NCBI GenBank assembly: GCA_965649765.1
Contig: OZ287748.1
Location: 34,596,001-34,660,000 of the forward strand
From: Bispira polyomma
Lineage: Eukaryota
Length of the DNA stretch: 64,000 nucleotides
Direction of reading: 5' to 3'
Shown: piece by piece, positions 1 through 64,000 of the stretch
Layout of the letters: every line of letters begins with the position of its first letter
Numbering within the stretch: the stretch's first letter is position 1
Program-made: the position numbers and the translations under genes
Notes under the pieces: generated by a model
What the model was told of the DNA's origin: nothing
What the model saw: the letters and a program-made list of their open reading frames with translations, nothing else
The model's database searches: none

Positions 1-1848
1 TTCAGACATGCACATTAAACAATTGCTGACCATAACTGACCAAAACGATCTTGAAAAAATGTTAGTTGTACTACTTTTAATAAAAAATAGAATTTTCTAT
101 TTTAAGTTTGTTCTTTAAGATATAGATGAATTTTAAAAACCGAGAGTTCTTTGCCATCTCTTTTTGATTGGTAAATATAATATTTGGCAATTAAAATTAT
201 ATAATTAACACTGAAATATTACTTATTTTCAATACTGTAAATCTATATTAAGAGACACGGATACCAGTAACCATCACTCTACTTGTTTCCAGAAATTTAT
301 AACTTTGCTACAATAAAAAATATAGTGTTCAATATTATCAATAGACACACCACTATGGCACAATGGTGAACCAAGTTATACTAATAAATGTAGTACTTCT
401 GACGTGTGAACCTTGAAGGAGGAAATAATCTCAGAGGGGGTGTTTGCGGCAAAAACACACTGATATATTGTTTTGCAGTAAAATCGTTCCATGTGCCAGT
501 AATTCAAGGTCACAATCATTGAAAAAGAAAAGAAACAAAAAAACAACAAGGTTATATTTATTAGTTAAGCCATGATAAGACGAATAAATAGCCCAGAGAT
601 TTCCCTCGCACAAATAAACATAATGAACATTTTATTTAACAAGTATTTACCGTGAAGAAAGGTTTACCCTTTTCAAAGAAAAATTAGTTGGAAAAAAAAA
701 AAACACAAAAAAAAAAAAAACCCGACATTTTAATAGCCATTAAAACTAATAAATAATAGTCTGTGTAACATCTGAGGAACGAACAAAATTAAAAAAAATA
801 ATCTGGAAACTATTTCACTGCATAATAGGTTTGTTTTTCCTGTAAATGGCTTTACAAATTGCTGACTACATGATGCCACACCACACTACAGGGGGCAACA
901 CGGCACCACACGACAGTACTATGTACATCAAACACGACACTGCGCTACATCATCCATGTAAAATCAATACATCACCAAAATTGACACAATGACAAAAAAA
1001 AAAAAAAAACTTTTTTTTCCAGAGATTTGCCCAAGGTAAATTGTTGTGCCTTGTAGGGAGCAATCAAAAAATGGATATCTAATTTTTTTTTGTCCTGTTG
1101 TGTAGTCAGCAGTGTATAAAGGCCTTTACATAATGACTGTAATGGTTGTTTATCATACAGAAAACTGACATGTCAAAAGAAAATAAAGTGCTCAGTAGGC
1201 AAGTTAAATCCCTACCTCAGAACCTGGAGCAGAAAAAGTCACAAGCTAAGAAGTCTTAATTGGCAAAATGAGATATTTTCTGATGCAGTTGTCTTAAAAG
1301 GTTGGCTTAACACTATGATACCTGAGCTGGTATTTTTGAATATCTATTCAACTGGCCTCAGACTCTAAGGTACATATGAATGTATTTATGATCTGACAAA
1401 TCATTTGAATGGAATGTCAGACGCTCCAATAAAAAAAGCATTCACAAATCGGGGTTTGTCACGTATCAAAAAGGGACTTTCACTAATGTTCCTATTCAGT
1501 ATGAATATATACTTAAGGAAGTAACAAAACGTGAACATTTAAAAAATTACGTTCATAGAGTCTTCGTACTAGAATAATATTCATGAACAAAAAAAAAAAA
1601 AAAAATAAGCAGTTGTTTGAAAAAAAACCCATTTATCATCTATAAAGACCACTTTTACTTTGGGCCATATTGACATAGTGTAGTATGTAGTGCATACTGA
1701 CAACTTATTTACTTTGAGAATTGTAACATAACAAAACTGGGGCTATCAAAATGTACTTCCGAGTATAATAATGTACTTTATCAATAATGAAAAATAAGAA
1801 CACTTACATGACAAATTTACACAAAATTTAAAAATATATTGAGACTTC

Positions 1849-3030
1849 TTAATTCATATTCCATCTCATATGTACCCTCCATGGGAACCGTTTGAGCAGC
1901 TTTAAAGATGCAACACGGAATGATTTGGAACAGGCACAGTATAAAAAATAATTCAAAGCAAAATTGGAATAGTATATAATTTGAAAAACGTGTTGCCAGA
2001 GCAATGCCTCTCTTGAAAACATGAAGCTCGAATCTGAAAGCTCCATGGCAACCGCCCCTATCCTAAAGGCATGGCTTGGCAGATTGAGCAACACAAAGAC
2101 TGTAGACACAACTATCAAAGATCTAGTGGTTCTCAACTGGAGTCTTTGCCTTGTGTTTGAATGATATCCATTTCTAATGGTCTGATTGTTCAGCACATGT
2201 GGACGATCAAAGGTGAAGGTAGCCGACTCCATAGGAGAACCTAATGGCCTTGATCCAGCCTTAGAGGACATGGTGAAATTCACTCTTAGAGTGCCATTTG
2301 ACAACCGCCGCTGGTACATGAAGCGCCATATTTTAGATGTAATGCAAACATTCAGGATTACGATAGCCACTGAGGGAAGCAGTAGGGTCATTATTGTATC
2401 CAGAACAGCCATGATTTGAAAGAATGTGTAAAATTGTTCCTTTGGTAGACACAGCGACAAACCACTATTACCTAACTCCATAACGCCCGAACCCCAAAGG
2501 GTATACGAATAGATTACTATAGAAAATACAGCTAAACTTAGTACGATAAATCCAGCTCTCTTTCGCGTACACCATGCCGTTTTCTTAAGAGGGTAATAAA
2601 CCACGATCCACCTTTCAATGGTGAAGCCAACCACTGCGTACACAGAGAGAAATCCACTGACATAGCTCAGGAAAAGGGTTATTTGGCACCATCCATTTCC
2701 ATGAATAAAGTGTAGGTTTAGATAGCCCAGCCAAGTGAGAATGAGACAAAGAAGAAAGATGGTATCCATGACATTCAAAAACATTAAGTAAACAGTGGAT
2801 GAATGCCACTTGAGATGGGTGGCACAAAACACCACAAGGCTCAGTGTGTTTCCAATGCATCCTACGAAGATGATGATGGGTATCCCAAAGACATTCAGAG
2901 CTTCCACTGCATTGCCAAAGACACGTAGATGTTCGCTCGGTTGCTGAAAAATCAGCTTGGCATTACTTCGGATACTCAAATTGTAGGCGAAACTAGCGTT
3001 AGAGTCTTTGTCTTCTAGTAGGAACTCCAT
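1849..3030 (-). CDS. Intronless rhodopsin-like (class A) GPCR, peptide-receptor-like (FMRFamide/TRH/GPR139-142-like group)
   Basis: 393-aa ORF with seven hydrophobic segments, GN in TM1 (GCIGNTLS), ERW at the DRY position after TM3, LNLP in TM6, NYFLY at the NPxxY position followed by helix-8 SKSFR. Ligand cannot be assigned from sequence. Confidence 0.93.
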   Translation of the reverse strand: MEFLLEDKDSNASFAYNLSIRSNAKLIFQQPSEHLRVFGNAVEALNVFGIPIIIFVGCIGNTLSLVVFCATHLKWHSSTVYLMFLNVMDTIFLLCLILTWLGYLNLHFIHGNGWCQITLFLSYVSGFLSVYAVVGFTIERWIVVYYPLKKTAWCTRKRAGFIVLSLAVFSIVIYSYTLWGSGVMELGNSGLSLCLPKEQFYTFFQIMAVLDTIMTLLLPSVAIVILNVCITSKIWRFMYQRRLSNGTLRVNFTMSSKAGSRPLGSPMESATFTFDRPHVLNNQTIRNGYHSNTRQRLQLRTTRSLIVVSTVFVLLNLPSHAFRIGAVAMELSDSSFMFSREALLWQHVFQIIYYSNFALNYFLYCACSKSFRVASLKLLKRFPWRVHMRWNMN

Positions 3031-4426
3031 TTATTTGCTTATGGAAAGCAGAAGATAAAAGGTATTATTCTATAAATCATTCTTTCTCCCTAAAACTTGT
3101 ACATCTGGGCCTATAATGTAGCTTGTTATTGTTATGTCTTTTTGAATAGTGTATAGTTGATTAAGCCATCCCTATAACAACTGGTTCAACACAAACAACA
3201 TTATCATCTTGCTGCTGCCAAAAGAACGACAATAACATAAACATCCTCGAATCTGGTAGTCTTCTGTTGTGTACACACTGAAATGATTCTTTATTTCACA
3301 CTCGTTATTAATTACATCTTCACTCAGCTTTTTTGTTCTCTACAGAAATTCCAGTTTTCCACGTTGTTGCATCAATATACTTTCTTTGATGTTCTCTCCC
3401 GTTAAAATCAACAAATTAGCTTTACTTCCCTCCCCAGTTTCACCCACGCACTGTGTCCTTTTACTTCCTACGAGTCTCCTCCCACAAGAGCAAGAGAATA
3501 CTGCATCTTTATGGATTGCCCACTCTCTGTGTCTAGCCAGCTATAGACATTCTATTCTTGCTGTGTTACTTTCGTCACCACCACCACCCTGTAATGGGCA
3601 ATAATGACAAAGGTCCTTCAGCACAAAAAAATGAGTGGCTTGATATATAAATGCACACTGATGCTTTGCAATGCAATGTAACATACACTATGTGCATTAT
3701 ACAATGGAGGAGCTGTTTCAATTTCATTGAAATCCAGGCACTTCTTAAAATAAGATGCTTCATATCATACCGTATTTTCTGAGAATTTTAGATCAGTAAA
3801 TGGCAAAAATGTTAGCTGGTACTACACAAAATATGCAATGGGAGATCACTAAGTCTCTCCTTTAGACAATGACTTATCTTAATTATTTTTGATAATGTAC
3901 GTCAATGTGTAAATTTCTTTACCTATGGTTAATCATCCAGATTTTCTGCTGATAATTTAATTTAATACCTATTGCCATGATTTTTCTTACTGTAATACCC
4001 CTTACATATCAGCATTGCTTTCATTAATAATAGCCCCACTTTTGGAAAAAATACAAAGCCCCCGGGAGTTTATTACTGATTTATATTTGCATTTCTTTTG
4101 TGATGGGGAATGATGAGTAACATGCACCAAATGGAAGCAAGCTGTACATTACACAGCAATGTATTTAAATATATTTCTTAGAGAATTCGATGTCACAGCA
4201 AAATCAACTGACCAAGTTTTATCTATCATAGATTGATATTGTAGGAATGTGTAGCTGTAATTTGAATAGCACCATATTCACCTGTCAACCCTCCGACAAT
4301 ACTGTCAGTGAAGTTCAACAAATTGAAACAGCTTGGATCAATTCCCGGTTTTGAATCAATTGACAATTGTATATGTTTGTGTCTGAGTACATGTACTCTT
4401 ACACATCAATATCGTGAAACTATAAT

Positions 4427-4887
4427 GGCCATATTTTTGAAATATCTCGTGCTCAACTCGAACGGGGACGCGATGGCCTAGTGGTTAGAAAGCATTACGC
4501 TTCACAATCACTGGTCTCTCACCTCTGGGCGGCATGAGTTTGACTCCCATCAATGCCTATGTGGGAAAGGTGGTAGTTCTTACTGTGAGCCGCTGGTTTC
4601 AGTGCAGAACCTTGACCAACTGTATGCAGTGTTTCCTCTAGCGATTATAACCAACCGTCCCAATATAACCTAAACAGGTACTAGAGTAGACGTTAAATAT
4701 CCCAATTCAAATTCAAATGCTCAACTCAGACTCAATAAAATCCGAGTGCAAATTAGAATTCAGCACTCAAAGCTCTATTACAATGATGGTCACAAGTACA
4801 AGTTATCTCTATATACAACGACTGCCACATTGTCTATATTTGAGTTGATTCTAAGTTTAAGCTTGAGTTTCTTTCCAGAATATGGCC
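4427..4887. mobile_element. Small MITE-like element interrupted by a SINE
   Basis: Imperfect terminal inverted repeats GGCCATATTTTTGAAA (4427) / TTTCCAGAATATGGCC (ends 4887); no clear TSD. Confidence 0.45.
4464..4717 (+). mobile_element. tRNA-derived SINE
   Basis: A box TGGCCTAGTGG, B-box-like GAGTTTGACTCC, (TTCAAA)n tail, imperfect TSD TGCTCAACTCGAAC/TGCTCAACTCAGAC; second copy at 43540-43795. Confidence 0.88.
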
Positions 4888-5539
4888 TCAGATTTTCCTA
4901 ATGTTATTACAGGCACTGGTTCATGACATTCGTGTCCAGGCATTAACTGGGTCATCAATTATTTTTTACATTGTTCCTCATGTACAAACAGCACTTTCTT
5001 TGGTTACATCCTTCTCCAGAGCCATAGACATATTGCAGTAAATCTATGTAATCAATTACTATTACATTCAATACGCGTTATCACTTTTCTTAAGCTCGAA
5101 AGTGCTAAAAAAGAAATTTATAAATATCGGTGAGATCCGAAATACATGCGGGCACTACTCAAGAAGCCAGTTTGATTTATGTATACAAAATCTCTTGAGA
5201 GCCACTTAATTATATCGACCACAAGTGGAATTCAAAAATGTATCTGTAGCACTGGTTAATTGATATAACATAAGCAGATGTTCTAAATTTGATGTAAATC
5301 TTGTAAATGTTTTAATCACTACCAATTTACTTTTTGGCTCAGCAAATTTACATTTGAGGTTGAAACATCGTTTAAAGTACATCAGGGAAACCAGAGGTCA
5401 AGAAATTTAAGGCACAACATAATCAGGTTTAAACTGTGAGTTCATATACACTACACATTAACAGCAACAATATAACAGACCTCCTCAGGTTAGCTGTATG
5501 TGAAATTCAGATCCCAAAGTTCAATGTCAATGGAAGAAT

Positions 5540-6320
5540 TTCAACTTTAAAATGTTGAAATTCTGTTTAAACCAAAATTGCGCACTTTCACCCTGATAAA
5601 GCAAAACATGAATACTGAAACTTATATCAATCATATTCTAGGCCTAAACACTCTTTAAAAAAAACTTTAAAATGTCAAGATTTTGTATAAACCAAAATTG
5701 TGCACATTCACCCTTATAGCCCAGTCACACCTACACGTGCTGGAGCTACACGTGTATGACATTTTCAATTGTTTAGAAACCTAGTACAGACGTAGTAGAA
5801 GGTAATGCAAAAGTGCGTTCATTCCCGGACATTGCTTAATGGATGATATCATTCCGAAAACGTCTCCATTTTGTCTGCTACCACGATTTTTTCAAACTGT
5901 TTGAAATAATCGTGACAGAGCTCTCCGTTTCCCAAGGACGTTTCCACTTGTCTGTGTAAGTAGCAGTAAGTAGTGATTCGTCTCCACTCGTCTGTATTCG
6001 TCGTGGAACATTTGCAGTAAGCATCATAACGCACCAGAACGCAGCCGTAAGTAGCAGTACAGTAGCGCTATGTAGCAGTAGGTAGTGATACCAGTAAAGT
6101 CTTTGTTCTTACTCCCGCCCTGTGTGTAAAAGCACTAACATCACCACAAAATGTTACAATGGACTCAACCTTTGCGAAAATGACGTCACCTTTACACTTT
6201 TATATTGCTTTGCTACATTAGGGGACGTCATCACGTGTAGGTGTGACTGGGCTTTTATAAAGCAAAACATAGATACTGAACCTTATATAAAATCATATTC
6301 TAGGCGTAAACACTCTTTAT
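5540..6320 (+). repeat. About 120-bp tandem duplication whose second unit is split by a MITE
   Basis: AACCAAAATTG..CACCCT|ATAAAGCAAAACAT..CATATTCTAGGC..AAACACTCTTTA is contiguous at about 5570-5660 and split at 5717/6254. Confidence 0.75.
5718..6253. mobile_element. Non-autonomous TIR DNA transposon (MITE, possibly Harbinger-type)
   Basis: Perfect 22-bp TIR AGCCCAGTCACACCTACACGTG / CACGTGTAGGTGTGACTGGGCT; second copy in opposite orientation at 27278. Confidence 0.85.
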
Positions 6321-7432
6321 TTTGTCAGTTAAGAATTGGTATGACAGAATCTGTAAACTTTGTATGTCTGATATAGAACATGAATTCACTTCCTTTGTAA
6401 ATACTGTGCTGGAAAATATTCGTTCAATATATTTTAATAACGTTAATTTAGGTTCATCATCATCAGTTGTAGATTTATTTATCAGTGTGTTAAATCATTC
6501 AAAATGAAATATTGTTATGAATTGGCTCAAGCTTTATGGTCCGAGGTCTAAATTGTATACCTGATAATATTTTTGTTTGCTTATTACCATATTTTATTAT
6601 ACAGGACATATAAGCCCACATAGGGCTGGACACTTATGTGGGTAATCTGTTGTCTTATAATTTGCTATATTAGGATTGCACATGTCATTGTAATAAATGA
6701 ATAAAACAAATTAATATTTTACTCTTTTTATTTCAAGTGGAATCAACATTCTATTCGGAATATCGACCCATCTGTATTTCTATTGACATCTTTTTTGTTA
6801 GAGTTTATCAGCATTTTAAAATACTAAACTGAGTGGTACAGTTCAGGGACATTTCAGGTGAGTTACCTTTGACGACATTTTGGCTCCCTCCCCTTATTAT
6901 CCTCCTTCAGCCATTGTTGTGGCCAGGGGTTTTTTAGCACTCAAAGCCATTGTTCTGTGCTGCGGGTTCTTGCTACTAATGAAAAGAGCTTTACCTTAAC
7001 GTGACATATTCTGATAAACACCTTGTTTACACTGTGTTGTCTGACACTGCCAGACACTCACATCCATCTTTTCTGGGGTGTGTGTTGATTTCGCCCCCTT
7101 GGATTTCCCCCACTTAAGTCTGCTCACCATAGGCCTTGTTGATTGATTTTGTACCCTTTGATTGTAAATTGGACACATATAAAGTATGTATATAAATAAT
7201 AACACAAGGTGTGTGTGTAAAGTTACAAAACTTATTTTGTGTATCATTTATTATGTAATGCAGTACGGTATGTCTGTGTAAACCTTTGTCCAAACTGATA
7301 GCAATTATAAAGACCAGAAGTGTGCATCAAACGCAGAAGCCACCAGTCTTTTTCATAGCTGTAGTCTATTATCTCAGATAGACTATGGCTATCATTTGCT
7401 TTAAAATACACTATTACTGGTCTTCATAATAC

Positions 7433-7568
7433 AAATAAAGTCCTCAAGCTTGTACTTTGTTGGTGATTAGACGTAAGGACTGGGTCTAACGTTCCTCGAC
7501 CATTATTATGGCATAACACGGTCCTTAAGTCTAATCGCCAACAAAGTATGTGCCCTTAGAATCTATTT
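7433..7568. repeat. Short palindromic MITE-like element
   Basis: Arms TACTTTGTTGGTGATTAGACGTAAGGAC / GTCCTTAAGTCTAATCGCCAACAAAGTA, with imperfect extension outward. Confidence 0.6.
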
Positions 7569-7799
7569 TCTACATTAGCTCTATAAGGCAAACAACATAG
7601 GATTATAAAAGAGCAGTTATAAAAAAAACTCTGTGGTGTTTAACAGATACACCATTAGAACACCGATAGCATTTTTCGAGCAGAAATATAATGAGAATTT
7701 TTTCCCTAGACCAATTATAAAATAGCTTTATTTGACAGGATAGATCACACAAAACTCCTCAAAAGTTTTTAAACTGAAATATAACTGCTCTCTTCGATG

Positions 7800-8070
7800 T
7801 AGTGCTGACAAGGATGACTCCAATGAAAGAGAAGGAGACAACCTTCTTTCAGTCACTAATCTCTTTTGGCTTGAAGCTTGCCCTGACCCTGAAGTATCTG
7901 GCCACTGGAAACTACTATGCAAACATACAGTATAACTTCCGTGTGGCCAAGAACACGGACTGCTTGTTCATCCCTCTAGCGTGAGGCCATCTATTCAGCT
8001 TACAAGCAAGAAATCCTGAAGTGTCCAGACAACCCCCAAGATTGGAAGCAGAAGCAGGAAGTCTTCGTCA
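7800..8070 (+). pseudogene. PIF/Harbinger transposase fragment
   Basis: GLKLALTLKYLATGNYYANIQYNFRVAKNT and, after a frameshift, EAIYSAYKQEILKCPDNPQDWK, typical of the HARBI1-like helix-turn-helix region. Confidence 0.8.
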
Positions 8071-9267
8071 AGCGAAGAAAATCAATGGGGGCGAAATCAG
8101 AGGTAACCCTGTCCAAACTGCAACCTGTTGAAATAAATGAATTGGTGTACATTAATCACCCTTACAGCTGACCTTTATAGTCTATTAATAGTGTCTTCAC
8201 TTCAGAGTACTATTAGCATTTTTCTTGATTCTGCAAGTTTGGTATTTTTCCATTTGGGAAATATGATCAAGCTTTTAATCATTACCACATCATAAGTTGT
8301 TTCTAGTGAAAACAAACACGTTGAGGTTACTTTTGTATGTTTACAAATTTTAGATACAATAGTTATCAGTACCGACAGAAATAAGAGACAGAAAATTATT
8401 CAAGGGCATGTTGTACGAAATGACCAAAGCTACATCCCAAGCTTGGATTAGAGAACCTGCCATATTGACTAAAAAGCTGATCAATCAATCAGCAGCTAAT
8501 AATGTCATATCAAAACATTTGTGAGGTGGTTTTAGTTTGATGTAGTGGCCACTGTAATAAATATATATGAACTATAACATCAGCCCTTTTCTACCTGTGT
8601 TTACCTGTTTTATCTCTCCTAACATATTTCTACATCTTTCCCTTTATGCTGCTATACACAGTTCTCCTTTTTGATCAAGTTAAGCTCCATTTAACCCTGG
8701 TGAGTTTCTGGCCACCTTATTTTATGGATAATTAGTGTCAACCTCCCATCTATTTACTATTGTCTACCTGCTATCCTGAGATCTAGTGTCACCCTTACCC
8801 CTTTACTGTGCAGAACCCCTCTCATTCATTGACAAGGATTGGTTGTTTGGAGGGTCAATCTATGTTATGGTAATTGCATCCACCGAAAAACTTCGGTGGA
8901 TACTATGGATTAGTTTTCATTACGCCGCCGCATCAGTCTGTGTAGAGATTTTACTGTTACCGCTCTCCTAGAAAAACTTTTAGGCTCCTGAAATTTACAG
9001 AAGCTTGCCTTGGAGTAATTTTGGCCTTATTTTAAAAGACAAGATGGTTGCCATGGGCGTTTCTTCAAAAATAATTAGACGTTTAACTGTGTTTGTTTCT
9101 CAGCTGTAGAAGGTTAAAGCTCTTTACGGGTGATATGTTTATGCATACATTTGACCTTCAATCTCCTTATTTAAGGTCATCCACAGAGTGCCAAATTACC
9201 ACAAGTGACTATATCTCACTTATTATTGGTCATAGATGTTTGGGTTTTAAAACCAACCTATAGGAAA

Positions 9268-11718
9268 TCATAAGCCGTGTCTGGAGCCAAACGGCAGGCA
9301 CGTGTCGATGTAGTATTTGTCCAACTTAAGCCCAAGTAAATCATACTCTGCTGGATCTAACTTCACATGACGGAAAGCGTGACTTATGTCCAGCTTATAT
9401 ATGAGTGCTTTTCTGCCCAATTTAATTATTTCATTCGTTATGTCGTCAATTGTAGGAAGTGTTAGGAGAAATTCTGTGCCTGAGTACAGATTTGGATGTA
9501 TTGCAGCGTTTACCGACTGTCCTTTTGGAAAGCTAAGGTCAATGATAACCCTTCTATGAGGGGCGCCCGGTTTTTCCCTAGTCATGAAAGGCGAAATATG
9601 TAACCCTTCTATTGGGTGGGGGTTGGTTAAAAGGGCCTATGATTGCACCATGATCACTTTCTTCTTGTAGGTATGCTTTAATATCGCCGGTGTATTCACA
9701 CACTGAATGGTGATTTTGCTCGTTATGTTTTAATTCACATTTCCTGTTAAAATCTAATGGAAATCCGTACCGGACAAGATAAAGGAGCTGGGTATCCCAG
9801 TATCCGTTTAGAAAATCTGTCCATCGGTTATAATTCAATTGAGAGTGAACTACCATTTGCTTGTCCATGAAATTGAACTCGTTGCTAGCTTTTACTTCAG
9901 TGTGCAACTGAATGGCCGAGAGATTGTGTGTAGTCGGCTTATCAGAAGTGGGGCTTTTAAGATCACTGAGGGGAATGAAACCAAATTTACCTTCAATCTG
10001 GCTATTCCATTTTTTAAAAATATCCTGATCTTTAGCCGTTGCCACTATTTCTCTGTGCTTATTTTTTACCTGGAGTTGGGGGTTGTACTTGTCCTCTTGT
10101 ACTTCACAAGTATTTTTGTTTACCTTGCTAACTGCCTTGACCTGGTCATGATGTGGACTATAACATTTAACACTTGGAGGGGTTTCTGATTCATGAAGCG
10201 ACACAAGTGGGTGAAATCGATTTTGAACCATAACTCAATTATTTTGGTTAATAGGTGGCTGACACCTGAATGGCTTGTTTACACCTACTTCCCTTCTAGT
10301 GTGACTTTTGCCATTGAGCTGATTGCCGTTATTTTGATTCATATGCTTGACTTCACTAACCCTTACTATGGCTTTAGTGTGAAAATTGGTTCTGCTGTTT
10401 TTGACTTCAAACGTCTTGCTACTATTAACACGACTATTAGCCTGTTGTAGGCTGCCCTTACCTTGGCTTACTACTTAAGTTTTATTTTGTAAATTTAGCC
10501 CAGTCAGCTCTCCAATTTCCACTTTTGCCATTGCCATGCGAGTTTTACTTTGACCGCCCAGTATAAAATTTTGGGGCCATGGTACATGCTGTTTGACCCA
10601 GACTGTTTCTGTGCCCCCCCTTTGAGACTTAACATTACCTGTCTCATTGATTCGTTGTAGATCCTTCAGCCTGCAGTCAACTGCTTTCTGCAACTGGTCT
10701 GCATTTTATAACGTCTGAATGGAGGGGACTACCAGGTCGTCTGCGTCAGTCAGCCATTGGTTCTGCTGCCTGCCAAATGCCTGTGCTTGCTGAGGGTGCT
10801 GCAGAGCCTGCTGCCTGCCAAATGCCTGTGCTTCCTGACTCGGCTGTACCACCTGCTGCCTGCCAAACGCCTGTGGGTACCCGGCTGCCTGCTGATGTGG
10901 CAGTTGTGTGTTATTAACTGCCTGAATGTTATTCACTGGTACCTCCTGTCTGGGGGAATCAACGCACTGTCCTCCAGTTTCCACCCGTTTCTCGACCTTA
11001 GTCATTCTGGTACCTAATTCTTTAACTTCATGCAATATTCTTAAGTTAATTTCGACAGCTGACATAGTACTGTCACTGTCTTTCTCCTCGGTTTCACTGT
11101 CTATATCCTGCCACGGGCACCGTTCATTTATGGGCTTAGTATGCTTTGTGTTGCATGCCGTACAGTTAAATTGTTTACGAGGTGCCATCTCTGTTTGTTA
11201 GTTCATAAATTATAATGTCACTGAAATAAAATATACACACCGTGCTTTGATATGTGCGACTGCAAGACTTGAATGTAGAAATCAATGTAAAATGACTAGA
11301 ATAAAGGTGATAATAGAAGTATGTAAGTACTTCCCTTCACAATTTGCTCTCACAATCAGTCAAAGCAGTAAGCGCATATATCAAAGCATAAGATCATCCA
11401 CAACACTCCAGTAGGATCCACAAGTCGGTGCTGATTCCTCTTGAGTTTTCAAAAGTTTCATATATAACACAGTAACATAATATAAGATGAAAATTTAAAA
11501 CAAGTGTAAAAATATTTTTTTTTTTCTAAAATGGCTGTTGCCTTGTTAACTTTAGTTTTGTAAGTGAACCCCTTTGGCTATTTGGCGAGAAAGCTGTGTA
11601 AATTAGGTTAATTACTACCAATCAAAAGTGGGGTCATGCCGACCAGAAAAGTTCTTAAGAAAGTCCCTACCTAGCACTGACCTTACTAACCCCTCCCGGG
11701 CTACCATACACTCTTTCA
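9268..11718 (-). mobile_element. Ngaro-like YR retrotransposon copy 1 (3'-truncated, internally deleted)
   Basis: 5' terminus TGAAAG at 11718; gag 11188-10475 (CxxCxxxHxxPxxxxC, KSQRGG, WPQN); RT N-terminal part 10231-9268 (YGFPL, RRVIIDLS, LDISHAFRH, DTCLPFG). 5' region homologous to 50379-50580. Confidence 0.9.
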
Positions 11719-11770
11719 AGGTTAAATGTGAATGGCCAAACTTAAAAGTCCCTATATCTCACTTATTATT

Positions 11771-12712
11771 CAGACTATACCAGACCACTGGGTGAACTTT
11801 TGCGCTCTTTGGACTTCAACTTTCATCTTTATGCAGATGACTCCCAACTGATTACATCAATACCTGGTAGTACCCTGACTGATCAGCTAACAGTTGTAAA
11901 TGCAGTCCAAAATGGAGTAAAATAAGTTGAAGAATAGATGAAACGAAACAAACTAAAATTAAATGAAGATAAGACTGAATTCATAGTATTTGGCACCAGA
12001 CAACAACTATCTGGAAAATTCGCCAGTTTCTAACTAAACAGGCTACCAAAACCTTGGTCCATGCCACAATCAATTCAAAGTTGGATTACTGTAACTCAGT
12101 GCTATACGGCATAAATCAGTACCTAATAGCTAAACTTCAAAGAGTTCAAAATGCAGCAGCTAGATTGATCATGGATTGTCGCAATACAACACATGCTTTG
12201 CCAATTCTGAAAGAGCTGCACTGGTTGCCAATCAGGGAGAAGATTACTTTCAGTGTGGTAGTCAATGTGTTTAAAGCTTTTCATTGTCAAGTACCACAAT
12301 ATATCAGCAACCTGGTTTCTTACAACAAAAAATCTAGAACCACTCGATCCAGTGGAAAGGGCTTCTTAAAAATACCAAAATGGAACAATAAAACATGTGG
12401 TAGCAAAAGTTTCTCAGTAGCGGGACCCCATGAAGGGAACAAACTCCCACTTTACATCAGACAAAAAAAGTCACTAGAAGATTTTAAAAAGAACTCAAGA
12501 CTCACCTATTCAGAAAATCCTATTACAAATGTTATGTTTTTTATTGCACTACGTTAGACTCATGTAACTGAAATGTTTTATAACTGATATGTTTTCTATT
12601 TCATATTTAACCTATAATTACTACTGTTAAATAGTTTAAATTGTAAGCACATAGAGCATGGTGCTTCATGGTTTGTGCTATAGAAATATTCCTACATACA
12701 TACATACATACA
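11771..12712 (+). mobile_element. L2/CR1-type LINE 3' fragment
   Basis: YADDSQL, KLKLNEDKTEFIVFG, SKLDYCNS, LQRVQNAAARLI, LKELHWLPI, SFSVAGP; (CATA)n tail at about 12693-12712. Confidence 0.9.
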
Positions 12713-15576
12713 TTATTAGTTCCAAAAGTTTGGAATGCCAAACCAACCTATAAAATATCATGGGCTGGGAATCTTTTGATGCGCTCAGATTTGACCTTAG
12801 GCCCCTCGTTCAAGGTCAAATGCGGATGGCCAAACATAAAGGTGCCTATATCTTGCTTATTATTGGTTCTAGAGGTCCTTGAAATATAAAATCAACCTGT
12901 AGGAAATCAAGGCTTGGGAATCTTTTGATGTGGTCCGATTTGAACTTTGGCCCCTCGTTTAAGGTCAAAAGGGTAGGCCAAACTTTAAAGTGCCTATCTC
13001 CCACTTATTATTGGTCCCACATGTTTGCAATGTGAAACCCACTTGTGCCATCTAAGGCTTTATTATAAATGCTGTTATTTGTTGCCTGTTATAATACACC
13101 ATATATTGTCTTGTATAAATCCTGTACTATACAGTCCTGGTAGAGAAGCTGGCCAACCCAGCGATATCACACTCACTGTCATGATGAGACCAAATAATCT
13201 GTCCCATTTAGCGAGATTCCTTGCTGATATTTTGATGACAGAATCGCGAAAAGGCTAAGCATCAGTTAAGAAAACCCGTCATTGGCGGCGGAATACCCTG
13301 TCTATGCCATGATCAGGATAGTTAGTTCATGTCTTACATTGTAAGTGTATAACGAATGCACAGCTACATTATGTTTTATATCTGTATATATTATTACTAT
13401 ACTGTTCTCTTGGGCGCTTTAAATTTGTTTTAGCATTTCTACCAGTAATACTAATTCTAATGGTTTGGTAGTGTACTTATTTTATGGTGGCATGTCGTTT
13501 AATATCATGTTGTATGTGTTAGTAGTTGATAAAATGCTTTGCCAGTCTTCTGTTGCAGTATACCTTACTTGATCTTTATTGCTTTTTTTTCTCAACTGGG
13601 CTGTTGGACTGTAAGACACATTGCAAGTATGACAGTTCTATATTTAAGAAAGCCATATTTAACAGGAATGATGTCTCCAAAAGTGCTGCAGGAAATCTTA
13701 TACTATGCAAGCAGAAATAGGTGGGATAAGATAAATACCACTATTGTTTTTGGATTTTTAACATGTATAAAGTCTCACTGGGAAATAATTTCTTTTTAGT
13801 GAAAAATTTTACTTTTGGATTACCAGTTTCATTGGCATGTGGTTAATAATAAGCCATCCTAAGATTCTCCTATTCCAACTAAAGTGTCAAAGACAAGGGT
13901 GTAAAGGGCACTATTTACTTTTATATTTCTTATCGGTATAAACTTCTTTTGTAAGGCCGGCACTTAAGAATATATTAGCTAAAACAAAAAAAAATGTTCC
14001 CAAAGTAGGTCAATGCCAAGAGGAAATACTATAAATAAATAAACATGACCTTTAACAAATTTGGAGTTGCAATTGACTGGAAGCAATAATTAGGAATATG
14101 TGTAGTTCCGGTGAGCAAAAAGGAAATTACAGACAATAAACGGAATCTCTCCTGTAACTAAATGTACCTATTCTCGACGGGATGTGGTGAATGCCAAATT
14201 TGGAAGGATATACAAAGAGGGTGAAGCCTTGGGAAGTTTAGGTGAAAAGGTATCATATTTCGGTATTTAGTGGCTATCAAATTATATAACACAGTACAAC
14301 ATACAAATACTATAATAAATCTATTATCGAAACATGTTTGGAGAGATTTTATTAATATAAAAATTGAAGACAATGTTTAGTACAAAAGATAAGGAAATAA
14401 ACAATTAGGAATAGTAGAAATGAGTTCAATAAATCACAAATTCGGACAATAGAACCTGCTGTATACTCTAAAATTCTAAACATAATTGCCATTAAGAACT
14501 GATTTTCAGCTGACATTGATATTTTTGGACTAATTTGTTTTAATTATGTTATCTGACTCATGTTGAAAAGTGGAAAAATAATATGTCAACCTAAGCTTAA
14601 GCCAATCCACAGCAGATATTTCCGGATGTAACAAATGCAAAAGGATCTTAATATTTGACATTTGGATCCTGGTTGGGGTAAGGAAGTCAGTGGAATTATG
14701 GCTTTTTACGTCAGTATTGAGGTCATTCTTACATTTTGGTATGTTTCTGGTTTTTGGATAACAGCTTTAGCATTTGTTGTGAGACTATTACTGGATGTCT
14801 ATGTCCTTGATTTTTTATGCAACTTTTAAAAGGTAGAAGTTAATGGTTTGTTCTATTTAATTGTATTTTAGTATATTCTAGCAGGTTCGTAGATGTCAAC
14901 AAATAAAAGAGGATGTTCATCAATCATTTAGACGCTTTCGACAAAAAAGGTTGTTAAGATTGAGAAGCTGGGATTGGTAAGGCTCTGCTAAGTGGTGAAA
15001 AATTTGTCGTAGGTGTTTACCATATAACATAAAGGATGATATAACAGAAGCAAATGATTATCAAGATACAGACCTATCTGGCTGTCAGGTACCCCCAACT
15101 TTGCCCCTGATGTGTGCAGTCAGGTTGAACTGGTGCAACAATTTAAATTTAAACTAAATTGTAGTGATTTCTCGGTGATCTACAAATCACACTGGTCTGC
15201 ACTGGTTTTTAACGTTCGTCAGCATCCAAGTAGGACCCTAACTCAATTAAAATTTGTTCTTTTTGCAAATAATGTGACAACAACGAGCTTGTGTTACGAT
15301 TTCACCAAACTAGCTTTGATCTTACATTATATGAATTCTAAATTACTTGATAATGATGAAAGATAAAGTTGTTAATGTATTCTAATGTCAATTTTGACAG
15401 TTGGAACAGGCTTGAGAACGCATCCCTACCTGTGTTTGTTATATTCCATGGAGGTCTAATTAGGCTTACACAGGACAAACACTGTAGAAATGCACTCAAC
15501 TGAAGCGATCCTTCACAATACATTCCTTGCGAAACCTGAGCGATCCTTTATTGTACATTCCTTGAAATGGCGATGT

Positions 15577-17135
15577 ATTGTCAATTCAACCCTTGCAGTT
15601 CTCGAACATTTACCCCTGCTGTGACCGATCTAATACTGGCTCACACGATTCATGCAATACATATGTACCACAAAGATTGTGTTCTACATGATTTCAACAC
15701 CTTCTAAACACGATCAGGGGTGATTATAGTGACCGGCTTCTCACAGTGCTCACATATTATAAGCCTTTATTCTTCTGCGCTGGCAGATATGTATTATCAC
15801 AAGTACTGTTTACCATAAATTCTTGTGGTAAAAAAAACCCCACATTTTGTGATGCATATCTTTAAAAAATTTGAAAATGTGAAGGTTAACATCATGTTCC
15901 TCGCATAATTATGGTTAAATATTTCAAAACTGACGTAAGTGTAAAGTTTAATTAAAATGATATAAGCTCTAGTATAGTATTAAAATGAAAGGTCAATGGC
16001 ATTGAGCTACTAAACTAAAACCATGTGGCTTGTTTTTAGCCTCACCTTTCAGTTTTTTTTAAGATTAAAGCGACAAAAATACAGGTTTCCATGTATAATG
16101 GAATAAAGATGTTATTTCAAGAAATTTCTAATCTAAATAATGCAATGTGACTATAGACTATTTAAAAGCAATACACGCCCACACAATGGTCTTTGAATTG
16201 TAATATCTTCTGAATGAACTATTAATTCTGACAAGAGCACAACCATTGTTTGTTTTTATGATAACTTTAATGTCTTATTTACAGCAGCAGTCTTTCTTTG
16301 CATTGTCCCTTTACATCTATTGCTAATTAATAAAAATGAATACAGTGGATTATTTTCAGTGAATGATGTCTGTATTATACAATTTTATACAAATCATGCC
16401 TGAAGAATTTGTAACTTCTCTTGATGCTAGAAAACAAAGATTGCATCATATTTTGTAATGTATTGTGAGTTTAGAAATAAGTATATGGCTGCCCAGGGCT
16501 CTGAGTATATTAATATAAAAGTAAACAACTGTGATGGATTTCAATGGCCAATTTTTTAAGCTGACAATATTAACACTGGTTGTATATACAATTTAAAGAT
16601 ATTTCAAATATACACACAATTTATACATTGGTTAACACTAATGAGTTATATATACAGTCTTTAATAGTATTTACATAATTTAGGTGTAAAATACACCTTA
16701 AAGAATCCTTGAGGATGGTAATAAATAGTTTTCACCATGCCTCTCTCATCAGCTAGGGGAATGCTAGAAACTGATGCTGGTTGGCTATTGGCAGTGTGGA
16801 GTACAAACTTGAATACGAATATGAATATACAGTATGAAATCATGAACTCCTCTGGTATCATAAATGTGTCCTGTTTCATAGGTGTATTATATTTACACTA
16901 TTTGCAATAACACATAGCTTAGAATTTAAAACCAGATTTTCATGAAATAAAACCTTACATTGCATGAAAAAAATACTCTATGTTTTTATTTGTGCAATAT
17001 ACAACAAGTTATTAAAAGTGGACATTTTTACTGCACCGGGTAAATGATGGCTGTGATAAAAGGTGTGTAATTCCTACATAAAATCAACAAACACAGGCCA
17101 GTGTAAAGGTTCATATCGTTATAGGTAGACCTAAT
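15577..17135 (+). repeat. Segmental duplication block X, copy 1
   Basis: Colinear with 24509-26167 from ATTGTCAA.TC.ACCCTTGC to AACACAGGCC..GTAGAC.TAAT. Confidence 0.9.
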
Positions 17136-17138
17136 AAC

Positions 17139-20100
17139 CAATTCCCAGTGATGAAATATTTTGGTTGAAATAACGAAAGTTTGACTTTTAAGGTCATAGG
17201 TGAAAAGTCCAATGTTGCAGTTTGGACCTCAAGCTCAGAATATTGGTACCTTATAAGTTTCAGAAGTTTTTTTAGAACACAGTAAAAGATAGTTTGAGAT
17301 ATTTATTATTTACATATTAGTAGGTTATATAGATATATAATATCACAGAGGTAAGAATTTAAAATTTTACTAACAATATTAAAAGTCCCAAGCCAAACTA
17401 GGAAAATTGAGGGATAGCAGAGGCAAAGGTAAGTGGAACCACTGAAGCAGCTTTATGAGTAGAGTTCAAATATGTCCATACAGCAGAAGTCCTTCACAGA
17501 CCGTGTGACATTATATTCTGAAGAGACGCCTTATTATTGAAGGCAAAGGTTGCCCCTGACCTACGAAATGTATGAAAGCTATGTGGTTGTAAGGGTATGC
17601 CCAAGTGACTGAGGACCTGTTTCAAAGCATTTCTAATGTGTGAATCTACTATGGTTTTGTATGGAGGTTTTTGTGTTGTGAATAGTGGGTAAGAATTAAG
17701 TTTGAAGTATTCTAGAGCTAACTAATTTTTTAAGTGCTGTTCCTGGACACAGGACCTGGTTGTCTAACTGGGTGATCTGTATAATGTGAGCTTGGTCCCT
17801 ATTTTGTAAATTCTTCGCCCACTTTATTATAATGTGTGCCCCTGGTGGGCCAAATATTCCTTCCGAAGTAAATGTCTGGAAGGGTCAAATTTAGCAGTAG
17901 AGTGTGGGGCCAAGTTTGACATTCTAAGAAAGCCGAAAAAGGCTAACAAAAATATGGCCCTTTATAGTAGTGGATCATTCGAAATCACACATGTTTTGGA
18001 AATTGAAGATATATGTTGGATCTCAAAAATCCCTTTGGGGTGTAGTTTAAAGTGTAAGGTATGTTTCAAACTCCTAAGATACAGAGCAATACTGTTGTGT
18101 CAAAAGACTTGAATGTTCCATTGAAATTTGGTAGCCATAAATTTGATGACTGCCAAGTAGTTATTGATAACTTTTGGTGAGATGTGGTTCTGAACAAAGT
18201 ATTCTAAGAAAGCTATGAGTGAGTGAATTGAACATTGATGCACACCTGTATAATAAAAAAAATGCTAGAAATGTCTTAAATTGATTGTTGTAAGCTGCTG
18301 CTGTTGAAGGTCGCAGTACTGCATTAATTCTCTGGCAGGCTGTGTCTATGAATGGTTGTGTATGCCGAGTTGCACCTGGGATTATAAGTTTAAATCTCTA
18401 ATCTCATTAATTATGTGTGCATGGGGTGGGTTGTCCGAATATAGTCTGGACAACGCATCAGCAATGGTGTTTTTCTTCCCCTGTATATGTTGAATAGACA
18501 ATGTAATATCAAATGTGGCAGTAACAAGCCAGATTGTCCGTAGACAGTCTGCTAGGAAAGTATCTTTAGTTTTTTCGACCTGACAACCAACAACACGGCC
18601 ATGTTGTCACAATTGATCAAATTTTCTTATGAGCCCACTGCTGGCCCCAAACGCGAAGCGCGATAACGATGTTTACCATTTCCAAGTGTACAATGGAGAT
18701 GTCTTGCCCATATACATTTAAATATGGAGTAGCATATACTTGATTCACCTATATCGCACCCATGCCTGTTAAGCAGGCATCAAGGTAAATTGTGTGCATT
18801 ATTATATCCTCTATGGGTTTCATAAAAACGACACCATTAAATTTTGGGAGAAAATTCAGAAACCATTGTATGTCACTACGAATACTGTCGTCAAATCTAT
18901 TAGCTCCCGGGTTGTTTCTAAACTCCATCAATAGTCTATTTATAAAAATTCTGGCTGAATAAACACATTTGTGGACACACTAAAGTTTACCTGGGATGGA
19001 CTGAAATTTGTTGCATGAAATCCATTTCTTATGATAAACTTCCTTACATAATTGTAAAACCTCTGTAATTTTTTCCTGCGTGATACTGATAGTGCTCTCA
19101 TGTATGTTCACGTCAATACCTAGACACGTAACCCTGCTATCAGGTCTGGAGAGTTTGTCTTTATTAATGGGAAGACCTAAGCAGGCTAAGTCATACAAAA
19201 TCGCAAATGCTACGTTTGCCTTGTCTTTTGGCGATATACAAATGTAGTCGTCTGTGTAGCAATAAACGATGTGTCCCTTATCATGCATGATGTCAGCGAC
19301 TATATCAGAGCATCGCTGGAAAGCTGTGCTCCCATGAATCCTCCCAAACCCGACCACTGCGTCCACATAGTATTCGTTCTCCCAATGTATTCCAAATTTG
19401 ATAGCGTCAGCTGGGTCCACACGCAAATTACGAAATGCCCTGCTACGTCCAGTTTGAAAATCTGAGGGTCATTTGTGTTGTTAATCATGTGAACTATGTC
19501 GTCAATAGTGGGAAACTTCAACGCAAATTCAACCCCATCAAAACACCGCCTGTCTACATTGTCATTAACAGATTTGTTTTTCGGGTAAGACAAGTTCAGA
19601 ATTACACATCTCTTAGTAATATCCTTATGGCGAGTTAGGAGCAACTGTCAATTTTCTCAACTGGGCTCAACATGGCACCCAATGACTTTTCCTTTACTAG
19701 ATATCCATCCACTGCTGTTTTAAATTGCAGGGTAGAGTGATGATTTTCAATACTGCCCTCATTCAAACAATTCGGATTTGTAAGAGAAAGGGGAAAACCG
19801 AATTTAAGATACTGTAAAAGCAGTTGATCTGAATGGTCTTGTAGTACTTTATCCCAACCAGCAATGTTCAAATCAGATTGTATTGGGATGCGAGCCCCTT
19901 TATAATTGGCCAGTTACTTTTATCACACTAGCTATCTCGAGCAGTTGTTCAACCAAATCAATTTTTACAGCATTCCTGTCAGGGCCAGAAAATTCTATCA
20001 GCATTTTCAAAGAAGAATTCAGGTAAAACAGACGTGTGTTGTATATCACAATCAGCAGATATGCTGCCATTAGCAACATATGCTTGTTTACAGCCATTAC

Positions 20101-20700
20101 CTGTCTTGTCTGCCATAATCTTGTCAGGACCTGCCAGCTTATCAATGATATCAACAATGTACTGACTGTATGACTGAGCATGTAATTCATGACATTTAAT
20201 TTTTTTTTAAACATGTAAAATTCGTGTCTAGCATTCTGAATATCCCTCCCTGTATATTCTACTACAGTTATTTCATCAAACTGATTATCAGTCTCATTCC
20301 CATTTGTAAGCATATCAAATAGATCCGAAATGTTCACTGTTTTGATTGAAATAGTATCTACTATGAAAAGGGGTAATCCAGATTCCTTAACATTAGATAG
20401 CAAAATATAGCCATTTCTGCTGCTGTGAAAAACTTGCTTTTAAAAGGACCCTAGTTTCCCCTTGAGGTCATATAAAAATAAAAAATGAGGAAAGACTCAG
20501 AATACTTACAATATATGTGCCAGTTGGTGAAACATACAGTAGTATAAACTCCCAATACAGGACTGATGGACTGCCCAGATTCCTGAAAAGTGTGACTGTC
20601 AGGCATTTGTGATTCATTTTCACCTGAATTCCAGTTGTTTTGACACATAAGATATCTAGTGGTAATGCGTAAAGCTCTGTTCCAATCATCGATGAGAATT
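17139..20700 (-). mobile_element. Ngaro-like YR retrotransposon copy 2 (decayed, 5' part missing)
   Basis: RT fragments 19871-18980 (LKFGFPL, YTDD), RNase H 18931-18390 (IYLDACLTGMG), decayed YR about 18375-17400 (FFGFLRMSNL, WTKL); ends approximate. Confidence 0.85.
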
Positions 20701-20754
20701 CATACCCGCCAGAACGGTTATGGAGCTCCATAATTAAGATACTCCACCGCACAG

Positions 20755-22352
20755 CTGAAAAAGTTTTGCCTGAAAATCACCTCACATTTCTTACAGAAAA
20801 CATTTTTCATTGAAAAAATAACTAAAACTCGAGAAGGTTTTTCAACAATGCTACAGTTCTCTCCACCATCTGCTGCATATGTTGCCCCCTTGCTGAAAAA
20901 ACCAGGCCTTGACAAAAATGGGTCAAAAAATTATAGACCAGTCTCTAACCTCAGCTTTGTATCTAAACTTATTGAGAAAGCTGTTGCTACAGAAATTCAT
21001 CACCACCTTAATAAACATAATCTAGCTAACTGCCACCAATCTGCCTAAAAATTTCACTCCATGGAGAGTGCCCTCCTTTCAATCAGTGATGACATTAACC
21101 TTGCCTTGGATCGTGATGTAGCCCTCACCCTTCTCGATCTCTCCACAGCTTTTGATACCATCGACCATGGCTTACTCTTTGACACCTAAAAACAGTGGTT
21201 TGGTCTTACTGGTACTGTCCTTGATTGGATTAAATCGTACCTTGCTCTTAGAACCCAAAAAAATCAAATTGAGCGATCACTTTTCATCCTCTTTTAAAAT
21301 ACCATTTAGAATACCCCAGGGGTCGGTTCTCGGCCCTTTACTGTTTACCCTCTACACCCATCCTCTCAGTGCAGTCATCAATAATCACAATGTTAAACAT
21401 CACATGTATGTTGATGACACTCAAATCTATCTCTCTCTCTTAACACTCAGAATGCCAGATACAACCTGGATTTACTTGCCGACTGTCTCTCCTCAGTTCA
21501 GGCGTGGGTGAACTACTCTAAACTGAAACTAAACCCTGACAAAACTGAATTCATACTAATTGGAAATAAGGAACACAGTAAATACTTTAGATCACCTTTC
21601 CCAATCACACTGCTGGGTTATGAGATTCAACCTTCAGACCAGGTCAAAAACCAAGGTGTCACTATCGACTCGGCTTTTTCATTTCTTTTCCTCACATAAA
21701 CAGCACTGCCACTCCTGTTACTATCACATTCGGGACCTCAAAAGAATCAGAAATTATTTGTCACTAAATACTGCTATCACTGTGGCCAATGCTCTTGTAA
21801 GTAGCCGCCTTGACTACTGTAATTCTCTTCTGTATGGAGCCAATAAGTCCCACATTAACAAGTTGCAGTCCATTCAAAACTATCTATGTAGAGTCATCTT
21901 TCGTTTGGGAATCCGTACTAATGTCACTCCATACCTAAAGAAACATCAGTGGCTTCCTATTCACTATCAAATCCTGTTTAAAATGCACTTAACCATTTTT
22001 AAAGCTGTTGTTTTTCAACAGCCTCACTACCTCGCTACTAAACTCTCCTCAGCAGCCTTAAAAGGGGAAAAAACTCTGTTTCCTCCAAAAAACCTACAAA
22101 GAGGGTTGGATCTAGAGCCTTATCAGTCGCCACACCCAGTCTTCCAGTTGAACTTGCTTGAAACACTTTCGGGTTTTAGGAAAAAGCTTATAAACCTATC
22201 TCTTCAGACTCGCCTATCCGCCGTAGTCTTCTTCTTGGGCGCTGACGCATCCATCCTTACGACCTGGCTATGTTTTTTCATTTTTCTATTAGCTGATTGA
22301 TTCTGATGTTGCGCCTTAGAAGATGCCTAGCATGAATAAGGCTCATTAAATA
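20755..22352 (+). mobile_element. L2-type LINE, 5'-truncated and frameshifted
   Basis: [59 protein letters not shown]; 3' UTR shared with 28676-28780. Confidence 0.92.
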
Positions 22353-22354
22353 CA

Positions 22355-23121
22355 GGGGATGCTTTCTGGTCATATTTAAATAACTTTAATTAACAAAATT
22401 TAAAGTTAATAAACACAGACCAGTGGACAGTTATTTGATTAAATGCTTGGTGCCTTGTACCAGTAAATATGATTAGGCTTCTGCCTCAATTATTTACTGT
22501 CTACAGTATGGCATATATAGTTATATTATTTTTTTCTGTATAGATATTGAATGAAGATTGGAATAAGAATGACATCCAAGACGAAATAATTGGTTTATGT
22601 TATTGACAAATCTGCATGAAATGCCAAATAAGTAAACATTGTGGAACAAATAAATAAATTTAATCTTCTAGAACTTAACCTACACCTACAATTTCTTTTT
22701 ACAGTCAACTTGTTGACAGATAAGACAGGGATTGTTGTAGTAAAAAAAAAGTAAACAATATCATAAAATAAATGAAAATATTTGTATTTTTTCCTGATGC
22801 CATTGAATATCTATGTAGTTATTCTTATGTTGTGAGGCTGAGTCCATTCTCCGTCTTTATGTGATAACCAGACACAAGCAGTGTGTGGGAGTGTGCTAAA
22901 GTCACAGTCTCCAGTAAAAAAGGAAATGAAATTAGGCCAACGAGAAATGTGCCATGACTGTAACTAACACTATGTTTGGTTTGTTTAGCTACAACAGTCC
23001 AAAAAGTATTCTGCTAAAATATATTTTTTACATAGCAACCATAATGCAGCAGATTTGGTTACATTGACAATACCTTTCAAGACAGATCTTTCCAACAAAC
23101 CAAAATATAATTGTATGTTAT
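22355..23121 (+). repeat. Segmental duplication block Y, copy 1
   Basis: Colinear with 26442-27277 (AGGGGATGCTTTCTG ... CAAAATATAATTG.ATGTTAT). Confidence 0.9.
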
Positions 23122-24508
23122 CAAATGTCTTTAAAATGTGCCAATCTAAAATTTACATGCAACAGTTTGTAGTCACATTCTACGCAATCAAGTACATTAA
23201 AACACAATACTTTAGATCAGCAGTTAAATTGTCACTTGTCTTGTGACATTTTGTCGTCTGTATCCTGAGCTCTTAAAGAAATGACAAGTCATTGTTAACC
23301 AAAGAGCATCTAGCTATATATGGAAAGTCCTAAAATGTACCTATTTCTGTATTGCCTCCATAAGCTAAACATTGTAAATTTAGACCAACGTAACATCGCA
23401 GACAGTGTTGTGCCAATGATTGTGATTTAGTTTTTATTTTATATTAATTGATATATACCGAGTTGGCATGAAGTAATAGAAAATCAGCTACTTTATCATA
23501 TATAAGGAATGAGGGGATGTTTTTATTTTTAACAGACTACATCTCTTATGTGCTGATTTTAATTTACAACGTTTAGCTTATGCAGGCAGTTCTGTCCCTT
23601 TTCGTGTGTCCGTCGGCAAAATACCAGCAAGGCATCTCTCTAAATAGGGACAGATTATTCGGTCTAGTTCATATACCAACCTCCGGTCCACTCCATTTTT
23701 CCGCCTTCAAAAAAAATATATACGGCAGTCTTTTTAGACCAATGAAATTACTTCATACTAACAGACCTTGACCTAATGAGTGCTATTATGAACTTCCAAG
23801 TAGTTTTCTCGGATGAATCTTAATAAAATTGTCAAAATACGAAATATTCTATTTCTACCCTAAAATTAAATTAAAATGTGTTTGATAGAATGTCAGACCT
23901 GGGAGCTTTTATCTCTGAAGACCAGGCTATTGTTTTAAAGGAATACCAGACATTTTGACCTACCAGACCTTTTGACCTAGATGTTATCAGATGATTCAAT
24001 CTGCGTTTTTGGACGTTTCGATCTGAATTTTAGGGATTTTAAATGAACCATTTCAAAGGATATTATTGTGTTTGTAGGCTATATGCACAGTCTTGACAAA
24101 TGTTGCTTCACATCTTGTTATCAAACGTTTTGACCCAAAAGCTATAACAGCTGACAAAAAAATGAAACTATTAGAATTCTATTCGGAAATGATTGCTTAC
24201 TGCATGTGGTTATAATTCAGCCACTAGTCGAAATTGGTGTGAAATGGTAGATTTTGATCAAATTAATCCTTATTTTATAATTTAATTTTTTTACTGTTTT
24301 ATAATAAAACCTCAAACTCGATTATGCGGCCTCATAGGGCCTCATGCATTCGCATGGCAAACTAGTCAGCGGCCATGGCCCGCACCATTCTTGTTGTAGC
24401 TTTCATGGGGAAGTCTAATTAGGCTTGCACAAGGCAAATGCTGTGGAAGGTCCACCCGACTGGGGTGATCCTTATTCAATCACTATAACTTAGTTGCAGA
24501 CACGATGC

Positions 24509-26167
24509 ATTGTCAACTCGACCCTTGCGGTTCTCGAGCATCCACCTCTGCTGTGACCAATATTTATGGAATTTTAGTGAACTAAATTTTTGCAATAGCT
24601 TGCACGATTCATGTGATGCATATTTACCACAAAGACGGCAAATTCTGCCATTTGCAATCTTGCTTGCATTCTACATGATTTCAACACCTTATAAAGACGA
24701 TCATGGGGCGATTATAGCCACCAGATTCTCAAAACGCCTAGGCATCTCTTTTAAGGATTGCAAAATTAAGAGGCTTACATATTAAAATCTTTCACTCCTT
24801 TGCGTTGGCAAATATGTATTACCACAAAAACTGTTTAACCTAAACTCTTGCTATATAGAAACACACATTTCATGATACATATCTATATATAATTTAAAAA
24901 TGTGAAGGTTAACAACATGTTCATCAGGTAATTATGTTTAAATATGTCAAAACTGACATAACTGGAAGTTTAGCCTCACTTTTCAGGTCTTTTGTAAAAT
25001 TAAAGCTACAAAAATACAGGTTTCCACATATAATGGAATAAAGATGTCATTTCATGAAATTTCTAATCTAGATAATGCAATGTGACCACATGTGATGGAT
25101 TATTTAAAAACAATACACGCCCACACAATGGTCTATGAATTCTGATATCTTCCGAATGAGCTATTTTTCTGACAATGGCACAACTATTGTTTGTTTTTAT
25201 GATAACTTTAATATCTTATTTACAGCAGCAGTCTTTCCTTGTGTTATTCCTTTACATCTAATGCTTTTTAACAATGATGAATACAGTGAATTATATTCAG
25301 TAAATAATATCTGTATTATACAATATAATAGAAATCATGCCTGCAAAATTAGTAATTTTTCTTGATGCTGAAAAACGAAGCTTGCATCATATTTTGTAAT
25401 TTGTTGTGAGTTTAAAAATAACTCTTTTCAAAGACAGTATACCTTTTCTTGATATATACATATATATTTATAGCTGTCCAGGGCTCTGAGTATATTAATA
25501 CAAAAGTAAACACTGTGATGGATTAAAATGGCCAATTTATTAAGCTGACAATATTAACACTGGTTGTATATACAAATAAAAGATATTTCAAATATACATA
25601 CAATATATACATGGGTTAACACTAATGAGTTACAAACATTAAAGTAAGTTATGTATGATGAATAATATGAAGCAAATAGGTGCATTTAATGTAACATCTG
25701 TTGCCCAGATGACTACTTAAAATGGCGTGTCCTCGGTCATTAGGTCCTTCGTCCAGTGGTATCCTAAAGATTCTTGAGGACGTTGATAAATGGTCATCAC
25801 CATGCTTCTCTCTTCAACTAAGGGAATGCTAGTAACGCATGATGGTTGACTGTTGGCAGTACAGAGTATAAACTTGAATACAAATACAAATATGCAGTAT
25901 GAAATGCGTCCTGTTTCATCAGTTTTTTTATATTTACAATGTTTGCAATGACGTATAGCTTAGAATTTAAAAATAGATTTTCATAAAATAAATCCTTACA
26001 TTTCATGTAAAAAATGTTCTATGCTTGTATTTGTGTAATATGCAACAAGCTATTAAAAGTGGACATTTTTACTGCACCGGGTGAATGATGGCTGTGATAA
26101 AAGGGGTGTAATTCCTACATGAAATCAACAAACACAGGCCGTTAAAGTTCTTATCAGTAGACTTAAT
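24509..26167 (+). repeat. Segmental duplication block X, copy 2
   Basis: Diverged direct copy of 15577-17135. Confidence 0.9.
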
Positions 26168-26441
26168 GTCAATTTAGCATTACAAAAGTAGAGTTAATAT
26201 TAATTTAGTATTGCAAAACTAAAACTAAATAATTATTTGATATTGCAACCCCTCCCCCAAAAAAGAATAGAAAAAAGAGACAATGAAAATAATCAAAATA
26301 ATCTGGATAGCAGGAAGAGAACAATATCATATATAGACCATCATATATAGACCATGTATATTTGTACTTCTATACAAAATCAATTGCAACCCAATTTTAC
26401 ATGGAGTTTCTTTTCTAGCCATTGGAGGAATGTTTACATAT

Positions 26442-27277
26442 AGGGGATGCTTTCTGATCATATTTAAGAAACACAGCTTTAAAACTGTGATTAAAACCGT
26501 TTAATTGACAATGTTTGAAGTTACCAAACACAACACACACCAGTGGACAGTTATTTGATTAAAGGCTTGTAACAGTAAATATGATTAGGCTTCTGCTTAA
26601 ATTATTCACTGTCTACAGTATGGCATATATAGTCATATTAGTTTTTTTTCTGTATAGATATTGAATAAAGATTGGAATAAGAATGACATCCAAGACGAAG
26701 TAACTGTTTCAGGTTATTGACAAGTCCGCATGGAATGGCCAATAAGTCAATATTCTGGGACAAATAAATAAATTCAATATTCTAGAACTTAACTTGCTCC
26801 TACAATTTCTTCTTACAATCAACTTGTTGACAGATATGACATGGAGAAAATAATAATAATAAAAAAAAGAAGCAGATATTATAATGGGAATTAAATTATT
26901 TCTATTATTTCCTATTGCCATTGAATATCTATGTAGTTATACTTGAAGTTTTTCACATCTTACTTGTTGTAAGGCTGAGTCCGTTCATTGTCTTGATGTG
27001 ATAACCAGACATAGAGCAGTATGTGGGAGTGTGCTAAAGTCACAGTCTTCAGTAAAAAGGGAATGGAATTAGGACAACAAAAAATGTGCCATGACTGTAC
27101 CTAACACTATGTTTGTTTTGTATTATTCTTCTATCATTTAGGCCCCCAACAGTCTCAAATAGTATTCTGCTAAAATATATTTTTTATAAACTAACCAAAG
27201 TGCAGCAGATTTGGTTACATTTACAATACCTTTAAGGACCGATCTTGCCAACAACCCAAAATATAATTGGATGTTAT
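26442..27277 (+). repeat. Segmental duplication block Y, copy 2
   Basis: Diverged direct copy of 22355-23121, cut off by the MITE at 27278. Confidence 0.9.
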
Positions 27278-27790
27278 AGCCCAGTCACACCTACACGTGC
27301 TATCGCCCCACAATGTAGCAAAGAAATATATCTAAAAATGGGGTAGTTTTGTGTCAAAGTGACGTCATTTTGACAAAGGTGCAGTCGATTGTGACGTTTT
27401 TTGACGTTTTTGTGCCGATGTTGGTACCTCTACGCACAGAGCGGGAGAAAAAAACGAAGACTTTACTGGTAGGATATCACTACCTACTACTACATAGCGA
27501 TACTTTACTGCTGATTACGGCTACATTCTGGTTCGTTATGATGCTTAGTGAAACGTTCAACAATGAAAACAGACGAGTGGAGACGAATCACTACTTCCTA
27601 CTACTTACTGCTACTTATACAGACGAGTGGAGACGTCCTTGAAAAACGGAAAGCTCAGTCACGATTATTTCAAACAATTTAAAATGATCGTGGTAGCAGA
27701 CCAAATGGAGACGTCTCTGGAACAATATCATCCGTTAAGCAATGTCCGGATCAGGGATCCTCACTTTTGCACTACCTTCCACTGCCCTGT
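27278..27790. mobile_element. Second copy of the AGCCCAGTCACAC MITE (one TIR lost)
   Basis: Starts with the identical TIR; body is the reverse complement of about 5800-6230. Confidence 0.85.
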
Positions 27791-28479
27791 AGATATTTTT
27801 AAGCTGTATTGTGTAGAAATAAAACCACTTGTTCATGTTTTAAGACAGTACTGAAGCATCAAATAAAGCTTTCCACAAGTTGAACATAGTTGGCTTGACC
27901 ATACTTGCTTTTTTTAGATATGTTAAAAGGGATGATGGAACAGAAAGATTGAATGTAATGCAAGTTGTGATGTAGAGTAAACCTTTAGTTTGTACTTATT
28001 AATATTGCAAAAAATGAAATGCTGTATCTAGTGTAAAAAATAGTAATATTTCAGTATTATAGTCACTAAAAATATTCTGATGAGTCGCTAGTATTATTTG
28101 ACTACAGTGAACGGTGAGATGAAGTATATTTCATTATATTTATACAGCTATACTTAAAATTTGAAAGGATTTTAAAATTTAGACGCCAACAATGTTTAAA
28201 GAGAACTAAACAGCTTTAAAATCAAGTTTTAAGTAAAAACACTTACAGAGATGATAAATATTGGATGAATCAACTAACTCTTGAACATAGTCAGTTAAAA
28301 TTGTAAAGCAACAAAACAATAGTTCAATTGACAATTAAGTATAGAACACTATGACCATTAATCTCACATCTAAATAGAACTTTTTATTGTAGTGTAGTAC
28401 AGTAAAAAGTTTTTAGGCTACAAAATCTATTAAAGATATTTATTGACAACATTTACAGTGCATCATGACTAACTACCAT

Positions 28480-28675
28480 AGATTTTCTAAGCGTCATCAA
28501 AGAGAAAACCTTTAATTGCACATTTAAAACTGGACAGTTTATTAATCTTTCTGATGATGATCGACAAGCTATTCCAAAGCTTTGGAGCACTATATGAAAA
28601 GAATCTGTCACCTGTTGTTTTATGGATAGATTTTGGCACTGTCAATGACATATTGTATTGTCTTGTATTGTACAT
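28480..28675 (-). mobile_element. L2-type LINE extreme 3' fragment
   Basis: GDRFFSYSAPKLWNSL..SFKCAIKGFLF, the typical L2/CR1 ORF2 C-terminus. Confidence 0.8.
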
Positions 28676-28780
28676 TTTTTAACGCGCCTTATTGATGCTA
28701 GGCATCTTCTAAGGCGCAACATCAGAATCAATCAGCCAATAAAAAAATGAAAAAACATAGCCAGGTCGTAAGAATGGATA
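28676..28780 (-). mobile_element. About 105-bp 3' tail of the L2 family found at 20755-22352
   Basis: Reverse complement of about 22250-22350, ending in an A-tail. Confidence 0.85.
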
Positions 28781-30229
28781 CAACCTTTCTCAAACCCCGC
28801 CTATTTAAAACTTTGTTTTGTGTTTAGTAGAACTTTTTTGTTTTTTTCACCTTTTCTTAGTAAGAGAGAGAGAGAGGGGAGTCTTTCCCAGTATATCTCA
28901 TATTTTAAATAATTAATAGAATGCATTTTGTAATATAGTATCTCTGTTTAGAGGAATCCCTCGAGTCTGATATGATGCCTGCTCAGTGCTATGGTATTTT
29001 AAGAGACACAATGTTACCTTTCCACACATGGTTCTTCATTTGTGCTTTAAAGGTTATTCTGAGACTTGCACTAAGGGTCTCAAACAAAAATATTTATATT
29101 CATATTTAAACCAATCCAACCCAGGTGACAAATAAAAAGTTTTTGCAAGCCAGATCTGGTGCAATATGATTCTAAACGTTTACGATCCCACAACAATTTT
29201 ACACGGAACATATTGCCTAATGTATCTAATTTTGGCAGATTAAATGAAGAGTAGGAGTAGAAGCTCAAGATGTAAAACAGTCTACCACAGATTTTAGCAG
29301 TTTTACATCAGATATTTAGAGGTATGAGAAGAGGTAGTGCAGTGTGAAAAAGTTCTATACTATGAAGTGTGATGGTATCATTTGTATTTCTTTAAATTGT
29401 ATTTTGCCCGTCCACCCATTGAGGCTTAAGTTTTACAAATTTATTAACAACAACCAAATAACTAAAGAAACTGCCGTGTGCTACAAAACAAGCCAAGTCA
29501 GAAGGAATGACAAACAAGTGTTAATCAGGTCTTGTCTCTGCATATTTATTTCCATCACACAGTTCAGGATATTGGTAATAAACATTATCAAGTGCCTGAT
29601 TAATGTGATCATGAATAGCTGGTTCACTGAATCCAAACCCAACAATTGTGATTAACAGTTTCACCCGTGTCAAAATTTGCTTCAACCCTATTGAGTAGTG
29701 TTTTCCTCTTTCTTATTCACAATATAGTCATGCTAATAGCGGTTTAAATGGGTTATCGTGGTGGGTGGGGGTGTAAGGTTAGGAACAATTGTTGTCACAA
29801 ACACCTTTCTTAGACTAATGGAAATGCAGGAACAAGTCAAAGACAGTTAACGTGGCAGGGGCAGAATGATCACTGAATATATTATCTGAAAGAGGAAATT
29901 ACTGTGACTAACATCTATTTTTCAGTAGTGAAAGGTGAACCAGTCAATGTAGTCATGCAGTGTTCTAAAATAGACTTTAGGTGAAAACTCATACTCAGCT
30001 CAAATATTCCGTCGGCATAAGTCTAAATGAAGTATACACATAGTAACTGACTCAGTGTTTAAAATTAGCATGCAAAAAAGTGACTGGTAACTATCACTAT
30101 TTTTCCATACACAAGGACTTCTGCATATCATTCGTTGGAGTGAGTATTCTTCTATGATAAATTTTATTTCAAGAATACAAGGTATTGATATTCTTATAAC
30201 TTGATCATTATAATAGATGAAAGATATGA

Positions 30230-30787
30230 ACGGTCAGGGAAAGGCACCGATTATATGATTAAGCCATGGCTCAGGGAAACAGAATAACAGGGACACTACA
30301 CAGCACTTATGCCACGACTGGAGCTGCAAGATCTCCAGTGGTACCACAACTTCCCCAGGATGCCCCTTGACGTATTCCAAGAGATGGAAAGGAGGGTGGG
30401 GCAAAGGATACAGAGACACGCCACCTAGTACAGGAAGGCACTGCTCCCTGGACTCAAGATAGCCATCACTTTGAGGCATTTTGCTACTGGGGAGTCGTAC
30501 ACATCGCTGCAGTGGTCATTCGTAGTGGGCAGGTCAACCATAACCAGTTCATGCCAGAAGTTTGCCAGGCCATCATCAATGACTACCATCGATGACTAAG
30601 ATTGAGTCCATGTTCCAGAACACGTGTAACCTTCCCAATGCCCTGAGGGCCATCGATGGCAAACACATCGCCATGAGATGCAGAGGAAAGGTGGGAGCGA
30701 GCATTTTAACTACAAGGGGTACCATTCAGTTGTCATGCTTGCCCTGGTAGATGGGGATTACCGTTTCCTGTGGGTTGATATAGGTTC
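30230..30787 (+). pseudogene. PIF/Harbinger transposase, 5' half
   Basis: PGLKIAITLRHFATGESYTSLQWSF, AIDGKHI, FNYKGYHSVVMLALVDGDYRFLWVDIGS; continues at 43121. Confidence 0.92.
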
Positions 30788-31309
30788 CAGTTCCTCGGGG
30801 TGTGGGCAAATGATAGAAGATTAACCAACAACACATAGTGAGAAAAGATTGCGGTTAAATACTTTTATTATATATATGATTTCTACTGCTAACATATTTT
30901 TATATACAGTTTCTTTGTAGAATAGGTAATACTGTTGTGGGCATAAGGTCCCCTTAACTCAAGTGAGTTTAAGGCCTTAAGCTTACACAAAGCTTGGGTT
31001 AAGGTGACCTCAGGTATAATGAGTTTAAGAGTATAAGTATGCCAAAGTTGAGTTTGAGTCCAAACTTAAAGGATCTGAGTTTAAGGTTGAGAGTTTAAGT
31101 TTGGTAGAAATTTTAATTTAAGGGCAAACTTAAGCGATTAAACTTTAAATTTATGCTAGTCTAAAGTTTGACTTAGGGTTTTAAGTCGAACTGTAGAAAC
31201 TTGAGTACAATATGTACTAATCTAATGAAGGGGGGGACCTTATGCCCAAAAAAGGTATAATATTTAATGTTATTTAGACATATCTTAAGCCTAAAATTTT
31301 AAGTTAGAC
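30788..31309 (-). repeat. Split direct repeat B2 (522 bp)
   Basis: Matches 32405-32926 with about 5 substitutions counted by eye. Confidence 0.95.
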
Positions 31310-31819
31310 CACTTGTATGTCGCTGTATATATATGTATATAACACTTCTCAAGTAACCATGGTACATGTAAGAACTGCAAGTACAAAGACTGCTAAAAGT
31401 TTAAAAAATTTAACAAATGTATAAAAGTTACAGGAAACCCAGGTTCCCACTAAAATAAATTTATAAAACAGGCAAGCCTGAACATCACAGTTTACTAAAG
31501 GTATAATGGACCATGTTTAAAAGAGTAATAGCCTTTGAATCACGTAAACCCACTGGCCAGTCGCTATTCTGATATCGTTGTCAGGCGGCCATCTTGAAAC
31601 CCAGATTCCATACATATAAAATGGAATTGTATTTTTAAACTTCCCTACTAGCTCAGTCTGCAAGCACCTTACGTGATCGACCAATATGATCCCTTACCCT
31701 ATGAAAACAAGAAAAACCAAAAACAAACAAAACTCAGTTGGGAAGTTACAGTGACATAAATTATTTAAGTAACAGTTATTTAATATATGATATCAACATC
31801 TGCAGGAATCTTGGTCCAG

Positions 31820-31925
31820 AAATACTGGGGCTCCATCATGATACTGAGGCTCCATGAAATACTGAGGCTCCGTGCAATACATTGAAGCATCCTGAAGACA
31901 ATACTGAGGCTTCAATAATACTAAA
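31820..31925 (+). repeat. Degenerate about 19-bp tandem repeat (ATACTGAGGCTCCATGAA-like) in the A2-B2 spacer
   Basis: About 5-6 ATACTG(A/G)GGCT units. Confidence 0.7.
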
Positions 31926-32249
31926 GCTAGAGAGAAGCACCACCACTATACAGAGAGGACCTGGCCCAGGCACGATTGTTTGCCATCACTGTTCATGAAA
32001 CACAGATAGAAGACACACAACAAGAAGCACAGACAAATCGGCCAGGTCCCAGCGCGATGCCACTCCAGCAAATACCACAGAGGTTAAACGCATCATGCAC
32101 ATCTACATGAGGAGCTTGCTTAACATCTGAAATGACACACACTTTTTTAAGCAAAAATCTGTAAGTCAGAGCTCCCGGGCTAGGTAACTATACATTAATA
32201 AGTCAGCCAGTATATCATATACATTTATCCCCAGGGGCAGTGGAGGGTG

Positions 32250-32404
32250 GGTATTTGAATTTTCCTAGTGCTCTGCTGACAAACGGTAAAAGGCGGGAGA
32301 ATTTGAAAGGGGAATGGCTTATATACCCGCCCATCCATCCCATAGTAGTGAACAGCCTGGTACCCCAGAACTGAGGCCGCCAACGCTGGGGGCGTTAGCT
32401 TTCA
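32250..32404 (-). repeat. Split direct repeat A2 (155 bp)
   Basis: Matches 42966-43120 with 2 substitutions; abuts B1 to form the CTTTCA|CAGTTCC junction. Confidence 0.95.
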
Positions 32405-32926
32405 CAGTTCCTCGGGGTGTGGGCAAATGATAGATGATTAACCAACAACACACAGTGAGAAAAGATTGCGGTTAAATACTTTTATTATATATATGATTTC
32501 TACTGCTAACATATTTTTATATACAGTTTCTTTGTAGAATAGGTAATACTGTTGTGGGCATAAGGCCCCCTTAACTCAAGTGAGTTTAAGGCCTTAAGCT
32601 TATACAAAGCTTGGGTTAAGGTGACCTCAGGTATAATGAGTTTAAGAGTATAAGTATGCCAAAGTTGAGTTTGAGTCCAAACTTAAAGGATCTGAGTTTA
32701 AGGTTGAGAGTTTAAGTTTGGTAGAAATTTTAATTTAAGGGCAAACTTAAGTGATTAAACTTTAAATTTATGCTAGTCTAAAGTTTGACTTAGGGTTTTA
32801 AGTCGAACTGTAGAAACTTGAGTACAATATGTACTAATCTAATGAAGGGGGGGACCTTATGCCCAAAAAAGGTATAATATTTAATGTTATTTAGACATAT
32901 CTTAAGCCTAAAATTTTAAGTTAGAC
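32405..32926 (-). repeat. Split direct repeat B1 (522 bp)
   Basis: Near-identical to 30788-31309. Confidence 0.95.
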
Positions 32927-32938
32927 ACCAAGCCCCAA

Positions 32939-33299
32939 ACTAGTAGGTGTTTTGTAGGACATTTTTAAAAGAATCTGCAACTTGAGTACCAGCATCAGCA
33001 GAGTCTGAGATGTAACATCACACGCAATCCGACGTCCAGGTGCCATGTTTTTGAATATCCTGAATCTTGACATTATTGTTAAACGCAAAGGTGGCACCTG
33101 AACGTCAGAAGGCGTGAAAGGTCAAGCCAGAGTATTGAGTACCAAGTGAGGATAGTACATTTTTGAGGTGTCTTCGCACACGTGTGTCCGTTAGTGGAAC
33201 CCACGAGCCTTGGAGTTTAAATTGAAATAATGAGAGATTTCTTCCTTTAGGTGAGATAACACAGCTTTCAAGGCCTGAATAGGACAAAGAGTTGAATTA
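32939..33299 (-). pseudogene. Outer element YR, C-terminal part
   Basis: NSTLCPIQAL..WVPLTDTRVRRHL..TFHAF*RSGATFAF..HGTWTSDCV*CYI; stop at a catalytic-motif Arg (CGA>TGA). Confidence 0.9.
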
Positions 33300-33957
33300 C
33301 AGTTCCCCGTGGGCCAAGGGAAAGTTGGTAATAGAAACCTTAATAATTTTCTAATTTCTTTAGCAACACAGAAAAACACTTGCGGGTAAATATTTATTAA
33401 TGACTAGCATGGTTAGTTCTACAGATATAGTATGTACAGTTTCAGATTATAGTTGGGGGGCATAAGGTCACCTTACAGTGAGTTAAAGTTTAAGGTGAAC
33501 GTAAAGTCAGTCTCAGTTTTTATATAACAATAAGGTTGACTTAAGGTCACCTTAACTAAAGAGCTTTGAGGGGGCCTAACGATGGCCCTAAATTGAGTTT
33601 AAGACTAGCAACCAATGTGTCAAGAGTATGCCAATGAAGGGGCACCGTTAGTGAGCCCGACTTAAATTTGAACTTAATTATGAACATACCTTGAGTTCAA
33701 GTCAGTATGGAAGTAAATGGGCCCGAACTGTTGGCCCTACCTTGAGTTTAAGGTTGATTTAAAGCATACTATGGAGGTTGCGAAGTGATTGGAAGATAAA
33801 TTATGTAAGAGTACATAATGTACCGAGATATAAGGTGACCTTATGCCCAAGGACAAGGGGGTTGTGAACTGTCCAAATTTATGTTTATTATACCACAACA
33901 TTTATATATTCTTTTTGCACAGGTGACCTATAGAAGTCAGACCACCAAACACCAGAG

Positions 33958-34944
33958 TTACCTAGAAGTAGGCTGAAGCGCACCCTTGAAGCAATCAGCG
34001 ACCTGGGACCCCGTCTGGGCCGAATCTGTAATGTACCTCCAGACGCAGTCCGACGTCCAGGTGCCATGCCGCTGAATGTCCTGTATGTTGACATTATTGT
34101 TAAAGGCAAACGTGGCACCTGAACGCCGGAACGCATGGAAAGTAAGGTTAGCATGACCACAGCTCAGGAGCTGCAGCACATTCTTCAAGTGACGCCGAAC
34201 CCTTGTGTCCGTCAACGGAACCCAAGCACCACCCAACTTATACTGAAAAAGAGGCATGTTAGGGCCACCAGGGGTAAGGGCCAGCACATTCTTCAGAGCA
34301 GCCACAGGACATAGGCATGAGTTCTGCAGGACTGGAATGTTTAACAGTTTAATTTGATTGTTCACCTGCATGGTCTTAGACCATTTTACTAAAAGAGTTA
34401 TGTACCCAGGCTTAAAAAGCACATCCCCTCTGGCCAAATGCTTCAATGGAGAGAACCCAGCCACAGAGTGTGGGCACAAATTGGAAAGCCTCAAGAAACT
34501 GAAAAAACTGGTCAGATAAACAGCCTTAAAGATCTGTCCCATATACGTGTTGTCGCATTTGGCAACCAATGCAGTTAACAAAGGAATATCAAACAATGTT
34601 TTAAGTTTGGCTTGTAAAGGCTTATTAATAGCAAGAGCCCTACTATAATAAGATATACGTGGATCTGCAAAGCAGTCCACATTTACATGAAAGAGAATGC
34701 ATTTCGCTTTAACAGCCGAAAGATGATTTGCAATTTGAGCAGCAGACATATGATTAAAAGTCAAAAACTCTAAAAAAGACAAAATCCTGAATACAGTCAC
34801 CTGATATAGAGGCCATTGCATGAAAGCTCCAAAGGCCAGGAAGAGTCTAAACATGGCATCATAGGCCCTGGCTGTTGATTCAGCAAAAGCAAAATGCAGT
34901 CTCTTGCAGGCTCTATTTGTGAACAGGGAGTCCAAAGGATGCAT
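33958..34944 (-). CDS. Tyrosine recombinase (intact) of copy 4
   Basis: 328 aa with catalytic R (FLRLSNL), K (KWSKT), HxxR (FHAFRR), HGTW and Y (WRYI). Confidence 0.93.
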   Translation of the reverse strand: MHPLDSLFTNRACKRLHFAFAESTARAYDAMFRLFLAFGAFMQWPLYQVTVFRILSFLEFLTFNHMSAAQIANHLSAVKAKCILFHVNVDCFADPRISYYSRALAINKPLQAKLKTLFDIPLLTALVAKCDNTYMGQIFKAVYLTSFFSFLRLSNLCPHSVAGFSPLKHLARGDVLFKPGYITLLVKWSKTMQVNNQIKLLNIPVLQNSCLCPVAALKNVLALTPGGPNMPLFQYKLGGAWVPLTDTRVRRHLKNVLQLLSCGHANLTFHAFRRSGATFAFNNNVNIQDIQRHGTWTSDCVWRYITDSAQTGSQVADCFKGALQPTSR

Positions 34945-34980
34945 TCCTGAAACATAGTACCACAGGAAGATACAACATCT

Positions 34981-37386
34981 TTAAATTGTGTAGTCAATGT
35001 CTAGGAGGGTGGCATCTGTGTGCAGCCAGTTAACCGACCCCACCCATTGAGCAAGTAAGTATTCATTATTATTCACTTTATCCCAACGTGAGAGAAGGTC
35101 TGCAACCTTGTTCTTCACACCCAAAATATGAATAACTCTTATGTCTATATCAAATTTGCTAGCCCACATGTAAATATTTCTGCTGTAGGCAGCCAGAACA
35201 GGATCTTGAGTATGCCCGGTTTCCATGACACTAACCACTGCCTGATTGTCACATTTAAAAATAACTTTTTTGCCTTGCCATACGTTGGACCATAGCTTGA
35301 GGGCAATGAGTATGTTGATAATTTCAAGCGAAGCTATATTGTCACTGGTCATGTGTGAGGGTACTTTAAGTTTGTACACGTCATTGCCACAGATGCCGCC
35401 CATACCGGTTAGACATGAATCTAATTCTACCTGTGCATGGGTACTCTTATGTGAAAAAAAAACACACGCCATTGAAATGCCTAATGAAGGTTCTAAACCA
35501 ATTTAAATCCCTGTTGAAGTCTTCAGTGACTATTAACCGACTTTTGCTATAATTGTCTCTGAGGAATTGCAACATACGGTTCAAAAAGACTCTAGCATAT
35601 TTAATGCATTTGGCCACATATAAGAGGGAGCCCAATAAGGACAATAATTCTTTTTTAGTACAAAATTCTTTCCCTTGCCACATTTCACACTTGTCTGTAA
35701 TTTCCTGCATTCTTCCGTCCGGGATAGAGGTGGTATAACTTTCAGTATCTATTAGTATGCCCAGGCATATTGCCCGTGTGCTGGGGGGAACCAACTTTTT
35801 CTGGCTGACCGTGAGGCCGAGCTCCTTGAGCAAGGCCTGAAGACGTTCGTAACTGGCTGTTATTTTACTTGGCAACGATACCGTCAAAAAATCGTCTATA
35901 TAGTTGTGTACTTTGTATCCCTCCGCCTTCATTATAAATCTTACAGCGTCAGAAAGACGCTGGAAAATAGTACTCCCATTCTGATACCCGAAGGGAAGAC
36001 ATTTATCGACGTAGAAGTCTTTCCATTTTAGGCCAAGTAGATTGATGTCACCTGGATCTATGGGAACGTGCCTAAAGGTCCAACTTACGTCAATTTTATA
36101 GATATGACATCCTCTATCCAATCTGGTTACTTCAGTAGTAATGTTATCAATGGAAGGATATGATAGAATAAAACCAGTGTCAAGGTAGGAGTTAGCAGAA
36201 GCACCTGCGTTAACCGAATGACCATGTGGCCAACCCAAATCGACTATTACTCTCCTATTAGCCAAGCTGGACTTCTCACGTGTCATCATCGGCGAACAAT
36301 GCAAGTCCCTAATAGGGGGCTCCTTGAAGGGCCCTAATATAGCCTCAAAGTTACATTCCTCATTCAGATACGTCTCCACATATTCTGGGAAAGTTTCCGC
36401 CGAACTATGGTTACAATTGTCCGACTGACTAACTTTTCCTCGACATACGTCTAAAGGGAAACCGTACTTAACGAGCAGGGGCAGTTGCCAGTCCCAATAC
36501 TTAGTGAGGTAATCTTGCCACTTCTTGGCATTTAATTGCGATTTGACCACAAGTTGGAGACCCTTATAATTGTGTCTGCCATCAACTCTTAATTTAGCAT
36601 GCATTTGGAAGGTATCTAGGCCATGATTTTTCGCCCCCCATCCCAAATTTTGCATCCTGACGTGTTAAGTGGAATGAATCCATAATCGACATCATTTTGC
36701 TCATGCCACGCCTTGTACGTCTCATCGTTCCGGGCTTTAGTTAGCAACTCCCGTTTATTGCATTTTTGCTTAAGCCCCAAAGCGTACTTGTCGGAAGGGG
36801 CAACTGAGTTATATGTTGGATTTGTGTTGACATTTCTGTCATTACCCTGATTCCCAGCATTGTCTTTAATCAATCGCCTTTTTTTCGCACCTTGCTGTGG
36901 CTTGTCATTAACACTCTCGTTTTTGTTGACACCATCCTCGACCTCCCCATTGTTGAGTTCAACAATGGTTTGGTAGAGGGGTTGGAATCTGTTATGCCAC
37001 AAGGCAGCTCGGTCGACACTATTATTCACTAGTGATTTATATGGGAGACATTCACTAACAGGCTTGGTACGTCCAAGCATTGTTTCCTTGGTGTATTTAC
37101 TTTGCCCCCGCCCACAGGTCTTTTGTTTGTTTTGCGTGGCCGGGACAGAGTAAACACGACACTTATTTACAGGTTAGCACACTTTGACACTTTTACTTTT
37201 ATTTACAACGACCTGTTTTCTTGTGCTATTCATATTTTGTAATGCGTCGCTGTATGAACAGCATGCACGTTTACCTTTATTGTAAGTGAGCATTTTACCC
37301 CTTACATCTTTATCAAATAACTCCAAATTACTAAATTCTGAGTTATAAAAAGTTCTTGAAAAAATTTTGTCTTTGCTATTTTCCAC
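34981..37386 (-). pseudogene. pol (RT + RNase H) of copy 4, several frameshifts
   Basis: ORFs 37174-37386, 36616-37080, 35447-36655 (LPFG, YIDD, CLGI) and 34981-35472 (DSC, E, CDN, NKVADLLSR). Confidence 0.92.
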
Positions 37387-37416
37387 TGCAGAATTGCAGT
37401 GGCCCCTTAGTTTTTT
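37383..37416 (-). promoter_or_regulatory. Putative -1 ribosomal frameshift signal, copy 4
   Basis: A_AAA_AAC, 7-nt spacer, stem CCACTGCA-attc-TGCAGTGG; the -1 frame runs into the pol ORF. Confidence 0.8.
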
Positions 37417-38431
37417 AGACTCTTCTTGCTACATGCACTGGATTTGTATGACCCCCCACAGGTTTCGCAAACATGTCTGAAGTAGGTATTCCCAGTTTTG
37501 TGACTATTGGGAAACTTGCACGTACCATCCTGAAAGAACTTGCAGTTCGCTGTGGACTGCTTACCTGAGGCCTGTGTTTTATTTGAACCATGAGTATTAC
37601 TACCAGAATTATTGCTAGCAATATGTCTCTGGGCATGAGCCCTTCTAAAACTATCAAGCTTCTCGACCTCTGACCATTTAACCTTCCCCATTTCCATGTG
37701 GGTGAGCACAACCGCATGGCAAGCTTTTGCCGACTCCCAAGAGAAATCCTCTGCATCTTCCATCAGATTAGCCATATAATCTAGTATCATTTCCCTAATC
37801 TCATTGGACTTTTCTTCCTGAATAATGCGCGTAAACCACATACCCATTGGTTGACTGATAAGTCATCATATGTGGGCCTTGATTTACAACTGCCCGTCAA
37901 GACATGGTTTTGGGGCCATCCTATGACGCATTTGACCAAAATATCAACGCCCCCTCCCCTTTGTGACTTTAGTTTACCTTGCTGTGGGTTTTCATTTAGC
38001 TGTTTTAACTCCGCCAGCCTTAATTCAACTTGGCTTTGAATTTGACTGTTGCTGCGTAAAAAGTCTATATTCGGAACTACAGTTTCAGTGGATAAAACTT
38101 CACTGGTATCGGTGCTCACAGAACTACTGTTAACAACAGAATTTGAAACAATACTAGCCTGATTCTTGTTGTGGACGTCCGCCGCCAGTGCTGCCTCTGT
38201 CTGCTGAACTCTCTGGTCCATCCGTTCCATCATCTGCGCCATGGACTGCAGTTGCAGTAAAATTTGACTAGAAACAATATCTGAACCTGAATTTGAAGCG
38301 AGAGTGGATGAATCCTCAGCAGAGACAGCACTAACAGTGGCTTCCACAGACACGGCTTCCAGAGTACAAGCATTGCCAACGGGCCTTTCATGCTTTTCTT
38401 GACACCTCGAACAATGATAAACCGGAGGCAT
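37407..38431 (-). pseudogene. gag-like ORF1 of copy 4 (one frameshift)
   Basis: N-terminal CxxCxxxHxxPxxxxC, coiled-coil-like segment, KSQRGG, WPQN, C-terminal Cys/His cluster. Confidence 0.88.
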
Positions 38432-38669
38432 TGTAAAGTTTAAAACTGATAAAATACACTAAAAGACTAAAAACAGAAAGAAAATCGGAAACATAAACTT
38501 GAATTTCCAAGATGTTCGTTCCAAAGTTGTTATTCTGTGAACACTATTGTTATAAATGGCGGGACGTTTGAATGAAGCTGCCTTATATACAGCCCGCAAG
38601 CAATGAAGCGTGAAGACTAAGACTGGTCCCCCAGAACTGAGAGCGCCAGAGCTGGGGCCCTGCCTTACA

Positions 38670-39292
38670 TTTATACTAGGGATGGTTAGCAAACAAACTG
38701 CATCATTTCTCTGCAGCGTCTTAGACCATTTAACCATTATGACTGCATACCCTGGCTTAAACAGAACATCCGCTCTAGCTAATTGCTTAAGAGGAGAGTA
38801 AGACCCCATTGAATGAGGACACAAATTGGATAAACGCAAGAAAGTAAAAAAAAAACTTATAATAAATAGCCTTAAAAATTTGGCCCATGTAAGTACTATC
38901 ACATTTACTAATGAGAGCCCTAAGCAAGTTTACATCAAAAATTGACTTCAATTTTGCTTGTAAAGGTCTATGCATGGCCAAGACTTTAGTGAAATAATAA
39001 ATTCTCTGATCAGAAAATACTTGAACATCTATATGACACATAACACATTTTGCCTTCACAGCCGAGATGTGATTTACTACCTTAGAGGCCGAAACACCAT
39101 TGAAATTTAGAAACTCTAAATATACTAGAATTTGCAACACAGTCACCTTGTGGGGAGACCAAGACATAAACGTTCCAAAAGCTAGGAACTGTCGGAACAT
39201 TCTGTCATATGCTTTATTAGTAGCAGAAGTGAGAGCTGAGTTCAGCCTATCACAAGCCCGTCTCATCAGAGCCAGACCCACAGGGTGAGTGC
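38670..39292 (-). pseudogene. Outer element YR, N-terminal part
   Basis: ORFs 38787-39281 and 38670-38902 (FLRLSNLCPHS, KWSKT), homologous to 33958-34944. Confidence 0.9.
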
Positions 39293-39317
39293 CTGGAAAA
39301 GAGAAAACTGTGACCTG

Positions 39318-41813
39318 CTATATAAGAGTATTCACATAGAGTAAATTTTCAGGGGCAGGAAGCCATTGAATTGGTCCAGCCAGTTGGTTCAATAATAGGT
39401 GGTTATTTTCTGTCTTGGCCCATCTGGAAAGTAAGTCAGCCACTTTGTTCTCTCTACCTACAATGTGGACTACAACAATTTCAATGTCAAACTTACTGGC
39501 TAACATGTATATGTTTCTGGTATAAGTGGCCAATATGGGGTCTCTAATACGGCCTGTCTGTAAGACACTGACTACTGCCTGATTGTCACATCTTACTAAA
39601 ATTCTCTGACCCTTCCATTTTTGGACCCATAACTTCATTGCTACCAAAATGTTCAACATTTCAAGAGAAGCTATATTATACTCTGTCATACTTGTAGGAA
39701 CTTTAATTTGGTATACTTGGTTTCCATAAATCCCCCCCATGCCTGTGAGGCAGGCATCCAATTGTATCTCGCCTGATATGGGTTCATGTAAGAAAAAGGA
39801 AACACCATTGAACTGCTCTGCAAAAGTTCTAAACCAATTTAAGTCACGTCTGAATGCATCACTTATTACAATTTTACTTTTACTGTGATTATCTCGTAGC
39901 AGTTCCAACATTCTATTCAAGAAAACCCGAGCTTACTTAACACATTTAGAGATATATAGCAAAAGGCCCAGTAAAGACTAATTCTCTTTTGGTACAATAA
40001 TTTTATGAAGCCCAATCCCTGCACTTGCTCTGAATTTCTGCCATTTTTCCGGAAGGGATAGAAGTTGTGCATTTGACTGTGTCGATTATTATGCCCAAGC
40101 ATACTACCTCAGTGCTGGGTGGAACCAATTTTTTTCTGACTAACTGTGAGACCTAGTTCAGCAAGTAATTCTTGCAGTCTTATAAATGTTTTCTGAATTT
40201 TGCTGGGAAGTGATACACATAAAAAATCGTTGATATAATTGTGGACGTTATGATTTTCGGAGTGCATTATGAAACGCACTGCATCCGAAATTCGTTGAAA
40301 AATAGTGCTGCCATTCAAATAACCGAATGGCAGCGATTTATCGACATAGTAAGATTTCCACTTCAGCCCTAAGAGGTCAATGTCGCCAGGGTCAATGGGG
40401 ACGAAACGCCCTACTCACGTCTATTTTAAATATCTGACACCCCTTACCCAATTTAGACACTTCAGTGGTGAGATGATCAATGGAAGGGTAAGACAGTAAA
40501 AAATCGACACCCAGATACGAAGTCGACAAAGCCCCTGCATTTACGGAAGCCCCTTGAGGCCAACTCAAATCCACAATCACAAGTCGGTTGATCGAGTTGG
40601 GTTTATGTTGGGTCATTAAGCGGGCGCAATGCAAATTCTGAATTGGTGGAGTGTCGAAAGGACCAAGCATTGCCCCAAAGCCACATTCTTCCTTCATATA
40701 GGCGTCTACATGTTGAGGAAATTCCTCTGCTGACTTATGGTTATTGTCATTCGACTCAGTGTGAATTTTTCGACACACATCAAGAGGGAATCTGTATTTT
40801 ATAAGGAGAGGCAGTTGCCAATCCCAGTATGTTTGTAAATACTTTTCCCACGTTTCAGCTTTTAATTGAGAATGGACAGGAATCTGGAGGCCAGTATAAT
40901 TATGCCTGCCATCAAGACGTATTTTCTTGTGCATTTCTAACATGGATAGTTCGTGCCCTCCCCCACCATGGTCGGCAATCTCACCGCCCAAAGCCGAGAG
41001 AGGAATAAATCCATAAGCATGACTACTCTGGTCCTGCCATTTTTTGTGTGTTGGATTCGAGGCCGCCTTCTGCAGCAACTCCCTTTTATTTTTCTTGTGC
41101 TTTAAAGCACACGAATACTTATCAGAGATTTCAACATTTTCATTCACACGTTCTGCGCAAGTACTTGTCTCTTGGTGCTTTGCAAAGCCCCCATTGTTAC
41201 CCGGCGTGTTACTAGAGCGAACGGCCCTCACAATGACTGCATTGTCCTCCACAGGTATCTGTGCCAACGCGGAAAAACGATTGCTAAGCTGAAGGCCACA
41301 GTTAGCTTCATTGACGCGGCTCTTTTCGCCCCCCCTCTGAATTGATTTTCTAACATCTTTTGTCTCCACGCCCTGTTGCTTTGTGCATGGGGGTCGTTTC
41401 ACAATAGGTGTCACTTTGTTAACCACTTGAATGGAGGTGCCAATTACAGGTGTTAACTTTTCAAACCTTTGAATAGATGTGGCAGCAGAGGTGTTAACAT
41501 TATTCTTGAGTTCATCTCTGCCAACCTTTTGTGGTTGGCAAAATCTGCCCTTTGTCACCTTTCCAGAGCTGAACCTGTCAACCCCACCCTTATGGCTCCG
41601 ACTTTCTGTATGTTCAGTACTATATACAAACATTGATTTCCTGGTACTAGCAGTACTTTTTAAAGCATCACTATAACTAACATCAGGCCTTTTGACCTTC
41701 ATATAGCTACACATTTTCTGATACACATTTTTTCCCAACAAATGAAAATCTTTAAAACCTGTGCTGTAGACAGTTCTATTTACAACCTTAAAATTTTTCA
41801 CCTTTTTAACCAC
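39318..41813 (-). pseudogene. pol (RT + RNase H) of copy 3, frameshifted
   Basis: IDVSRAFR, YIND (mutated YIDD), QLDACLTGMG, RCDNQ, NKVADLLSR. Confidence 0.92.
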
Positions 41814-41843
41814 TGCATCAGAGCAGTGGCCCCTCAGTTTTTT
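41810..41843 (-). promoter_or_regulatory. Putative -1 ribosomal frameshift signal, copy 3
   Basis: A_AAA_AAC, 7-nt spacer, stem CCACTGC-tctgat-GCAGTGG; the -1 frame is continuous with the 473-aa pol ORF. Confidence 0.8.
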
Positions 41844-42879
41844 GCCTCTTTTTTGTTACATATACTGGTCTTATGACTACCCCCACAAGTCTCACAACCA
41901 TGCCTATACATCTGCCACCCTGTGTTGTGTGAACTAGAGAACTTGCAAGTCCCTTCCTGGAAGAACCTGCAAGGTGTCGACTTTTTCAGACTAGTTTTAC
42001 TGCTGCCAATGCTAACAGCACAGCCATTCGCCCCATGCATAGATCTCGACACACCTACATGACGTTGGGCGTGTGCCCTGCGAATCCGGTCGACCTTCTC
42101 GACATCCAACCACCCGAGCTTGTCCATTTCCATATTGGTCAGGACTACCGCGTGGCAGACCTTCGCCGCCTCCACGAAAAGTCTTGGGCGTCCTCCATGA
42201 GGCCACTCATATAATCTAGCATAGCGTTCTTAATTTCAGTTGACTTCTCCTCCTGAGCGATCCGGGTGAAGCCACAAACCCATTGTACAAGGGTTAGGTC
42301 ATTATAACTAGGGCGAGTCTTCGAGCTGCCCGTCAGCACATAATTCTGGGGCCATTCGACCGCCTTCTTTACAATAACCTCGTTTCTCCCAGTTCTCTGA
42401 GACTTAATTTTACCTGAGGGGTTTTCATTAAGAGACCGAAGTTCCTTTAACCTCTGTTCGACTTGCAACTGAATGTGAGCGTTCTGATTCAAGAATTCGA
42501 TACTCGGAACGACAGTATCTGGGCCAGTAGGTGGGCCTTTACCTTCGTCAGCAGAGACTAGCTCTTTAGAAACACTAGGAGTAATGCTAGAAGGAACGGT
42601 ACTTGCCTTACTACTGGTGAGGTTGGCTGCTAACGCTGCCTCTGTCTGCTGGACTCGTTGATCCATCCTCTCGACCACCTGACTAAGTGATTGTAACTGC
42701 TGTAGTATAGCACTAGATACGGCCTCGTTCGGATGAACCAGCGAGTCCTCATGAGAGCCAGCGTCAACCCCCACTCCCTCACCTGAGATATCAAGCATAT
42801 TAACCGAACATTTTCTTCCAACCGGTCTCTCATGCTTTTGCAAACATTTAGGACAAAACACAGTCTTTTTACCTGGCAT
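41834..42879 (-). pseudogene. gag-like ORF1 of copy 3 (one frameshift)
   Basis: CPKCLQKHERPVGRKC, KSQR, WPQN, C-terminal CRFFQEGTC..H..HGCETCGGSH. Confidence 0.88.
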
Positions 42880-42965
42880 GACTTGAGTGTATATTGAATT
42901 AAAATACTAAAACCACATAACAGTATAAAACATAAACCATAAAACACTCTCTTTGTCACCCAAAC

Positions 42966-43120
42966 GGTATTTGAATTTTCCTAGTGCTCTGCTGACAAAC
43001 GGTAAAAGGCGGGAGAATTTGAAAGGGGGATGGCTTATATACCCGCCCATCCATCCCATAGTAGTGAACAGCCTGGTACCCCAGAACTGAGGCCGCCAAC
43101 GCTGGGGGCATTAGCTTTCA
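42966..43120 (-). repeat. Split direct repeat A1 with candidate TATA box (TATATAA, 43041-43035)
   Basis: Matches 32250-32404; TATATAAG also at the same place in copy 4 (about 38582-38589). Confidence 0.9.
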
Positions 43121-43530
43121 AAATGGCTCATGCTCGGATGCCCAGATTTTAACAGATCCGTGCTAAAGAGCAAATAGAGGACCACTCAATCAACCTTCCC
43201 CCTTAAACTATTAGGCCTGTCAGAGCCCCTGTCCCCTACTTCATCCTGGGAGATGACACGTTTGCCTTTAAGACATGGTTGATGAAACACTACTCCCTAC
43301 AGGGGATGGATATGAATGAAAGGTTTTACAATTATAGGATCTCCAGAGGTCGAAGGGTGGTTGAAAATGTATTTTGGATTTTACTTCAGAGATTCTGGGT
43401 GCTTCTGTCAACGATGCAGCAGGAACCACCAGTGGTGACCACCATAGATTTAGCATGTGTGGTCCTGCAAAATGTGATGAGGACTGCAGCTATCAACATA
43501 GCTAATCCATGTAATCCAGAAGATGTCCCA
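43121..43530 (+). pseudogene. PIF/Harbinger transposase, 3' half
   Basis: NGSCSDAQI, YFILGDDTF, WLMKHY, FYNYRISRGRRVVENVF (second D and E of the DDE triad). Confidence 0.92.
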
Positions 43531-43539
43531 CCTGTCGCT

Positions 43540-43795
43540 TTTGAATTTGAATTTGGATATTTGACGTCCACTCTAGTACCTTTTAGTAGGTTATATTGGG
43601 ACGAGTAGTTGGAAACGCTGGAGGAAACACTGTACACAGTTGGTCAAGGTTCTGCACTGAAACCAGCGGCCCACAGTAAGGAACTACCACCTTTCCCACA
43701 TAAGCATCGACAGGATTTGAACTCACGCCGCCCAGCGGTGAGAGACCAGTGATTGTGAAGTGCAATGCTTGCTAACCATTGGGCCACTGCGGCCT
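43540..43795 (-). mobile_element. tRNA-derived SINE, second copy
   Basis: Reverse complement of 4464-4717; TSD CCACCTGTCGC / CCACCTGTTGC. Confidence 0.88.
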
Positions 43796-44615
43796 GCCAC
43801 CTGTTGCACTGATAGCAGAACGTGTTGGCACAACCAACTCACCCAACTGTTGAAATCCCCGCAGGGAAGCAAAAGAACAGAGGGAGCTACTCATGCAATA
43901 TTTCACCAATTAGGGGACAGTGCCTTGGCAAAACGACCGAGTTTGAGTCTACACCTGAGCCTGAGCCAAAAACAAACCTAAAAGGCCATTTTCAGGGTCA
44001 CCCAAAACATCCAAAAACAACTTTTGAGCTGTTGTTGAAAAAAATACATAAAAAAACCTCACAAAAAGAAGCATACTGCCCCCACAAAAAATTATCACAA
44101 ATACAGACATACAAACAAATAGTTTAGATTCTGCACTCTCCCGACAGACACATAATTTTCAAATTGAACCCTACAGTGCATGAGAAAAAAAAACACCTCT
44201 ATTTAAACAAGCCCCCACTTTAATTTATTTAAAATTAAAAGCTTACTGGGTTCCCCATTTAAAGTGTTTGACTCAAAAGTTCTACTTAGGGGGTTTGAAT
44301 AAAAAAGGGTGATTGACTCAATAGAGTTCGTCTTAGGGGGGTTTCAATATAAAGGGAGCTTGACTCAACAGAGCTCTACGTAGGGGGTTGCCACATATTT
44401 AGAAAAGAGGGGCAGTGAATTTTTTCACATTTTTACTTTTGGGTGGTTTTTAGTAATGCATTTTTTTTTTCAAATTATTTGTTTGGGCACCTAGTATTTT
44501 CCTTCTGCATGCATATTGGGTAAATTTTTACTTGGGGGATTTATAAGTCTAAAAGTTAACTATTTATTTCTTATTGATGTGTGTGTAGGGAGTCTTTTTT
44601 ATTTGTGTATGTGTG

Positions 44616-45980
44616 TTATTGTGTGGGGGCAGTATGCTTCTTGTCATGAGGGATTTTAGTGTTGGTCCCGACTGGGACTGATGAAGGAGGAGGAGCAGGA
44701 GGAGGAGAGGCTGGCATCTTCACATTGGTGGTCATAGTGCTCGTGCTGGCTCGTGCCTGAGTACTTGGGACGTCTTTGGTTGGAGTGTTGAGGGTGGAAT
44801 CCATTTGCTGGTGATCTGGATTAAGAGGTGAGAACTGATCAGGAGTGTCTATGTTCTGGCAGCTGAGATAGTCACTCCCTCAAGACCTCTGGTGAGAAAT
44901 GAGGCTGTCGAGGCATTCAGTAGGGGCTGATACTCCTTCCACTGACAGTGGGTTGGTGTACTGGTGGCTGGTGTGGCACCTGGACTGATGACTGCGGCCT
45001 GACAGGTGAGGGTTGAATAGGTCATACCAGTCTTTGCTGGGGTTGTTAATACTGCTATTGCTATTGCTGTTAAAGTACAAAGGTGTGTTGGTTCATCTGG
45101 TATTGCATCTGGGGTTGTGCCTGGTACGGCTGATGCTGGTGAAACTGTGACACTGCTTGTGCTCTGGCCACCTGGTCCTCGATAGAGTTCACAAGGTTGA
45201 ATGCCTTCCTTCTAAAATGGTTAAAATGTTTATGTGGGAATTTCCTGACCTCCAATGTTAACCAGTTAAAAAATGCCCCCTGGGTCCCTTAGACTTGGGC
45301 TTGATGGCCTCCTGGAAGAAGCCAGAGATGGTGTTCTGCAGCGTACCCAACCTATCCCTGATAGTAGACAGTGCCGCTTCGTGGTTCAGAGTTGATCTGT
45401 CACAGATTGAAGACTGTTTTGAGGTACTCACAGGAGATGATATCAGCAAGGAAAACTTCATCTCTGTTTCAGTGCCCTGGTCTGTGTCTGAATGGGACCC
45501 CCACCCTGGGAGTTGGTGATTCTCCTGGAGCCACTGACAAAGAGGTGGATGCGACGGGTCTGAAGGCAGCTGTTCTCGAGACATGTTGTATGATGTGAGG
45601 TTTCGAAAAGTCAAACTAGGTGTTTCTGACCCAATGCTGCCTCTCTGTCAACTCAGGTGGTGCCTGGCCGGACTTCTTGATGCTCAGGTTTCCATAGATA
45701 GTCCTCTGTGGTTGAAATGATGTCTTCACTTCTTCCATGTCAAATCCCTCGCCCGAGCAGAACTTCAGCCACAACATGTTTTTAGCCTGGTTGTCTTTGT
45801 ATCTTTGATCTCTCTTTGACCGTACGCATCGTCCCCATCTTATGTTTCCTTAATATGGAAGCCACCTCTTCATTCCCAGCTGTGTCAGTCTCATCCTCCA
45901 CATAAGGGTCCTGGGTTGCCTCCTTCCCTGAGTTATCTTTTCGATCGGCTGGCACCAACAACTTATCGTTTGTATGGCTC
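44616..45980 (-). pseudogene. Harbinger ORF2 (MADF/Myb-like DNA-binding protein), decayed
   Basis: Minus-strand translation near 45660-45820: KRDQRYKDNQAKNMLWLKF..VKTSFQPQRTIYGNLSIKKSGQA, followed by Q/S/P-rich sequence; convergent with the transposase. Confidence 0.7.
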
Positions 45981-48900
45981 GACCTAAATTTTCGATCAGG
46001 ACTTCTCTAATAACTTATCTTTTGTTTCCCTTTATAGATTGTAAGCAACAGCTTGGTTTTCCTGTATGACAAGCCAGGTTTTCTGGGGAAGAGATCTTAG
46101 TATATACAGCATGGCCAAGTTCCACTGTGAATTACTATACACTTAAACTTATTCTAGCTGTGTCTGAGATCTGAGTGTTCATCAGCTTTCTGTAATAACT
46201 ACTTCTGTATGCTGTTAGAGAATGGGTTCTACCTCTAACTGTATTTATGAGGGCTCCCAGGCACCAAGTCATTTGTGTCAGTATTAGCTGATCTATTTCT
46301 GGGGAAATCTCAGATTGCTGCTGGTCGTTAGGGAATGAAACTGCTGCCATAAATAATCTACTAGCCACTTGAAACCTACACATCCTAAAGGCCAGAGGTT
46401 AGACCACTGTCAGGCATAAACCACAGTATAATATAAATTTTCAGTCCAAGAAAAATGGTCATGAGTTTCTGTATGTTTACAAATCACTGGTGTATGGTTG
46501 TGATTGCCATCTTGCTTTAGTTTCTATAATTATATCCATCGTATTTTCCCAAGTGCAGTGATAAGTTTATACACGAACAAAATCACTAAATTGACCAAAT
46601 CACTTTTTCTGTATTTATATAACTATCTTATACAAAACATATTAACAGCTAAAAATGTCATCCATTTAATGCGATGTCCTATTTCCCCTAATACCTTTGA
46701 TAAATGTTCCTTTTGCTATATGGTAGCTTATGCTTCAGTGTTAGCCTTTTATTTAATGCATTTTTGTTTCAAACTCTATAATAATGGAGTATGGTGTATG
46801 GGTGTATTGTCTTGTTTGCTCAATTAGTAACATATAGGTACTTCTTAAACTCCAGCTGTTCGAAAATTAAAGTTTTACATTTATATTTTAATAGTCTATA
46901 GTCTTACTAAAGCCTAAAATCTCACTAAGCCTATAGTAATCAATATCAAGAAACTAATGTACCCACACTCAAATTTTTATTACAGCTATGGGGTGTCAAT
47001 TAAAGACTCTGAGATGGAAATAACGGGGGAGTATTTTGATTGTCTGTGGTAGACACGCTGTGAGAAGTAATGAAACTAAAAAATACCTTCAGTTCCCCGG
47101 GCTCCAAATGTCAAGAGTGTTTTTAAAGATATCTGATATTTTCTTGTAATAAAGGAAAAAGATTGCGGTATTATTTTTTTATTGCGATAAATACACATTA
47201 CCTTATCCTCACTAATGCTTTTAATCTAGTATACCTAAATATTCGACCATAAAAATCACTTGAGTCTATTCTTGTGATTTTACTTAAATTATTTTCACCA
47301 ACGTCACTGCGCATGCGCCGGAAGTCCCTTCAACTCTCGTCCTAGAGATCCTCTTCACAATTAATATGGTCGCCATTGTGTCAACACCTAGTTCGATCTA
47401 CTGCTTAGGAATTTTTGAAGAGAAGATAACTTATTTCATAAGTCAGCAAGTATTAAGACTGAGGAAGTTTGGTTTCTGCAGTTAAATGCACCTGATGCAG
47501 CGTTTTGGGGGTTTAGCAGGCCTTACATATCGTTTGCAATCTTTTGCGTCCATTGCCGTTTTTGACGAGTTTTTAAACAGCACAGAGCCATTTTGAAAAA
47601 AATTCTGTGTCTGCGTCTGTGTGCTTGTTAAGAGCCTCCACAACGTTTAGCAGTTTGTAGCAGTGTCCCAACAGTGAATTATGAGGCGAGACAAGGTGCG
47701 GGTGGATCGACCTTTAACAGAGGTAGTACCTGCCCAAAATCCTCAGCCCTATATAGCACCAAATATGGACTCAGCCCTGCAGGCGATTATGGCTTAATTC
47801 ACCACCATTTCGGATCGACTTTCTAAAGTCGAGTCGGGAAATGTGTTGGGTGCTACCACTACTGTGCAGAGTGAGGATGGTGAAGTTTGTCTTCAGATTT
47901 TTGCTTTAGTTTCTTGTGAATCGTACAAGCTCTTAACTAGTCTTACAGTCTATGATCCAGCCATCCCATGCCTGCTTATTGTAATGTCTGATTATTTTTC
48001 AACGATACAGAAATTTTTGTTAAAATTATCAACAGTAATTTCTGTCAGAATTTAGTGGAGGCTGACCTAGGAAGAAGAGGGTAAATCGTTAGCACACCTC
48101 ATCCAAGCTGTGTGCTTGTTAAAAGCCTCCACAGCTTTTGGGTGATATATTAATTGCTTATTGATTAGTGTGAAAGCTAGAAGCTCTTAGTATGTCCTAC
48201 AGATTATGATCTTAGAGCTACCTGAAGATGACTGATGTATTAATTGCTTATTGTTCGTTGTGAACACTGGAAGCTCTTAGTATGTCCTACAGCTGATTGA
48301 TCCCTGAGTTTCCTCCCTGTCAGCTTTGTCACTAGCTCTGCTACAAGGATGGAATGGGACCTGAGCAGAAAACGGTGAATCGTCAGCACACAAGATTAGT
48401 ATAGGGGTTTCCCTGACTAGGAATTCTTGGCATTTGTCCACAATTTTTGTGTCTTGAAGCTACCAAAGAGTGTCCACATCAACCTCTCCAAATGTTGGGG
48501 GATGAATTAGAATATCTACCAGTTCCTGTGCTATTATCCCCTGTTGATAAAGCTTTGACCAGAGACAGGAGATCTATGATATTTTTACAACCGACTATTT
48601 CTAATCCTGATAGTCAGTATCCAAAGATTAGTCTTATATGGAGAGAAGACAGAGTAACCAGGAAATTGCAGTGTCTTCTCAACAGTAGTCTTTACAGTCA
48701 TCAAGATTGGGCAGAACACTGTCAAATCGCTGAAATGGCCATGTTTTTGACAGAAAACAGTTTTTATACAGTATCCTGGCTTCCCACAGTCTTCTCAACA
48801 GAGATTTCTATCTAGACAGTCACGAAAAAGCAATGGCTTCTACAAGCTCTAAACTTGCTGAAAAGGGCCAGTTTTTTACAGTAAAACATATTAATTGCAG

Positions 48901-51900
48901 TATTCTGGCAGATCACAGTCTTCTTCACACCTATATCTATCAAAGACGGTTACGAGAAAGCAAATAACATTTTAGTTGTGTCCTTTTCAATTTCCGGGTG
49001 TGCTATTCCCGAATTTGGGCTAACTGCAAAATGGACTGTTTCAGGTTACCAGTCTCAGCGTTGCTATGGTTTCTTCTTTGTAGTAAACAAATCAGAGTTC
49101 ACGTAGCACTTTCTCGATGTGTAAGAGATGAAAATGGATATATTTGACAAATATTGTGTATGCAGGCGATGCTGTGAGATCTGGGGAGAGTTCTCACTGT
49201 GATGACGGATTAGAAATGAAGAAGGTTTACGACTACTGATAGCAGAATCCCTGTATATAAGATGGGGTAAGTCCTGGTTTTTCTACGTCTTCCGAGTTTG
49301 GATACTAAAAGAGATGTTGGGAGGACGATCCTGTTACCGACTACAGTAGCTTGTCAAATTCAGCACGACGAGATATCTGAATTTGACAGTGTTTCTAGCC
49401 GAAATAGATATATTTGGGTGGCGTTAGATGTCTAGTACTCTCATTTTCTGCTCTCGAGTTCAAAGATTCGTCTGATTCAACGGATTTGTTTTGAAGAATC
49501 ACCAGTACATGAGTGATAATAGGTGGTGCTAAGGCCGACCTTTATAGCCTTATTTTGTCCATTTTGCAGACATTTGGGAGCTCTATGAGGTGGAATCAGT
49601 TCTCTCACAAATTTATTTGAATACTAACATAACCGGATTATTATCCATACTTAGGTACATGGGTGGCTTAAGGGCCTACTTTCATATCCTAATGAATTTG
49701 GAGTTGCAGAGATTCATTTCATCTTCATTTTTAATCGTTGAATTTTTGGGAAGAGTTCTACATCATATATCGCAACTCGCAGATTTAGACTTGTCAATTC
49801 ATATTCAGAGGTATTTCAAAAGATACAGGAACTGAATTACTCAGAAGATTGTAATCTACAGGCTACATGGGTGGTGCTTGGCGCTGATTTTCATGTGTTT
49901 ATTTTTGTGATTCATCCGTGAATGTGAAGTCTCCCACAATTATATCATATTTTTTATGTCCATGGACTGGCTGTTGCTTATATAAGGTCAGAAATTGATG
50001 TCACATACTGAATCGAATTTCTAGACTGTCATTTCCTTTTGAAGCAGGATCTTTTGTGACTGTATAGTATATAAGCAGACTGTAGTTCAGATCACAATAA
50101 AAAAATTTATGTCCTTAATACGGGGTCATGTTTAGTTCAATAAATGCAGTATTTTTGGAAGTTTACCTATGGGAATCCAAAATGAAATCAAGCAAAACAA
50201 TTTCAGAATATCTCTAGGAGATGCATGTTGATTTAAATTGAATGTCGATAATCATACAAATCTATGCTCTTAACATAGAGGCATTAAGCTGTTTCTGGAT
50301 CATTATGCTTTTGTTATAGTGTCAGTTGATATAGTGTCTTAGTCATAAGATGGTGAGGCAAAGAATTTATGACCATTGCTGAGTATGCAAGGTAGACCCA
50401 GTGGGGGTACTGAGATCAGTGCTCGCCTTAAATATTCTTGTTAAGTCTATTCTGGTTGGAATGACCTTAATTGCTGATTGGATAGCAGTTGGCCTAATTC
50501 TCACCTTTTTTCCCGCTAAAACTCCAATAACCTCACTTTAAATTTAGAATTTGGAAGGGCACAACGCCATTTTAAATATCTTTCAATTCTAGTCAAGAAA
50601 ATTTTATTTTTTATTACTTGCTTTTATGTTACATTTTACACAGTTTTTGTACTTAACCGAGTGCTTACATATGTTCTAGACAAAGGATGGTTGCAGTGTG
50701 GAATATATAAACTGAACTTGCTGGCTCCTGTGGATGTGTTATTAGTCAATGCTTTGACATATGCGAATTTTGCTCTTTCTGGGCTACAGTTGAGGGCTGT
50801 TCTTATTGTTATTTGAAATTTATCATATTTATTTCTCGAAATCACAAACAACCTCCACCTTTAATTCGCATGTTACAAAGCACTGCTTGCTCTATATTTA
50901 CAGAATGGCACCTTGTGCAAATCATGATTGTCGTGCTTGCAAGACAAGTCACAAAAAACCCATAAACGATAACTGTCCGTTTATTAATCAGTCTGAAGAC
51001 AATGACACTAATGACACTTCTACTACACCTATTAATGCACGTATTTTAGAAGAACTAAAAGGGTTAAGTGGAAGAATGTCAGCCATGGAGAAACGGGTAG
51101 AGCAATCCGAAAATAGACAATTTGTTGCTAGCTCTACAGTAAGCCCTATAAATGTTGCCCCATGTGGAATTCCCGCACTAGCTGCAATTGCTCTACAGAC
51201 TGCTCCCACATTGATGCTGCCTACGGCCACCCAGACGGCTCCTACTGTACCTGTGACCACAGACGACACACTAGTTCCTTCCCTGGCTACTCTTAAGACA
51301 TCCGAGTACCTCCAGAATGCTGTAGATTCCAGACTGCAGGACTTAGCCAGCCTCAACGAAAAAGGTAATGTCAAATCTCAGAGAGGGGGCCAGAAACGGG
51401 GTGGGTAAAACCCCAGGTCCCCTGGCCACAGAACAATATTTTAGGAGGTACAACTAAGTCAAGAACCACATATGATAGTTTATCGATGGCTCAGTGGGTC
51501 GCAGGATTTTGCTCTATTGTTCGGGATGAAAATAACATTGAGACAAAAAATGCAATGTTAGATTATGTAAAAGACTTAATGGAGGACTGCAATGATTTCT
51601 CTTGGGTGGCTGCCAAAGGGAGTCATGCGGTACTTCTATGTCGTATGGAAGAGGGCAAAGTTACCTGGGAAGAAATGGCCAAAATAGACCGAATCAGAAG
51701 GGCGCATGCAAAAAGAGTGGTAAACAATACGGTTTCTTTCTCTCAATACAGTAGGACTAGACAGCAAAGTAATGAAAAGGGAATACCTTGCAGGTATTTT
51801 CAAAAGGGTTCGTGCCCACAAAGAACGGATCATGAAACAAAGGGTCAGATGTACTTACACATTTGCTCTACTTGTTTCACCATTGGGAAGTCTTATCCCC

Positions 51901-51952
51901 ATGCCTCTATGGATTGCCACAGAAATAAAGTGAAAAGTGACCAGAATGTCGC

Positions 51953-51986
51953 AAAAAACGAGTAAGGCACTGCAGTACAGCAGTGC
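51953..51986 (+). promoter_or_regulatory. Putative -1 ribosomal frameshift signal, copy 5
   Basis: A_AAA_AAC, 7-nt spacer, stem GCACTGC-agtaca-GCAGTGC. Confidence 0.78.
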
Positions 51987-52915
51987 ACAAATGTAAAAAA
52001 CTGAATACTGATCATGAATTTGTATATATAAGAGATCAAAAGAAATATTGTAATACTAGAACTGTATATAATGTAAATCACCAAGCTGTGTGTAGTGACA
52101 ACTGGAGGGCAGATTGAGCTAGATTCATTAATAAATCTTATGCACAAGTCGTGGCTCAAAATACAGGTAGAGTAAATAATAATCAAAACATACATCAGAA
52201 TCCCACCTCCAATTGTCACACACCCGCGAAATGTCAAATGTACAGTGATGTATGTCCTAGTAATGTCAGTAGTTACAGGAATTCAAGGCAACAGGTAGAA
52301 AGGGTGAAAGTTGGCACCTCTCAAGGTGTGAAACCTCTCATTCAAAAAACCCCCCTCTCCACTCTTACACCCAGGGGCCAAAGCCCCCCCTCTTATAAAG
52401 GTAGGACAGAAGGTGTCACAAAAATGTCACACAAATCAGGTGATAAAGTGGGTTGCCAAAATAATCAATTACACTGTCAAAACAGATTTGCACCTCTTCA
52501 CAATTTGAGCATTGATAACAAATACAAATTCTTGTAGTCAAAGTAGTCCAGCTGCACAGCCGGGTGATAAATATGCTCTGCAACTCCAGGTAAAAACGAA
52601 ACACAGAGATGCTGTGTCACTGGCACAAGATAAGAAATTGTTCAAAGCCTGGAATAGGCAAAATAAGGAAAAATTTGGGTTTATCCCCTTGGGGGATGCA
52701 AAATTGCCTAAAGAGGTTAAGGCTCGACCACACTTAGTCGACCCCCTACTAGGGGAAAAACTACTAGAACGTTACTGGGATTGCCAGTTAATACATCTGA
52801 TCAAATTTGGGTTTCCCCTAGATTTTGATAGGACTTGCCCCCTAGAGAATAAAGGGGAAAATTAAGTTGTCCTCAGGGTCGAGCAGTAAATTCAGCAATA
52901 CAAAAAGACCAATAT

Positions 52916-54118
52916 TTGGGTACTCCTTTTATTCTCACCCTTCCTACAGTTGACGACATTACTAAAAATGTGATTAAACTGGGAAAAGGTGTGCTGTTAT
53001 ACAAACTAGACATTAGTCGGGCATTTAGACAAGTCAAAATTGATCTGGCAGATTATGATTTATTAGGTTTACAATTAAATAATTACTACATAGACACTTG
53101 CTTGCCATTTGGATATCGGCACGGAAGCGCAATCTTCCAGCATCTCAGTGACGCCATAAGGTTTATTATGACGTCACATGGTCATGACGTCATCAACTAT
53201 ATTGATGACGTGATAGGATATGGACTACCGGATTCAATTTCCCAGTCATTTGAACTATTAAAAGACACGTTTCACAAGTTAGGCTTTGCCATAAGTGAAA
53301 AGAAGATGGTAGCCCCCAGTACAAAAGTAATATGCCTAGGCGTACTAGTCGATACAGAGAATTTCACAGTGTCAATCCCAGATAACAAATTAGATAAAAT
53401 TAAGCAAATATGTAAAAGTTGGAAAGACAAAAAAGTCTGTAATAAACGGCAGCTACAATCACTATTAGGCTCTCTCTTATGTGTGTCAAAATGCGTTAGA
53501 ACCTCCAGGGTATATCTGAACCGAATGTTAGATACTCTCAGAAGGGCCAGAGATGCCAACAGCATTAAACTAGATATTGCCTTTCAACAGGATTTGAACT
53601 GGTTTGATACATTTCTTACGACCTTTAACGGGGTCGCCTTTTTCGACCATAAACCTGTCACTGATGAAGTACATTTAGATGCCTGTCTGCAAGGTTTAGG
53701 CGCTTGTTGCAATAATGAAATATACACTGAACAGATACCATTGGGTTACAATAATTATACCATTGTCCATTTGGAAATGTTAAACATATTGGTTGCCATA
53801 AGAGTCTGGAAAAATCACTGGTCGGAAAGAAAATTACTAATTCATTGTGATAATCAGGCTGTGGTTTCAATTTTAAACTCAGGTAAAACCTATGACTTCA
53901 CTTTGGCCGCAATAACTAGAAATATTTTCATGGAGGCGACCCAGGTTGACATTGTACTAAGAACAGTCCACATTTTGGGAAAAATGAACAATACCGCGGA
54001 TCTACTATCTAGATGGACAATTACACCCAATAATGTTGACAAACTAAGCGAATTAGTAAAAAACCCCACATGGCTTCAGGTCAAAGATGACCTGCTACAG
54101 ATAAATTGGGCTATCTAG
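52916..54118 (+). CDS. RT-RNase H open segment of copy 5
   Basis: 400 aa uninterrupted: LDISRAFR, LPFG, YIDD, DAC, CDN, ADLLSR. Confidence 0.88.
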   Translation: MGTPFILTLPTVDDITKNVIKLGKGVLLYKLDISRAFRQVKIDLADYDLLGLQLNNYYIDTCLPFGYRHGSAIFQHLSDAIRFIMTSHGHDVINYIDDVIGYGLPDSISQSFELLKDTFHKLGFAISEKKMVAPSTKVICLGVLVDTENFTVSIPDNKLDKIKQICKSWKDKKVCNKRQLQSLLGSLLCVSKCVRTSRVYLNRMLDTLRRARDANSIKLDIAFQQDLNWFDTFLTTFNGVAFFDHKPVTDEVHLDACLQGLGACCNNEIYTEQIPLGYNNYTIVHLEMLNILVAIRVWKNHWSERKLLIHCDNQAVVSILNSGKTYDFTLAAITRNIFMEATQVDIVLRTVHILGKMNNTADLLSRWTITPNNVDKLSELVKNPTWLQVKDDLLQINWAI

Positions 54119-55949
54119 ATGTATTTTTCAGGTTCTTCTACCTGGGTGAACAGGCTAGCTGACAGGGCGGCCAATCGAGCTCATCAAGCATTCCGACCAG
54201 CTACTCAAAAAGCTTACTCTTCCATGTTGCTTTCCTTCTTGGAAGTGCTAGTTGTCAATAATACTTCTCAGACATCAGTAGCTAACTACCTATCTGCCAT
54301 TAAGGCTCAAATGTCACTTTTTGGCCTCCAAGTGGGTGCCTTTTCTGATCAAAGAATTAAATATTTTCAAAAAGCTTTAATATTACAAAGGCCTTTCAGG
54401 GCAAAGATAAATGGGATAATAGATATTGATCTGCTGGAAAAAAATAGCAAAAACGTGCTACTCAATGTTTATGGGTCAAATTTATAAAGCTGCTTACCTT
54501 CTGGCTTTTCTTTCTTAAGAATTTCCAACCTAGTCCCACATTCCATGTCTACATACTCACCTCTTCACGAGTTAGCCAGGGCTGACATCATCTTCGCCCC
54601 TCCTTGTGCTCATATTATCATAAAATGGACTAAAACCCTACAATCTAGAAATACGATTAAAGTCCTTAAAATTCCATCTTTGCAGAATATTGCTATCTGC
54701 CGTGTTATGGCTCTAAAAGCCCTACTTACCATTACACCTGGCAGCAAAAACTCCCCCTTATTTCAAGTCAAAAATAATGCTACCTGGGTTCCACTAACTG
54801 ATTCTAAAATTCGTTCAAACCTAAAAAACATTTTGGCCAGGTTAGGTAAATCGGAATCCAATATTACGTTTCACACATTTCGCCGCTCTGGCGCCACATT
54901 GGCATTCAATGCCCATGTTCCCCTAAAAGACATTCAGAGCCAGGGCATTTGGTCCTTTGAGTGCATTTGGAGATACATTACACAAGATCACACGGCATCT
55001 GACCAAGTAGCCCTCCTCCTTCAGTCTCTGCTCAACTCAACCCCTACCTCCTAGTTGGGCCTTGGTGGTTATTGTCTTATCTAATTAAAATTTACAACTT
55101 TTAACTTTACCTTTTGCTAAACTACTCAAGACCACCTTATAGTCAAAACTTTATGGTAACATCAAAGAGAAATGTAAGGCTAAGGCCAGTCTTAAATTAT
55201 GTAATATAAAATGTTAAGGTTACCTTAAATTCATTAATAATAAAATCAATATTCTTAATTTACGTTCACCTTAAACCAAGTCTAACTCAAGCCACACTTA
55301 ATGTGACTTAGACTATGGTCATCGTTATCTCACTAAGGTGGTTTTATTTAATTGAAAACTATTTTATCAATTCATATATATGTGTAGAAGTAGGTAAATA
55401 TATATAATCCCAACTGTTGTCTTATTTGAGGTCAAACTCCAACTCAAGGTCAGGGCACTGCTATATTGCAATTGCAGATAGGTTGGTAACTGCTGCTTTG
55501 GACATGTCTGAATCTCATGAACTGAATTAGTCATCTGGGTTTCCAGATTCATTTCTACCAGTAATCATTCGAGCCGTTTCATCTGCTCTGGTTGGTTCAT
55601 TTGCTGGAGTTATTTTTGTTGGTGTCATACGAGATCTGGAACATATTATCTAGATAGATCTGACAAGAGTTCACAGGGTCTATTTCATCTTTATATATAC
55701 AGTCATATGCTAATGAGCTGTTTGTTAATGCTAATGAGCTGTCATTTTCCATCCTCTTCTTATCAGGTATAGAGGTGAAGAGTTTTTAGTTGAGGAGATT
55801 ATTCCATCTGGAGGACTATTTCTTTGCATGATGGCTACAGTTCAGTACCTTGCCCGTTAAGTGGGTGAGAGATTGATTCTCGATCAGGTTTTCATGCTCT
55901 ACATGTTTAGTACTTTTAGTACTTGTATTGAGGAATGCTCTAATTACCA

Positions 55950-56780
55950 TGTCTGAGTAATTACTTGCTGGTTCAAAAGAAATGTCTAGTCAAGGCAATT
56001 TATCCTTGAAACACAGCATTATTTACAGGGAGTGAAGTAGGCTGCTGGTTTAATACTTACTGGCACATAAGTAACTGTTAAGTGAAGTACCTTTCTTTAT
56101 CCTTAAAAACAGCACAATGTATATGAAGTGAAGTGGGCGGTTAGTTGAATTCTTACTGGTGTGCAAAACTGTCCAGTGAAGTAATTCTCTTTATCCTTAA
56201 GATTCAGCACTACTTAAATGGTTTTGAGTAGGCTGTTGGTTAAATATTTACTGTTTTGTCAGTAACTGTCTAGTTGAAGTAACTTTCTTTATCCTTGAAA
56301 TACAGCATCAGTTACACAAAGTAAAGTGGTTTGCTGGTTGAATACTTACTGGTCTATACAACTGTCCAGTAAAGTTATTCTTTTTATACTTAAATAGCAG
56401 GTCTACTTATATGATGCTGAGTAGGCATAGTTGAATACTGACTGGTTCTTAAGAAATTGTTCAGTGAAGTATTTTTCGGTTACCTTAAGGTACAGCATCA
56501 CTTATCTTATAATTAAGGGAGTTGCTGATTGATTCCCTTTTGGTGCCAAGACATTGATCAGTGAACTAATTTTCTTCTTATTTTTACTACAATTCGTCTT
56601 TCATTATCTGAGTGGTCTGTTTAGTTTAACATTTTTTGGGACATAAGGAATTGTTCAGTGAAGTGACCTTATTGATCTTGGCAGGACAGCATTACTTATA
56701 CCAAAGTGAAGTAGTCTGTTGGTTGTATACTTCCTGGTTTTATTAGAAATTGTCCAGTGAAGTAATTGCCTTTATACTAC
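55950..56780 (+). repeat. About 95-97-bp tandem array (8-9 diverged units) inside the DIRS relic
   Basis: TATCCTT..ACAGCA..AGTAGGCTG..AATACTTACTGG..TGTCCAGTGAAGTA recurs at 56001, 56098, 56192, 56290, 56385, 56480 and further. Confidence 0.85.
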
Positions 56781-59099
56781 CTACATACATTTATGCATGT
56801 ACTGATGCCTTGTCTGTTTCTCTTTCAAGCCTTTCATTGAGTGGCATCTAGTGAAGAGATCAGCTGTGTGATATCATGTCATTTTGATGACGGTTGAGCA
56901 TAATAGCCAGATGACTTCATCTTCTTGGCCTATTGACATACATATATGCCATAGTCATATCAGTATAGAACGCAGCACTACTTGTTTTCCAGTTAGGTAG
57001 TTGGCTGTTTTGTCAGACTTACATGCTTCTCCTGAAGTGACAAGAGTAAGTTAAATTCCTTATCCTCAACAACTAATGCTTTAAAACTCCCTAATTCCTT
57101 TGGTAGGGCTCTGTTTCACACAAATAACCCTCCTCCTTCAAGGTTGGATTCAAGCATTAGTGAGGATAAGGTAATATGTATTTATAAAATGTATAAATGT
57201 TATTGTAATTTATCTTTTTGGAAGATAAATACTTACCTTAGCGCATCCCGTCCCAGCCAGCCCCACTTTTATTTGTGGAAACATCTCCCAAATTAATTGT
57301 GAATGGGATCTCGAGAATGAGAGTTAAAGAGACTTCCGGCGCATGCACAGCGAGGTTGGTTAGAATAAGTTAAGTAAAATTGAAAGTATAGTCTTAGAAA
57401 AAAAAGACTTGATTTTTATGGTCGAATATTTAGGTGTACTAAATTAAAAGCATTAGTGAGGATAAGGTGTATTTATCTCCCAAAAAGATAAATTAAAATA
57501 AATTTTTACAATTAGTGACTAGCATTGTTAAATCTACTTTTCAGCTTGGGGCATAAGGTCACCTTAAATATTACTTAAATGTTAAGTTTAGGGCTGACAT
57601 AAGGTCACCTTAATCAAATTTTCAATTTGAAGTTAAGGTTGACGTAAGTTCACCTAAATGAAATTTTGTATAGAAGTTAGGGCCACCATATGATGACCCT
57701 AACTTGAGTTTAAGCATACCATTGAGGTTGTCTAATTAAGTTTAAGCATTAAATATGAAGAGTACATTATGTACTGTTGTGTAAGTTAATCTTAAGACCA
57801 AGGACAGTCAGTATTATTTACTGTCCAGTTTTGTATTTTATTATGGCATTAATGTTTGTATATAATATATTTTCAGCTGACCCATAAATGTGCCAGACCA
57901 CTGCATGAATACATGTTAAAATATAAATAAAATTTGTATAAGACATAATGTAAAATAAAGTTCTTGATGTAAAAGTTCATAAGAGTTACTGGCGAGGTGA
58001 GTGGTATCCGCAGTAAACGCCCTTAACATACTGCACCACAAGTCTTGTTAGGCTAATGCCGATTGCATGGCATATGACGGCCATTTTGTAAAATGAAAAA
58101 ACTAGCATTTCTCACTATAGCTCGCTGCAACAGTCCTAAATTGCCGAATAATACGGCCCCTTATTCTAACACAAACAACTTTTTTGAGAAAGCCAGACAT
58201 TGTTATTTTATGAAAACATGAGATTTTTATTTTTAGAGAACTTCTTTTATTCCACATGAGACACAACATTCAGTGACTATCATATATTACATCCATCCCA
58301 GTCAGACATCCAAGCCCCAGCTGTCCAGAGTCTTAAGGCCGATCCACTGGCCTGCTGGTACACATTACAATTAAAACTAGCACCACTGGGAGGAAGGAAG
58401 GCACAGAAAACGTGGATTATGCATTGGACTGCTAGTATTCCTCATATAATTCCACACCATGATACATTCTAACACTAGAAAAGTACATTTACACAGGGCA
58501 GAGGTGGGCGGGTGTTTTAATGTTGCTATTCTGTGAACATTATTGTGTAAAAGGCGGGATAATTAAAAAAGAGGCTGCCTTTTACATTGGCCACAATCGA
58601 TGAGTTTAGAAATACACTGGTACCCCAGAACTCAAAGCGCCAGCGCCCCGACGTTATAAAGTTTAGACATCTGATTATGCTAAAATAAGAATGTTTTCTT
58701 TGGCTTCAACTTAATTCTTTACCAAAAATACTAGTTTACTGGAAATAAATCTTAAAACACATATGTCTTAGTTTACTGGAAATGAATCTTCAAACACATA
58801 TGTCTTTATATAACGTTATATTTTGTTCTCCAGAATAGGTCTGGACATAACTGCAACTGAAATAGAGTGAGGATTTTGTAATAGCATTAATGGTTAAGAA
58901 GTGTGTCCCCGAAGTGGATGGTAACAGGTTAGATGATTAAAATGACATTTTAAGGATTTGTCCTGTACTTACTTTTATATCAGATGCCTTTTTGTGGATT
59001 CTTTTCAAAGATGACAAGACTGTTGGCATTGTTATTAAAGTAATGGCCAGACACACAGGTAGTTGTGTGGGTGTGTCAAGATTGTCCTCATTAAAAGAG

Positions 59100-59300
59100 G
59101 AGGCCGTGGTGGCCTTTATAGTTTAAAGTGTCTGCTTTGTGTCACCAGCCTCCTATCTCTGTGGAGTGTGGGGTTCCACTCCTGCCACATATTTTATTTG
59201 GGAAAGTTTGTCAGATACTTGCCACAAGACGGTGGTTTTCAATACAAATAGTACTGGTTTTCCTACAGCAATAAATCTAGCAGTAAAATCCAAATAAATC
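59100..59300 (+). mobile_element. Degenerate tRNA-derived SINE (related family)
   Basis: GGCCGTGGTGGCC head, B-box-like GGTTCCACTCC, GGGAAAG..GGTGGTTTT..GGTTTTCCT body resembling the other SINEs. Confidence 0.6.
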
Positions 59301-60872
59301 CAGATTTAGAGATAGGAAAGAAGGACAAAAGCTAGAAATTACTGCAATTTTGATGGATTTCCTTTATTTTTTGTTCTGATGTTGCGAAATAGTGTTACAT
59401 TTTCGTTCATGATTGATGTGATAGTGGCAGGGCAAAAGAGGGAAATAAAAATATTTTTACATGTAAAATATATGCGTTGCTAAATATACCAACTTTACCT
59501 CAGTGCTTTAGAACTTCTTCCATTTTTCCTCTTAAAATAAAATACGTTCGGATTTACATCTTAGTGTTCACTAAGATTAAAATATAGGTTGAGCATTTCC
59601 CAGGTACCAAGTCAATTGATTCAATATTTGTTAATCAATTACTGGGGGCTTTTCAGATCACTTCTCATAGTTCTAAATGAAACTGCTGCCACTGATAAGT
59701 CGCTACTTGTAACCTTATCTTTTTATGACTTTTTATTTCAGGCTATTCTGAGAAATAAGCCTTGACATAATATCTCTTTTCTGCCCAAGGACTTTTGCCA
59801 AGATTTCTGTGTTTTTCTAATTTTTTGTCAATTATTGCTATATACAACATAAAGGATATGGAGTATGGTTTCTATGATTTCTGACAAGATATATCAGTCT
59901 GTCTGACCTATATGACTGTATATTTACATTTATCCTTGCTGGGAATAATTTGATTGTAATTTGATTGTGTCAACACTTCTTGAAAGTCCTGTTAGTATGA
60001 TATATTTAAGTCAACCTATTTGGTATATCAGTCTGTCTGGCCTGTATGACTAAACACTTACCCTTATCTTGACTCTTAATAATTGTTCATAATTTCATTT
60101 GTTTTTAAAACTCACTTCAACACTACTCAAGTTACTGCTCCTTAAAACTAAATCAATGTCTGGCTGATCATAACTTTTATGTTCATTTTCCTGGTTAAAC
60201 TTTAAATTTAAAATCAGTATCAAGCTGCAAATAAATTACAGTGACATTTGCAAACTGAAAATGAATAACAGGGACATTTGTGTACCATAAAAATATTGTG
60301 TGTTGTGTATTATTTAAAAAAAATTATAATCTATTGTTCTATACAAGAGGGAAAATAATTACTAATAAAATTATAAACAATTAATATGGAATTTAATTTA
60401 TCATCTTAAATTAATTGATATTTTTTTACATTTAAGCCCCAGTGCCATTGTTTGTGTCACAGCTCAAAACCTGTGTCCTGTATTAGGAAAAAACCTATCT
60501 ATTCTGTCAAAACACAATTATTTATGTCTGTAGCCAAATAAAAAATTGTTCTAATGGATTTACTTAGCTCGTCATTATTCCAAACAGGCAGAAAATAATG
60601 ACTTTAGCCAGGAAAGGAGTATCTGATTACACTGCTTGTATACTCTGTCTCTGACCCCGACCGTGTGGGAGAAAAAGTAAGCTGGGTATATGGAGTGAAA
60701 TCAGTTTAAACATTAAAAAACGTTTGGTACAGATAGGTGGGATATGTTTTTAAAAGAGGCTATATTGCACTGGCAGCACTGACATCACAGGAGCTTGATG
60801 ATTCACTCGGCAAGTGATCCATTTTACTAGTGGGTAAATTGCCAAAAATATAGACCCCCCAAAAAAAGCAAA

Positions 60873-63800
60873 CAGTGTCTCAGGGTTCAGAGGCAATTTA
60901 TGTAATCAGTTACCAAAGGCAAAATAGAGAAGTGCGGTTAAATTTTGTATTAGTTCTATATTAAATCTACTATTGCTGTATATACAGCTGTAATTAGGAT
61001 AGGCATGAGCTTACCTTAGCTGAAGATTTCAGGTTACTTTAAGCTGAGTATCAGGTCACCTTATCTTTAGTTAAAGATAGTAAATGTTTTAAGTAAGGTG
61101 TACGAGTACGAGTACCCTCGTAAAGCATTAGTGCAATGTAATAAATGCTAGAGGTGATCTTATCACCAAAAGCCAGTAATATTTAATTTTACTGTATATT
61201 TAACTGATAACATTTTATTTAGTTTGAATAAGTTCTTTACTTCACTGGCATATCTGGTTTGTCAGCCAACAAAACACCAGAGATTAGGTAGTGAGTAGCA
61301 CCCGTTTGAAACAGTCACCCACTGGAACCCTTGTGTGCGCTGAATCAGTGCCATGTGCAGGCATGTGTCTGTATGTCTTGTAATTGGACCCTGTTATTAA
61401 AGACAAACATGGCACTTGAAGATTGGAAAGCGTGGCAAGTTAATATCATAACATAAACCAACATGGATAACTCATCATACAATGTTTTTTTCCCATCTCG
61501 CCATATGACACTCATTCTCGTGAGGGTTGCATCCAGAAAAAAACATTTTCTCACTGCTGTTCACTATTATAATAAACTTTCCCGTTAAAAGAATGTCTCA
61601 AAGGTTTCTTGAGCCTGGTCCTGATGACAAAGCAAATAAATATCATCGATGTAATACCATTAACATGGAAACCTTTGGTTGCCAATATGTAGCATATAAA
61701 ATCCGATATACGCTGAAAAATGGCTGTGCCCTGAACTGCCCTGAAGGTAAGACTCTAATACCAATAAAAATTGCCTCGTCACTCTATCCCCAAATGTACT
61801 GCATCAGCAGGATCTATATGAATATTCCTGAAAGCCCGGGATATATCCACTTTCACAAGTCTAGCATTCTGGCCTAATCTGGTGAGATCTCGGATAAGAG
61901 AATCCAAACCTGGGAGGACTAATTTGAAAGGTAAACCATCATAAGTCTCTTTTATGGTGGCTTTGTTAATCGGAAAATACACCATAAGAAAGGTCGAGAA
62001 TTACACGTCTGTCCACGGTGTCCTTTTCTCTAGTCATAAGGGGTGACCAAGTGAAAGAGGGTTAGGAAATGGATTCAAATCGTCCCACCATAGCCTTGTG
62101 TGATATTTCAGTAGTTAAATATTTGTCAATAGCTTCAGGATATGAGTGAGCCGAGTGATGATTCTCAACTGCTGGAGTCAAAATGCTACAACTTTTGATC
62201 ATAATACCCTACCATGATTTCAGTCCAGTAAGGAATGATAAGGCATGATGCCAAGGAAAATCTACAAGATTTATAATTAGACACTTTAGAAGCTTAAATT
62301 TGAGAAAACCATGTAAGCATAATGCTCAACATTGGACATGTTAGCTCAGGTACGGGTGGTGCCTGAGTACCACATGTGTCACTTGCAATAAACCCCATTG
62401 TTCTATCATGTGGAACCCCACATTGCTTCTTATTATCAATATTCACACAATCACTCTTATCTACAACAATATCTTTTCTCTTAAAGTCTCTATTAATTAC
62501 ACCTCATTATATCATTTACACGGCACTTTCTTGGGTTTTCACTGGCTGGAGGCCTGCGTCTTGGTTGTGGTTTTACTGGAAATGGTAGTTGATCCACTAA
62601 ATACTGCGGATTGTGAGTCATTTTATTCTCGGCTAATTTTCTGGTATCTGTACATTTCACCACTTCACCCTCCATCTGATGCATTGAGACAGCATATGTT
62701 CCCTGAGCGATAGGCCAAGACAAGTCCTCGGATAATTTAATTGTTTCTGAAAGTTCACATAACATGGCCTGGGAAGTCTTGCCATCTTCAGTCTGAAGCG
62801 CATTTTTCAGGTAGCCAACAATAAAATTTCAAAATTTCCAAGTGATAAATCGTCATAAGTAAATCGCTTACGTGAATGGCCTATGAGGCAGTTCTCGTTT
62901 GGCCAAGGTTGGCTAGGAATGGGGTTGGGGGTTTATGCAACACTATACTGACCACTCTTCTTCCTTTTATTACCTTGGGTCAGTTCCGCCTTCACCCTAG
63001 CCTCCGAGGCTCCCATCTTTTCATCGACCAGAAGTAATTGGATCTAAGAGATTCTGAAGTCATATCTTGAAAACTCGTCTGTCTGGCCTGCTCTGTTGAT
63101 GTCACTGTGTGTATAGCTGCTGGCCTCTGCTGGGGCTGCTGCTGTAGCTGCACGTAGTTGTCAAAATGATCAGTCATTGGGAACAGTGTGTTTGATTTGA
63201 TGTCCCTCACCAAGGATGCCCCATGTTGAAGCCCAACGGTAAAGCCGACAGCTGCAATCTTTGTTAAAGAGTTGACATCTCACTGTGTTGAGAGAGCAGG
63301 TTTTGTTGTACAGGTCTCTGTTGTATCCCATGAATGCCCGTGAAATTATGCATTGGTGGCTGCTACTGATATGCATTCTGAGGAACACTCGTTGACAGCG
63401 TGGTCACCATTGCTGGTGGTTGTGTGAAGGTCTGCTGCTGAGTGAATGTCTGATGCTGTGAAAAGTCCAGCCTCCCAGATCCCGCGCTCTCCAAAGCTCT
63501 TGCTGGCTTGAGTTTCTTTGCACTTGCTGGTATAACCTTTTTCGTTTGGGGATCTTTAACTATGACAGATATGTCCTTAAAAGGGTGAGCAATTCTCGAG
63601 CCTTCAGTCACGTTTTTCACTGTGAGAGGTGTCCTCTATGATTCCGTGAAGAGAGGCTCCTCCATTGCTTACGGCGAGTTATCGTCCACGAGATTTTCTG
63701 TCTCGGTCTCTGTGGCAGACATGTGCTTACTGGCTCATGGCTTCTCTTTCACAGATAACGCTGCCATTTTCGTTTCCATACTTTCTAGCTTCTGCCCAAA

Positions 63801-64000
63801 TGTTTGCATGGTAACAAGCATTGTAGCAAACAGCCTTTCTGCTTTACAGTTAGATCTTCTTTTTCTCCAATCACTTTCTGATACCTCACCTTTTTTCTGT
63901 CGGCTTCCTTGCCTACAGACTGTGGACTTCGGCTGCATTTTGAAATAATGGGCCTTTCATGCTCTAATTCACACTTTTTACAATACGCCACATATCTGGG
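60873..64000 (-). mobile_element. Ngaro-like YR retrotransposon copy 6 (heavily decayed, runs off the window)
   Basis: gag start CKKCELEHERPIISKC (63991), RT fragment KVDISRAFRNI (61985-61779), YR tail CHAFQSS..DIQTHACTW (about 61450-61285), B-like end CAGTGTCTC at 60873 with GCGGTTAAAT. Confidence 0.85.

What the first reader, a model, noticed from the sequence alone, without database searches (positions are those of the whole stretch)
34947..37977. Conserved phase-1 intron would fuse the Gag N-terminus to the tyrosine recombinase in Ngaro-like elements
Seen in sequence: all five gag copies have AG|GTAA inside the Gly codon just before K(S/R) in the G-x-x-K-S-Q-R region. The sites are ACAG|GTAATG (10638), CAAG|GTAAAC (37977), TCAG|GTAAAA (42413), AAAG|GTAATG (51365) and CAAG|GTAATA (62973); the Gly codon is GGT in 5/5 despite strong divergence around it. 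All four copies that keep the RNase H/YR boundary have a pyrimidine-rich CAG just after the pol stop: ATCCCAG| (18376), TGTTTCAG| (34947), TTTTCTCTTTTCCAG| (39293) and TATTTTTCAG| (54131). Every acceptor is phase 1 and in frame with YR, giving QQ-G-MHPLDSL (copy 4), PS-G-THPVGLALMRR (copy 3) and EK-G-SSTWVNRL (copy 5); the copy 2 acceptor opens G-ATRHTQPF. No start ATG is conserved at the head of the YR ORFs. Inference: YR is made from a spliced subgenomic mRNA as a fusion with about 150 aa of Gag (CCHC zinc finger plus coiled coil), which could recruit it into the particle or supply DNA binding or oligomerisation. Spliced subgenomic RNAs are established for retroviral env and copia gag; I am not aware of a Gag-YR splice described for Ngaro elements, but I could not search the literature.
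Basis: partly seen in the sequence, partly recalled or inferred. Interest (0 to 1): 0.92.

Follow-up and report, generated by a model that had tools for sequence, protein, structure and literature searches.

The report
Spliced Gag-recombinase fusion in retrotransposons
A large group of mobile elements in this genome keeps a splice donor inside its gag gene and a matching acceptor just ahead of its start-less recombinase gene, so the integrating enzyme is most likely made by splicing as a fusion to the front of Gag, a route not found in the papers searched and not yet seen in RNA.

Summary
The elements are Ngaro-like tyrosine-recombinase (YR) retrotransposons. In 80 other copies (30 families) the Gly codon at the gag site is GGT in 29 of 29 families (control Gly 6/26 and 4/26). 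A T-rich YAG sits in phase 1 exactly 28 codons before a YR landmark (71/80 copies). Coding selection in the YR frame starts at that AG, and no start codon is conserved there. A held-out, more distant clade gave 20/20 acceptors and 12/12 donors. The pol-to-YR frame varies, so read-through is not general. A distant element in a metagenome contig has both sites, and another contig carries an exact in-frame join at a YR acceptor, but to an exon not shown to be gag. Pol follows a conserved -1 frameshift signal. Best reading: Gag, Gag-Pol and a spliced Gag(N)-YR of about 480 aa all start at one ATG (0.85). Not shown: any junction read, and what the Gag part does. This scan noted related spliced plans in other genomes (unchecked notes). 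The two main reviews were not held.

The parts
37978..38431 (-). Copy 3 gag exon 1: ATG to donor, 151 codons plus one base; C-x2-C-x3-H-x7-C finger, long helix, variable linker, helical segment
37972..37980 (-). Copy 3 phase-1 donor AAG|GTAAAC inside the Gly codon of G-K-L-KSQRGG
   Evidence: conservation
34947..37977 (-). Copy 3 predicted intron, 3031 nt: rest of gag and all of pol (both broken by frameshifts in this copy)
37383..37416 (-). Copy 3 A AAA AAC slippery site plus hairpin at the gag stop: predicted -1 frameshift into pol
34947..34955 (-). Copy 3 phase-1 acceptor TGTTTCAG, just after the pol stop
33958..34946 (-). Copy 3 YR exon, 328 codons after the split codon; complete Cre-like recombinase
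33299..38669 (-). Copy 3 as a whole: repeat A at 38517-38669, ends at the B/A boundary; inserted within the YR gene of copy 4
42414..42879 (-). Copy 4 gag exon 1 (155 codons), donor CAG|GTAAAA at 42413
39293..42413 (-). Copy 4 predicted intron, 3121 nt; slippery site at 41843-41837; acceptor TTTTCCAG at 39293
38679..39292 (-). Copy 4 YR exon, first part (broken; continues at 33298-32946 beyond the inserted copy 3)
30788..43120 (-). Copy 4 split direct repeats: A1 42966-43120, B1 32405-32926, A2 32250-32404, B2 30788-31309
   Evidence: (98.7% and 99.0% identical pairs)
50905..51364 (+). Copy 5 gag exon 1 (153 codons), donor AAG|GTAATG at 51365
51365..54131 (+). Copy 5 predicted intron, 2767 nt; slippery site 51953-51959; acceptor TTTTTCAG at 54131
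54132..55054 (+). Copy 5 YR exon (one internal stop)
10633..10641 (-). Copy 1 donor CAG|GTAATG in a truncated element
18376..18384 (-). Copy 2 acceptor TAATCCCAG, 6 nt after the pol stop, in a decayed, more distant family
62968..62976 (-). Copy 6 donor AAG|GTAATA in a decayed, more distant family (G-N-K-R-K-KSGQ)

Best explanation
These are Ngaro-like YR retrotransposons that make three proteins from one promoter and one ATG. Unspliced RNA gives Gag and, by a -1 ribosomal frameshift at the gag stop, Gag-Pol; it is also the template for reverse transcription. A share of the RNA is spliced from a phase-1 donor in gag to a phase-1 acceptor 6-37 nt after the pol stop, which removes about 3 kb and joins the first 130-230 Gag residues to the whole recombinase (mostly 460-510 aa in all). 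Shown from sequence: both sites, their phase, their conservation beyond protein need, coding from the acceptor onward, the frameshift signal. Inferred: that this donor pairs with this acceptor in vivo. Inferred more weakly (about even odds): the Gag part, shared by all three proteins, co-assembles through its long helix and so brings the recombinase into the element's RNP or particle; its Cys/His finger may also bind DNA, like the extra N-terminal domain of some integrases (recalled).
For: Donor: GGT in 29/29 families against 6/26 and 4/26 at control Gly codons; the preceding codon ends in A in 27/29, including 11 of 12 four-fold codons, against 24% background; no other AG|GT(A/G) site is shared by more than 3 families from -90 to +330 nt, ungapped. 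Acceptor: 71/80 copies, WTNYAG in 27/28 families against 0.7% background, no other AG in the 12 bases before it in 71 copies, and the split residue varies (G15 D8 A3 V1 E1), so the letters are kept and not the amino acid. Five of the 9 misses keep the motif, shifted by an indel. Coding starts at the AG: stops 1/756 codons after it against 24/336 before; pN 0.15 against pS 0.63 in the 27 codons before the landmark, the same as further in (32 related pairs). Only 8/28 families have any Met before the landmark. Prediction written down first and met in a clade at most 52% identical in the exon head: acceptor 18/20 by the first anchor rule and 20/20 after two mis-set anchors were corrected, donor CAAG|GTAAG 12/12 where gag was in the stretch, no Met at the landmark+3 position in any of 20. 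The donor lies just after helix 129-152, between two modelled domains; the YR exon alone is a full Cre-like fold (E 7.8e-7). Other organisms: L116 has both sites in the same positions (read by eye); G or V at the split position in 17 of 17 database YRs long enough to show it; L121 and L122 match unspliced L123 from exactly its acceptor onward and carry a 139-codon ATG frame joined there in phase 1. Frameshift signal in 56 of 69 gag-bearing copies, with pol in the -1 frame where both frames are long.
Against: No junction between this donor and this acceptor was seen in any sequence. Most donors of the first set lack +5 G, so they are weak by the recalled consensus. Pol and YR are in frame in 12 of 22 families, more than a third. 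A Met at codon 31 of YR is conserved in 70/71 copies of the first set. The exon joined to the acceptor in L121 is not shown to be gag and is not preceded by the L123 family's repeat, so it shows use of the acceptor, not the gag pairing, and its donor cannot be seen. In L112-L114 the shared donor-like site lies at a different place in gag. Families are related, so counts overstate independence.
Confidence: 0.85

Rival explanations
1. Both sites are real but not paired with each other: the acceptor is served by another upstream donor (5' untranslated region, or a neighbouring element), and the gag donor does something else, such as U1 binding that guards the full-length RNA or splicing to a non-coding 3' exon.
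For: L121 shows a YR acceptor joined to an exon that may be foreign to that element. In plant copia elements the gag donor also controls premature termination through U1 (section titles of PMC5580714).
Against: YR needs an upstream ATG in phase 1 and the gag donor is phase 1. No donor-like site upstream of it is shared across families in the 33 copies with an intact exon 1. The two sites are kept together in both clades.
Confidence: 0.07
2. YR is made by stop-codon read-through or a frameshift from pol, as a Gag-Pol-YR polyprotein.
For: Window copies 3, 4 and 5 and 12 of 22 families have YR in frame with pol. Three database proteins have pol and YR in one frame. PMC3783388 notes YR either in frame or shifted in fungal Ngaro groups.
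Against: 10 of 22 families are out of frame, in both directions; relatives of copy 3 are in frame 1; none of 20 held-out copies is in frame and 16 have the stop 6 nt before the AG; the spacer often holds further stops. It does not explain the donor.
Confidence: 0.03
3. YR has its own transcript or internal start and begins at its own Met (codon 31 in the first clade) or at a non-ATG codon.
For: Met at landmark+3 in 70/71 copies; ATG right after the acceptor in the copy 3 family.
Against: The 27 codons before the landmark are under the same coding selection as those after. That Met lies in the middle of helix 22-41, is Met in only 34 of 76 database YRs and is absent in 20 of 20 held-out copies, 14 of which have the next Met 50-52 codons further on.
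Confidence: 0.04
4. The motifs are by-products of protein conservation and codon bias or of shared descent.
For: G-x-x-KS is conserved as protein in other organisms; the families are related.
Against: Silent positions are fixed at the donor but free at Gly codons a few residues away; the acceptor lies outside any conserved frame and its split residue varies; silent sites elsewhere have diverged (pS 0.63 even among the closer pairs).
Confidence: 0.01

Closest known systems
Ngaro-like tyrosine-recombinase retrotransposons (order DIRS)
   Same: gag, RT/RNase H, YR in that order; split direct repeats A1-ORFs-B1-A2-B2; no methyltransferase, integrase or protease domain found (definitions from passages of PMC4157794, PMC9210276, PMC3783388, PMC8547959).
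   Different: The passages read treat YR as a separate third ORF and give no route for its expression; here it is a start-less exon. A spacer of about 0.7-0.9 kb lies between A2 and B2, and no hydrolase ORF follows YR.
Plant Ty1/copia spliced subgenomic gag RNA (PMC5580714, abstract and outline seen)
   Same: A conserved splice in a retrotransposon sets the ratio of structural to catalytic protein while unspliced RNA is the genome.
   Different: There the spliced RNA makes Gag alone; here it would make the integrating enzyme, fused to half of Gag.
Retroviral env and foamy-virus pol subgenomic RNAs (recalled, no call)
   Same: A 3' gene is reached by splicing over gag-pol, with a weak donor that leaves unspliced RNA.
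   Different: Those donors lie before or at the very start of gag and add few or no Gag residues; here about 150 Gag residues with folded parts are kept.
Three-domain tyrosine recombinases such as Tn1549 integrase and lambda Int
   Same: The YR exon matches the two-domain core of Cre, Xer and Tn1549 Int 82-397; the fusion would add an N-terminal module in front, as those integrases have (role recalled).
   Different: The added module is borrowed from Gag by splicing; no likeness to arm-binding domains was tested.

Membership tests
Ngaro-like | Tyrosine recombinase as integrating enzyme | tested here: met
   PF00589 below cut-off (E 0.01 and 3.5e-4) and SAM-like domain PF13102 above cut-off in L062; model matches Cre over the full length, E 7.8e-7; H-x-x-R and Tyr conserved
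Ngaro-like | RT and RNase H in pol, after a gag-like ORF | tested here: met
   PF00078 above cut-off; RNase H-like PF13456/PF17917; ORF maps
Ngaro-like | Split direct repeats A1 ... B1 A2 B2 | tested here: met
   Copy 4 in the window; L061, L062; copy 3 family. A spacer separates A2 and B2.
Ngaro-like | No methyltransferase domain after RNase H | tested here: met
   Pol ends about 35 codons after the last RNase H motif; no such Pfam family on the 840-aa pol frame of L062
Ngaro-like | Groups with reference Ngaro elements in an RT tree | not testable with these tools
   No named reference Ngaro sequence came from any call
PAT-like | Methyltransferase domain with split direct repeats | tested here: not met
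   Repeats present, domain absent
DIRS1-like | Inverted terminal repeats and internal complementary region | tested here: not met
   Terminal repeats are direct
Spliceosomal intron | GT donor and YAG acceptor with exon-side AG, T-rich tract, AG-free zone, matching phase | tested here: met
   (consensus itself recalled)
Spliceosomal intron | Removed from RNA (junction reads) | not testable with these tools
   The three runs offered behave as DNA

The most novel reading that the evidence does not exclude
Across Ngaro elements the recombinase is made only as a spliced fusion to the N-terminal half of Gag, and that Gag module steers it to its target DNA. This would give a physical reason for the report that Ngaro copies lacking ORF1 differ in where they sit (Cafeteria, PMC8547959 section 11), and would mean that the 'third ORF' of these elements is an exon and that no Ngaro recombinase has been annotated with its true N-terminus.
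Probability: 0.3. Interest if true: 0.9.

Novelty: new variant of a known kind. Interest (0 to 1): 0.78.

Why it matters
How YR retrotransposons express their last ORF, the enzyme that integrates them, is not answered in the papers read. The finding gives exact junctions that one RNA-seq alignment or RT-PCR can test, and with the conserved -1 frameshift signal it gives a whole expression plan (Gag, Gag-Pol, Gag(N)-YR) for a widespread but little-studied group. It changes the predicted recombinase from about 330 to about 480 residues, which matters for anyone who annotates or studies these enzymes, and it offers a route by which Gag could affect packaging or target choice in elements that have no protease.

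Tried and rejected
RNA: no RNA holder listed. The three runs offered cover all 30 bins like DNA; none of the 15 joints shown matches the three predicted junctions, and 496 joints were not shown. Neither result bears on splicing. Fused proteins in databases: none among the best 150 of 515 Gag-N hits, 1 longer hit that is plain Gag, best 120 of 800 YR hits all 379 aa or shorter, 3 longer YR hits that are pol-YR frames, not Gag-YR; these hits come mostly from long DNA contigs, so this is weak. Intron-less copies in this genome: none among 26 scored candidates of the copy 3 family, the 80 + 30 + 31 loci mapped, or five long YR frames and one long gag frame checked on purpose; only best-scoring copies are returned, so rare ones can be missed. 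Gag fold: no match at E 0.001 in PDB, only generic long-helix matches at Z 5 or less; no usable Atlas hit for Gag-N or the L121 exon; no Pfam family for Gag. L121's first exon was not found in this genome with one query. No relative in viral contigs. The two exons were modelled separately, never as one chain, so contacts between them are open. Branch points were not analysed. Literature: ten searches gave no paper describing a gag-YR splice; Goodwin and Poulter 2004 and Poulter and Butler 2015 were not held, and no supplement was read, so an earlier mention there cannot be excluded.

Full report
1. The observation. All nine sites are in the sequence as described. The window holds six copies of a gag-pol-YR retroelement at different stages of decay. 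It lies on contig C1 of a 1.04-Gb eukaryotic assembly with hundreds of related copies. Donors split a Gly codon after its first base. Each of the four acceptors leaves two bases of a codon in the YR frame and lies 28 codons before the same Tyr. Predicted introns are 3031, 3121 and 2767 nt.

2. What the elements are. Pol has RT (PF00078) and RNase H and ends about 35 codons after its last RNase H motif; Pfam finds no methyltransferase, integrase or protease. The YR exon models as a full Cre-like recombinase (pLDDT 70.7; best match E 7.8e-7 over 327 columns). Ends are split direct repeats: copy 4 has A1, B1, A2 and B2 within the window, and L061 and L062 show the same. These features define Ngaro-like elements in the passages read (PMC4157794; PMC9210276; PMC3783388; PMC8547959). 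An RT tree with named references could not be made.

3. The donor across the genome. I fetched 80 copies chosen by YR match, spread over the identity range of two searches (80 of 274 hits). They fall into 30 families at 80% DNA identity. The gag motif mapped in 69; two were dropped as mis-mapped or deleted. GT is present in 64 of 67 (three G-to-A changes), AG|GTA in 61, and the next codon begins with A in 67 of 67. By family the Gly codon is GGT in 29 of 29, against 6 of 26 and 4 of 26 at the two Gly codons a few residues on. The codon before ends in A in 27 of 29, across Q, K, T, A, S, P and R, including 11 of 12 four-fold codons against a 24% background. No other AG|GT(A/G) site from -90 to +330 nt is shared by more than 3 families, and none upstream is shared across families. 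Most of these donors lack +5 G, so they are weak by the recalled consensus, which would suit an element that must keep unspliced RNA (inference). Thirty further copies picked by gag match, all of the copy 3 family, gave GT in 27 of 30.

4. The acceptor. AG lies at the predicted base in 71 of 80 copies; two of these (L031, L092) are deletion junctions and were left out of family counts. Of the 9 misses, 5 keep the motif shifted by an indel, 3 are deletions and 1 has lost the G. The context is WTNYAG in 27 of 28 families against 227 of 33,516 nearby positions, no other AG ends in the 12 bases before it, and the residue of the split codon varies (G15, D8, A3, V1, E1). Three-base periodicity begins at the AG; stops are 1 of 756 codons after it and 24 of 336 before; pN/pS in the exon head (0.15/0.63) equals that further in (0.16/0.63; 32 related pairs). 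Only 8 of 28 families have a Met between the last stop and the landmark Tyr.

5. Results against, and rivals. In window copies 3, 4 and 5 YR is in frame with pol behind one stop, and this holds in 12 of 22 families; but 10 of 22 are shifted, in both directions, so read-through cannot be the general route, though it could add to it in some families. A Met three codons after the landmark is conserved in 70 of 71 copies of the first set. It lies mid-helix, after 27 codons under selection, and is Met in only 34 of 76 database YRs.

6. Held-out test. I wrote the prediction down, then fetched 20 of 150 hits of a more distant clade, mostly with long open YR frames (14 families, at most 52% identical to the first set in the exon head). 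The acceptor was at the predicted base in 18 of 20 by the first anchor rule and in 20 of 20 once two anchors set in the wrong frame were corrected. The donor was CAAG|GTAAG in 12 of 12 copies whose gag motif was found in the stretch; in 8 it was not found. None is in frame with pol, none has the Met at landmark+3, and 12 of 20 have no Met in the exon head.

7. Other organisms. Of 120 database YRs, 17 were matched and long enough to show the split position; it is G in 15 and V in 2. Of 16 metagenome loci, L116 has a phase-1 donor and acceptor at the same places; L111-L114 and L119 have strong phase-1 acceptors; L112-L114 share a donor-like site later in gag (read by eye). L121 and L122 match the unspliced L123 from exactly its acceptor onward, with a 139-codon ATG frame joined there in phase 1. 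This is the only joined form seen. It supports use of such an acceptor, but the exon is not shown to be gag, its donor is not visible, and a chance deletion is not excluded.

8. How it most likely works. Gag ends in A AAA AAC plus a hairpin in 56 of 69 copies, with pol in the -1 frame: the recalled form of a -1 frameshift signal. So one ATG would start Gag, Gag-Pol and, after splicing, Gag(N)-YR of 459-555 aa (25 copies with both exons open, by arithmetic). The Gag model (pLDDT 79.6, pTM 0.44) puts a Cys/His finger, a 42-residue helix, a disordered linker and helices up to residue 152 before the donor, and a separate helical domain and further Cys/His motifs after it, so the splice falls between domains. 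YR retrotransposons lack a protease (PMC3783388 passage), so the fusion would not be cut by the element. I think it most likely that the shared N-terminal module brings the recombinase into the Gag assembly (about even odds), with target binding as the next option; neither is tested.

9. What is known. Ten searches found no description of a gag-YR splice. I saw keyword passages of PMC7192593, PMC4157794, PMC9341512, PMC3783388, PMC9210276, PMC6681497, PMC2632668, PMC13465315, PMC3266345 and PMC5718144, passages and section 11 of PMC8547959, and the abstract and outline of PMC5580714; no supplements. The founding paper and main review were not held. PMC5580714 shows a conserved splice that makes Gag alone in plant copia elements. 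PMC8547959 reports that loss of ORF1 goes with a different insertion pattern in Cafeteria Ngaro elements, which a Gag-YR fusion could explain (inference across distant lineages). Three unchecked notes of this scan describe spliced plans in YR retroelements of other genomes; they are leads, not support.

10. Verdict. The element type is known; the expression plan appears undescribed and can be tested directly. New variant of a known kind; interest 0.78.

Noticed in passing
window 37416-37383 (-), 41843-41810 (-), 51953-51990 (+): A AAA AAC followed after 6-7 nt by a CACTGC/GCAGTG hairpin at the gag stop, in 56 of 69 gag-bearing copies of the first set: a -1 frameshift signal for Gag-Pol. The same pattern was not evident in the held-out clade.
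   Followed up: partly
window 33299-38669 inside 30788-43120: Copy 3 (one A-to-B unit) is inserted in the YR gene of copy 4, in the same orientation; copy 4 keeps all four repeats. Other loci also show neighbouring or nested copies.
   Followed up: partly
L121:1894-2460, L122:1-270, L123:985-1060: Two metagenome contigs carry a 139-codon ATG frame joined in phase 1 exactly at the YR acceptor of a related unspliced element; a GDSL/SGNH hydrolase ORF lies upstream in L121. Whether this is RNA or a processed DNA copy, and what the first exon belongs to, is unknown.
   Followed up: partly
L112:2718, L113:658, L114:1461: Three distant elements share a phase-1 donor-like AAAG|GTAC at FSSK^GT, later in gag than the site studied here, and have strong phase-1 acceptors before YR: the donor may have moved during evolution.
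   Followed up: partly
G000, and one search hit lists: Several families have ten or more copies with identical scores and open YR frames, a sign of recent spread.
   Followed up: no
L158-L177: In this clade the pol stop sits 6 nt before the acceptor AG in 16 of 20 copies, so the stop codon is part of the acceptor's upstream tract.
   Followed up: no
window 1852-3030 (-): Single-exon 393-codon frame of a rhodopsin-family receptor, PF00001 E 6.9e-21.
   Followed up: no
window 43207-43605 (+): DDE_Tnp_4 transposase fragment in a stretch with very high read depth, with a second copy at 4466-4720.
   Followed up: no
window 55999-56778: Diverged tandem repeat of about 95-100 nt.
   Followed up: no

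Follow-up and report, generated by a model that had tools for sequence, protein, structure and literature searches.

A probable −1 frameshift signal at the gag-pol junction of Ngaro-like tyrosine recombinase retrotransposons

Tyrosine recombinase (YR) retrotransposons carry start-less reverse transcriptase (RT) and recombinase frames, whose route of expression has apparently been untested so far. The locus described here raises this question directly: on the minus strand near 41.8 kb of the window (the whole 64,000-nucleotide stretch of DNA that was analysed), a gag-like frame is followed by a pol frame that has no separate start codon where it meets gag. How, then, could Pol be made? An earlier note on this DNA had proposed that a programmed −1 ribosomal frameshift links the two frames.

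The junction belongs to an element extending from 43120 to 30785 and bounded by split direct repeats A1, B1, A2 and B2; a second element is nested in its YR gene and a third lies on the plus strand (Table 1). The window holds at least six Ngaro-like copies or fragments, including those at 9.3-11.2, 17.4-20.0, 50.9-55.1 and 61.3-63.0 kb. Ngaro elements are defined, in the accessible text of PMC8547959 and PMC9210276, by split direct repeats in the arrangement A1-ORFs-B1A2B2 and by gag-like, RT/RNase H and YR ORFs. This ORF order was found here, and the repeats A1...B1A2B2 were found in the outer element as well as in copies L115, L116 and L120-L122 of the sister clade described below; A2 and B2 are not adjacent but lie 680-940 nt apart where B2 is in view. 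Pfam searches returned RVT_1 and RVT_3 over the cut-off and Phage_integrase under it, and gave no match to a methyltransferase domain in the element. The YR motifs HAFR and WRY (HxxR and the catalytic Tyr) are present in 33958-34980, pol ends ~35-40 residues past the RNase H motif ADLLSR, and neither an SGNH ORF nor a protease or DDE integrase was detected in the elements. Membership of the DIRS1-like superfamily was rejected, the end repeats being direct only, with no methyltransferase and no inverted terminal repeats with an internal complementary region. PAT elements likewise have split repeats. For this reason, and because the label fits the repeats, ORF order and domains rather than a placement of the RT among named references, we call the elements Ngaro-like. 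The Gag structure prediction (pLDDT 50.9, pTM 0.22) was too poor for a fold search, and the designation 'Gag' thus rests on position and Cys/His motifs.

Table 1. Coordinates of the retrotransposon features in the window.
Feature	Position	Strand	Remark
Repeat A1, outer element	42966-43120	-	98.7% to 32250-32404
gag-like ORF1, outer element	41834-42879	-	N-terminal Cys/His motif and C-terminal Cys/His knuckles; frame disrupted near 42175
Candidate phase-1 splice donor GT in gag, outer element	42412-42413	-	
Slippery heptamer A_AAA_AAC, outer element	41837-41843	-	gag phase, gag stop immediately next
Hairpin CCACTGC-6 nt-GCAGTGG, outer element	41810-41829	-	7 nt past heptamer; fold reaches 9 bp
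pol (linker, RT, RNase H), outer element	39318-41843	-	-1 to gag; broken downstream
Candidate phase-1 splice acceptor AG before YR, outer element	39293-39294	-	
YR 5' part, outer element	38678-39293	-	split by inner element
YR 3' part, outer element	32946-33257	-	
Repeat B1, outer element	32401-32926	-	98.9% to 30785-31309
Repeat A2, outer element	32250-32404	-	
Repeat B2, outer element	30785-31309	-	
Inner element, nested in outer YR gene	33296-38669	-	gag and pol frames broken
gag, inner element	37407-38431	-	
Candidate splice donor GT, inner element	37976-37977	-	
Slippery heptamer, inner element	37410-37416	-	
Hairpin, inner element	37383-37402	-	8 bp
pol, inner element	34981-37416	-	
Candidate splice acceptor AG, inner element	34947-34948	-	
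YR, inner element	33958-34947	-	
Plus-strand element	50905-55054	+	frames broken
gag, plus-strand element	50905-51965	+	
Candidate splice donor GT, plus-strand element	51365-51366	+	
Slippery heptamer, plus-strand element	51953-51959	+	
Hairpin GCACTGC-6 nt-GCAGTGC, plus-strand element	51967-51986	+	G-C basal pair clade
pol, plus-strand element	51953-54118	+	
Candidate splice acceptor AG, plus-strand element	54130-54131	+	
YR, plus-strand element	54132-55054	+	
Related copy	9268-11188	-	gag end and junction deleted; without signal
5'-truncated pol-YR copy	17404-19992	-	nearer the sister clade with UAG (readthrough type); gag not detected

Inspection of the junctions confirmed that the three sites named by the earlier note exist where it placed them, at 41810-41843 (-), 37383-37416 (-) and 51953-51986 (+). 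In all three, A_AAA_AAC lies in phase with the C-terminal frame of gag, whose stop comes right behind the heptamer (after AKN or LKN) or one codon on (after AKNE). The −1 frames across the heptamers read KKLRGHCSDAVVKK, KKLRGHCNSAVENS and KKRVRHCSTAVHK, as claimed. A pattern derived from the three sites matched the window three times and shuffled windows 0 times in 100. The stems of 7-8 bp with loops TCTGAT, ATTC and AGTACA also folded as predicted; the z-scores of 67-nt folds are modest (−2.40, −1.58 and −1.09), so folding by itself is weak evidence for a signal. The pol ORF at 41.8 kb, given earlier as 473 aa, had to be corrected to an open −1 frame of 483 codons counted from the heptamer (ORF 40392-41855). 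Gag and pol frames are disrupted elsewhere in all three copies, and thus none of them is an intact element.

The arrangement is conserved far beyond the window. In the 1.04-Gb genome, the heptamer-spacer-hairpin pattern yielded 1,114 matches (control 0) and the hairpin alone 1,308 sites (control 45), that is, about 85% of the hairpins have the heptamer upstream, with slightly different loop ranges in the two counts. To avoid circularity, copies were also selected by Gag similarity, blind to the signal; 140 loci were obtained, from which 12 lacking an anchor and 14 duplicates were removed, leaving 114. The heptamer is in phase in 100 of these (reachable from gag in 93, behind a UAA in 7), out of phase in 5 and absent from 9, as compared to a chance expectation of 0.005 per window for copies that are related and not independent (105 rows form 29 groups at 85% Gag identity). 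A full stem follows the reachable heptamer in 67 of the 93 copies, a damaged stem in 17 and another structure in 9. All 29 copies whose −1 frame is open for 400 codons or as far as the locus extends possess the heptamer, comprising 26 with a reachable heptamer, 2 with it behind UAA and 1 in-frame fusion. Short-read contigs of other families stack on the 34-nt island only (depth peak 1470-1513, loose ends at 1473 and 1507).

The position of the pol frame relative to gag provided further evidence. Counted from the heptamer, pol comprises 826-869 codons in L101 and L105 and 840-845 codons in L094-L097, and upstream of the heptamer the −1 frame is shut by a stop within few codons in most copies. 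The first ATG of pol wanders between codon 3 and codon 154. In the segment before this ATG, majority stops in three families number 0 in the pol frame versus 6/15, 2/14 and 1/6 in the other frames, and the shared changes in this segment (13 synonymous at 122 sites, 16 nonsynonymous at 508 sites) give a ratio near 0.3. Being open and apparently selected ahead of a wandering ATG, the pol frame is unlikely to depend on internal initiation. This agrees with the earlier observation that neither of two pol ORFs begins with ATG and marks pol as a downstream ORF in −1 that has no conserved start of its own. Two single copies, L091 and L216, are natural in-frame gag-pol fusions, showing that the gag and pol frames are contiguous.

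To characterise the stem, 22 gag-selected representatives, which had been filtered on part of the 5' arm, were compared together with the three window copies. The basal pair is G-C in 13, C-G in 11 and G-U in one of the 25 sequences; given this pre-filter, five of the inner pairs are invariant and the sixth is disrupted in one copy. Covariation beat its shuffle control (0 of 500), using a statistic that ignores kinship. However, a quick tree from which several families had been filtered out and a FastTree tree of 149 columns both split the C-G and G-C copies into two clades, so that the basal-pair swap is one event. Thus, the covariation claimed earlier was overstated: the C-G/G-C swap is real, but it reflects the separation of two clades, and no covariation is seen in the six inner pairs. 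These six pairs are identical in 28 of 28 hairpin-type groups, synonymous and wobble-tolerated positions included, a count that the pre-filter makes partly circular. Spacer, loop and flanks vary among the same groups. The constancy of the inner stem exceeds the needs of a plain hairpin, the predicted energy of which is a modest −11 to −18 kcal/mol.

Better support than covariation comes from two families that retain the same heptamer with unrelated stems. In one (5 copies), a 9-bp GC-rich hairpin follows 8 nt downstream, with an A-C mismatch in three copies; in the other (L181, L182, L199, L200), two overlapping stems of ~9 bp begin 8 nt downstream and could represent a pseudoknot, a switch or alternative folds. 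The spacer measures 7 nt in the main type and 8 nt in both of these families, within the 5-9 nt that the accessible part of PMC5009743 specifies between the heptamer and the 3' structure of a frameshift signal. A pseudoknot between loop and downstream bases, which the earlier note had raised, did not rise above chance among 21 representatives (best pairing 4.62 versus 4.49 in shuffles), and Rfam gave no match in 4 loci.

A separate route is indicated for YR. A phase-1 AG/GT at an invariant Gly codon of gag was found in 40 of 41 rows from both clades, and most rows show an acceptor of the TTNCAG type near the pol stop, in phase 1 relative to YR, as judged by eye. At the level of signals, the splice that had been suggested to join the N-terminal part of Gag to YR is therefore supported, and the candidate splice, whose signals both clades share, would yield a Gag(N)-YR protein.

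Homologues of Gag outside this genome were examined at the protein level. Among 72 proteins, with a best identity of 34-63% to the loci here, 42 reach the last knuckle; 32 of these end in KN or KNx, where ~8% would be expected, 5 carry KN followed by 2-12 residues and 5 show neither. Of 148 more distant proteins, 75 have the knuckle (KN or KNx end in 25, KN with a short tail in 11, neither in 39). Nine outside proteins appear to have out-of-frame ends, as their last residues can be back-translated to the same stem. Two metagenome scans and one viral-contig pattern scan gave no match that would supply DNA context, so the cross-species evidence consists of protein. None of 12 outside proteins of the UAG-clade type ends in KN or KNx. 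A Gag ending in KN could serve as a cheap marker of the frameshift signal in other genomes.

Taken together, the signal-blind tally, the stops upstream in the −1 frame, the selected pol frame ahead of ATG, the unrelated stems at the same heptamer and the outside Gags ending in KN argue that a Ngaro-like YR retrotransposon here carries a signal for programmed −1 ribosomal frameshifting, a reading to which we assign a probability of about 0.85. Most ribosomes would read AAA AAC and terminate, giving Gag. A minority would be held up when the hairpin reaches the mRNA entry channel, whereupon tRNA-Lys and tRNA-Asn would slip one base back on A_AAA_AAC; translation of ~840 codons of linker, RT and RNase H would then deliver Gag-Pol at a set low ratio. 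YR would be made from spliced RNA in which the first 150-215 codons of gag are joined to the YR frame. Slippage, the part played by the hairpin and the use of the splice are what we infer from the frames, from the arrangement of the sequence and from its conservation, all of which are observed directly.

A search with an RT fragment from 19 kb led to a sister clade that has the same repeats and ORF order, yet its gag and pol share one frame. From 70 loci (L111-L180), 6 without anchor and 12 duplicates were removed, leaving 52; one young family accounts for 30 of the 70 loci, and the distinct contexts number 26. Gag ends in UAG-G in 51 of the 52 copies (for example at L120:2113-2115), and beyond the UAG the frame is open for 240 codons or to the locus end in 39; full copies have 886-1015 pol codons. 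The CACTGC/GCAGTG stem is absent from all 70 loci, and an in-phase heptamer of any kind occurs in 1 of 52 copies. Folding of 80-nt windows, a procedure blind to pseudoknots and long-range pairs, revealed no conserved hairpin or shared fold after the UAG. A nucleotide motif, CRA CNA CYA G, is kept at +13 to +22 after the UAG. Identity between the clades amounts to 25% for Gag, 39% for Pol and 33% for YR. Since gag and pol lie in one frame around UAG-G, stop-codon readthrough is the natural reading of this junction, which would independently place recoding at the end of gag.

One family does not conform to this scheme. T precedes seven A at 81 sites, a mixture of in-frame stops and indels, and in one family a UAA stands two codons ahead of AAA AAC in 10 of 11 copies; comparable in-frame stops are also present in other lineages. 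Loci with UAA before the heptamer are L005, L214, L217, L237 and L239, and also L215, L218, L221, L228, L007, L030 and L022. An assembly error was considered as the cause but found no support: a short-read contig covering the site agrees with the assembly apart from one other letter, and among the rows listed there is no difference at the UAA. Pol of five copies of this family has 22 synonymous versus 6 nonsynonymous shared changes (with one copy poorly aligned) and thus looks selected, which the plain frameshift model leaves unexplained. Either pol is made here by a second route, perhaps by slippage in the P site when the stop is reached or by reading through the stop and then shifting, or the family may be mobilised in trans and have gained its pol variants by recombination.

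Pol of this family, selected despite a gag stop before the heptamer, also speaks for an alternative in which pol is generally made separately, by initiation at an internal ATG or from a transcript that has been spliced or has slipped, with heptamer and stem being by-products of Lys/Asn-rich gag ends and of an HCxxAV peptide. In keeping with such a peptide, the stem encodes H, C, A and V in the −1 frame of every hairpin-type group. However, its codons are invariant even at synonymous sites, and other families combine different peptides with the same heptamer. A spliced origin is hardly suggested by the spacers, some of which lack AG and which show no pyrimidine tract by eye, and the first ATG is not conserved in a frame that is open and selected ahead of it. 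We therefore regard separate production of pol as improbable. A site of action in DNA appears even less plausible. Tyrosine recombinases act on inverted repeats that enclose a core of 6-8 bp, the perfect 7-bp arms here flank a 6-nt core, and the element encodes a YR. However, the site is located mid-element instead of at the repeats, the heptamer sits on one fixed side of ~85% of the sites, and the inverted repeat is missing from the UAG clade despite its related YR and is substituted in two families. That it serves the element's own recombinase is thus very hard to maintain.

A further possibility would add to the −1 frameshift rather than replace it: the frameshift may be real and the invariant CACTGC/GCAGTG stem may in addition be read by sequence, being bound by Gag or by a protein of the host or acting as a packaging or dimerisation signal, and might tune the shift or a bypass of the UAA. 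The identity of the inner six pairs in every hairpin-type group amid varying surroundings, partly circular as it is, would fit such a role, as would the same stem putatively back-translated from protein ends elsewhere. However, two families and the whole UAG clade do without this stem, and the joint need for pairing and for an acceptable Pol sequence already slows change. We consider the additional role conceivable, though doubtful.

The preferred reading, −1 frameshifting at the gag-pol junction, has clear counterparts. In HTLV-1/2 and BLV, gag-pro is linked by A AAA AAC, a spacer of 6-7 nt and a structure usually regarded as a simple stem-loop, according to the available portions of PMC12789967 and PMC3835772; heptamer and spacing at our sites match these, in line with the earlier comparison to retroviral signals. 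However, deltaretroviruses and MMTV place the signal at gag-pro, whereas here gag is joined to linker-RT-RNase H in a YR retrotransposon, and the MMTV stimulator is a pseudoknot as compared to the predicted hairpin of the main type. Among animal LTR retroelements, 28 of 51 have pol in −1, many with classical heptamers, as reported in the accessible part of PMC5009743, which does not mention DIRS, Ngaro or tyrosine recombinase; LTR retrotransposons share the −1 position of pol but carry a DDE integrase and LTRs. The sister clade resembles MLV and FeLV, for which the text available of PMC12789967 describes UAG readthrough at gag-pol, in having a single UAG followed by G with gag and pol in one frame. 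The gammaretrovirus type uses a pseudoknot ~8 nt past the stop, whereas the sister clade gave no shared structure in folds blind to pseudoknots and conserves a stretch of primary sequence from +13 to +22.

The idea of frameshifting in Ngaro has been put forward before: as quoted in the accessible text of PMC13003380, Poulter and Butler (2015) proposed it for the overlap from RT/RH to YR, whereas the signals found here suggest that recoding occurs at gag-pol and that YR is reached by a splice. Our literature search found no gag-pol frameshift or readthrough signal described for elements of the DIRS order, although Poulter and Butler (2015) may describe one; its scope included the available parts of PMC8547959, PMC6681497, PMC3783388, PMC3266345 and PMC13003380 and likewise of 10.1101/2022.06.16.496473, PMC9210276 and PMC7192593. 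The mechanism is therefore a known one, here with a well-delimited signal and in a class of elements for which our search found no such signal described. On balance, we lean slightly towards a broader view, in which a single start codon would serve a full retrovirus-style expression program in Ngaro-like elements. The split in recoding known from retroviruses would have been repeated in them: within one genome, some lineages would use −1 frameshifting, for which at least three unrelated stimulators exist, and their sisters UAG readthrough, with switches between the two and a common splice for the recombinase, and the UAA family may use a second route to pol. The genome supplies reporter-ready signals of 34 nt for recoding at gag-pol, together with splice signals for YR, and the three stimulators, the readthrough clade and the family with a stop before the heptamer form a natural series for studying how recoding signals are replaced. 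The contrast between a slip signal and a conserved stop in sister clades suggests how little-studied YR elements make their enzymes.

Several minor observations were made along the way. In the 3' repeats of seven copies from both clades (L092, L095, L100, L105, L115, L120 and L121), the bases before repeat A2 end in ACTG in 6 of the 7, and CC(C)ACC comes directly after A2; these flanks possibly mark the recombination junction and a priming signal. Elsewhere in the window, an unbroken 393-aa ORF at 1849-3030 (-) looks like a rhodopsin-class GPCR, which we presume it to be, and 11979-12557 (+) and 21122-22300 (+) are presumably fragments of LINE reverse transcriptase C-termini, which they resemble. 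A 45-nt tandem repeat lies within a gag copy at 10763-10897 and a diverged array with units of ~96 nt at 55999-56664, and two longer duplications (15826-17099 versus 24849-26140; 22439-23121 versus 26551-27277) show 81-93% identity.
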